Shown here: one piece after another, positions 1 through 59,327 of the stretch | Layout: every line of letters begins with the position of its first letter | Position numbering within the stretch: the first letter of the stretch is position 1 | NCBI GenBank assembly: GCA_009602725.1 | Contig: WELB01000031.1 | Span: 372,566 to 431,892 of the forward strand | Direction: 5' to 3' | Source: Spirogloea muscicola | Lineage: Eukaryota | DNA: 59,327 bases | Translations under genes and position numbers: made by a program | The notes under the pieces: generated by a model | Seen by the model: only the letters and a program-made list of their open reading frames with translations | Databases searched by the model: none | Told to the model about the DNA's origin: nothing

Positions 1-1250
1 GGCGCGGCGCCTCGGCCGCGCCCTCGTGCTGGACACCGAGCTCTGCCTGCCGCCAGCGGCGGGCGGCGGCGGCGGCGGAGGCGTCGGCGACTGGCGCTCG
101 TACTACGACCTGGAGCGCCTGGAGGCGGCGGTGCCGACGGTGCGCCGCGCCGAGCTCCTGGCCCAGTGGGAGGCCTGGAACGTCTTCCACCCCAGCCGCA
201 AGGTGCAAATTCTTTAAGTAACCCATTAGACATAACAGATACCCATTAGACATAATTGTATGTTGAGACTGCTTCAAGTACATTCGATAGAAAGCCATGA
301 TGGGATCCACAAGGGTCATTGGGCCGAAGCACGCACGTCCCTCCAGAATCTGTCGTGTGTCTGACCTCTCAGAGACCTTCACTGCTCCATGTGATCAGCT
401 GATATGAGTTTCTTAATCGAGTAACATAACCTCTCATGACTCGAGTTACTCAGTATAAATCCGTCGGTAGACCTCAATATCACGATCCTGTACCATAACC
501 AAGAGCCTTGACCCCAAACTTGAAACCTTGGTCCTTCACTCAGCTTGCCGCGTGGGGCCGCCACTGGCTGCCAAGATTGTGACGTTGCGAGAGCCATGGC
601 CGCAGGTGACGGTGAGCGAAGTGGACGAGACGGTGCCGACCGCCAAGCTCGTGGGCGAGGCCACCCAGGTTGTGCGGCGGAGGATCCGGGCAGGCGGACG
701 TGGGCCAGCCGCCGTGTGCGAGGGCGATGCTGGGCTCCCCCTGCCGGCTGCGACGCTGCAGCTGGCGCCGCCGCTGGCGCGCCTCACCGACCGCATCTGC
801 CTTGCATTGCAATGGGACTTTGACGCCGTCCGTGTGCAGCGCGGCGCTCGCGCCGTCGACCACACCCGATGGCCACACCTTGACGCTGACACGCGCCCAC
901 AGGCGCTGCTGCAGATTCTCCCGCGGCTGGGGATTGCTCCAGGCCGCCGGCTCTTTGTCGCGACCGATGAGGCCGCGCCGGGCTTCTTTGACGCGCTGCG
1001 GGCGGTCTATGACGCCCGCACTCTAGCGGACTTCTCATCGCTCTGGGCAGAGGGTAGCGAGTGGTGGGCGGACGCCCGGCGCAGCGGCACTGCCGTCGCC
1101 GAGTTTGACACGCTCATGCGGACCCTCGTCGAGGGCGAGCTGGTCGCCCGCGCCCGCCGCCTGGCCAAGTCGATTGTTGTTGAGACCTTCCCGGATCTAA
1201 CATTGGACCCTCTTGATGGCGTGTCCACTCCCGATGAGCTGCCGCCCTGA
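1..1250 (+). CDS. 3' part of a plant O-fucosyltransferase-like (GT-B fold, SUB1-like) protein; exons <1-202 and 606-1250
   Basis: An in-frame join AAG|GT (203) to CAG|GTG (606) gives ...WNVFHPSRK|VTVSEVDE. The motifs WDFDAVRVQRG, WPHLDADT and RLFVATDE match this plant family. The 5' end lies outside the window. Confidence 0.65.
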
Positions 1251-2222
1251 TGCAGCCCTCACACACTACTTTTGATTGAATATACACAATTTCAGGGCTT
1301 TGTTACGTGCCTTGGCGCTTGACATTTAGAGCTGGACTACTAGGTTGGCCTTTATCTTACAACATATCGCATATGAGGGCAAGCGGCACAATTCAAGCTG
1401 AACACGAAATGAGACATCAAGTCGAGCAGCGAGGAGGTTCATGTGCTTAAGACTCAGTCTACTTCGTCCGTTACTTGATTCTGGTAGTCGCCAGTATTAG
1501 TGTACAGGACAGTGACGAGAGGGCTTGCCTTCGTGGTTAACCGAGTCTTCCAAGCTGCAGGAGCCAATGAAGCGTTCCTGATCTTTAGGAGCACAGTCAA
1601 GTGTCAATTAGTCCTTATTGGTTTCGGTTGCTGGGGTTTAGAGACAATTTTAGATATGCAACACTCTTGAGTGCTTATAGCCTTCTTCTTTCTTGATGCA
1701 GCTTTTCGCCCTGGACCTTTGTCACAGCTCGACGTTTTAGTGTACATATCTTTTGGTGTTACAAAGACGTTGGCTGTTACATCGAGTGCCTTGAGGGTGG
1801 GCCGTCAAAAGCGAGGCGCTATCTTTGAGAGCGATCGGCATTCTCCTCCTGTTGAGCAGAAAGAGAGGCACCTGAGAGGCCAGCGTCTGAGCAGCAGAGG
1901 CCAACCTGCAGCTTCATGGCGACTCGATTGGACGTCGCAAGTGCATGACAAAGAGTCTTGCATGTCTTTCCACACCTTTCTCCACATGCATGGCTCAGCT
2001 GTTGCTTTTGCTTTGCTTGCTTATGTGAACCGAAACAACACCAGCACTGTGGCCACATTTGCCCCTTTTGCCTCAGTAAGTAGCTGACTTTCCTCAGTGT
2101 GGAGCTTAAAGGCGGCTGAATGCATCAGTGTGCAGCCACCAAGTGAGTTTGTTTGTCAAATATTGTGCAGGTTAGGGACTAGCCTGCCAGCCAAGACCGA
2201 GCTGCCTCGCCTGGCCTGCACC

Positions 2223-3361
2223 TCAGACGCGTTTTTGTGCAAACAGCTGCGCGCCGAGGTGGACGGAGAGCGAAAGGGTGCAGGCAAGTTCCACGAGCAG
2301 GCCAATAACGTACGTCCTGCACCTCATACAAGCCGTTCAGACAACGAGCAGCATTTACACAACCATATATGAGGCGGGAACAGCATATCTGCTAATCTCT
2401 GGAGCACTCTAATGCTACCACCGCCGTGCCATAAATGCAATCCAAAGATGGGGTACTAGCTGGACAAGCGAAGCCCCTGCACAAAGGCGACAGCGACGAG
2501 CGTCGCTCGCCCGCCTCCGCCCGAAAGGCGCTTGCTTGGATCCCCCTGAGAGTAGCCGGCAAAGTAGAAGAAGCGACCCAAGAGGTAGAGCACGCCGCCA
2601 ATAGTTGCCGTATACGGGTGCTGCATGCGGCGCTTATGCAGAAACATCAAATAGTCGATCAAGTACACGGGTTTTGATTGAGACCACGGTCAGAAATCGA
2701 TAATGCCATTTTCCAAGCCAATGGAAAATGCGTGGCACCCATTCTTGGGCCTGCCACCAGGCGCATGCCAGCAATGGCGGCGGCGCCTGACCTGCAGGCC
2801 TCCGAGTACGAGGAGGACGAGGAACTGCGGAAGGATCTCGAGCGCCTGCTGGTGGCCGCGCTGGAGAAGTCGCGGAGGGGGCCGGATCAGAAAGAGCGAC
2901 AACCACGGCAGAACCAGGCTTGTGACGGGCGGCGCCAAGATGCGACTGTGGTGGCAGCTGCGGCTGCGGCGGCGGCGGCAGCGGCGGCGGCGGAAGCGGC
3001 GCACCTGGACGCAGTTGAACTCCTTGAACTGCTTGCTGTCAGTCTCGGTGGCGTACATGATCGGCAGGTTCACGCCGTACCTGGACCGCCGCCAGTCGTC
3101 GGTCAGCAAGCGGCGGCGGCGGCGGCGGCGGCGGCGGGAGCGGAATCCGGGGTCGCCGGCCCCGATCAGCGGGGCGCGGGCAGCGGCGGAGGGCACGGCG
3201 GCGGGGGTGCTGCACCGGGAGCGGGCGGCGATGACTTGCGAGCCCAGCCACAGGTGGAAGACGACGGCGAGCGCGGCGATGAGCGCCACGCCGCCAAAGG
3301 CAGGGTCCAGCAGCAGCGCGGCGCCCGCGGCGCCGGCGGGGGTTTGCGCGACGGCATCCAT
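2223..3361 (-). CDS. MGST3: MAPEG family microsomal glutathione S-transferase 3-like, 5 exons
   Basis: Exon peptides: VIAARSR / YGVNLPIMYA..FNCVQ / RGHQQALEILPQFLVLLVLGGLQ / HPYTATIGGVLYLLGRFFYFAGYSQGDPSKRLSG / TYVIGLL...KRV*. FNCxQRGHQ and YxxGDPxKR are MGST3 signatures. Confidence 0.9.
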
Positions 3362-3429
3362 GGCGGCGGCGGCGGCGGCGGCAATCGATCAGAGCTGCTG
3401 GTCGAGGGAGCTGCGGAGCCAGCTGGAGC

Positions 3430-3610
3430 CACGTCGCAGGTGCCACGTCACGTGCACGGATGCTGACATGGAGAGTGCCTCTCGAGGCGGGCTTGCCACG
3501 TGGCACCGCTATGTTGATTTGGTTGGTGCACTAGGTGACGGTATCTCAGTGAGACCGTTCGATATTGCCGAGGTGGCAATGAGAGCACGCGAGGGAGCTG
3601 ACGTGGAAGT
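3430..3610. promoter_or_regulatory. Cluster of ACGT-core G-box/ABRE-like motifs in the divergent MGST3/SET intergenic region
   Basis: GCCACGT at about 3428 and 3443, CACGTG at about 3449, palindromic TGCCACGTGGCA at 3494-3505 and GACGTGG at about 3600. Confidence 0.35.
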
Positions 3611-4027
3611 CCCCTCGCGACGGGCCCGCCACACTGTCCGTTGGTGCTCTCTGGTTGGTGCCGCTAAGTGACGGTGTCTCGGACCTCGTCTTGGGGATGC
3701 CGAGGTGGCGATGACGTGTGCTCTGATTTGCCACTCAGCTGACCAGCCAGCTGAGCTGGCGGGGGGGGGCATCCCCGCCTCTCCCCCGGCACCAGAACCT
3801 CACCGCGGGGCGCGGGAAGAACCCCCGCGCCCGAAGGTGTACGAGGAGATCCGGCGCATAATGTATCCTTGGCGCGTGGCCATCTGCGTATGCGCGGATT
3901 GGACGCCCATGGGGCTCCAGGTACGGTGTCCCTCCGTAATCTACAACACCATTGGTGTTTGAGTTGCCTTTTCAAAACCAGCGTACCGTAACCTGCAGAG
4001 TTTCTCCCCCGCACACGCCGCCGCCAT

Positions 4028-4060
<33 letters not shown>

Positions 4061-4117
4061 CGGAGCCGTATTGTTTGCCGTAGAGGCGGGTGGACAGGCG
4101 GCTGCCAGCGATAAGAG

Positions 4118-7100
4118 ATGGGATTCCAGCAGCAGGGGCGCCGGCGCCGGGGATGCCGCGAGGGCCCTGGGCTGGTGGTTCTTCTGCTGGTCGCAGCAGC
4201 GGCGGCAATGGCGGCGGCAGCGGCGGCGGCGGCGGCGGCGGTGGCGGCGGCAGCGACGACAGACACTTCTGCCAGTGTAAGCGAGACGGTATGCGAGCGG
4301 CGGGCGGGCCAGCAGGGGCAAGGCGCTCGTGCCCGAGCTCTGCCTCATGTCAACAGGCACATGCTCTAGGCTTGCTTGCCGACGTCGATGACACGGGCCG
4401 CTCCCTGCGGCCGTTTGACGTCAGCCCGGAAGCGGTGTGAGAGATTGCACAGTGGCAGCAGAGGCGGAGGCATGCCTTGTCGCATTGCAGTGCCTGGTCT
4501 TAAGGTGATCTGCGCCTCGGCAATGCAGGCGGGCCAGAAGGTGGTTGAGACGAGGCCCACAGTGCGAGATCCGGATGCAGCGGGCGCTCCTCCAAGCGCC
4601 CTGGCCAAGGTACGCCACGGAGCACCTCCAAATCATTTCTGCGTACAGGGAATGCCCCCTGTTTAGAATGATTGAAGAAGCTGGCAGATGCTGCATGTGT
4701 CATTTCTATTTCTGTCACGGCCCTTTATGAGCTTCCATAGCAACTAGGTATAAGTCACCAATTGACAGCTTCTCCAGCATTCTAACCGACTAAGTTATCA
4801 TCCATTTGATGCCACTGTTGTCCAGTTCCTTACTTGGTGCAAGATCAATGGGCTGACGATGAGCAACAAAAGCAGCATACAGCCTGATCCAGATTGCAGG
4901 AGGAGAGGTCTATATGCAGTTGATGATATCTCTCAGGGCGAAAGCTTGTTCATTATACCGGTGAGTGGTACGATCCCGCCCACAGCTCGGTAGCTGTGTC
5001 GGAAGTCTGTCAAACAATGGCAAGGCCCTGGAGAAGATTGTTGAGTGCCTCTGTGGTTTTCATGACCAGTTGAGGCTTGGCCTATATCTCAGACAACCAA
5101 GTGAGGAGCATAGCGACGCTCTACCGGGGTGGGCAGAAGTTGCTCAACTCCTACTCCATGAGCTGTAAGTTCCTTATCCAACCCGGTACTAGCCCTCTGT
5201 CACACTTGGCCCGCAACAGCTAGCGTAAGCTCCATGTAGTGGCTCACAGTGTTATAGACTGAGCTCAGTCCTGCTCACGTGCTTGAGTTGCTCTATAAAA
5301 CAGTGCTATAACAGCCTCTTATTGTCGCCTACATCAGTTGCATAGGCTTAGCAGAACTTTGTGACATCAATGCACATACATCACTTGAAAGGCAGGGTAT
5401 GATCATGTTGTACATTGGACCTCTTTCCAGAGCAGAAGGAGAGCAGTCACACTGGGCACCTTATTTGAACATTCTTCCAAGACAAGTACCCTTGCCAATC
5501 TTCCTACGACCTGAGGTTGGTCAATACTACACACAGTCCATCTTATTTGTAGAGAATGTAAGCCACTGTCAGGAGCAGGGTGCAAGACAGGTTCATAGAG
5601 GTCATTGTGCAGGTTGTGGAGATGCTCTGCATGTGCGCTTCCACGAGCCCCTGCGCCTTCCATGTTCTGCAGGATGTTAAAGACGTTCAGTGGCACCACA
5701 TGATTGAGAAAATTGAGCAGATAAGGAAGAGTGTTACTGAAGCATACGATCTGCTTGCTCCTCTGAAAGCCGCAACACTTGACGACTTTGGTGAGTCCAC
5801 GTCACATCACCTCATAAGCATATATATAGTCTATGCTACAGGTGGGTTCATCTACATATGTGAATGTCCTTTGGCTCTCATTTGAGCAAGCATGGCTTAT
5901 CGTTCTTGTGACTTCACATTTTGCTATACAAAAGGCATTTGTACCGCTTCTTGCGTTTCTGAGCACGGCCAAGTGTTGCACTCCACTGATGCCAGAGGCG
6001 GGGTGGCAGAGTGGGCTGCATCCATGGTATTCAGCCGTGCATTTACTTTGCCGGTCGGAGGGGGTGCCGACTTTCAAGACTTTGTTATGATGCCATTCAT
6101 GGACATGATCAATCACCATCATGACAACAATGTAAGAATGTGAATATGGATTGAGCTGTACGTTGCTGCTCACTATAGAAGTTCCTTCTTTACAGATCTT
6201 GACATGCCAGCAATGCAGCACAATATGCTAGCCCAGAGGACGATGGCTTTGCAAACTTCTGCAAGTGGACAGTGTTGTTCTCCATCTTAAGTGGTTCCAT
6301 AGTAACCGTGATGGCAATGTGCAGGCAGATTGGATGTCCCAACCGGTAGTGCATGGCAGGCTGGAGATTGTTGCCAAGAGGAGCATCAAAAGGGGTCAAG
6401 AAATATATACGTCCTTTGGACCACGGCCCAATGACAACCTTTTTCTTTATTATGGTATGTTTGCGCAGCATTGACAGGGCCCCGATTTTGTGGGGCCTAT
6501 TGTTTCAGTGGATGCTGTGGACAATAACAAGCTCCTACGACACATGTCAGTGACAGCTACTAGCTCTCATTCACCTGGGTAGCAGCAGACTAGGTCAGTC
6601 ATATAGCCGCGTTCAGTAGACAGACCAATAGAGATTGAGATCAGGTGCAGATGTACTGTAACGCTCATCTGTACCTCTTGCAATAGGTTTTCTGCAAGAA
6701 GAGAACCCATTTGACATCCTTCATATTTTCCAGGATATGGAGGTAAGCAATTACTAGCAATCAAGATGCGTAGCATGTTGGTGCCTCAATACAAGATCGA
6801 GGGTACTCGCACAAAGCAGTTGCCAGCAACCTTGCAGACTGCAGCTAACTGTGTTACCCGTGCTTCGTTGTGACTTGTGCTGCCACAGGAGGCTGTTGGG
6901 TGGTTCTTAGACAAATTCGACAATTACTGCTCCAATTACGGTGACGTTGGAGGTCAATTTGGCACGGTAGACCATTCCGATGTCCTGCAGTGCAAGGGCC
7001 TGAGGAAGGACCTTGGGTGGGCCGCAGCACAACGCGCCATGGAGGTGGACAAAGTGGGGCAGCTGCCAGGCGCTCAGGCAGCGGTGTGGTGGGAGCTCGT

Positions 7101-7653
7101 CAACATGTGGGGGGATCTGGGTTACGAGTACCTGCCATACCGTCCGGGGCCGGGAGTCCGGACTGGCGGAGTCGTGGACCCAGCCCTGCTGGCGGCCTTC
7201 GCTGTGCTGCACAAGCTGGTCGAAAGCAACGGATCGCAGTGCAATGCGACACACTTACTAACATCGCAGGACATGAAAGACCAGATGTGGGAGGAGACCT
7301 CTGGTGAGGAGGAGCAGGACGAGGGTGCCGACAAGGCGACATGGGAGAGCGACGATGAAAGCCTGCAGCAGAGCGCAGCAAAGGACGAGTGCGAGCCCCC
7401 ATTCACGCTGCACGAGGTCGACCTAGCAGGGGCTGCCGTTGCTCAGCGGTGCAGTGAGATCCTGCAGAGCATGCCAACGTCGCTGGATGAGGACCTGCAA
7501 ATTCTGGCTGCTTTGCAGAGCACAGAGGATGGTGTTACGCCACTTGCAGATCGCGCGCTCGCACTAGCTGTTCAATACCGGATCTCCAACAAGTTGCTCC
7601 TAGCCAAGGCCATTGCAGCAGCATCCAAAGCAGACGAGGTGCTTGAGCTGTAG
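4118..7653 (+). CDS. SET-domain protein lysine methyltransferase, Rubisco-LSMT/SETD3-like, multi-exon; start uncertain
   Basis: Exons encode FLTWCKING..RRGLYAVDDISQGESLFIIP, SHWAPYLNILP, WAASMVFSRAF..MPFMDMINH and IKRGQEIYTSFGPRPNDNLFLYYG|FLQEENPFD. The C-terminal MPTSLDEDLQIL..LAVQYRISNKLLL resembles the LSMT substrate-binding domain. Confidence 0.85.
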
Positions 7654-8099
7654 AAACTTGACCGTCATTCATATGGGGTGCTGCTATTTTGTCTCTGCAC
7701 TTGCGCTACCTTGCTGTCATAGCTTCACAAGGAGCTTCGCTGGAAAGGCCCCACCCTGTGAGCAACATGTGTACATATTTATGGAAGTATCGACGGGTCA
7801 ACACCAAGGTTCACTCTCTACTGATTCTCCTGCCTGAATTTTGATGCTTCTCGGCCCTGGCAGGGCCGAGAAGCATGCATACTGTCCCTGCGCTTTTTGA
7901 AAGCAGATGTTGCTTTCTTAAGGATCTGCAGATGCAGGTGTCACAGAGGGCAAGTGTATGCAAGGGGCCATACTTTGCCGGCACATTACATGTCCTGGTA
8001 AAGCAGATTGAGACCGGACATGGACATTAAATTAAGAGCCTTACATGAAGCCATCACCTTGGCCTGCCAGTGGCTCAAACGTGCTGGCTTTGGCCGACA

Positions 8100-11000
8100 T
8101 TAAAGCGGCTCATCACTTAGAAAACGGGTGAGCATCGCAAGTGCCTCGGCTGGCTTGTACTCAGGCACAGTGTGGCCGGCGCCCTTGACGGTTGCAAACG
8201 TCAGGCCGTGTGCATAGCGGCGGGTGAAGCCCGCCACCTGGTCGCCCACAAACCAGGGCCGCCAGTGGTCGGTGACGCGGTACCCAAGCGACCGCGTCCA
8301 GCTCTCCGTACCCGTGTATGGCACGCACATGTCGTGATCGCCACTGCGGCATTCCCACCGTCGTTGTTTTACTAGCAACACCAAAGGTGGCAATACTGGT
8401 TCTGATATGCAGCCTATATCTGTATGTGCTGGTTTTATAGGTGAATAATGTGTAGATGCAAGAATGGAACAACCAAAGTTCCAAACTTTGTCTCGGCTGG
8501 TTATGGCCAATGAGTTAGAAGTCTCCGTGAAAGGCTGCCAAGTATATGGGACATCAAGCAGATGAGGCATTGAGCGGATTATGCAGTTAATGGCTTTACC
8601 TGTAAATGAGGGCACGGAAACCGGCGAGCGTGAGGCTCCGGTGCTTAGGGATCATGCTGCCGGCATTGTGCTCGTACCGAAGGCCTTGTGTGCACAGCTG
8701 CCACCTTCCTATCTCAGCAGCCTGCAGAAAAAGGATCGAGAACATGAGAGAGGCTCGAAGCTGCAAGATCGGCAGCCCTGAGTGTCCTCAATAAGGACCT
8801 TCCTTCTAAATTGCGGTATTCTGTTTCATAACATGCAATGGAGGTCCTATCAACTTGAAATGAAGAGACAACATTTTTTCTGATTAATGCCAGGTACATT
8901 TGCAACAAGCTCACAGGGCGGGCGTGCAGGGCGCGCCGGACATCTGGATCATTTAGCCAGAGGGTAGCCACGACGTCGTCGAAGCATGGGACATATGGTG
9001 AACCAAGCCCGACAACGCTTGACACGTTGGCCCTCTCGCCGCCTCCATTGTCACCGCCAGCGGACTTGCCCACCTGTCGTTGCGCGAGCTCTGGCCACAT
9101 GGGCACACGGCCCGGCCGCACCGGCGACTTGAGCGGCCATGCTCGCCCAGCCATGCGTGTCCGCACCGGCAGCGCACGTGGATTGCTCCTCCCTAGACCT
9201 GCTCCCTCGGGAAATCAGATCGTGAATGGAAATGCATTAGCTCGCCCATTGATAATGAAGCAAAGGGCTGCAGTGCAGGAGCGAAACGAAGCGTCCAGTG
9301 GGTAGCGGATGGAAAGTTCGATGCTTTGTCGTACTTATTAATTACTGCTAAGCATCATGCTGATCTTTGAGTACACATGTACAATCATGCGGTTGTGCAC
9401 CACCTCATCTGAAAGTATTTCACTTTGGAGCAGCAAGAGAGGAGACCGGAGCAGGGGAAGAGGAAAGCTGTAGCACCAATGAAGCTGGAGGGGAGCTTGA
9501 TGTCACTACCGCCGTCGCCGCTGCCGCCGCTGGCCCGAGGCTCCTTGTCGTCGTGGAAGCAAGGCTCGAGAATATCATAGATGTCTAGGTCGGCCACCTC
9601 CTGTGGCGGGACAGGAAAGCTCTGCTGCAGCTTACTAAGGGCCGATTTACACCGGGACGGACAGACGCGGCCGAGGGGTACGTGTCTCGCGGTGTGGATC
9701 GTTTGGGGTCAAACTTTTGCCAAGTCGAGGCCAACTCGAGGCCAATTTGCGTCCGTCCGTCCCGGTGTAAATTGGCTCTAAGAAGGCTTCACATTGCTGA
9801 CTGGCGATGCTGTTTTGCGACTAGCAGTCAGCTGCCACATTTCTCAGCCAATTGGCCACTTGGCTAGCAATCATGCACTGCCGTTGAGGTAATACAGAGA
9901 TTACCAGGCATTGATGTACCTAACAACTCTCAATGTCTAAAGTAATGTACCTTACAAATCTCAACGTCTGAGATCAAACATCATGGCCAAAGCTGAGCCT
10001 CAGGACGTAGAATGCGATGCCTACAATTGATGCTCAGTGACCAACTCAAGAGCAAGGAGTTGCAGAACAGGGACTGACCTCATAGAGATGGTCGAGCAGG
10101 GCAAGGCAGGCGCCGGTTGCATTCCAGTAGCTCCCGTGGCATGCCTTCTCCAGCTTCTGTGCCGCCACAACCGAAAAGGGGCGCATGTTGTAGGACAACA
10201 CGGACGTGGCTTAGGCAAGCAAACACCGCCAGTCTGTTACACTGCTCTTGAGTTGGTGAGCCAGAGCAATGCCGGCATACATCGTGGAGTGGATTGTGAC
10301 AAGCCTGTTTCACAATATTGCAGCTGCTTTAGGTGGCAGCCAGCGTAAGACACAAATTTCTCTAATTAATTGCAAATATTTGAAGAGGTGGACGGGCCGA
10401 GAGCAAGAAGCTCCGCATGGCCTGCTCCTGACAAAACAGGGGGACGGTACATAATGCTGGCTTGTTGAGTAGAATGCACATTGACTATGTTCCGTTAAGA
10501 GTCAGGATGAGGGTTCACAACATGGTCCAAGCGTTCAGGTGCACAATCATCTAAGGACCAGGGCGTGCATGAATGAGGAGGATGGAAGGGCGAGAACCTC
10601 ATAGAGATCGATGCTGATGAGACCCATGCCGTAAGCAAAAGGGACGATCGCGTTGCCGTCGAAAACCTCATCTGTGCAGCCGTTGCCCACCATGTAGCCC
10701 TGCACCACCAGCACGTTTGTTGACCCGTGCTTATCAGCCATTGCTGGCGAGAAGCGGTTGGCGGCAATAGCCCTGTTATTGTGCATCCTTTTTGGCCGAG
10801 TCTACGCTACAGGTCACAAATAAATTTGCAAGCGCAGAGCACCCTCGCAGTCAACAATCAAGTGCAGAGGCAGGATGCTGTGCAATCATTGTTATCTCAT
10901 GGCCAAGATCTCTGCTTTATGATCTACAGAAAGCTGAGACGAAGTGCAGTGGCTAAAGTCGTCAATTGACCTGGAAATTGATACGCGGCTGCACACCCTC

Positions 11001-12859
11001 GTGGATGCCTGCAGAGCTTTCGTTGAACAAAGATCACGTCATATTAGACAAGTCCGGGGCGCACGCTGCCGGACGGCATCGAGCCCATTTAAGCCATGAA
11101 AAGACCGAGCAGGCAACCCTCTGCCAGCAGCAGAGGCTCACCTTTGGCCACCTCCCAGGCAATCATTGGCACGTATATGCCGCCGTACGACTCGCCCGCC
11201 ACATAGAATGGGTTGCCTTGAAACTCTGGGAATGCATGCAGCCACTGCAGGAGGAGAGAGGGAGCGCAATGGGTTTCAATATCAAGCATCCTGTTACTAA
11301 GTTGTCATCTTTCCTTGCAACTCTGGCCCAGTAATGCTGCTCGATACACAGACGGTCAGATGATCAAATTGCAGACCTTCAGGAGGAACTCGTGGAGGTC
11401 GCGAGCAGTCTGGAAGTCGTCAGTCTCACAGTCAGCGCGGGAGGTCGAGTAGGAGAAGCCCACACACGCTGGAGAGTCGACGTAGAGGATGCTCGCAATC
11501 TGGCGCCGGCAAGCTCAGCAAGGATGGCAGTTAGCAAGTAGATGAGTTCAGTTAGCCGGCGGTGGAGAGCTCAAGGACGGGCATTTGCTACCGGGCGGTC
11601 TTGAACCCTTGACCCGTGGAAGGCCTGGAACCAAATGTCAATCTGCACCAAGACCCACAACCCCAAGCCTTCACTGATCTGAGCCCAGGCCACGAAGCTC
11701 TCAGGAATTTGAGCAGCGCAGCGGCGCACCGTGGACCAGGCGAAGGGGTTGGCGACGAGCGTGGGGAGGGTGCCGGCCTCTGCGCCCGGCACGAAGTTGA
11801 ACGGCCCTGGCATGCAGCGGCGGCTGCGGCGTCATGAGAATCGGGACCAGGGCCTCGGAGCTGTGGGCCTCAAAGAGCCTATGACACCTCGTGACAGAAG
11901 CCGCAGTCATGGCCCAGCTTCTACTAACTGGGGTTCGCAAGATGCTGAAGTTATGAGTAAGGAGAGCTTCAGTGATTTTCATTGTAGGAACCTATGCTCA
12001 TGATTTCAGGTTCTGATAGTCACAGTAAGGGATTGGATGTTTTGGCTTCTCAGGCATCTGAGTTGAGATTGTTTGGGGTTTAGAGAGAATCAGGGTTTAA
12101 AGGGTTCAAGGGTTTCGGGTTCAGGGTTTAGGCACAGGAGGGGCGGTGCAGCAACTGCAGCAGCAGCAGTACCGTGCTCGTACACCCAGCCGTCGAAGCT
12201 GGAGCAGCCCGGCCCGCCGTTGAGCCAGAGGATGAGCGCATCATCCGAAGGCGCGCGCTGCGACTCCGCCAAGTAGTAGTAGAGCTGCCGGTAGCCGCCG
12301 CCGACAGCCACATACCTGGAGCATAGAGAAAGAGAAAGGTCAACTTCATCCATAATATTTGAGACTTTCTCTATGATATTAATGTTGAAAGACCGCCACG
12401 TACCTGGAGAAAAGAGAGACAGCAAGTTCAGCTTTCTCCTACTCACGAAGTCAAAAGCCTCTCTGAATGCCTCATGTGAAACGTTTCTCTGGCGGTCGGA
12501 TGAGCAGCGGCGGCAGCAGCGGCGGCGGCTATGGCGGCGCCGGTCGCGGCGGCGCTGGCTGCGCGGAAGAGGCGTGCTTTTGGATTTGAGGTCTGGGGGT
12601 TTAGGTTTGGGTTTAGGGTTAGGGGTTAGGGTTAAGGTCAGGGTTAAGGAATTAGGGGTTTGGGGGGTCAGGGTTTAGCGTCGCACCCGGCGTAGTGGCG
12701 GGAGGCGAACTCGCCGCCATGGAAGCCTGGGAGCGCCGTCACCTCCCGCCTCTCGACGGCAGGGCCGCCGCCGCCGCCGTGCCGAGCCGCCGCGCCGGCA
12801 GCCGCCAGCACCAGCGCGGCGAAGACGGCAGCGGCGGCGGCCGAAGCCCGCGCCGCCAT
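8100..12859 (-). CDS. Serine carboxypeptidase-like protein (peptidase S10, clade I/SCPL20-like), multi-exon, with signal peptide
   Basis: Hydrophobic N-terminus, then [40 protein letters not shown] and [10 protein letters not shown] (catalytic Ser). Later motifs are [18 protein letters not shown] (Asp) and [14 protein letters not shown] (His). Confidence 0.95.
9639..9778. mobile_element. PIF/Harbinger (Tourist-like) MITE in an SCPL intron
   Basis: Imperfect TIRs of about 30 bp (GGGCCGATTTACACCGGGACGGACAGACGC / GCGTCCGTCCGTCCCGGTGTAAATTGGCTC), flanked by a TAA TSD at 9636-9638 and 9779-9781. Confidence 0.85.
12590..12678. repeat. Degenerate telomere-like (TTAGGG/TTTAGGG; telo-box) tract in the first SCPL intron
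   Basis: GGGTTTAGGGTTAGGGGTTAGGGTTAAGG... Weaker tracts occur at about 12070-12130 and 53455-53490. Confidence 0.6.
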
Positions 12860-12883
12860 GGCGGCAGAGGGTCCCCCGGCCTC

Positions 12884-13139
12884 NNNNNNNNNNNNNNNNN
12901 NNNNNNNNNNNNNNNNNNNNNNNNNNNNNNNNNNNNNNNNNNNNNNNNNNNNNNNNNNNNNNNNNNNNNNNNNNNNNNNNNNNNNNNNNNNNNNNNNNNN
13001 NNNNNNNNNNNNNNNNNNNNNNNNNNNNNNNNNNNNNNNNNNNNNNNNNNNNNNNNNNNNNNNNNNNNNNNNNNNNNNNNNNNNNNNNNNNNNNNNNNNN
13101 NNNNNNNNNNNNNNNNNNNNNNNNNNNNNNNNNNNNNNN
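12884..13139. other. Assembly gap; hides the IMDH start and the SCPL/IMDH divergent promoter
   Basis: Run of N. Confidence 1.
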
Positions 13140-16717
<3,578 letters not shown>

Positions 16718-17417
16718 TAGGCTTTTCAATGCCACTGTCCTCAGACCTAGCGTATGTTGTAGGGCTACCTGGGTGCTGCTCTCGAGTCCGCAAGCCTATC
16801 ATGAGTTCCAACAGGCTCTACCAGGGTGTCTGTCAGCGTGCTCTTCCTGTCACAAGCACTTGGAGAAGCTTTTCCACATGCAAGTGATTCCGTCATCTTT
16901 CGAGTAGGCTTGCATTGTGGTTGTAGTCCCTTCTGAGCTGACAGGGGACAGAGCTCACCGGGCCTGTGCCTAAGCCGCTTCGCCAAGAGGAGACAATGGC
17001 TCAGAAAGTCCAGCTCAACAACATGGACAAGGTCAAGGGGTAAGCCCCAACGCAAATGCGCAAACCATTGCAAGCAATATGAGTGGCTCCAACCGATGAC
17101 CACTGAATAAGTCCTAGTCAATAAGCGCAAGTGGGAAGGTGTAGTTTAGGGGAGTTGCCTTGCCAAGATCGGAGAAAGCAGCTGAGGCAAGTACAGCCAG
17201 CACGTAATGCGCAAGCCTGGTCATATGCAGCCTAATGGATGAATGCAACGTGATCTACCCGAGAGCCCACAGCAAGTATACTAGCCTGCTCGCTGATAGC
17301 AGCCAGAGCCTTTTGGCTGGCCTTCCATAGCTATGCGCCCCTTCCCCCAAAAGCTCTGTGGGCGTCGTTGGGACAATCACATATCCTACAGGCTTGTCGA
17401 CGCATTTGAGCTCCTTA

Positions 17418-18622
17418 CTGGGCTGGGCGCTCCTGTACCTGCTCCTGTACCTGTTCCTGTGTTCTGTAAACAGCGTTCTCAGAGTCTGCCTTCCTCCAGT
17501 CGTACTCCTCCATTGGACGTTTGCCCTTGTCCACAGGCCCAGCAGGCCGCCCTCGCTGAGGCGGCGGCCCAGCGGATCGCCCTCGTCGCGGCGGCTCAGA
17601 TGCAGATGCGCTCATGGCGGCAGACAGATTCAGATCTCAGACAGTCAGTCAGAAAGCACAGGCTCCGCCCTCACCCAAGCTGGGTGGCAGCCATGGCTAG
17701 GGCGCACGGGAGCACCGCGTGGCCTCAGATGTTTGGAGTCTTTTGTTTTCATATTGTAAGGATCTTATTCCAAGTTGATATTTCTTCAATATCTGCTACT
17801 TGGTTAGTAGTCAAGGTAAAAGCTCTTGTAATTCTTGCTAATTCAGTCTCATCAGTTGGGAAATGTCCAGCGCGCGTGATTTTGTGCAACAATTGCTTTA
17901 CGCACAGGTTTGTACTGAATATTTATTGGATTAGCTAACCAATAATCTTTCGCACCCATGCGTCTTATGTGTTGTGCAACAACACCAGAGTGTGGTTGTT
18001 AGGTGCAATGTATCTGAGATACAACAAATTTCCACACTCCGGTGTTGTTGCACAATACGTAAGATGCATGGGTGCGAAACATTATTGGTTAGCTAATCCA
18101 TTATAAATTAAGTATAAACCTGTGCGCGAAGCAATTGTCGCACAAAATCAAGCGCGCTGGTGATTTCCAACTGATGAGACCGAACTGGCACGAATAATGA
18201 GAGCTTCTACCTTGACTGCTAACCAAGTAGCAGATGTTGATGAATAACACTTAGAATAAGATCCTTAAGTATATAACGATAATATTATATTAAATATCTC
18301 CAAACACCTGATGCCACGCGGTGCTCCCGTGCGCCCTAGCCATGGCTGCTACCCACCTTGGGTGAGGGCGGAGCCTGTGCTGTCTGACTGACCGTCTGAA
18401 ATGTGAATGTGTCTGCCGCCATGAGAGCATCTGCATCTGAGCCGCCGCGATGAGGGCGATCTGCTGGGCCGCCTCCTCAACGAGGGCGGTCTGTTGGGCC
18501 TGTGGACGAGGGCAAACGCCCTATGGAGGAGTCCGACTGGATGGAGGAAGGCAGACTCTGAGAACGCTGACTACAACACACAGGAACAGGTACAGGAGCA
18601 GGTACAGGCGCGCACAGCCCAG
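17418..18622. repeat. About 1.2-kb foldback (long imperfect inverted repeat)
   Basis: 17418-17995 is the reverse complement of about 18032-18622, with a loop of about 36 bp. The outer GC-rich part recurs at about 22890-23467. Confidence 0.9.
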
Positions 18623-19350
18623 GAAACCTTTCATCGAGAAGGCGTGGCATATCTTGCCCCTTCCCCAAGGACATGTTGGCTTGACCGGGTAGAATACTCT
18701 AATGCCTCGTACATGTGAGGGTCACGTGCACAAGTGTGCCGATTTTCAAGGCCCGCATCACCAGCATATAGATGGCAAGCAATGATTCCTTCCAGATTGT
18801 ACTGTGGACGCCAGGAAGCAAATTCTAGTGGAATTGCACTTTGAAAGTCTATAGCTTGATCGTCACCATATAAGCCGATTGCGGCAGGACCATTATATGC
18901 TACGTAGTCAAAGCAGAGGCGACAGCGAACAACATGGGACAACTGCAGGCTTTGGAGCTGATTGAACAGCTCATCTGGCCCCTTGCAGCAAGTTACTAAT
19001 GCCATGTCTGCTGATTGATCTCAAGCCTCTGTGCAGGAATAGTGACACATTATTTACAGACCTGGTAAGTTGTAAGTCCGCACAACTCTGAAAACTTACT
19101 CATGGATGTCATAGGTGCACGAAAAAACTAAACGAAACTAGGAGGAGAGCGCTAACTGAAGCTATGCGATTCTAACTACAGCAACTTCAACAGCGCACTT
19201 GGGCCTGCTCCCTAGACTCGGGCCCCCAAGCCCAATCTAGCTGGAGATTGTGGGCACTGCATCAGCTGTCAAGCTGCTAGATGTTGATGTTTGCACTAAG
19301 TCTGTCAATATGGACTCCGCCAATACAGAGGGCAGCTTTGAGCTCTAGAT

Positions 19351-21037
19351 TTACTTCAAGAATTTCCCAAGGAGGCCACCAGCAAGACCACCAGCAGCGA
19401 CAAGCAGCGAATTGTTGTTCTGACCAGAGAAAAATCGCGGCTTCTGCTGCTGCTGCTGCTGTTGGGGAGCGTAGCCTGGTGGAGGAGCCTGGTATCCACC
19501 ATATCCACCTGCCAGAGTGACTCAAATATCAGCTACTTCCCTTGGCCTTGACCGTAGCCATTATTGCTTGCTGATCAGTATCTCTGTCTTTGCTCACTGC
19601 CCAACATGATACTCTTACTCAAGGCCAACAGTGCTGACCACACAGCAAGAAGATTGCCGACCTTGTTGTGTCTGAGGCTGGAAGCTAGCCTTTACCTTGA
19701 TAGGGTGGTGGCGAGGGCGCTGCCGCATAATGAGGAGTCGGTGGTGCTCCATACTGTGGGGGTGCTCCGTAAGGTGGTGGTGCACCGTACTGAAGGGGGG
19801 CTCCATACTGAGGGGGGGCTCCATACTGAGGGGAGGCTCCATAGTGCGGGGGGGCACCATACTGAGGAGGGGCTGGCGGAGGAGCTCCTGCCAAGACCAA
19901 ACAGAGGAAGTAACACAGGAACCCTTGATAAGCACTTCAGGCGCGGTCTCTCCTGTTACATCAGGTATGATCTTGCATGCGGACCAGCCAAGCTGGTGTC
20001 ACCCGCACTGTAAAAGTGCAAAAATTTCTCACCAGAGCAATTCGCTATGCAAACTCAACAACTGTTAAGCACAACTGCAGGCGCTGCATCAGGTTGTCTT
20101 GCATTCTAGCTTCCAAGGCAGGGGCTGCCCCTGGCACCTCGACACTCACCGTATGAAGGCTGGTGACCAGTATATGATTGCGGGGCATAGCCAGGTTGGG
20201 GGGGTAGCCCACATTGCAGAGGAGTGTAGCCAGGCGGTGGATGGGAATGCGTCGACTGGGCCGGGTAATGTGGCGGCGGGTACGGTGGTGGCGGTCGCAC
20301 CTGACCTCCATAGGCCTCTTGCTTCTTGTCACCAGCCTCTGTTGGGCGGATTCGGGGCGGGTAGCCGTACGGCACAGCCGCCTCATGCGCGTCATACTTG
20401 CTGGCCTGTCCAGGCTGGTGACCACTGGTGCCCACGGAGTCATGCTTGCTGGCCTGTCCAGGCTGGTGACCGAAGCTCATAGACCAGACAACCTCCTGTC
20501 CCGCACGTTCCTCGGGCTCCGGCTCAGCTTTCTGGGGCGGCTGGTCGTAGAAGCTCGGTGCAGCGTTGCTCTGGGGCAACGGAGGGTAGGCCGGAGCTGC
20601 AAATGGTGGTGATGGGGGCTGATAGGCAAAGCGCTCGTCCGTCTCCTCTGTTCCTACAGCCTCGCCGTCCTGCGGGTAGTAATCGGGGTAGCCACCGGCC
20701 AGATCGTCGGTCGAGTATGCCTGCGAGTATGCAGACGCATAGGAGGCAGCGTACTCCGTCGAGCACGGCCAAGGCGGGTTGGCGCTTTCCGGGAGCGGCG
20801 CCTGGTCCACATTGTCCTCCGTGAAGTCGGACTCGGACGACTCGTCCCAGGTGGACGGGTCGTCCGACGGGCAGGCGCCTGCATGGACCGGGCGGCCGGC
20901 GAGAGCGCGGGTCAGCAGGCGGAGGGAGGCGCCAAGGCGCCAGAGCGCGGGCGGGGGCATCGCGGGGGCGCGGGCTGACCGTCGTCGGAGGACAAGCCCA
21001 GGCCCTGGAAGGCGACGGGGAGGAAGCTGGTCGCCAT
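19351..21037 (-). CDS. Orphan low-complexity protein: acidic N-terminus, Pro/Tyr/Gly-rich YGAPPQ repeats and a hydrophobic Gly-zipper-like tail
   Basis: Consistent GT-AG joins give MATSFLPVAFQGLGLSSDD|GACPSDD...QPSY|GAPPPAPPQ(YGAPPQ)n..PPYQ|GGYGGYQAPPPGYAPQQQQQQKPRFF..LLVAAGGLAGGLLGKFLK*. Confidence 0.7.
19745..19870 (-). repeat. 18-bp coding tandem repeat (YGAPPQ-like, about 7 units)
   Basis: Repeated CTCCATACTGNGGGGGG units on the + strand. Confidence 0.85.
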
Positions 21038-21349
21038 GGCGGGCGGGGGCGAGCTCGGGCCGGTGGCGGGTGCAAGGACGCGGGTGGTACGGGTTTTCGG
21101 GTGGCACTGGGAGCGGCGCGGCGGTAGCGGTAAAGCCCCGCCATCCGTCCGGGCTTCGGCCCTTGGTGTTGACTTGCTTGGACCTTCCACCGTACAGCTC
21201 ACGACGAAGCCGAGAAGAGAGGTTCCTTGGCTACTGACTTGGCGGTGACTTCGCCGCGACCCCGGCTCCCGCTCCCGCGCGCTGCTCCCCCGGGTCGAGT
21301 CGACATGGCCCCCGTCAGCACGGCTCCCCCCGATCTGTGGCACCTCCAG

Positions 21350-21545
21350 CAGAAAGAGCTCGCCCATTGAGGATAGGGGCTGGAACAGCCAGCCCAAAAA
21401 GGAATGGACAAAGGACGAGAAGGGAGCCAGGGGAAGCGCTAAGGAAAACAAGCACAAGAAGAAACAAAGCAATTACGAATGACTCAGTAACCCCTGCTGA
21501 GCTGCCGCAGATCAGAGGTGCTAGGGTCCTGGAAGTGGGTCGAGC
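21350..21545 (-). mobile_element. 5'-truncated 3' end of a CRE-type non-LTR retrotransposon, inside a 55-bp direct repeat (21293-21347 / 21623-21677)
   Basis: C-terminal ..SDLRQLSRGY* codons plus the shared 3'UTR GGGCTGG-N5-CCAGCCC hairpin. Confidence 0.75.
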
Positions 21546-21690
21546 CCTCCTTTCCCCCGCCTGCCCTCCCTCCTGCCATTACTGCTTCCTCACCCTCCTC
21601 TAGCAGCTCCACAAGCGGTACAGGTCGAGTCGACATGTCCCCCGTCAGCACGGCTCCCCCCGCCCTGTGGCACCTCCGGCCCTCCTAGTA

Positions 21691-22074
21691 CAGTAAAACC
21701 TGTCTAAGCTTATGCGGTCGGTTGGGGGAGATTTGTATAACGATACACAGGTTATAGCGATAAACAGGGTACTGCTTAACCCCTGACCCCTAGGGTTAGG
21801 GGTTAGGGGTAGGGTTAAGGGTTAGGGGGTTAAGGGTTTAGCGTGACGTCACGTGACACAGGTCGCACGGTTGGTCGCACGGCCGTCGCACGACCGTCGC
21901 ACGGTCGCACGCCGTCGCACGGTATAGGTGAAGCTTATATTTGAGAAAAACATATGAAGTATGGAAGTAGAGAGGATATAAGCTTACGCCACTAAACCGA
22001 CTCGGTTGGCCAGAATTTGATAACCTTAGACAGGATATAACCTTATGGAGGATAAGCTTAGACAGGTTTTACTG
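21691..22074. mobile_element. pogo-like (Tc1/mariner superfamily; Lemi1/Emigrant-type ends) MITE
   Basis: Perfect 23-bp TIR CAGTAAAACCTGTCTAAGCTTAT with a TA TSD on both sides. The interior holds a TTAGGG-like tract and GTCGCACG repeats. Confidence 0.9.
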
Positions 22075-22140
22075 TATAGGGCGCGTCATTTCATGAAGCC
22101 ACATCTTTGCGCTGCATTCTTTGCACTTTCTGCATTCTCT

Positions 22141-22207
22141 GCCTGAACAATGTATTGGCTTGAATTGGCCTCGCCTTAATTTCATGCGAACCGCGCGCCT
22201 TCTCTCC
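22141..22207 (+). repeat. About 70-bp dispersed repeat (GCCTGAACAATG...CGCGCGCCTTCTCTC), possibly a TIR
   Basis: An inverted copy lies at about 24196-24261, and two head-to-tail copies at about 49865-50018. Confidence 0.7.
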
Positions 22208-22230
22208 CGGGAGGAAAGAGGCTAAGCTAA

Positions 22231-22356
22231 GGGGCCAATTCACACCTGGTCGGCTGGTTGCAAATTGGCCTCGTATTGGCAAGGTTTTGACCTCAAGCGT
22301 CCAAATGACGCGCGACACGTACCCCTCAGCCACGACCGACCGACCGATTTGGCCCC
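22231..22356. mobile_element. Diverged Harbinger/Tourist-like MITE related to the 9639 family
   Basis: GGGGCCAA..TTGGCCCC ends preceded by TAA. The internal ACACGTACCCCTC and AAATTGGCCTCG motifs are shared with the 9639 copy in reverse orientation. Confidence 0.65.
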
Positions 22357-22594
22357 AAGTCGCGGGCGCCGCCGCCGCCACCCCTCCTCATCCCCGGGCC
22401 AGCCGCTGGCGCCGTCGCCGGCGGCGCCCTCCATGGGGCTCGCGGCGAGCAGGGCCCCTCCCGGGCCCCTCCCCCGCGCCGGCCCCAACCCCCTGNGCCG
22501 CCGCCGCCGCGGTTCTTGCCGTCGCCGCCGCCGCTCTCGCCTGCGCCGCCGAGCTCCCGTCGTCGGCCCGCCCGCGCGCCGCCGACGGAGTCGA

Positions 22595-22790
22595 TCTGTG
22601 ATGGAGCTTGCAAGGTGCTTACTGCCCCATTCCTTTACACCAGCAGAATTTGGGCTGAAGCAGTCGCAACGGCTGTTTATCTGAAGAATAGAATGCCTAC
22701 TAGTGCAGTAAAGAACATGACGCCACAGGAAATCTGGACTGGAAAGAGACCTACAGTTGCCCACCTTAGTTTTTGGTTTTCCTGCGTGGG
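22595..22790 (+). mobile_element. Ty1/copia integrase fragment (frameshifted)
   Basis: MELARCLL..WAEAVATAVYLKNRMPTSAVKNMTPQEIWTGKRPTVAHL is the typical copia IN core end. Confidence 0.85.
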
Positions 22791-22962
22791 CGCCTATTCC
22801 TACTGAGATGAGTGGGATGGCGGGATGGTACCTACTGAGATGAGTGGGATGGCGGGATGGCGCAGCGGAAGCGTGGTGGGCCCATAACCTGAAAGTTTTC
22901 CTGTGCGCTTCTGTACCTGCTCCTGTACCTGTTCCTGTGTGTTGTACACAGCAGCGTTCTCA

Positions 22963-23243
22963 GGGCCGATTTACACCGGGACGGATGGGACGCCGCCGAG
23001 GGGTACGTGTCATGCGGTGTATGGAGCGTCTGGGGTCAAAGTCTTGCCAAGTAGAGGCTAACTCGAGGTCAATTTGCGTCTGTCCGTCCCCGTGTTAATT
23101 GGCCCTCAGGGCCGGACGGACGGACGGACGAAAATTGACCTCTAATTAGCCTCGACTTGGCTGGACTTTGACTCCAGACGCTCCATACACCGCGTGACAC
23201 GTACCCCGCGGTGGCGTCCGTCCGTCCCGGTGTCCATCGACCC
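22963..23243. mobile_element. Two tail-to-tail Harbinger/Tourist MITE copies (22963-23105 and 23109-23243) inserted into a copy of the foldback-arm repeat
   Basis: TCA-[MITE]-TCA-[MITE reversed]-TGA. The empty site GTTCTCAGAGTC is present at about 17475. Confidence 0.85.
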
Positions 23244-23519
23244 TGAGAGTCCGCCTTCCTCCAGTCGAATTCCTCCATTGGACGGTTGCCCTTGTCCATA
23301 GGCCCAGCAGACCGTCCTCGTCGCGGCGGCTCAGATGCAGATGCGGTCATGGCGGCAGATTGATTCAGATCTCAGACAGTCAGTCAGACAGAACAGGCTC
23401 CGCCCTCACCCAAGCTGGGTGGCAGCCATGGCTAGGGCGCACGGAAGCACCGCGTGGCCTCAGATGTTATTGGGGAGTGAGCCCGATAAGTACCCGAGGC
23501 CTCCCTTATCGCTTCCCCT

Positions 23520-23975
23520 AGAAGAAAGTGCTCGCCCATTGAGAATAGGGGCTGGAACAACCAGCCCGAAAAAGAATGAACAGAGTACGAGAAGGGGGCC
23601 AGGGGAAGCGCTAAGTAACAGAAACAAAGCTGCTACGAGACACTCAGTAACCCCTGCTAAGCAGCCGCAGATCAGAGATGCTGGGCTCCTGGAAGTGGGT
23701 CCCGTGGCCAGAGCCAGAGGCAGCAGCGAGGGCTCTGCCGGCACGAAGGTGCAGCGCCCGGGCCATGGACCTCTGCAGCGAGACGGCCAGGCGCATTCGA
23801 TACACCCTAGCTCCCTTCTCCCTTTTTGTCCAATGTGCTTGCCTTTGTACTTGGCCACACATGGCCTCCCCATCTCATAATATACACGCATTCCTCCCTT
23901 CTCGTACTTTGTCCATTCTTTTTTGGGCTGGCTGTTCCAGCCCCTATCCTCAATGGGCGAGCTCTTTCTTCTTAT
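23520..23975. mobile_element. Two opposed CRE-type 3' fragments (minus 23520-23808, plus about 23830-23975)
   Basis: The minus strand encodes YRMRLAVSLQRSMARALHLRAGRALAAASG..SDLRLLSRGY*. Both copies carry the 3' hairpin. Confidence 0.8.
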
Positions 23976-24504
23976 CCAGGGGAAGAACTCTCACGGTCCA
24001 ATGAGACGAGCGAGGTGGTCACCCATGCCGTGCAACATCCCGTCGGTGTGGCTCATTGGTGTCGGTTGCTGACAAGAATGCGGAGGTGGCTGCTCACGTG
24101 GACGTCCGAGGGTGCGTCTTTATTCAATCTGGTGTGAAGGTGGGGTCGCGAGCGGGCCGAAAGCGCGGCATCTCCAACCCGCTTCGGTCAGAAAAAAGAG
24201 AAGGCGCGCGGGGCGCATGAAATGAAAGGGAGGCCAATTCAAGCCAGTACATTGTTCAGGCGAAGGCTACTCAGAAATGATACGTTTCGATCCGGCTCGG
24301 CGTCGGAGCATCATCAGGATCCGGCGTCAGCGCCTCGCCCATCAACGGTGCGTAGGCTCCTCCGCCGCCATGGTCAATCAGTGCCTCGGCGTGCAGCGCT
24401 TTGCCCTCTTGCATCCTCAGGCCCCTTTGTAGCTGATCACCGCTCTTAGGCCCCTCTGAACCTTTGTGAATTCTTTTTGGGCTGGCTTTTCGCAGCCCTT
24501 GCCC

Positions 24505-24960
24505 TTTAGAACAAAGGAAGATGCAGCACTACTCCGACTACCCTCGATGCGACCAGCTCCTGCCAGCGGCAATCGACATCTATGGCTGTCTGGGTCCTCG
24601 ATTTCACACCCTCCTCCAAAACATTGCCAATCTAGGCTACACACGACGTGCAGATGTGTTTCCGGCTGAAATGGGCTTGCCAGCTGCATATTTGTCGTTC
24701 TTGCGACGTCGAGTTTCGGCCTGTTTGCAGCGAGCTCAGGCTAATGCCTTGCATCAGAAAGCTGGGCGAGCTCTACTTGGTGACAGAAGGGCTTCGTACC
24801 TGACATCTAGTATTCATGCATCGGTTAGCGACCTTTATGTTTTGACCCGTGGATTTTGAGCGGGTCAACCTGCTGTAGGTTATGTAGATATTTAGATGTG
24901 CTTGCTTGCCTTTGTACTTGGCCATTGGCCTATGTTTGTTTCAAATACACGAAATTTTCC
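24505..24960 (+). mobile_element. CRE-type RLE 3' fragment (family C) inserted in the 3'UTR of a family-B copy
   Basis: PAAIDIYGCLG..RRRVSACLQRAQA..SDLYVLTRGF*, flanked by CCTTGCCC at 24497-24504 and 24959-24966. Confidence 0.8.
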
Positions 24961-25086
24961 TTGCCCCCATTGGGAGTGCCACTTCTTTCTCTTGCCACCT
25001 GCACCACACAAAGCCCCTGATTTACTAGGCCGAGAAAGCTCACGATAGCATGTCGAAGGCGTGGTGCTAAGCCTCGATCAGCCGTG

Positions 25087-25436
25087 AGGAAAATTTCGTG
25101 TATTTGAAACAAACATAGGCCAATGGCCAAGTACAAAGGCAAGCAAGCACATCTAAATATCTACATAACCTACAGCAGGTTGACCCGCTCAAAATCCACG
25201 GGTCAAAACATAAAGGTCGCTAACCGATGCATGAATACTAGATGTCAGGTACGAAGCCCTTCTGTCACCAACTAGAGCTCGCCCAGCTTTCTGATGCAAG
25301 GCATTAGCCTGAGCTCGCTGCAAACAGGCCGAAACTCGAGGTCGCAAGAACGACAAATATGCAGCTGGCAAGCCCATCTCAGCCGGAAACACATCTGCAC
25401 GTCGTGTGTAGCCTAGATTGGCAATGTTTTGGAGGA
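25087..25436 (-). mobile_element. Near-identical inverted copy of 24612-24961
   Basis: 350-bp arms with about 3 mismatches counted by eye and a 125-bp spacer. Confidence 0.85.
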
Positions 25437-25825
25437 AAAACATGAGGAACCGGCTGGGCAGTGGTGGGGAAATGGAAATGTGCTTGTCTTTCTTAGTGCT
25501 TCCCCTGGCCCCGTTCTTGTACTTTTTTCATTCTTTTTTGGGCTGGCTGTTCCAGCCCCTATCCTCAATGGGCGAGCCCTTTCTTCTGAAATGGTAGGAA
25601 GTGGTAGAAGCGAGTCTCTGGCTTTGGAGGCCGGGGAACCCAAATGGGCCAAATGGCCCCGCCCCAACAAACAATGTCATTCTTTATCTGACCAAGCATG
25701 AAGGGTGTGGGGAGCTTAGCAGTTCGCTCGGTCCTGTTTCTCCATCTGGCTGTTGCCAACCTTTGCCGCCGCCAAAAACAAAATTTCGTGTATTTGAAAC
25801 AAACGAAGGCCAAAGGCCAAGTACA

Positions 25826-26889
25826 ATGCGCTCGTGGACAAAGCGGCCTACGACCAGGTGGCGGAGCTCCTTCCGCCGCAAGACAGTCGCGGGCGCGCCA
25901 GGCTGCTCTCAGCCTCCTCCCCCGGGGCGGCGGCGTGGGTATCTGCGCTCCCCATATACGCGGCCCTCACAATGCCCGAGGCAGTCTACAGGACGGCGGT
26001 GCAGCGGCTTCTCGGCCTTCTCCCCCCCTGCCTCGTCGGTGTCACGCAAAGTGAGTGCGGTGCCCGCCACGCTGACCCTGCGACGCTGGCGGCCCACATG
26101 CTTCGTTGTGCCCACGGCGGCGAGCGGACCGGATCCCACGACCTGCTCAGGGACGGCATGCAAGGCGTCTTCCTCGAGGCGGGTTACGAAGTGGCCGTGG
26201 AGCACTCGTCAATAATGCCTATCCTGCGCGACGACGACGGCCGGATCCACACCCGGCGCGCTGACCTCGTCGCCATCCCGCCCGGGGGCGGTCCGCGAAT
26301 CATCGCGGATGTGGTGACCACCGACTGTGTCGACTCCGCTAACCCCTCCAAGTCGGCGACGACCGCTGGGCATGCGGTCGCCGTGGCGGCCCGCGGCAAA
26401 GATCGGAAATATGCTGATCACCCGCCTGCCGACGAATTCGCAGCCCTGGCCATCGATGTCCACGGGGCCTATGGCCGTGGCTGGCTGGACCTCCTCCAGC
26501 GGCTTGCCCGGCAGGCCATCGAGCGGCGGCCGGGTCTGCCAGGGGGGCTGCCCGGCTTCAACGCGGCCGGCTCCCTGGCCCAGGTCTTCCGGATGCGGCT
26601 CTCCGTGTCCCTCCAACGCTCCCTCGCCTATGCCGTCCACTCGCGTGCGGGCCGCGCTATCGCGGCTGCTTCTGGGTCGCGTCTGGATGCATCATTTCCT
26701 GCGTCGAGCTACTCCGACCTGATGTTGCTCACCCGGGGGTATTGAGCTTCCTGTGATTTCGTCGTGTCTTCTTCTCTAGCTGCCTAGCTGTGTGTTTTTT
26801 GTTTTTGTGTTTTTTGGCTTTTGACATTGTCCATTCTTTCTGGGCTGGCTTTGCTGGCCCCCTTTCTCTATAGGCTCGCTCTTTCGTTT
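25826..26889 (+). mobile_element. 5'-truncated CRE-clade non-LTR retrotransposon (family A): zinc knuckle plus restriction-like endonuclease ORF 25834-26745 and 3'UTR
   Basis: GAAAWVSALP, C..G..D....H..RC..GGER..SHD, VEH..RRADL..ADV, KDRKY, FAALAIDVHG and RLSVSLQR form the RLE-type C-terminus of CRE/Cnl1/MoTeR-like elements. A U-rich 3'UTR with the hairpin follows. Confidence 0.85.
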
Positions 26890-27547
26890 AAGGCAAGCAC
26901 ATCTGAAGACCTACATAATCTACAGCAAAGTGACCCGCTCAGTAACCACGGGTCAAAAAAAAAACCTTTGCCGCCGCCGCTGCCGCTGCCGCCGCCGCTG
27001 CTGCTGCTGCTGCCCAGTAAGCGTAGCGCGCGCGTCCAGGGCCACGCCGAGAAGGCGTGGGCATACGCACAGAACGCAACCCTGCAGAGAGCCTAACACC
27101 GAGGAGCCCCGCATACGGTCGCGTTAGACTGTCCGCACTTGGTCCGCACTCGCGGCGAACCCCGCGACCTTGTGTGATACTGCTTCAAGCCTAAGCTTGA
27201 ACCTTAGGAGAGCCTTGACTTATATACGCAAGCGACTCTCATTGCGCTCCTTTGCATTGCTGCACTGCGAGCTTGTCTCTTTGCATCTTGCCATCGTTGT
27301 CACATTACCAGGAAGTTGAAGTCCTTTGGACACTTCCCTGTCCGGATCTGTTACCTGGGTTAGTGCCCTTGAACTTGTTCGCCGTTTCTACAACCGGTCC
27401 GTGATACTGTTCCTACAGAAACCCTCTCGGAGGGTAACCTTCCGCTACTGTTCTCAAGGAGACCCTCGTTGAGGGTACTGTTTGGCTCAGTTTGTTCCTC
27501 TTGCTCGCATACTTTGCATGTGTCTTGTCCACCGACATCCCATATTA

Positions 27548-27876
27548 CAGGATTGTGTATGGCCCTAGGATGTCACAAATAGACTGGAAGTCGTAACGAG
27601 CTTCATGATGCCTTCCCTGGGTTCTACGTTATCGATAATGTAACCAAAGGGAAGGATCTGCCTAGCGCGGACGCCATGCATGAATTTGACTAACGATTTG
27701 AATAAACCGCTAGATGGGTGTCGGAAACCTCTGCCAATACCTAAAGCCCTGACACGGGAATCCAGCAATTAGGAGGTCGACTTTAGGCAGCCTCCTGAGA
27801 GATTCTGGTTTGGCGGCGGTTCGGATGTCCTGCGGCAGCAGGCTGTCCCATTCATTGAAGGTATCATGGTTGACGA
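27548..27876 (-). pseudogene. Inverted duplicate of DNMT segment 28089-28419 (motifs IV-VI), with intact GFPCQ
   Basis: The reverse complement reads NEWDSLLPQDI..LPKVDLLIAGFPCQG..FGYIIDNVEP. Confidence 0.85.
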
Positions 27877-27877
27877 C

Positions 27878-28866
27878 ATGGGTATCTTTTACAATGGTGT
27901 CATCAAACGGAATCTACCTCCTGCTGGAATTGTGCTTGTCGAGGCTTTTGGTGGTACTGCTAACGGCTTTCGAGCCGCTATGCAAAGCCACATCAAAGTG
28001 GCACGCTACATCTACATCGACAATGATCCTCAGGCCCGAGAAGCTGCTGCACACCATATCGACATCCTTCGTCGTCAATACCCCAATCTCGTCAACCACG
28101 ATACCTTCAATGAATGAGACAGCCTGCTGCCGAAGGACATCCAAATCGCCGCCAAACCCGAATCTCTCAGGAGGCTGCCTAAAGTCGACGTCCTAATTGC
28201 TGGATTCCTGTGTCAGGGCTTTAATGCTTTAGGTGTTGGCAGAGGTTTCCGGCACCCATCTAGCGGTTTGTTCATCGTCAGTTCATGCATGGCGACCGCG
28301 CTAGGCAAATCCTTCCCTTTGGTTACGTCATCGAAAACGTAGAACCCAGGGAAAAGCACCATGAAGCTCGTTACGACTTCCAGTCTATTTGTGACATCCT
28401 AGGGCCATACTCAATCCTGGATGCAGCAGTCGTGGGTTCGCTGGCCGACCGCAAGAGAGTACACTGGACCAACCTTGCTCCGGTCCAGATGATCCAGCGC
28501 TGCATCAACAAGCAGCAGCGCCCACCCGAACTTCATGCGTACATGGCTCTGGATTCTTGCAAGGAAGTAATTACAGTGGACCATCGCCACAATCGGGAAC
28601 ATGTTTTCAATCGAGAAGGATGTCCCAGAGTTACCTTCCCAACGCTGGTGGCTTCCATTGCTTCGGAGAATTTCCGCCTGCACAACAACATCCCTGCCCA
28701 AGGTATGTTAAAGCATCTTGACACTGGTCGTTATGCTGAGCCAACTCCGGAGGAACGCGAGAAGTGCATGGGTTATAATCCGGGCGACATCACTTTACCC
28801 CACTTCTCCCTTGAAACTGACATTCGCCTCACCGGGCAAGCCTTCGACTCTAATTCCATGACTTAG
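27878..28866 (+). pseudogene. C5 cytosine DNA methyltransferase domain (DNMT3/DRM-like features) within the gypsy pol region; disrupted by a stop and a frameshift
   Basis: Motifs in canonical order: I IVLVEAFGGTANG, II YIYIDNDP, IV VDVLIAGF[L/P]CQGF (about 28185-28222), VI YVIENV, VIII LDAAVVGSLADRKRVHWTNL, IX TPEEREKCMGY, X RLTGQAFD. Confidence 0.85.
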
Positions 28867-30765
28867 ATGTTGAGTGTCACGAATGATATCCAAGTCATCT
28901 ATAAGGTTAAGCAGGCAGAGGCTGCATGTTACCCTCAAGATTTGTCAGACTTAGACATCAATATTCTTGGTCTATTTGCACCAGTAGTGCCTGAGCAGGA
29001 TATCTGACAATTACCAACCTCTAGCCACCAAGTTCACCATTCTTATTGAGTATGAATGGCAGCTTGGGACTGGACTAAGTGTGCTAAATAAGCGGCAAAT
29101 GACAGCCCTTTTGAATGATAAGCTCAATGCTTTTGCTTTTCATCGTCTGACCTGGGTACCTATGTAGGAGCTCATTTTAGATTGTTCTGACAGACGATAA
29201 GCCAATTTTCAGGAGACAGTATCCCTTGTCCCCTATTGAGGATCAATTTGTTGAGCAGCGATGTCAAGAATTGTTGGCAATTGGACTAATCGAATCTTCC
29301 ACCAGTTCTTATGCAGCTCCTACAAATTCTACCAGCCAAGAAGGATGAGTTTGGCAACGATACTGACAAGAGGATGTGTGGGGACTATCGTCAGTCGAAC
29401 GCTTCCACGCCTATCGACAGGTATCCTGTGCCTACGCCCGAGGAAATCTTTAACCAGGTTGGCTCTAGCAAGATGTTCTCAGTGTTAGATCTTCGACAGG
29501 GCTCTAATCAAATTGATATTCAACCTTTGGACAGGCATAACACGGCGTTCTGGGGAGTGCATGGTGGTATTAACGATCTTTATCAATGGGTTAAGATGCC
29601 TTTTGGGCTAAAGAATGCTCCAATAATGTTTCAGCATGTCATGGATGCTGTACTGCAGGGCATTCCATTTGCACGTTGTTACATAGACGATGTGTTGATA
29701 TTTAGCCAAGACTTTACAGAGCACTTCACACATGTTGCAATGGTACTTACAGCGATTCAACAGGCTGGATTGCGCCGTCACCCTGGCAAATGTCGGTTTG
29801 CTTTGACTGAGGCAGCATATCTGGGACACCAGATCTCAGGCAAGGGTTTGTCGCCTCAGGATGCCAAGGTCCAAGCAGTCCTAGCTGTTCCATCACCCAC
29901 TGAACTGAAGTCTTTACGTTCTTTTCTTGGTCTTGCTGGCTATTATCGCCGTTTTATTCAGGACTTCAGTTCCATTGCTCGTCCCCTCCATGATCTTTTG
30001 AAGAAGAGTCAATTGTGAAGTGGACTACGCCTCAGCAGGATGCATTTGAGCGACTCAAACATGCTTTGACCAAAGCTCCTGTTTTACGTCATCCTGATTA
30101 TACCAAGAAGTTCTTCCTTCATACAGACTGGAGCAAAGTCGGCATGGGCGCTGTCCTTACGCAACGAGATGATGACGAACATCACTATGTTATTGCTTAT
30201 GCCAGTCGCAGCAATAATGCTGCAGAGACAAATTACTCCGCATACGAGAGGGAGTGTTTAGCAGCAGTTGGGCCGTTACCCATTTTCAGCCTTACCTGCA
30301 TGGCCGTTATTTTGAACTCATAACTCATCATCAACCCTTGCAATGGTTGTTGACTTCACAGGATCTGAAAGGAAAGTTTGCACGATGGGCATTCAAATTG
30401 CAGGAATACGCATTCAAGATAACACATCGACCAGGGGTTCAGAATATGGACGCTGATGCTCTTAGCCGCAGTCCAATCCCTGACTCAGTTTCTGAGCAAG
30501 TTGCTTGTATGACTGTATCGCATGTGTTCAGATTTTCGTATTGACTAGCATATGATCTCAAACAGTCAACATTCCATTATCATTTGGCATGTTCTTTGGA
30601 TGTTCCTGATGACAACTTCTTCTCAAAGGATGTGTGGTTGGATGCACCAGTTTTTAAATATCTGCAGACTGGAATTTACCCATCTGACTTCACTCCTATG
30701 CAGAAGGAAAGGATCGAACACCGTGCTCGTCGCTACGTATGGCAGAATGACCAGCTGTTTAAGCC
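27878..30765 (+). mobile_element. Degenerate Ty3/gypsy LTR-retrotransposon internal region: DNMT - RT - RNase H - start of the integrase linker
   Basis: RT motifs KRMCGDYR, FSVLDLRQG, MPFGLKNAP and YIDDVLIFS. RNase H motifs LHTDWSKVGMGAVL, YASR..NYSAYERECLA and RWAFKLQEY..HRPGVQNMDADALSR. Multiple stops and frameshifts; truncated at about 30765. Confidence 0.92.
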
Positions 30766-30769
30766 GCAT

Positions 30770-31680
30770 GAGGAGTATGGTGACCAACACACTCGCACTG
30801 GCGCACCCCAATCAGGCAATTAGGTGGGAGGCCGAGGAAGAGTTGCAGCGACGTCCGAAAGGCCTCGGAGCTGATGCTGAAGGCATTGGCGACGGCGTGT
30901 GAGGTGACCCAATCCGTGGCACCAGGTGTGGCTAGAGAAGTAAGTCTTGCCAGGCTCCTTGGATTGTCCTGAATCTCTGGCAGCCTCCTCATAAGGAACA
31001 GCCTCCTCATAAGAAGAAAAGAAGAAAGAGCGCGCCCATAGAGAAAGGGGGCATGCAAAGCCAGCCCAGAAAGAATGGACAATGTCAAAAGCCAAAAAAC
31101 ACAAAAACAAAAAACACACAGCTAGGCAGCTAGAGAAGAAGACACGACGAAATCACAGGAAGCTCAATACCCCCGGGTGAGCAACATCAGGTCGGAGTAG
31201 CTCGACGCAGGAAATGATGCATCCAGACGCGACCCAGAAGCAGCCGCGATAGCCCTGGCAGACCCGGCCGCCGCTCGATGGCCTGCCGGGCAAGCTGCTG
31301 GAGGAGGTCCAGCCAGCCACGGCCATAGGCCCCGTGGACATCGATGGCCTAAGGGGCCTGTGAGAAGGAGGTCTTTCAAACGGGGGGAGGGCTGTGGAAA
31401 GGCCAGCTGACAAGACCAAGGCAGCTAATTTCGTAGCTTGTCCAAAATAAGGGCCGGATGGCGCAAAAAGCAGGATACAAGTCTCTAGGACGTCAGCAAG
31501 TGGGCGCTCAATAACCTCTAGCCAACAAGTGCACGTCAGAATAACTAAGAGGGCGGAAAAGCGTCGCCCTGACGGAACCCGGAGGCAGCAGCAGCCAAGG
31601 CGCGGCCGGCACACAAGTGGACGGCCAAGGCAAGCGACAAGGGGGCAAAGGCATGGGAGGCTATAATAAGGTGATGACGA
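30770..31680 (-). mobile_element. Stack of CRE-type fragments: internal piece 30770-30985, family-A 3' end about 31010-31350, degenerate family-B 3' end about 31390-31680
   Basis: ARLTSLATPGATDWV..FRTSLQLFLGLPPNCLIGVRQCEC; AIAAASGSRLDASFPASSYSDLMLLTRGY*; AGRALAAAASGFRQGDAFP. Confidence 0.8.
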
Positions 31681-32532
31681 GACGAGGAGACGCATCCCCA
31701 GCGGAAGGGAGTGGCTGTGAAGAAAGGAGAAGAAGAAAAGGAGCAGCCTCTGGGAGGGCGGCGGTTGTGAGCGGCAAGCCTATATAAAAATATAGAATCT
31801 TCAAGCGCCAGATTGGAGCACTCCATGATTTCTTTTAGGGCTGGCCTCTCCCAGCCACCGCCCTCTCATGGAAGCGTCTTCTAGGAATACATTAATACAT
31901 GAATTCGTGGGGGCGCGCATGGGGGCGGCAGTGGGGCCGCACGGGGGCGGCAGCCGGCAACCGGCGGGCGGGCGCCACGTGGCCGGCTGCCCGCGTCCCG
32001 CCTCGCCGACGGCACTGCCGCCCTTGGGGGCACGGCTCGAGATGGTCAATTTAATTACCCTTGTTATTAGTTGACGGATCCGCCCACGGCTAGGGGGGGG
32101 GCACCCCCCGGCCGGCCACCCTATGGGCGGGCGGGCGGGCGGGCCTCCCGAGAGGGGCTTTAAATTGGCCGCCCCGGGGGTGCCGTCCAGCCCACAGTCA
32201 GTGACCGGGGCCCGGCGCAGGGGGGCTGCGGCGGGACATTCGACGACGGAATTTCCCCCCCCTCCCCACTTTCACATAAATGGCTCTACTGGCGCCTCGC
32301 TCGGGCCGGGCTCCCTCCCTCCGCCCACCTCCCCCCCTCTGGCTCCCCTCTGGCCACACAACTCTAGCCCGCCTCTCGCCCCGCCCCCGCCGTCGCCGCC
32401 GCCGCCGTTGCCGAGCACGGCGGCCGACGATGGCATCGATGGCTCGCCTTGCGCTGGAGGCTTAGCGACGCGGCTCGGCGCACAGAGCCGGCGGCTCGGA
32501 GGAAGGCGGCGGCTGAGGAGCGAGCGGCGAGA

Positions 32533-32566
<34 letters not shown>

Positions 32567-32569
32567 GCC

Positions 32570-33513
32570 NNNNNNNNNNNNNNNNNNNNNNNNNNNNNNN
32601 NNNNNNNNNNNNNNNNNNNNNNNNNNNNNNNNNNNNNNNNNNNNNNNNNNNNNNNNNNNNNNNNNNNNNNNNNNNNNNNNNNNNNNNNNNNNNNNNNNNN
32701 NNNNNNNNNNNNNNNNNNNNNNNNNNNNNNNNNNNNNNNNNNNNNNNNNNNNNNNNNNNNNNNNNNNNNNNNNNNNNNNNNNNNNNNNNNNNNNNNNNNN
32801 NNNNNNNNNNNNNNNNNNNNNNNNNNNNNNNNNNNNNNNNNNNNNNNNNNNNNNNNNNNNNNNNNNNNNNNNNNNNNNNNNNNNNNNNNNNNNNNNNNNN
32901 NNNNNNNNNNNNNNNNNNNNNNNNNNNNNNNNNNNNNNNNNNNNNNNNNNNNNNNNNNNNNNNNNNNNNNNNNNNNNNNNNNNNNNNNNNNNNNNNNNNN
33001 NNNNNNNNNNNNNNNNNNNNNNNNNNNNNNNNNNNNNNNNNNNNNNNNNNNNNNNNNNNNNNNNNNNNNNNNNNNNNNNNNNNNNNNNNNNNNNNNNNNN
33101 NNNNNNNNNNNNNNNNNNNNNNNNNNNNNNNNNNNNNNNNNNNNNNNNNNNNNNNNNNNNNNNNNNNNNNNNNNNNNNNNNNNNNNNNNNNNNNNNNNNN
33201 NNNNNNNNNNNNNNNNNNNNNNNNNNNNNNNNNNNNNNNNNNNNNNNNNNNNNNNNNNNNNNNNNNNNNNNNNNNNNNNNNNNNNNNNNNNNNNNNNNNN
33301 NNNNNNNNNNNNNNNNNNNNNNNNNNNNNNNNNNNNNNNNNNNNNNNNNNNNNNNNNNNNNNNNNNNNNNNNNNNNNNNNNNNNNNNNNNNNNNNNNNNN
33401 NNNNNNNNNNNNNNNNNNNNNNNNNNNNNNNNNNNNNNNNNNNNNNNNNNNNNNNNNNNNNNNNNNNNNNNNNNNNNNNNNNNNNNNNNNNNNNNNNNNN
33501 NNNNNNNNNNNNN
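32570..33513. other. Assembly gap, probably containing the ETO1 BTB region
   Basis: Run of N. Confidence 1.
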
Positions 33514-36500
33514 CTGCCCTCGCCCGGCAACGTGGCGGCCCCGCACCCGCCGGCGCTGGCGGCCGCTGTCCTGCGCGCCCTCCTGCGCAGCCTGCCGGAG
33601 AGCCTGCAAGATCCGCGCGCCGCCATGCTCTTCTGTTCCCGGCGCGGCGCCGCCAGACTCGAGGCCGCCGGCCACCTCTCCTTCCCGCTCTGCCTCCTCC
33701 TTGCCAAGGTGCGCCGCCCATGCCAAGCAATCACGTTGCCGCTGCCCCTGTCGCCGCTGCCATGGGAACGTCCATTACCATCTGCGGCCCGTGCTCTGTG
33801 CTCTGCCGGCAGCAATCCAGCAGGCCTTACCTGCAGTGGCCTCAGCAAGCTCTCATGGCTTTGGATGGAATTGTATTATGCTGTGATGTTCCACTAGTCA
33901 CATTGCCCATATCTCAGATGATGTACTCAAACCTGTAGTGCAAAGATGTTCTTAGCAGATTGAAACACATTATGTAAGCAGCCGACTCTTGCTGACCGCC
34001 TATGATGCTCCACCTGGCTGGCCGGTCGGTGCAGGCGTCGAGCGACGATCTGGCGACGCCGGTTGCCGAGCGCAGCGCCCGCACCACGGCGCTCCTACGC
34101 CGGCTCTCGGAGCTGGCGGCGTCGCCGCGCCAGCGCGCCGCAGCGTCGCACGCCCTCGGCTGCGCCCTGCACGGCGCTGCAGAGTACGCCGCCGCGCGGC
34201 GGTGCTTCCTGGCGGCCGCCGTTGAGGGCCACGCCTACTCGCGCGCCGGCGTGGCCCGCTGCGCCGCAGCTCACGGCGATGCCGAGGCTGCCCGTGCAGA
34301 GATCGATAACCTCATCGCCTCCACCCTCAGGTACCCCTTCTTGCGGCTTGCTATGGGTGCCGCCACGACCGCCACCATTGCCACCGCCACCGCCATTAGC
34401 GACGTTATCGCTAACACCACTGACTTCATTGCCACCGCCACCATTGCCGGGCGTTCCATATCGTCGCCTGGCATCCTGAGCTGTCTCGCCAATGGCCGTC
34501 GCTGCTTCGCAGGCCTGCAGGCTGGATGCACCAAGAGCGCGCGCTGCTGCTCGCTGCCAGCGCCGCAGCCGGCGGCGGCGCTGCCGTGGCGGAGCGGATG
34601 GCGGACTTGGACGCGGCCTCGGAGCTCGACCCCACGCTCAAGTACCCGTACAAGATGTGCGCGGCGCTGCTCATGGATGCGCACGACGTCCCCGCCGCCA
34701 TGGCTGTGAGCGCACTACACCCCTACTGCCGTCTCGCGGCACGGTGCCGCTGCCGTTGACATCGGTGGACGTTGCGAGCCTGACCCCTCTCGCTGTCTCT
34801 CGCTGTCGCGGCCCTCAGGAGATGGACCGTGTGCTGGGGTTCATGGTCGCCCCAGACCTGCTGGAGCTGCGCGCCTACTTTGCGCTGGCGGCGCGCGACT
34901 ACGGGAGCGCAGCACGCGACGTGCGGGCGCTGCTGACGCTCGATCCGCTGCACGCCATGTACGACGGCCACGTGGGCGCCGCGCAGCTCCTGCGCCTGCT
35001 CGACCACCGCGTCGAGCGCTGGTCGCTCGCCGACTGCTGGCTCCAGGTGCACACCCCGGCTTGCTGCCACTAGCTCTTGCGGCTGCACAATCATTGTTAT
35101 CCATTAGTCTTCTCATGGTCTTCCATAAGATTGGTGTTGGCTGTTGTCCAAGTTGCTGTCTCTTTATTGTCGCAGGCAATCCATAGATGGTCAGCCCTGA
35201 CGTCCGCTCCTGCGCCTGTGCTTTGGGCCGCTGCCGCTCGCTCAGCTGTACGAGCGCTGGTCGAGCGTGGACGACATCGGATCGCTGGCGGTCGTGCACC
35301 AGATGCTGGAGCAGGACCCCTGCAAGGGCATCGCCTACTTCCGCCAGTCTCTCTTGCTGCTCCGGTATACAACTAACCACCAACTTACCACACCCTTCAT
35401 CCTTTACCGGCCTATTGTCAGCTGCAATTGCTGCAGGCGCCTTGCTGCCAGCTTGCAATGTGGGTTAACTTAATACAAAACAATGATGATAGGAGATCAA
35501 ACACGACCATTCAGGTGGACGACATCCTTTGTGTGCTATGGGTGTTATTTCACATATCTTCGTAACATGTGTGCATGCAAGCGAGCTAACCGCGGTGTTT
35601 GTTTTGCGGTTCTTGTAGGCTCAACTGTCCAGTGGGCGCAATGCGGAGCCTGCGGTTGGCGCGGCAGCACGCCGCGTCGGAGCACGAGCGGCTCGTGTAC
35701 GAGGGCTGGATCCTGTACGACAGCGGGCGGCGCGCCGAGGCGCTGCGCAAGGCGCAGGCGTCCATCGCGCTGCACCGCTCGTTCGAGGCCTACTTCCTCA
35801 AGGCGTACGCGCTCGCCGACGCGTCGCTCGACCCCGCCGCCGCCGCGTCGGTCGTCGAGCTCCTGCAGTGGGCGCTCAAGTGCCCCTCCGACGCCCTCCG
35901 CAAGGGGCAGGTGCGCCGCGCCAGCCTCCCACGCCCGCCCCCTCCTCCCTCCCTCCCTCCCCCTCTCTCTCCTCCATCAATCTCCAGCTGTCGGCTTACA
36001 ATTTGCTGCTTTCTTGGTATTGTTGGTTGCTCAAGCATAGCCCCTAATGGTGTAGACCAATGTGCGCGGCCAACCGATTAGGGACTTGGGTGATTGTCTA
36101 TTTTCCTGTTTTGCGGAAACCAGAGAGTGGTTAACGACGTGCTAACCTCGTTGTGGCAACGCCAGCTGCACCAGGAGTAATTGCAATGCGGCCTACTAAA
36201 TGCGGCCTGCTGCCGGCGCTTTGCACAACTGCAGGCTCTGAATAACCTCGGGAGCGTATATGTGGACATCGGCAAGTACCATCAGGCGGCTGACTGCTAC
36301 ATCAACGCTCTCAAGATTCGCCACACACGTGCTCACCAGGGCCTCGCACGCGTCTATGCCCTGCAGGTCCGGGGCGCTCCCTTGAGCAAGTTAGAAGAAA
36401 TTTACGCCACACGCACAGCAAGTTAGCAGTTTCGCACTGCTACAAGTGAGATTGTGCCAGTGGTATTACACCTGCTGATTACCCGAACTGGCAGCCAATC

Positions 36501-37313
36501 ACCGGTTGTTGACTCCATCATTGGCTCGTGTGCAGGGGAATAAGCAGGCGGCGCGTGCAGAGATGACGCGGCTGATTGAGCGCTCCAAGAGCAATGCAGG
36601 CGCGTACGAGAAGCGGTCTGAGTACTGCGAGAGCCGTGAGGCAATCCTTGCAGACCTTGCGCATGTGCGCCGCATCGACCCCATCCGCACCTACCCTTAC
36701 CGCTATCGCGCAGCAGGTTGGACGGGCTCAGCCTCAGCAGTGACCTTGTCAGACCAACTGCATTTGTCCATTGTCATAGATAAGCTGCTGCGCTGCATGA
36801 GAGCTGTGCATGAGCTTGTCACCTTGACATGTTCAGAGCCAGGAGGAGCTCTCGCAGCCGCTCATGTGCTGAGAGCCCTCTCTGGCAGCTTCTGTAGGAG
36901 TTCTTAAGAAGTACTTGCTCAAAAGTATATGATAAGGTAGCAATACAGATAGAAGTCCTTAAGTTCTTGCTCAGACTCTTGTACGAGGTAGCATTAACAG
37001 CCACAGCATTTTCTAAGATACGGCTCTAAGTGCAATAATATCCTGACACATCTCTGTTGAATGCACAGTGCTGATGGACAGCCGACAGGAGGCGGAGGCG
37101 CTGGCGGAGCTGTCGCGCACTATAACGTTCAAGGCGGATCTGCAGCTGCTGCATCTGCGGGCTGCATTCCATGAGTGCATGGGCGACAAGGAGCTGGCTA
37201 TTCGCGACTGCCACGCTGCGCTGGCCATTGACCCCAAGCACGCCGACACGCTTGAGCTACTCAACACTCGCCTTCTGGGACGCCAGACGCCTACCGCTGC
37301 TGCATCAGGGTGA
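33514..37313 (+). CDS. ETO1: ETO1/EOL-like (ethylene overproducer 1) BTB-TPR CUL3 adaptor; 5' part in or upstream of the gap
   Basis: GHAYSRAGVAR, ELDPTLKYPY, WSLADCWLQ|LYERWSSVDDIGSLAVVHQMLEQDP, FRQSLLLL|RLNCPVGAMRSLRLAR, ERLVYEGWILYD, LRKGQ|ALNNLGSVYVD, HTRAHQGLARV, YPYRYRAA|VLMD and LLHLRAAFHE. Confidence 0.93.
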
Positions 37314-38854
37314 CCATGGCGTACCGTTGCTGCGGACCACCCATCTCTTTTTCGGCGCTCGCTCTGCGGTGGCGCCATTTCTAATAAAAGCACCCACTGT
37401 GCTGAGGCCACGGCCTTGCTATAGACAATAACCATGGCTGTAAATAATGACAGCAACGGCTCAGGGTCGTCGGCCTGGAGCAACTTTGCAGCCCAGCGCC
37501 AGTCGACCAGGGCTCTTGCATGTGTGGTAGCTATGGCCGCTGAGCATACTTCCAGCTCAAACAGGCTGCCAGCAACCGTAGTCTTCCGGGGTTTGGTTTG
37601 CACTTTGTTCATTACTTTTTTCTGGGCTGGCCTCTCTCAGCCACCGCCCTCTCCTGGAAGCGTCATTCACTTTGGGGTTTGGTTCATAAACTCATGAGAG
37701 CTGGCGCTTGCGGTCACCTTGACTGTGGTTCACACTGCTTGTCATATCATGGGTTTGCTAATCTCGACTTGGAGGCCCACGTCAGTGCGCTCCTTGCCCA
37801 CAGTCGACAGTCCATAAATTTGCTCCAGCTAATTGAGGTGCTGCTGCGGATGCCCTGATTGAGCTGCTGCTGCGGTTGCACTGCCACAACCTCCCCTGCA
37901 GCTATGAAACTGGGGAATGGAGTGTGTATTGAGTAATGGAGGGCCTGAGTGGCCAAGTACGAAGGCAAGCACACTGACAGATGTATATCACCAGCTGTAA
38001 ATTTGGGCACAGCAGCCATGGAATCTGCTGCCAGCTATGTTTCTTCCATACCAAGCTAATATCCGCCTGCTGCATTGAGATTAAATTCGCCCTCTAAGAT
38101 GACCTTGTCAGATGTGCAGGTTCGATACACTCAGATGGCTGCAACCAGCCAGATGTGATGCACTTAAGTGTGTGACTACGTAGCTGGGGCCATTCATACA
38201 ACTTGCTGCTTGTGGGGCTAGTGGCTGGTCGAGCGATGCAGATGACTGCTTGCATAAGCTTTGGAGACCTGTTGTCAAAGGCGGCTGCCGCCTCGGTGCT
38301 GGGCGCAGAGGCAGCGAGGCGGCCGCCGGCGCAGATGTCATCGTCATTGACCGCCGACTGCTCTTTGGCCCAGCTGGGCGGTCAGCTCCTCGCGCCACTG
38401 AGGCGGCCCAAGCCCTCAGCCGGCAGCGAAGCTCACCTTTGGTGATGTCCTCAGCCAGCTCAAATAAGAGTCACTGCTGTTCACTGCTGTGTGAAGAGTG
38501 CCACAGCAAGTCGGACCTGACTGTAAGCTGGACTCTTGCGCTGGCCTGTGCTAGCAGGTACAACACCTGCCTACTCCACGAGGCACAATCTGAAGCTAAA
38601 GGTCTGCATAAATTGATAAAGATTGGGGAACCTGCCAAGCAGGAGTTGCAAGGTCATACGCCAAATCTACATCTACAAGGCTGCCTGATCGCTTTGCCAA
38701 CGAGGTTCATCGCCATGGGCCGCAACCTCGCTCAGCGAGCAGTTCACTTGATTTCCAGGCAGAGGGCGCCTGCTTCTTGTCAGCAAAATCTTGTCCCGTA
38801 CAAATTGTCATTGCACACCTGCCCCGCACAGATCTCTTGTGTTGCACAGCCGGA

Positions 38855-41800
38855 CTAGAAGTCCCAGCGGTCCACGGGCATGTGGCAGGCGGGGCAGAAC
38901 ACGTTCTTTGGGTTTCGCTGCTGCATGCAGCAAGACAAGGAAGCACACTGCCTGCAGGGCTTGAGACCCGTCGGATATGAGGCCCCCAAACGATCACAAG
39001 CAGGCAACTGCAAAGACAGAGCTTGGTAGGTAGTGTCAGCAGTTTGTGATCTTCAGATAGGTAGGGCTGCTGTCCTACCTCAAGGATGTCCTTGCAGACC
39101 ATGCAGAGTGTACGGTGACCACAAGGGAGGGCCTGCCACAAAGCCCTTCTTCCAGAGCACGCTGTGCACACAAGCTCAGAGTTGCCAATCACCTGGAGAC
39201 ATTTCTCACAAGGAGAGGATTACTCAGCTCGTTCACCGAACAAAGCCGTGGAAGTAAACTTGTCCTTGTCAGTATACAGCATGCTGCAGCGCATGCTGGG
39301 CTCCCTGGGACAAGAATGTACTAGGTGATCTTTCTGTGCAATACCAGCAAGATGGTTTCTAGCTGATGTTGGGCATGCAATTTACAAGCTGGTCATGGGT
39401 GGTGGACTCTAAAAACAAAACCTGCAATGGGGTGCCCCTTTGCGAGGGACTCATTGAGGAGAGCGTGGGTGGGGCTTGCGCCATGAAGGAGTTGACATCA
39501 TAAGCATGGTATAGTGGAGGCCCGTGTAGAAATTGTGGTGGTGGCTGATTCTCCTGCAGTATGCAAGGAAGTCAGCCGGTAAGCTTTGCACGTCAGATGC
39601 CAACTTCTGACTTGTGACTACAACTCAAGCAGAACCAACGCTTGCCTGGCCAAATACTCATGAAGGATGAAGCTTAATCAGCTGCAATGGCGAACCCACG
39701 TGAAGGATGTAATGCACAGGGGTGTCTGCTGCAGACTTTCGGCTTAAGAAGACTACCTGGAGCCAGGCTTGTTCTTGCAAGAAGGGAACCTGTCCAGAAG
39801 CCTTCTGCAGTCTCTGGTACACTTGGTGGCTGACTGCCTGGAGTCCAGGAGTATTTTGCGGACCGTCATTCCAGAGACTATACTGAAATGGATGTGAGGC
39901 CTCAGATCGGGCTGCGCAATCCCAGTCAGTTGGGTCAACTCAGAGCAGCAATCACCTAAGTAATCTGCAAGAAAGATCGTCCTACGTACACATGGTGGCA
40001 CTTTGTATCTAATCTGCCCTGGCAATAGTTCGTCTTCTGCTTCATGTTGATGCAAGGTCGATTTGGCTACATATGTATGTGTATGGGCTGGGGTTTATGG
40101 GTGTCCTTGTAGTACCCGACTGCGGCCTGAGGCCAGATCCGACGGTCCTTCCCATTTGAGGTGCCACAGGCAGGCCATGAGGTTGTCCTGGAAAGGGGGG
40201 CCCACTCCGGCTGGCCTCCCGATTTGCGGAGCTGCTAGCGCCGGCATTCGACGACGCTTCTTGTGCAGCTCGAGCTTTCCCGCCTCCTGGTTGGTGCAGG
40301 ATAGATATCAACTCAGATAGGAAGTCAGGCTCATCTCCCTTATCCTTGTCTCCCGGCTTCCCGTCAGCAGGGTGGCCGACGTCCTCCATGTGCTCCTCCA
40401 GTGCTGCCTCGCTTCTTAGCTCGTCCGAAGATCCAGGTGTACCTCCCTTAAGAGGAGTCTCACATCCTTGCAACCCCTGCGCCGCCGCTGCGGCGTATGA
40501 GCGCCCAGCTTCGGCGTGCTGGTTATTGAAGATGGCCGATGACAACCCTTGCAGGCTGGACATGCCTGAGGCTGTAGCACAGGCAGAGGAGAACTATCAG
40601 TGGGCTCTTCGCCAAGACCCTCGAAAGACGCGAAGTCCTTGATCTCACTTTCCATTACAATCAGATGTACAAATCTCTGCCACATTCAGAAGCACCCTGT
40701 GTCTAGCTGCGTCATACTGACAAGTTCAATGGACATGCGCAAGGTCTGCAACTGGATCAGATGACGTTGTAAAATTGCATAATGTTGATATACTATACAT
40801 GTACTTACCAGGCGGCAGCAGAACCATATGGGTAGCAGGGCCTCGGCCAACTGGCACGATCTTCATCCTACAGACATCGGGCAGTGCTCGCACAAAGTCA
40901 CTGAGCTTCTGGAAGCCAAGGCTAGTGTGATCCAATTCAAGGCCGCACGTAGCTCTGAAGTCGCCTTTCAATGACGACAACGGATACCACTCTCCTTCGG
41001 CCAATCTGCTGGACGCCTGAGCAATAAACCTCGGCATCCACTGCCGCAGCTTCTTCAGCCATGCCGGCTGTACGGCTGGCAGGCCAGCTGGCACAGAAGC
41101 ATCTGGTGTGTAAGGCACTCCTCCTGCGTATCGACTGTGCAGTGAGGGCAGCTGGTAGTTGATAGCCCTGTGCTCGTCATGCATACTCCTGTTCTCGTCT
41201 GTGGTCTGCAGATCAGCAGACCACGGCTTCTTCTGATCGACCCTGTTCACCTCCTCAGCTGCTGCTGCCGCTTCTGCGAGCAGCACAGGCCTGGGAACAG
41301 CGCTCTTCACTTCGACCTGGTCATGAGAAGAAGAGCTTGCTTGTAATTGCTGTGGCTGTGCTGTTCCATGGTCGGGAAGTGAATAAAGAGGGCTCACATG
41401 ACGAATCAAATGAAGTAGAGACACATTTATATCATGCCTTCGGGCAATGAACACTTCACTCAAAGCTTTACAACGCTTCATCGGGCTCCAAGAAGGCGTC
41501 CAAGAGCTGAGTGCGCGCGTCTGCCATGGCAAGCCTACCTTTTTCCCAAAGAGGTTAACAAAGTGAGCTTGAACTGCTGCTTGGACAGAGCTCTCGTGCT
41601 TGAAGGTGACGAAGCCAAAACCACGGGACATAGTTTGGTTCCCTGTCTGGCTCTCTATGACCACAGCATCCACGACTGGACCAAAGTGCGCTTGGAAGAA
41701 CTCGCGTAGATCCTCTGCAGGCCAGGCACAATCGCGCAAAGAGTGCATGAGAAGCCACACCAAGTCTGGAGCTGCCTCTATCGAGGATATCTCGTATTCT

Positions 41801-42391
41801 CAGCTTATTTAATTGTAACATGCATCAAGGTCGCAGCGGCCAAGATATATGCGCAATCAGAGAGTCCAGGTGGCAACAGCTCAGGAGCATGCACTTTGAT
41901 GAGTTTCTCTACAGCAGGCAGGCGCCTCACCCGACTCGACGGTGGGAGATAGGCCTCCCACGAAAATCTTGCGCCCGAGGTCCTCGTGCTCTCGCCGCCT
42001 GTCAACCATGGCGCCTGCAGCAGCTGCTGCTGCAGGCGATGGGAGTCGACTTATGCCCCGGCGGCGCAGCTGCGCCTCTGGCGCCGCCCGCCCGCCCAGG
42101 TGCGCAGCGCCCGTCAGGCCTGCGCACAGGCGCTCNGGGGCCTTCGTAGGGGGGCTCGGGCGGGAGGCGCCCCCAGAAGCGTCGCTGAATGGAAAGACTT
42201 TCGAGGGGCGTGCCCTCTCTGGTAACAGCCCCAGTGGAGGGGGCGGCCTTGATGAAGAGCCCTTGGCTCGCCGAGCCGGGGGGGCGGTTTACCTGCCTGC
42301 GCCGGTGACATCGCCCGGCAGCGGGCGCCCCGTTAGCGCTGGCGAACCGGGCTCCCCCGGCGGGAGGCCCCATTTGACGCCGCCCGGACAC
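38855..42391 (-). CDS. RRM + OST-HTH/LOTUS + C-terminal RING-HC protein; start uncertain (42391, 42374 or 42009)
   Basis: RRM: RKIFVGGL..|EDLREFF..SRGFGFVTF..KK|VEVKSAVP. LOTUS: WYPLSSLKGDFRATCGLELDHTSLGFQKLSDFVRALPDVC. RING: CTAC..LPCGHRTLCMVC..|..FCPACHMPV..*. Confidence 0.8.
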
Positions 42392-43328
42392 ATTGTATGG
42401 TCTGTCCCTCGAAGTGCCTTCGGGATCTTATTTCCTGACTTATCTCTAAGTTAGCGGCAGTCGCCACCGGGGAGGGGGGCCCCATGTCAATCTCACTCGC
42501 GGGCCGATCGACGGCTGAAAGCGGCGCTAAGCGGCGCGCCGACGCTAACTACGCGGTAGCCGTTGATGGTGTGCATCCACGGTCAAAGGCGCGCGGCAGG
42601 AGGCTCCGATCACGTGGGGAGCCGCGGCCGAAGCTGCAGGCCTCCCGGGATTAGGCAGCTGGTGCCGCAAACTTGAAATCAGGGTTTAAGATCAAGGGTC
42701 CAGGGCTTATCTACCAAAGCCCTGGCTGACAAGTTATACTGGAGAAATTGGATCATGAATACCTCCTGATGAAAAGGATGTGACATCCACCGCAAATTGC
42801 ATCCACTACCACCTCTGTTCTACATAAGCTTGCCCTTGTGTTTGTCATTCTCAAGCCAACTACACAAAACTCCGAGCAACTGTCTTGACGATCGCAAACT
42901 GCGTTACATCAATGTCTTACGTCAATGTCTTCTAAATCTGTGTGTTGACTCTGCTTGCACGACAGAGAAATTTGTGAAAAAGATGATCATGTTCTCCATT
43001 GCTAGTACTGGCCAATTTGAGAACTGTTCACAGGTACAATCTGAGGTTGTTGACCGCACCAAGCGGATAATATCCACAACCACAAGATGCTTCATAGAAA
43101 TTGAGCAAGTCCAAGAGTGCCATCATCAGATGTCTGCAACTCTGGCTTTACCAATTCTGCAGTGTCACCCAGGACCTACTCCCATGTCATCTGCTCTCCT
43201 TCTCAAATACTTAACAGTTGTCCCAGTGCTTTAATCAGTGCCACTAGATGCGGCCAGAGCATAGCGGCAATACAGGCTATGACCGTTGACACCCAGTAGC
43301 ACTCCTAAGAGTCTATACGTGCTATAAA

Positions 43329-46300
43329 TCATGAGATGCCTGCTGGGGCCTCAATGAGCGTTGATGTATTGGTCCCAGTGTTGCCATTAAGGACAGTCAC
43401 ATTGCCGTCAGCGTCCACATCAATGATGGCACTATCGCCCTCCTTGATCTCGCCGGATAGCATCCTCTCGGCCATGCTGCTCAGCCCAAGTGACCAGCAA
43501 ACCCACATCAGCATCTTGTTGATTCATAGAGCACACTCATGCTGATACTGGGTGAACAGCCTGCCAACCTATGTACTTCATTACTCAGCAGTACAGAGTG
43601 TTATATGCAACAACCTCCAATGTAATCCCTGCTCATCTCACCTGTCCTCAAGAAGTCTCATAATCGCTCGTCGCAGTGGGCGAGCTCCATACGAGGGACT
43701 ATAACCCTCATCCACTACCCGATCCCTGAACCTTTCAGTGACCTTCAGAACGAAGGGCATGGGCAGTAGTCAGCTTGGGATCTTTCCATAACAAAGTGCC
43801 TTAGACTTTTCAATAATGACATTGACAACTGCAGGAGAAGATATCCTACTCTCAATTACTCTCACTGTATCAAGTGAGGTAGTACCTGAAGGTCAATCTC
43901 CTTCTTGTGCAGGCGCTCAAACACCTCCTTCAACATGATGTCTGCAATCTCTTTGACCTCCATCTTCGTCAGCTGCCTGAAGACAATGATCTCATCCAGT
44001 CTGTTGAGGAACTCTGGCCTGAAGTACTGCTTCAGCTCCTCATTAACAAGGCTCTTGATGCGGTTGTAGCTGCTGTCCTTCTCGCCATAGTCAAGCTGCA
44101 GTCCAGTCCAATTTACAATCCCCGTGAGACATGCATAAAAGGTCTGCAGCAAATCTGGTCAGATAGAGTACAACATGCCTCCTGCACCTTGCCTGACAAT
44201 CTCTAGGAGGTCAATAGCAAGTTTCGTCAAGAGCACATAGAAACTGAATGCATCTCCTCGTCATCCCTGCCTATTGCACCTGGAATCCAATGCCACCACC
44301 GCCCTTCTCAATCACAGAGGAGCCAACGTTTGACGTCATAATAAGCAAGGTGTTCTTGAAGTCCACAGTCCTGCCCTTGCTGTCAGTCAGACGCCCATCC
44401 TCAAGAATCTGTTGGCAGACAGCAACACGTCAACCATGAGGAAGAAGAAACAACAAATTGCGGTCCACCAAGAAGGAGCATAGTAGCACCAACTTAACAG
44501 ATTCGAGGTGTTGGAGTACCTGAAGCATCATATTGAAGACATCTGGATGAGCCTTCTCAATCTCATCGAAGAGAACCACAGTGTACGGACGCCTACGAAC
44601 TGCCTCAGTTAGCTGGCCGCCCTCACTGTATCCAACATATCCAGGCGGGCTCCCAATAAGCTTGGAGACCGTGTGCCTCTCCATGAACTCCGACATATCG
44701 AGACGCACCATAGCCTGCAAAAAAAGCGTGGCCTTCACTATCTTCCATACTTAAGCTCAAGCCGAGAAGCACCAGGAGAGATTCTGTACGCGAGCACCTG
44801 CCAACTCAGGACAAACTAAGCAGAAAGTGGCATGATGTACCTCCTCGGAGCCAAAATAGTAGGATGCGAGAGCCTTGGCAAGCTCTGACTTTCCAACACC
44901 AGTTGGGCCAGAAAAGATGAAGGACGCAATGGGCCGGTTGGGGTTCTTCAGCCCAACGCGCGCACGACGGATGGCACGAGAGATGGCCTTCACGGCCTCG
45001 TCTTGCCCAATAACGCGCTGGTGAAGTGTGCCCTCCATCTTAAGGAGCCTGTCGGACTCATCAGTCGAGACCTGCGCCATAAAATCCAGCAGGTTGCACA
45101 TGAATCTCAAGTGCACATTAAAGGTGACAGACAGCTTAGCGTGATAACTTACTGCATACACTTACAAAGAGTGAGGCAACATATATGATAAGGAGCTGGA
45201 TATGGAAAGCTTTGTGCTGGTACTAAGAGCTGACCTTCTCCACAGGAATACCCGTCCAGGCGGACACAATCTGCTGGATGTCTGACTCAGTGACAAGTGG
45301 GCCAGTCTCTCCACTCTCCGTCTCCGCCTTCATCTTCTCCTTGCCCTTCTCTGTGATGGCTGAGATCTGAGCTTTCAGCTCCATCTCACGGTCACGTAGC
45401 TCTCCAGCCTGCACCAATAATCAGGTTGTCGGAGATATACCTAATCAGCACCAGGTTGCTGAACACAAGCTAGCCAGACTCCATTCTGTCCTTCAATCCC
45501 AAATTGATCAATTCGCCATGCCTTGCAAGCCCAGAGGCTATTTAGATGGACAGTCAACTGGATACAACACACCAGAGAGCAGGAACGAAATGCAGATTCC
45601 ACACGATCTCACAATCTCATCCGCACACGCACAGACGATCGAACTTTCGAAACGCCTGCTATACAAGGTACTTAGCACGCCTACTAAGCTCAGATGAGGA
45701 CCTTCTCAAAGTCCTGGCCCCTGACTGCTTCGTTCTTCTCCTTGGTGATGGTACGGAGCTCCTTATCCAGCTCCCGGGCCTCTTCAGGCAGCTGCAGCAA
45801 TTTCAACAAGCGAATACAGATAAGATCTCACAGGGTATTATCAAGCTTGCATATTACAAGCCAATGATGTAAGCCATGCAAGCAGAGCTCATTGTGGAGG
45901 TTCAGTGAGGAACACAAGCTGTGCACACCTGTGCGTGGCGAAGGCGCACACGAGAACCAGCCTCATCAATCAGGTCAATGGCCTTATCGGGCAAGAAGCG
46001 GTCACTGACACAACAACAACATTACGAGGCTTGTAAGCACGTCTGAACCAGATTTGCTGTCATCATCCTCTGTGGTTGATTTGCATCTGACTTACTATTC
46101 TTCTTTGAAATGAGCGAATAGGCAATCAAGTTCCTGCTAGATTAGACTGCTGAGTACAAGTGCAGTACAAGAGGAGAGAAAGACTGAATTGCCGCACTAA
46201 AAGATGACAGACAATGTCCCCTCCCAGCATACCTGATATACTGGTATGACAGTTGAGCAGCAGCAATGAGGGCTTCATCAGTGTAGCGAAGCTTGTGGTG

Positions 46301-49037
46301 GATCTCGTAACGCTCCCGAAGTCCTTTCAGGATCTGGATGGTCTCATCCACAGAGGGCTCAGGAACCTGGACAGGCTGGAACCGGCGCTCCAAGGCAGGG
46401 TCCTTCTCAATGTGCTTGCGGTACTCGTCAAGCGTGGTTGCTCCAATGCACTGAATGCCAGTCGCAATTCAAAGAGGTCAGCCAGCGGGACTAAGACCCA
46501 TGAAAATTGCTTAATTCAGAACAAAAGTCCTGTCACAAGCCCATTCCAAGTTCAGCAGCTTGCACTGCGTATACACAGCTTGCACTGCATATACACACAA
46601 GTGTCACTGGTGTCGCTGTCTGTGGCTGCCAGCTGGAACTAGAGTGCCAAGATTGCATGCCTGCAAATATCTTGAATACCTTCACCAAGGAATTCTTGCG
46701 AGTACAAGATTGATCATACCAAGCAATGCTTGCAAACACAAGATCCATAATAAGTCAAGAGGAGCATCTTACCTGAAGCTCGCCTCGGGCAAGAGCAGGC
46801 TTCAGAATATTGGCAGCGTCAATGGCTCCCTCCGCTGCACCAGCTCCAATCAAGGTGTGCACCTCATCGATGACAAGAATGATGTTATCAGCCTGCTTGA
46901 TCTCCTCCATCAACTTCTTCAGCCTCTCCTCAAACTCGCCACGATACTTGGTGCCCGCCACCAAAAGGCCCATGTCAAGGGTGATAACCTGCAAAAAGGA
47001 CGCAAGTGTGATTGAGCTGGGCAAGACACAAAGCAAGCCTGCAAGCTTCCACATTTAGACGGCATAGCACCAGAATGACAAATCTACCTCATCCCGTCAA
47101 AAAGAATTTAAATCATTCAGTAACATTACATGTATTACGGCATTAGTAGGCAGATTACAACGTGTCAAAGAGATGCCAGGTGGAGGTGGCAGAGCAGGTA
47201 TGCAAGATACTGCAGCCTGTCAGGATGAAGGAAGCATACCTTCTTGCCTTCAATGGTCTCAGGAACGTCTCCAGTCGCAATGCGCTGCGCCAGCCCCTCA
47301 GCAATGGCGGTTTTGCCAACGCCAGGCTCCCCAATCAGGCAGGGGTTATTCTTTGTCCTCCTTCCAAGGATCTGAGTAACGCGCTCAATCTGAGCCTGTC
47401 TTCCAACAACAGGGTCTAACTTGCCCTGGAAGAAAATAAAGCACATCCAATGAGATCGTCGGAGCACACAAGCAGATGAGGAAAGGTCCAGCTGGCAACA
47501 ATGATGTCCTAAACACTCCAGCAAGACACGCTTGGCCCTGCTCTTTGCCTGCATCCATACACACTCAAGCTTACAGCAATTTCAGTGCTACCCACAATGG
47601 CAGCTTATAAGAGCTTCTGCTACAGGAAGCGCTTACCTCCTCAGCAAGCTTGGTAAGATTTGTGCCATACTCCTCAAGAGTTGGCATCTTGTTGCTGCTA
47701 CTTCCACCACCAACACCGGCACCCACAGCCTCAGTGCTCTCACCCACCATCCTTATGACCTGCACCCGACACGTCACAGAAGCAATCCTCAGCAGGTTTA
47801 ATCTGTATCAAGGAACTCTTCATCCAGTGCTATCTCAAGTTGGATATTGCAGTAAGCTAGGCGATCATGGTGGTCATGCTGCAGCTTGATGCAGTGGATA
47901 CGACTGTTGCAAACAACAGAGCAAACTCTGACTGCATAGATACATATATTTCAGTTGACGAGGTTTGAAGACAAACCTGAGTGCGGATGTTGCTTGGGTC
48001 AGCCCCTAGGTTCTCTAGGACCCTAGCTGCCACTCCTTCGCCCTCGCGAAGGAGTCCCAGCAACAGGTGCTCGGTTCCAATGTAATTGTGACCTGAATTC
48101 ATGCAAAAACCACGTGTTAATGTTATGCTAGATCAATCATAGCCTGTCCAGATGGAACCTCCAGGGCACAAATATTCAGAGCTTCCTCTTGATATGGGGT
48201 AGTGTACAGGCAGTAAAATGGGCTCACAAGCTATGGTCAGTGACTGACCTAGCTGGCGAGCTTCCTCCAAGGAAAGCTCAAGCACACGCTTGGCACGGGG
48301 CGTGAAGGGGATCTCAACAGCAACAAAGCCAGAACCACGCCCAATAATCTTCTCAACCTCCACGCGAGCTTCCTTCAGGTTCACCCCCATGGACTTGAGC
48401 ACTTTCGCAGCGATCCCAGTGCCCTCGCCAATGAGGCCCAGGAGAATCTGCAGATGAAAGAGTCCGAACAAAAGCCAGAATGTCAATCACAGATATATCG
48501 CAATAGCTCACCAATCGCATGCAATACTCCTTCACTACTGGTGAGTCCACAGGTGACCCACAAATTGCTGTCACGGTAAGCCAAACGCAGAACAAGAAGT
48601 GCTGATCCGGTTCAGGACAGTCATGCAGAAGGAGAAGCCCGCAGCCTGACCTGCTCAGTGCCAACAAAGTTGTGGCCAAGGCGGCGAGCCTCCTCTTGCG
48701 CGAGCATGATGACTTTGATGGCCTTCTCGGTGAACCTCTCGAACATGGCCACCGTCTGGCCCTTCCTGCTGCCGCTGCTGTGGCCAGCCGCAGCCATCGA
48801 AGCAGCCACGACCGACCTCAGGTCCTGCGAGGGCTGGCGGCCGAGACTGTCCACGGCGCTGACCCGCCGCATGCCCGAGAAGGACTTGAGCGAGGCCGCC
48901 GCCATCGGCGCTGCCACCGCCAGGCGCGCGGTGGCGGCGCGCCGCGACTTCTTGCATCCTCGCAGCGGCGAGGCGACCGCCGCCTCCGCCAGGCAGCCGC
49001 CCGCGACGGCCGCCGCGTGCGCCAGGGCCCCCGCCAT
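43329..49037 (-). CDS. clpC: Plastid ClpC (Hsp100/Clp ATPase) with transit peptide, multi-exon
   Basis: [88 protein letters not shown] and [11 protein letters not shown]. Confidence 0.98.
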
Positions 49038-49864
49038 GGCTGGCGTCCGGGAGCTCTACTCTCTCCGTCAACGGCGGCCCTTGCGAAGTGGCGACGGAAT
49101 GAGTCGCGGCGGCCGCTAAATCCGCAGCCGGACAGGGCTCCGCCTTTGCCCCGAGGCTCCTCGCCGCGGCGGCAGCGGCGGCTGNCGGCGGCTTCGGCGG
49201 CGATGGCGGCGGCGGCGGCGGCGGCGGTGGCGGCTGCGGCGGGCGCGGAGACCAGGACGTGGGTTTCTGGCACTGAAGGCCGGGGTTGGGGGGGAGGGTG
49301 CCCCGGGACGCCACTTATCCAGGGGGCCCGTAAGAATCTGCCGTACCTCGGATTGGGCTGGCGCCAGCCGACGGTCGCGATGCGTCCAGATGGGCCCCCT
49401 CCCCCCTTTCCCGACGCTTCCCCCACTCCACTTTCGTGATCTAATCCACTTTCAATTACATCGCCCCTTCTTCACATCATAGCCCTTACCGGCGGAGTGG
49501 CGCCCCGGTCGGCTCACCCCCACGGGAGCCGTGGGCGCGCGCGGCTTGCGCGCCGCTTGGCGGCTGCTGATACGTTGGATCCCGCGAGATCTCCGGTGCG
49601 GCAGTTGCGCCACCGCGCGCCCTCGAGCCGGCCGTGTGGCTGGGGGGCCCTTTACCGTTCAGATCTCTTTGTGGGTTTCACACCGTCGCAGCCGTTTGGT
49701 ATTGCTGCTTCTTCAGACCTCGAACACTCCTTTGGGTGGCCTGTCACAGCTATTGCCTGAACAATGCAATGGAAACAAGCTCTTATGGAAGAGACTAATG
49801 TCATCTTAGGTACCTTAGATTAGGTCTCCGTATTATGTAGCATTGTTTAGTCTGCACTCGACTC

Positions 49865-50018
49865 TGCCTGAACAATGTATTGGCTTGAATTAAAAAAAAT
49901 TGAATTGGCCTCCCTTTCAATTCATGCGCCCCGCGCGCCTTCTCTCCCTTTGCCTGAACAATGTAATGGCTTGAATTGGCCTCGCTTTAATTTCATGCGC
50001 ACCGCGCGCCTTCTCTCC
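49865..50018 (+). repeat. Two tandem copies of the about 70-bp GCCTGAACAATG repeat upstream of clpC
   Basis: Match to 22141-22207 and to the reverse complement of 24196-24261. Confidence 0.75.
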
Positions 50019-51074
50019 TTTACGTGAGCTTGCCTAATGGAAGAGCTGTTTCTTCTTTACGTGGGCTTGCCTCGCCTATGCCGTCTCTCAGACGGGGCCG
50101 TCCGTCTCCCCCACAAGAATTGAGAGTATCTGGGGTCACACCGAAGAGCTGCTTTGGAAGCGCAGCTTCTTCTTGTGGGCCTGCCTTAACAGCCTCGGCC
50201 CCATGGGAAGAGCTGCTTCTCGTTGCACAACGAGAGTAGGCACGCTGTGCGCATGAACTCAAAGGCAGGCAAGACCGCTTGTCCTGCCAAATGCAGAGAA
50301 AGGCAAAGGATTTGGCTACAGGCGAGGAGGAAAGAAACTCTTCAAAAGGGCGCGATCGCTGTACAAGGCCAGCCCAAAAGGGGTGGGCAAGATTTAAAGA
50401 GGCCGCAATGCACAGACCTCGTAGCTACGCAAGTGCTTGCACCAAGAGGGCAGTGCCAGTGGAGGGCCACCTCCCACATAATTCCGTGTACGTGTATACC
50501 TACTTGCTCAGGTATGACTAAGTGTAGGAGGCTGCAAGCTAGCCGAGCCTACGGACGGTGGTGTTTTAGCATACTTTCCCAGGGAAGATGTGGTACAGTC
50601 GAAGATGTCCACCAGCTAAATCACCTAACAATGGAAGCTGCTCATCATGTAAGACCCGCATAGCAAAGATGCGGGGCAATTGTACCACATACATACATTA
50701 AAAGCACCCAAACTTAAACATAGTGGAACAGAAAATCAACAGACATCAAAAATCTGTATGACTCACACATCCAGGCACTGAGGCTTTAATCAATCACAAG
50801 AAATTGTTGCAAAGAGCACCACACTCGATGAGGGAACAAGCATGGTGTATATTATATGAAGAAACTGATGAATTTTCCAGAGTCGAAGCAGTATTGTACT
50901 TATTGGCAGTAGGCAAGCCCCTCCAGCGGGGCCAGTTTCAAGTGACTGGTCCTAGGAAATATGTAATGGATGGATACCTATAGTACACAGTTATCCAAAT
51001 GGCATATTGGACTTGTAAACATTCCACAAGCCTTTGTTGCAAAAGGAACGACCTTGTGCAACACGCATCCTGAG

Positions 51075-53647
51075 CTAGGCACGTGTTTTGACATTCTTCT
51101 TGAGTCGCACAGCCAAGGCACCGGCTCGTGGTACTCGAAAGATGTACCTAAGTACACGGAGAAGATCAGATTTATACCTGAGATCTGGAAACTTGGTCAC
51201 TGCAATTTTGCACAAACATTTCCACTCTGCTGCCCTGATTCTGAGCATCACACATTCAATGAGGGATGAAGCAACATCCGTAGGGCAAATTGAACACTAA
51301 TACACGAACTTGTTCTCATTAAGGAAGTTGCCGACGGCTGAGGGCAGGCTGGCCCCTCCTCGACTATGCTGGCCAACTCCTGCATGATGAGGAGCAATGC
51401 TTCAGCTGCTGATGACTCAAGAGATCCTTCACAGCACCAGCAACAAATTCTGGCGCAACATTTAACAAGACTTTCAAGGGAGCAACATCAGATGAAGTTG
51501 CTGTGGCACATGGGCAAAAGTGCATTGTGTACCTGTTATGACAATGAGCTCGTTGCTTAACCTAGTGTTGATAGTGACCACTGGTAGGCCTGCTGTGCCA
51601 TCAGTCAGCAGGCTGTGCGTACCCACAGCGGGCTGCGGCACATGACGGCTACCTCCAGACAGTGCAGACGAAGAGGTAGCCAAGTCGCCTTCCAGCTGGG
51701 CAAGACGCTGCCTGACTCAGACTTAGGTCATGTTGTTCCGCTAGGATTACAACTGAAGTCAATCAACCACCATCAGATGGCCTTTTGAGCAGAAGCAATG
51801 GCTCTTGTTCCATGCTCGTGACCAGCCTCTTCTCAGTTATTCAGACTGGATGCTTCCTTGACCAGCCTCACCTAAGAGCCTGAACAGCTTCTTGAGCATG
51901 AAGCCCGTGGAGGTCCAGCTCCCAGTCGCCGCCAGCTCTGAAAGGTGAGAACCTGCCCTTTCTCTCAGCACTATAACTGCTGGTTGCAGCTATTACGGCG
52001 CCTGTTCAAGCACTATGCAAGGAGTCGAGGGTATGTCCCTACCATTGAAGGAGAATGCCGAGGCAATTACCATTTACTTGACCAATCCAGCCGCAAGGAC
52101 CTAAAGTTGGCCCTAGAACCTGAGCTCTACAACGCAAGCAGTGCCTGTCTGCAGTCCACAATCCCACTAGTGTCCCACCCAACTTCTGTGCTACTTCGCC
52201 TAAGCAAAGCAGCAGATTGCTTGACCTGCTGGTGTTCCTTGCTTGCAAGATCTTCTGTGCGGCCTCCCCATGCAGCTGCTCTGCCAGGTGGCGTTCCTTG
52301 AGCGCCAACTTGGCAAGCTGTCGAGCCCTGTGGTGGTCTCCCATAGAGAATGCGCTGATCGCCGAGCGAACATGACGCGCTCTGGCCCTGCAGAAGTATC
52401 ATAGCAACGTCTCAAGCATCACAGCAGCGTTGCGGACGATTGCCTTAAGGTAGAGTAAGGGGGAAACAGCCACGAGGCTGCTGCCAGCTGGCCAGACAAA
52501 TTGGCAGATTGAGAATGCATGACTGCTACAGCGTCGATAAGTGGTATTAAGTAATTGCAAGAATGGCTCAAATGGTATGGATGTCAGGAGGTCTGCAGTA
52601 GCCCGGGCTCATGAGGCGAACACCTATGCATTCTCGCAAGCCAGGGCATCGCGTTGTCAAGGCAGAAAGCAGGCTCCGAACCTGGACACACGAAGCGCCT
52701 GCCCGCGGTACTTGAGGTAGACGTCCTCGTCCTCCTCGCTGGAGGAGGGGCCCTGGTGCACCTCGCAGGGCCTGCCCGCTGGAGCAGCAGCACCCGTGTC
52801 GCCGGACATGCTGTGGAGCCAGACGGCGGCCGCCTCCTCGTCGCCGTCCACGACCGCCAGGACCTCAGCGAGCAAGTCCGGGGGGGCCCACGCGAAGTGG
52901 GTGCCCAGGTTGCCCAGGACGCGGGCCTGGTGGTCGGACTCCACCACAGCATTGCCGGCCACAAGAGCCGAGCCCGCAGGAGCAGCAGCAGCAGCAGCCG
53001 GCGTAATGATGGGCTGCGGCCGAGCTTCTGGCGGCGGCCGCGCGGGGATGAGGTTGCGGTATGGCAGCGAGGGCGACCGCGGCCGGCTGGCGGCAGGGGC
53101 GGCCTCGGAGCCGAGAGCGGGGAATGCAGCTGTTGGGCTTTCCGCCGGCGGTGCGGCGACGGCCTCCCGGCCCTGCTGCGCAGTGAAGGCGTGCCAGCCG
53201 CGTGGCCTGGCCGGTGCCGCCGCTGCCGCCGCCGGGCGCGGCAATGCAGCCTCCGCCTCGCCTGCAAGGACACTGCAGGCCGTCAGCATCAACATAACAT
53301 GCATTAACATAACGTTATAGTCGTAGAGACTGAGCTTAAGGTACATTGCACTATGGCAGTGGAAAGCAAGCTGGTCCGTCGCCGAGGGCTCGGTCGTTGG
53401 GACGCCATGGACGCCGCCGCATTGGCACTGGCGGCGGCCGCAGCGGCGGAAGCAGGTTCAGGGGTTTGGGTTTAGGGGTTTGGGGTTTTTGGCACTTGAC
53501 GCTGGACCCAGAACCCAAGCCCTGGCTCTTAGCCTCATCAGGCACTCGACTCTGATCGGCGGCGGCGGCGGGCGGGGCTTGCCCTGGAGGAGGAGGGCCT
53601 CGGCGGCGGCGCTGGCGTCGCNGCGCGTCGCCCGGCGGGGGCCGCAT
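51075..53647 (-). CDS. Smr (small MutS-related) domain protein with CUE-like and DUF1771 domains
   Basis: CUE-like: LGTHFAWAPPDLLAEVLAVVDGDEEAA. DUF1771: DVYLKYRGQAL..AFSMGDHHRARQLA..HGEAAQKILQARN. Smr: ELDLHGLHAQEAVQAL and LIVITG|VGQHSRGGASLPSAVGNFL. Confidence 0.88.
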
Positions 53648-53719
53648 TACGCGGCTCCCCCGCTGCCGCGCCCGCCGAGGGCGGCGGCGGCGGCGGCGGC
53701 GGTCACCAATGGGAGTCTC

Positions 53720-55870
53720 TTACGAAGAAGGCTCGCCCATAAAGAAAGAGGGGCTGGCAAAGCCAGCCCAAAAAGAATGGACAATGTCCAAAGCCGAAGA
53801 ATGAGAAGCCGAGGAAGGACTCCTCTACTCTACCAATCACGACGACATACTAGGGAAGCTCAGTACCCGCGAGTGAGCAACATCAGGTCCGAGTAGCTCG
53901 ACGAAGGGCAGCTCTTTTCCAGCTGCAAGTTAGTCCGACTTGCGGCTGCTGACTCGGGGGGTTACTACTCAGTTACTCTACTGATTAGGCCCGGGTTAAG
54001 CATTAAGCTCCCCCAGTCGCCGGAGTCTGTCGAAGAAGTGGTGCTCGCCCATTGAATGTGCTCGCCTACAGAGAAGAGTGGCTGGCAGAGCCAGCTCAAA
54101 AAGAATGGACAAGATCCCAAGCCAAAGAAAGAGGAGCCGGAAGAGAACTACACCACAGACCATGCCTTTGGACTAGGACGAAGACATCAGCCAGAGGATG
54201 CTCAGTAACCTCTAGTCAGGAGATGCAAGTCGGAGTAGCTAGCCGGGGGAAAGATGTCGCCCTGAAGGAAGCCGGAGGCCGCCGCCAAAGCAAAGAGGGG
54301 GCTGGCAAAGCCAGCTCAAAAAAAATGGACAATGTCCAAAGCCAAAGACAGAGGTGCCAAAAAAGAAGAAGTGCTCGCCATAGGGAGAAGTGGCAATCCC
54401 AATGGGGGCAAGGGCTGTGAAAAGCCAGCCCGAAAGAAAGAATTGACAAAAGTTCGAAGGGGCCTAAAAAGCGTTGAGCAGCTACAAAGGGGCCTGGAGA
54501 GGCTATGTCAGAACAGGGGAGGATGGATCACTCAGTAGTTACGAGTGAGGAGCCTCAGATCCGACAGACTAGCTGCCGGAAAACTATCCCCCTGACGAAG
54601 ACCGGAGGCCGCAGCGAGAGCACGGCCAGCACGCAGATGCAGGGCGTGGGCCGTGGACCGCTGCAGGGATACGGACAATCTCACACGGTAGACCTGAGCC
54701 CACGAGCCAGCGGCGTTGAAGTCAGCCGGCTCGCCGCGCCTACGGGATACAGCCCGTCGCGCAAGCCTGGCCAGCAGGTCAAGCCACTGGGACCCAAGAG
54801 CCCCGTGCACGTCCACAGCCAAGGGTACGAACTCATCTGCAGCCGGGTGGTCGAGTGCTTGGCCGCATTGCTGCGAGCGGCCTTCGTGGCAGCGTGGCCA
54901 GCGCGCGAGAGAGCCCCGGGTTGGAGCGGTCGACCACATCAGTGGTGACCACATCCGCGATGATGCACGCGCCGCCGGGCGTGGACGCCACCAGGTCGAC
55001 ACCGCGCGTATGGAGTCCGTCGGCCCTCTCGAGGATTGGCATAGCGGAGGTGTTCTCCATTGCCACCGTGTAGCCGGCCTCCTGGAAGATGCCGAACATT
55101 GCATCACGGAGGAGGTCGTGAGCAGCTGTTCGTTCGCCTCCAGTGGCGCACCGGAGGATGTGCGCCGCCAGCTCCGCTGGGTCCGTCGACCGTCCCCACA
55201 GTCACTCTGTAGCACGCCAAGCAGACGGCGGGGGAGACCCAGCAGGCGATGGGTGGCCGTACGGAACAGCTCATTCCTGCAGCCTGAGGGCATCGTACAG
55301 GGGGAGCGCGGAGAGCCAGGCTGCCGCGCCGGGGGAGGCAGCCGACAGCAGCCGAGCATGGCCGCGCACGTCGGTTGCAGAGAGGAGCTGCAGCGTGGCC
55401 GTGAAGGCCGCCTTGTCGAAATTACTTACTCAGTACTTAGATTATAAGATTTCATTCGCTGTAGTCTCTCGCAATAGCGGTGTGGTTTTGTGCGACTCTC
55501 GGCCCTTTCGGACCTCACGGACCTCGTCCACTTTTCTTTGGGCTGGCTTTTCACAGCCCCCGCACCCCTCGGCCAGTCGACGGGCGCTGTTTGCAATGAC
55601 TTGCCGGAGAAATGGCACAGTAGTTGATCGCGTCTTTCTCCAAATTCATTTAGCTGTAGCTAACGGGGGGTTCACATGCTACTACAACCGCAAGAAAGCG
55701 CGGCCAGATTGACTGGTGGCTGTGAGAGGCCAGCCCAAGATTGGACAAGGTCTGAAGAAGCCTGGGTGCGAAGTGCTAAGACAGCAGCAAGGGGACTCTC
55801 AATAACCTCGAGTCAGAAGATGCAAGTCGGAATAGCTAGCCGGCGGAAAGACGTCGCCCTGACGGTAGCC
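53720..55870 (-). mobile_element. Cluster of nested CRE-type non-LTR fragments; the longest is about 54375-55420 (frameshifted zinc knuckle plus RLE)
   Basis: IFQEAGYTVAME..RGVDL..IIADVVTTD; FVPLAVDVHGALG..YRVRLSVSLQRS..SDLRLLTRNY*. About six copies of the 3' hairpin are present. Confidence 0.85.
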
Positions 55871-55879
55871 GAAATAGCC

Positions 55880-56290
55880 ACCACTCCGTGGTCCTGCGGG
55901 TGGTCGCTGACGCAAACCGCAAGTTCTGGGACTTCGACGTTGGCCGGTGCGGCAGCATGCACGGACTTCTCGCAGAGCAGGATCGGCCTGGCGTGCGCGA
56001 GAGGGAGACTTGGAGACTACTGTTTGCTTTGGGATGCAGCCTATCTGCTGCGCCGATACATGTTGAGTCCTTACAAAGGACGCTTGAATGGGTTGTCAGC
56101 CCTCCAAAAGGACTGGCAGTCAAGCTCCAGAATGGTGATCGAGCAGGCGCTGAAACATCTCAAGGGGCGCTTCAGACTACTCCAGAAGCGGGTGGACGTT
56201 TGTGGACGTCCCGCTCAAGAATGTGCCCCTCCATGTCGGGGCGTGCATCGCCTTGCACAACATGTGCATTGACGACAACCATGTGGTCGC
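55880..56290 (+). pseudogene. PIF/Harbinger (HARBI1-like DDE) transposase fragment, frameshifted
   Basis: VVADANRKFWDFDVGRCGSMH, LLWDAAY..SPY, RMVIEQALKHLKGRFRLL and ACIALHNMCI. Confidence 0.85.
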
Positions 56291-56767
56291 GACTGCATGC
56301 TAGACTGCAAGCCCGAGGACGAGGACAACATCAAGCACTCCAATGTCCAAGAAGCGGCTCAAGGCGCTCAGAGTAGGGATGCACTCGCACGCACCCTTTA
56401 TGCACAACAAGACATGGCGCTGGACTTGTCGGTGACGATAGCGTGGACTGCAAAGATTTTTGAGAGAGACAGATCGATTTGACTTTTTTTCAAGGAATCT
56501 GTACATTAATGTTGGCGGTCAGAGCCCTGCCGGCCCCTACTACAGCTTATTGCTCATCCTGCTAAGAGGAAAGCGGCTGCTGATAAGGAAAAATCGGCTG
56601 TGAAAAGCAAGCCAGATACATACAAGTGTCTATGACGGAAGTGTTTTTGCTAAGCAGAATCTCAGAATCCTGCGAAGATTTGTGAAAGAGACAGATAGGT
56701 TGACAGTCCATATTTGAAGACATCAACGTCTTGCAACCAGATTGCTGCCGGCCCTTACTACAGCTTC

Positions 56768-57155
56768 TCAATCAGCCTGCTGAGCAGGGACTTGAAGTCC
56801 CGCGAGTCGGCTTGCTGTTGCTCTACACTTTGCGTCAATAGCGTCTCCAGCCAATTCGCCTGTGCGTCGGCCTACCTCTTCCGCTGACTTGTTGAGGGAA
56901 GAGGAAGGCCGACGCAAAAGCGAATCGCTTTTAGACGATGTTGACGCAAATTGTGGAGCAAGCGGAACCTTGGCCGCACTGCCGTGAAGAGTTGATGCCG
57001 CCTCGTTGCTCGTGCCCCTCTTCCTTCTCTCCTCCTTGCAGGATTGGTCTTGGCGATTTGTACTTCGCTTGGCAGGCTTCAACGTCCTTGTCGAAGCTCG
57101 CATACTTCACGACAATGGTGGTGAGAACTCGCTTCAGCCAGCGCTTGGCCTGAAG
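56768..57155 (-). pseudogene. Probable Myb/SANT(trihelix)-like companion ORF of the Harbinger element
   Basis: W..VLTTIVVKYASFDKDVEACQAKYK resembles the trihelix (K/R)xxxxCxxK(W/Y)K end. It is convergent with the transposase, as in two-gene Harbingers. Confidence 0.45.
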
Positions 57156-57326
57156 GAGACAAGAGGTGGTAAGTGGTCCAGTGACACCGGTTGTCGCGGA
57201 TGACCGTCCGCAATGATGACGTGATAATGCAGACCGGTGCTCACCTTGCTTGACCGCTGCAGGCAGCAGCCCCGGCGATGACGGCAGGGGCTCGTGGAGA
57301 CATGAATGGATAGTCACGCTTATACA

Positions 57327-57900
57327 GGCAGCATGCGGCAGCGGCAATAGTACCTCGCCACGATGGCAGCGCTACCAGCGTCAATAGCGCCAGCCGGCGG
57401 GAGCACTCCGGCGCGCGGGGGCATGGAGCCGATGCGCATCCTCGACCTTAGCGTGGACGTCCGGGAGCAGAAAGTGCGGGACAGTGGTGGAGAGCAGGCA
57501 GCAGCCCCAGCGATGAGGCAGGGGCTAGTGGAGGCAAGAGTGGATGATCACCCTTGTACACGCTAAAGGAGCCGCCGAGCTGGCCAAGAGCGGTGTGGCA
57601 ATGATCCTTCCGGACCGGAAGGATCATTGACACACATCAAGCTACCCGCTGGCCACATCGACGGCTCCTTCAGCGTGCATAAGGGTGACTAACCACTCAT
57701 GTCTTCACGAGCCTTTGCCGTCATCATCGGAGCTGCTGCCTGCGCATCCACCATTGTCCCGCACTTGCTGCTCCCGGACGTCGAGGATGGCATCGGCTCC
57801 ATCCCCCGCGCGCCGCAGTGCCCCCGCCGGCTGGCGCTGTTGGCGCTGGGGTGGCGCTGGCAACGCCGGCGAGGCACCATTGCCGCTGTCGCAGGCTGCG
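57327..57900. repeat. About 570-bp imperfect foldback centred on a perfect palindrome at 57599-57629
   Basis: 57327-57590 matches the reverse complement of about 57645-57900. The centre reads CAATGATCCTTCCGG-A-CCGGAAGGATCATTG. An extra partial unit lies at about 57255-57325. Confidence 0.8.
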
Positions 57901-58084
57901 CCCGGCATGTCAGCTGCTGCCATGGCAGCCACCAGCTGCGGCTGCCCCGCCGACGGCGGCTGTCCGGGGACTGCGCGGCCTTGGCGATCAGGCTGGCGCC
58001 ATGACGGCGCTGCAGGCCAGAGCTGCCGGGAGGGGGCGGGAGGCCCGCGACCTCGCTCCTGACTGGAGATCCGAGTGCCGCAGA

Positions 58085-59327
58085 AAGAAAGCCCGGCCAA
58101 TTCAAGGTAGTGGCTGGGAAAGGCCAGCCCAAAAGCATGGACGCAACTTTGGATAGCCGTAAGGCGCCTTGATTACACAGACAGCCTATGCACGACACTA
58201 CAGCGGAGGGGCAGGACGCCGCCAGTGGAGAAATCAGGAAAGGAGCTCTTTATCCCAAAATTCGAAGTTGCACCCCGCCGCGCCTTTCCTTAAGTCAATT
58301 CGGCCGCGCTTTTCCTCTTTCCTGCCCCCTCGCTGCCTCGAGCTACTCGGACCTGATGTTGCTCACTCTCGGGTACTGAGGAAAAGGGCTCGCCCATTGA
58401 GGATAGGGGCTGGACAAGCCAGCCCAAAAAAGAATGAACAAAGAACGAGAAGGGGGCCAGAGGAAGCCAGAGGAAGCGCTAAGAAACCAAAGCACACAAA
58501 GAAAGAAAGCAGCTACAAATTACTCAGTAACCCCTGCTAAGCAGCCGCAAATCAGAGAGGCTAGGGTCCTGGGACTGAGCTTCCCTAGTATGTTGTCGTG
58601 ATTGGTAGAAGTGGCACTCCCAATGGGGGCAAGTAGAGTAGAGGAGTCCTTCCTTCTTTTCCATTCTTTTTTGGGCTGGCTTGTCCAGCCCCTATCCTCA
58701 ATGGGCGAGCCCTTTCTTCCTCGGCTTCTCATTCTTCGGCTTTGGACATTGTCCATTCTTTTTGGGCTGGCTTTGCCAGCCCCTCTTTCTTTATGGGCGA
58801 GCCTTCTTCCTCGCGGGCCACCATTTTTTTTTTCCTTTCTTTCTTTTTTTGGGAGTGCCACTTCTTCCTGCGTCCCTCGCGGAACTCTCGAGGCCGCCAG
58901 GGCCTGCCACGTGGCCGAGACCGGGGGACCACCGCGCGTGGGGGCCCCTCGGCCCGGAGGCGCCAATACACGATGTACATGCTCCGTGGTGCGAGTGGGG
59001 CGCTCAATTGAAGTGGCTCTCCCAATCGGGGCAAGGGCTGTGATGCTAGGGGCCTGGAATTGGGTCCCCTGGACAGAGCCAGAGGCAGCAGCTAGGGCTC
59101 TTCCGGCACGAAGGTGCAGCGCACGGGCCATGGACCTCTGCAACGAGACGGCCAGGCGCATGCGATACACTTGCGCCAGCGACCCGGCTGCAGGAAAGTC
59201 TGCCGGTTCACCATGGAAGCGACGGGCGATTGCGTGGCGGGCGAGCTGGTTAAGTAGCTCAAGCCACCGAGCGCCCAGTGCCCCATGGATGTCAATTGCC
59301 AACGGGAAGAACTCGTCTTCCGGCGGA
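58085..59327. mobile_element. Cluster of nested CRE-type 3' fragments on both strands; a family-D copy runs off the window end
   Basis: The minus strand encodes LAIDIHGALGARWLELL..YRMRLAVSLQRSMARALHLRAGR. Hairpin copies occur at about 58110, 58390-58440, 58660-58710 and 58750-58805. Confidence 0.85.

What the first reader, a model, noticed from the sequence alone, without database searches (positions are those of the whole stretch)
27878..30765. Ty3/gypsy retrotransposon carrying its own C5 cytosine DNA methyltransferase
Seen: C5-MTase motifs I, II, IV, VI, VIII, IX and X lie in canonical order, without introns, on the same strand and about 200 bp upstream of a gypsy RT-RNase H, which is where a pol-embedded domain would sit. 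Established: DNMT-carrying retrotransposons have been reported in dinoflagellates and charophyte algae and are rare elsewhere. Inference: the family may self-methylate its cDNA or interfere with host silencing. The RxRxxWTNL and ExEKCMG motifs look DNMT3/DRM-like, while GFPCQ is bacterial-like, so the origin is open and may be an independent or lineage-extending acquisition. This copy is dead (TGA at 28115 plus frameshifts).
Basis: partly seen in the sequence, partly recalled or inferred. Interest (0 to 1): 0.9.

Follow-up and report, generated by a model that had tools for sequence, protein, structure and literature searches.

The report
Dead Gypsy retrotransposon carrying DNMT3-like methyltransferase
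This is a broken, truncated copy of an already described kind of jumping gene that carries its own DNMT3-like DNA-methylating enzyme, predicted to methylate the element's freshly made DNA copies; its relatives occur in several green algae and in liverworts, beyond the one alga where it was first described.

Summary
Real, but a known kind. Window 27886-28866 is an intronless C5-methyltransferase (Pfam PF00145 22.4 bits, cut-off 22; 204 bits on a relatives' profile, shuffles at most 2.8), followed about 190 bp later by a gypsy RT-RNase H cut off before integrase. Its best RT match and other relatives carry the same domain between protease and RT. RT and DNMT trees place it in one clade with a Klebsormidium nitens DNMT-Pol (Gypsy-DNMT3, de Mendoza 2018), Closterium, Marchantia, Calypogeia and Pleodorina; its nearest kin are Spirogloea gene models. 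Profile and fold searches rank DNMT3A/B first, above phage enzymes, DRM and M.HhaI. So this extends the host range; it is not an independent capture. One correction: the forward copy reads GFLCQ; GFPCQ lies in an adjacent inverted duplicate. The copy is dead. The scan noted this kind earlier in two moss genomes. New lead: 5 of 6 related DNA loci have one in-frame TAG-CARYYA (readthrough-type) stop between DNMT and RT, and the window has TGA-CAATTA at the matching place (823 of 100,000 shuffles), but it lies outside that sub-clade. Enzyme activity is untested.

The parts
27886..28866 (+). DNMT3-like C5 cytosine methyltransferase domain of the element's polyprotein; broken (TGA 28115-28117, L-C-Q in motif IV, frameshift near 28273-28281, TAG 28864-28866)
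   Evidence: Pfam; tblastn of relatives; motif places; profile score; other genomic copies differ at motif IV, at the frameshift and at the last stop
28867..29053 (+). Linker between DNMT and RT, with a frameshift near 29045
   Evidence: a loose end of another copy is two letters longer here, which keeps linker and RT start in one frame (table 7, aligned by eye)
29005..29013 (+). TGA CAA TTA in the DNMT frame: candidate relic of a programmed readthrough stop (stop-CARYYA); may instead be a decay stop
   Evidence: 823 of 100,000 linker shuffles give an in-frame stop-CARYYA; same motif in 5 of 6 related loci
29054..30017 (+). Ty3/gypsy reverse transcriptase (YIDD 29680-29691), N-terminal part in several frames, TGA at 30016-30018
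   Evidence: Pfam RVT_1; tblastn; trees
30018..30478 (+). RNase H, split by a frameshift near 30267
   Evidence: Pfam RT_RNaseH and RT_RNaseH_2
30479..30763 (+). Spacer after RNase H; homology to relatives stops just before the integrase zinc finger (element truncated)
   Evidence: tblastn; no integrase or PHD hit in the window
27548..27885 (-). Inverted duplicate of the middle of the DNMT (motif IV GFPCQ to motif VI), 89% like 28078-28419, itself gapped
   Evidence: its left junction is present in a contig of run X1 (loose end at 28419)
27016..27547 (.). Non-coding repeated DNA; LTR candidate, not shown
   Evidence: summed contig depth about 1000-2500 against about 100 for one contig in X1; no protein hit; no second copy in the window
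25798..26964 (+). 3' part of a very high-copy unrelated repeat ending in an A run; looks like a CRE-type non-LTR element (label recalled from motifs, no Pfam hit)
30764..31349 (-). Very high-copy repeat DNA that cuts the element; 31024-31349 is 98-99% like the left-flank repeat, inverted

Best explanation
This is a dead, truncated copy of the Gypsy-DNMT3 LTR retrotransposon clade, in a host that is likely a zygnematophyte alga, and in live elements the DNMT3-like domain likely methylates the element's own cDNA at CG. Shown: the domain sits between protease and RT in relatives' polyproteins (Gag-PR-DNMT-RT-RH-IN-PHD), keeps its catalytic residues across the clade, and belongs to one RT clade and one DNMT clade with a K. 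nitens DNMT-bearing Pol. Inferred: it is packaged in the particle with RT, is released or carried as part of Pol, and methylates cDNA before or at integration, so that new copies arrive with host-like CG methylation; the PHD finger after integrase would read chromatin at the target. Identity about 0.95; the cDNA-methylation step about 0.55.
For: Best single-RT match P0004 (61%) carries PF00145 before RT and aligns along the window in order; 8 of the 120 listed RT hits hold the domain in the same protein. P0025 is PR-DNMT-RT-RH-IN-PHD and P0032 (Closterium) zf-CCHC-DNMT-RT-RH-IN in one ORF; K. nitens KFL_009030040 is DNMT-RT-RH-IN. 72 of the 150 listed hits of the window's own DNMT half carry another retroelement domain; 77 are DNMT-only proteins or fragments, 1 had no call. 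RT tree: 31 rows including the window form one side of a branch, 94/99, apart from 15 other gypsy RTs. DNMT tree: 44 element rows vs 7 phage rows 100/100; window with Spirogloea models 100/100. A second, 82% alike copy in the same runs spans DNMT into the RT start, 27914-29169. Catalytic residues in 153 relatives: Cys 147 of 150, Glu 152 of 153, Arg 151 of 151 and 150 of 151. Model of relative P0310 (pLDDT 96) matches DNMT3B/3A best. Published: related dinoflagellate retrotransposon Dnmt3 domains methylate CG in yeast; K. nitens copies show Ka/Ks < 0.2 (PMC5890265).
Against: No activity is shown for any member of this clade; KnitGypsy-Dnmt3 was negative in yeast, called inconclusive. CpG observed/expected is 0.84 in the DNMT part and 0.61 in RT-RH against 0.79 for the window, and 0.28-0.79 in five relatives: no clear self-methylation mark, and host methylation would give the same. 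64 of 151 relatives have E-C-Q instead of P-C-Q. No eukaryotic DNMT3 sequence was in my trees, so host-DNMT3 origin rests on profile and fold ranks and on the published tree. Deep branches inside the clade are unresolved; the window and the K. nitens rows are not sisters. That KFL_009030040 is one of the published KnitGypsy-Dnmt3 copies is inferred from species and architecture. The 'DNMT clade' label came from the earlier tree and includes 8 RT proteins without DNMT in the same ORF.
Confidence: 0.75

Rival explanations
1. Same element, but the methyltransferase is made at Gag level: ORF1 is Gag-PR-DNMT, and RT-RH-IN-PHD is made only by readthrough of a leaky stop; TGA-CAATTA at 29005-29013 is the relic. 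The abundant enzyme could then act on host chromatin as well as on cDNA.
For: L009, L010, L011, L012 and L023 each have exactly one in-frame stop between DNMT and RT, TAG followed by CAR-YYA; L013 has TAG-TAG-CCA (5 of 6). L009/L010 are 91% alike, the other pairs 66-76%. Many proteins end 58-144 residues after the DNMT. CARYYA is the tobamovirus readthrough signal and also works after UGA (PMC3542737, passage). The window's motif is in frame, 49 nt before the conserved Trp of the RT start (17th codon in L011, 24th in L009/L010/L012), 823 of 100,000 shuffles.
Against: The readthrough loci form their own RT sub-clade (99/99) that does not hold the window. The window's best RT match P0004, Closterium and K. 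nitens proteins are single fused ORFs. The stop is TGA, not TAG, and a CGA or TGG codon decays to TGA easily in a copy with many such stops. Other genomic copies could not be read at this place (one search shows 40 of 294 rows).
Confidence: 0.27
2. The domain is kept for a role other than cDNA methylation: methylating RNA, damping the element's own or rival elements' expression, or binding DNA without catalysis.
For: Negative yeast assay for the K. nitens domain and the authors' own list of alternatives; E-C-Q in 64 of 151 relatives; the domain has moved within Pol in one sub-clade, so its place next to RT is not essential.
Against: Cys, Glu and both Arg are near-invariant; the fold is that of DNA-acting DNMT3; DIRS-borne Dnmt3 domains methylate CG DNA.
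Confidence: 0.3
3. Independent capture of a phage or bacterial methyltransferase by this family.
For: Motif IV region resembles M.HhaI; on the four-sequence profile the best phage enzyme scores 78.6 against 80 for DNMT3A; DNMT3-like phage enzymes share motif VIII R-x-R-x-x-W.
Against: On the 48-sequence profile DNMT3A scores 87.4 and the best of 8 phage enzymes 70.8; all element domains form one group apart from phage, 100/100; RTs form one clade too. Only 8 of 319 phage hits were fetched.
Confidence: 0.05
4. Chance neighbours: a host DNMT pseudogene or insertion next to an unrelated gypsy fragment in a scrambled repeat region.
For: The region is full of inversions and nested repeats.
Against: Single relatives align colinearly over DNMT, linker, RT and RNase H; a second copy spans the junction; no introns.
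Confidence: 0.01

Closest known systems
KnitGypsy-Dnmt3 of Klebsormidium nitens (de Mendoza et al. 2018, PMC5890265; parts 1-5 of 7 read, supplement passages; main supplementary PDF not readable); called 'streptophytes (Gypsy-DNMT3)' in bioRxiv 10.64898/2026.05.21.726589 (passages)
   Same: Intronless, unrearranged Dnmt3-related domain inside a gypsy Pol; same RT clade and same DNMT clade as K. nitens KFL_009030040.
   Different: Distinct sub-lineage, 100/100 with Spirogloea gene models, on a long branch; this copy is dead and lacks gag, PR, IN and LTRs; possible stop-CARYYA after the DNMT; paper text read names no other host.
SymbioDIRS-Dnmt3 and SymbioLINE-Dnmt of Symbiodinium (PMC5890265)
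   Same: Cytosine methyltransferase carried by a retrotransposon; DIRS form is Dnmt3 in Pol and active on CG in yeast.
   Different: Other retrotransposon classes (tyrosine-recombinase DIRS, LINE), separate captures by the authors' trees; not tested against these sequences here.
Host DNMT3A/3B and plant DNMT3/DRM
   Same: Best profile and fold matches: DNMT3A 87 bits, DRM 58; DNMT3B Z 28.3, rmsd 2.6, 269 aligned; DNMT3A Z 27.0, rmsd 2.4, 259 aligned.
   Different: No PWWP/ADD or UBA, no circular permutation, motif IV G-W/F-P/E-C-Q, an insert between motifs II and IV, 23-27% identity.
EpiLTRs of Cymbomonas and Euglena (bioRxiv 10.64898/2026.05.21.726589, passages)
   Same: LTR elements with a cytosine methyltransferase and a chromatin reader.
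   Different: Their DNMT is sister to DNMT4, with DAM and chromodomain; the authors call it distinct from Gypsy-DNMT3.

Membership tests
Gypsy-DNMT3 (KnitGypsy-Dnmt3) | Ty3/gypsy RT and RNase H | tested here: met
   Pfam; RT trees
Gypsy-DNMT3 (KnitGypsy-Dnmt3) | Intronless, unrearranged DNMT domain related to Dnmt3 | tested here: met
   motif order; profile ranks; fold of relative P0310
Gypsy-DNMT3 (KnitGypsy-Dnmt3) | DNMT in the same reading frame as RT (Pol ORF) | tested here: inconclusive
   This copy has frameshifts and stops in the linker; other copies lack the stop at 28864 and one keeps the frame near 29045; TGA at 29005 unresolved; fused in P0004, P0013, P0025, P0032, P0167
Gypsy-DNMT3 (KnitGypsy-Dnmt3) | Common descent with the K. 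nitens element (RT and DNMT) | tested here: met
   RT 94/99 (bootstrap not fully settled); DNMT 100/100 against phage only; identity of KFL_009030040 with the published copies is inferred
Gypsy-DNMT3 (KnitGypsy-Dnmt3) | Conserved catalytic residues | tested here: met
   Cys, ENV Glu, both Arg present in the window and near-invariant in relatives; Pro of P-C is Leu in this copy only among the copies laid
Gypsy-DNMT3 (KnitGypsy-Dnmt3) | Gag, protease, integrase and terminal repeats | tested here: inconclusive
   absent from this truncated copy; Gag-like and protease-like sequence precede the DNMT in close relative P0187 (read by eye); no whole genome held
Gypsy-DNMT3 (KnitGypsy-Dnmt3) | Purifying selection on the DNMT (Ka/Ks) | not testable with these tools
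   sequences of the other genomic copies are not delivered by read laying
C5 DNA methyltransferase, active enzyme | Methyl transfer to cytosine in DNA | not testable with these tools
   needs an assay; this copy is broken
DRM (domains rearranged methyltransferase) | Circularly permuted motifs (VI-X before I-V) | tested here: not met
   canonical order I-X
Stop-CARYYA readthrough elements (sub-clade of L009-L012, L023) | Single in-frame stop-CARYYA between DNMT and RT | tested here: inconclusive
   motif present at 29005-29013 but among decay stops
Stop-CARYYA readthrough elements (sub-clade of L009-L012, L023) | RT inside that sub-clade | tested here: not met
   window outside the 99/99 group

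The most novel reading that the evidence does not exclude
Gypsy-DNMT3 is an old, green-lineage-wide retrotransposon clade with a DNMT3 writer and a PHD reader, in which the methyltransferase is placed at the end of ORF1 and made at Gag abundance while RT-RH-IN-PHD needs readthrough of a stop-CARYYA; the window's TGA-CAATTA is the zygnematophyte relic of that switch. (For the bryophyte-type relatives alone the readthrough reading is about 0.8.)
Probability: 0.27. Interest if true: 0.62.

Novelty: new member of a known kind. Interest (0 to 1): 0.4.

Why it matters
The window itself is a fossil of a described element type. Its value is comparative. It adds a zygnematophyte-type lineage to a clade described from K. 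nitens, and the searches show that clade in Closterium, Coleochaete (RT only), Marchantia, Calypogeia and a volvocine alga; one review passage states that methylase-bearing transposons are absent from land plants such as tracheophytes (PMC6338049). Marchantia has many annotated copies and is a genetic model, so the open question of what a retrotransposon's DNMT does becomes testable there. If the readthrough layout holds, the enzyme would be made in Gag-like amounts, which bears on whether it marks only cDNA or also the host genome.

Tried and rejected
No whole genome is held, so copies, LTRs and Ka/Ks could not be examined. Word-based search with the C-half found nothing among longer proteins; the full HMMER search did. 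PDB sequence search with the C-half alone: 0 hits at E 10. Viral contigs: no RT relative, two weak DNMT hits. ESM Atlas gave no result. Sequencing runs: four DNA runs of one sample, possibly the window's source, so not independent; no RNA holder listed. CpG depletion is not diagnostic; 4 of 15 transitions between the inverted arm and the forward copy are in CpG. 27016-27547 as an LTR: not shown. Phygy of moss (NCGN target preference, PMC6317226) was considered as the moss branch of this clade; no sequences were on hand to test it, and the table lists no extra domain. Assembly artefact for the inverted arm: its left junction stands in a contig. Literature: ten searches showed no paper on Gypsy-DNMT3 in Zygnematophyceae, liverworts or chlorophytes, nor on a readthrough stop in it; only two papers hold the family's names. 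Unseen supplements may cover this: the main supplementary PDF of PMC5890265 (too large), the trees and tables of PMC12344493 (not opened; built on a broad proteome set), the bioRxiv supplement (closed), and Gao et al. 2003 on recoding signals (not held). Tree omissions: one search kept rows with at least 230 profile positions plus three partial rows; one search kept 97 RT rows; one search used 51 hand-picked rows without the long-branch phage L002; one search used 46 rows, P0145 left out.
Full report
Observation. The + strand from 27886 to 28866 encodes C5-methyltransferase motifs I, II, IV, VI, VIII, IX and X in canonical order without introns. The N-half, read with X at the TGA at 28115, passes Pfam PF00145 narrowly (22.4 bits, cut-off 22). 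The C-half has no Pfam hit but finds 311 clusters at E<=0.001 among 1.84 billion representatives. The whole domain, read with X at its breaks, scores 203.9 bits on a profile of four relatives, while 200 shuffles reach at most 2.8. RT homology begins at 29054, about 190 bp later; RVT_1 and RNase H hits are strong. One detail is wrong in the finding: the forward copy reads GFLCQ. GFPCQ lies at 27763-27749 on the minus strand, in an inverted duplicate (27548-27885) that is 89% like 28078-28419.

Anatomy. The element survives as DNMT, linker, RT, RNase H and a spacer that ends at 30763, just before the integrase of relatives. Gag, protease, integrase and PHD are not in the window, and no LTR pair was seen. 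Very high-copy repeats flank it on both sides. Contigs of four DNA runs of one sample hold the window's own letters in pieces with no difference, and also other copies: one contig of 1567 nt aligns from 27914 to 29169 with 225 other letters and 14 gaps, crossing from DNMT into the RT start. Of 45 contigs laid on 27886-29340, 14 are at least 99% alike, 6 are 90-99% and 25 are under 90%, which suggests a small, old family with no recent burst. The other copies differ from this one at motif IV (3 contigs), at the frameshift inside the DNMT (2 contigs) and at the stop at 28864 (4 contigs), so these breaks are private to this copy. The runs may be the window's source and are not independent support.

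Relatives. The best single-RT match, P0004 (61%), carries PF00145 before RT; the higher-scoring first row is a Solanum protein at 39% identity. 8 of the 120 listed RT hits (of 643) hold the domain in the same protein. Whole layouts are PR-DNMT-RT-RH-IN-PHD (P0025) and zf-CCHC-DNMT-RT-RH-IN (P0032, Closterium). A profile search of long proteins gave 52 hits, among them K. nitens KFL_009030040 (DNMT-RT-RH-IN), Closterium, Marchantia, Calypogeia and Pleodorina. Of the 150 listed hits of the window's own C-half, 72 carry another retroelement domain, 77 are DNMT-only proteins or fragments and 1 had no call. The four closest, and a fifth cluster member, are Spirogloea muscicola gene models, so the host is likely a zygnematophyte; the window's other genes are plant-type.

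Trees. In the RT tree of 46 rows the window and 30 other rows, including both K. nitens proteins, form one side of a branch (94/99, bootstrap not fully settled) apart from 15 animal, seed-plant and unnamed gypsy RTs; a quick tree of 97 rows agrees. In the DNMT tree of 51 rows all 44 element domains stand apart from 7 phage enzymes (100/100), and the window groups with the Spirogloea models (100/100) on a long branch. Deeper order is unresolved. No eukaryotic DNMT3 sequence was available for the trees. On a 48-sequence profile DNMT3A scores 87.4 bits, DRM 58.5, M.HhaI 33 and the best of 8 fetched phage enzymes 70.8; on the four-sequence profile the gap was small, 80 against 78.6. A model of the intact relative P0310 (pLDDT 96.2) matches DNMT3B (Z 28.3, rmsd 2.6, 269 aligned) and DNMT3A (Z 27.0) above M.MpeI (24.7) and M.HhaI (21.9); Foldseek lists DNMT3 chains only among the rows shown.

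How it likely works. Shown: position in the polyprotein, shared descent, and near-invariant catalytic Cys (147 of 150), Glu (152 of 153) and two Arg (151 of 151, 150 of 151) in relatives (the set was chosen by likeness, which favours motifs VI-X). From established LTR-retroelement biology: Pol domains are packaged with the RNA and meet the cDNA in the particle. Inferred: the enzyme methylates cDNA at CG, so new copies arrive with host-like marks; in K. nitens CG methylation covers active gene bodies and silent elements alike (PMC5890265). Against: the K. nitens domain was negative in yeast (called inconclusive), CpG content is not diagnostic, and 64 of 151 relatives have E-C-Q. I put this mechanism at about 0.55. 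The copy in the window cannot do any of it.

A lead beyond the finding. Of 6 fetched loci that hold a whole DNMT and RT, 5 have exactly one in-frame stop between them, each TAG followed by CAR-YYA; the sixth has TAG-TAG-CCA. They are 66-76% alike in DNA except one pair at 91%. UAG-CAR-YYA is the tobamovirus readthrough signal and also works after UGA (PMC3542737, passage); in-frame gag-pol stops are known in other LTR elements (bioRxiv 10.1101/2022.12.06.519325, passages). Here the stop would put the DNMT in the abundant ORF1 product. The window has TGA-CAA-TTA in the DNMT frame at 29005-29013, 49 nt before the conserved Trp of the RT start; 823 of 100,000 linker shuffles give such a site. But the readthrough loci form an RT sub-clade (99/99) that excludes the window, its best RT match is a fused ORF, and decay stops are common in this copy. 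I give it 0.27 for the window. A second layout with the DNMT between RNase H and integrase makes up 62 of 162 rows and one group; its only named member is Pleodorina.

Comparison with what is known. De Mendoza et al. 2018 (PMC5890265; parts 1-5 of 7 read; supplement passages) describe Dnmt3-related, unrearranged, intronless domains in the Pol ORF of a K. nitens gypsy element. Later work refers to it as streptophyte Gypsy-DNMT3 (bioRxiv 10.64898/2026.05.21.726589, passages; PMC12344493, passages and section 5). The window meets the tested defining features (gypsy RT, DNMT3-like domain, shared descent, catalytic residues); same-frame fusion and terminal repeats are inconclusive in this broken copy. 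Ten literature searches showed no account of the clade in Zygnematophyceae, liverworts or chlorophytes, nor of the stop, but unseen supplements may hold it. The scan's earlier notes report the same kind in two moss genomes and an in-frame TGA between gag and a methyltransferase-Pol in another element; these are unchecked leads, found after my own reading was formed.

Verdict. A real feature and a new member of a known kind: a dead zygnematophyte-type copy of Gypsy-DNMT3. The wider host range, the PHD reader, the moved domain and the readthrough stop in relatives keep it at 0.4.

Noticed in passing
L009:2081, L010:5083, L011:4509, L012:4661, L023:3489; L013:1789: One in-frame TAG followed by CAR-YYA between DNMT and RT in 5 of 6 loci; all domains stay in one frame. 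Likely programmed readthrough with Gag-PR-DNMT as ORF1; these RTs form one sub-clade with a Coleochaete transcript.
   Followed up: partly
P0171 (Pleodorina starrii), P0173, P0197, P0232 and others: A second layout, RT-RH-DNMT-IN-PHD: 62 of 162 rows, one group 100/100, catalytic residues kept. The DNMT has moved within Pol; the only named member is a chlorophyte, which may mean transfer between green lineages.
   Followed up: partly
DNMT alignment: Motif IV reads E-C-Q in 64 and P-C-Q in 76 of 151 relatives, in both layouts.
   Followed up: no
P0025, P0009, P0012, L010, L012, L023: A PHD finger, not a chromodomain, ends the integrase in this clade.
   Followed up: partly
P0131 cluster (Marchantia polymorpha): 18 cluster members, annotated as hypothetical genes on autosomes and the V chromosome, are ORF1-type proteins of this element.
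   Followed up: partly
window 17415-18625, 24612-25436, 27548-28419, 57259-57743: Many short inverted duplications in repeat DNA, 85-99% alike; other copies of the gypsy family also show strand-switch joints. Cause unexplained.
   Followed up: no
window 25798-26964, 31024-31349, 53724-55425, 58333-58809: Pieces of a very high-copy repeat family (summed depth over a thousand times one contig) with a C-terminal ORF that looks like a CRE-type non-LTR endonuclease end (recalled; no Pfam hit); two ORF copies 69% alike.
   Followed up: no
window about 33500-37200 (+): Intron-split TPR-type gene that looks like plant ETO1/EOL1 (recalled from sequence, no profile hit), next to an assembly gap at 32570-33514.
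   Followed up: no
window 471-1247, 6874-7650, 8103-12674, 13140-13679, 40729-41799, 44760-49055, 55664-56269: Host-type genes by Pfam: DUF7075, Rubisco LSMT, serine carboxypeptidase, Iso_dh, OST-HTH plus RRM, Clp-type ATPase, and a DDE_Tnp_4 fragment.
   Followed up: no
L023 (CADCWO010000201.1): A near-complete element of this plant clade is filed in a cyanobacterial metagenome bin; likely a binning contaminant.
   Followed up: partly
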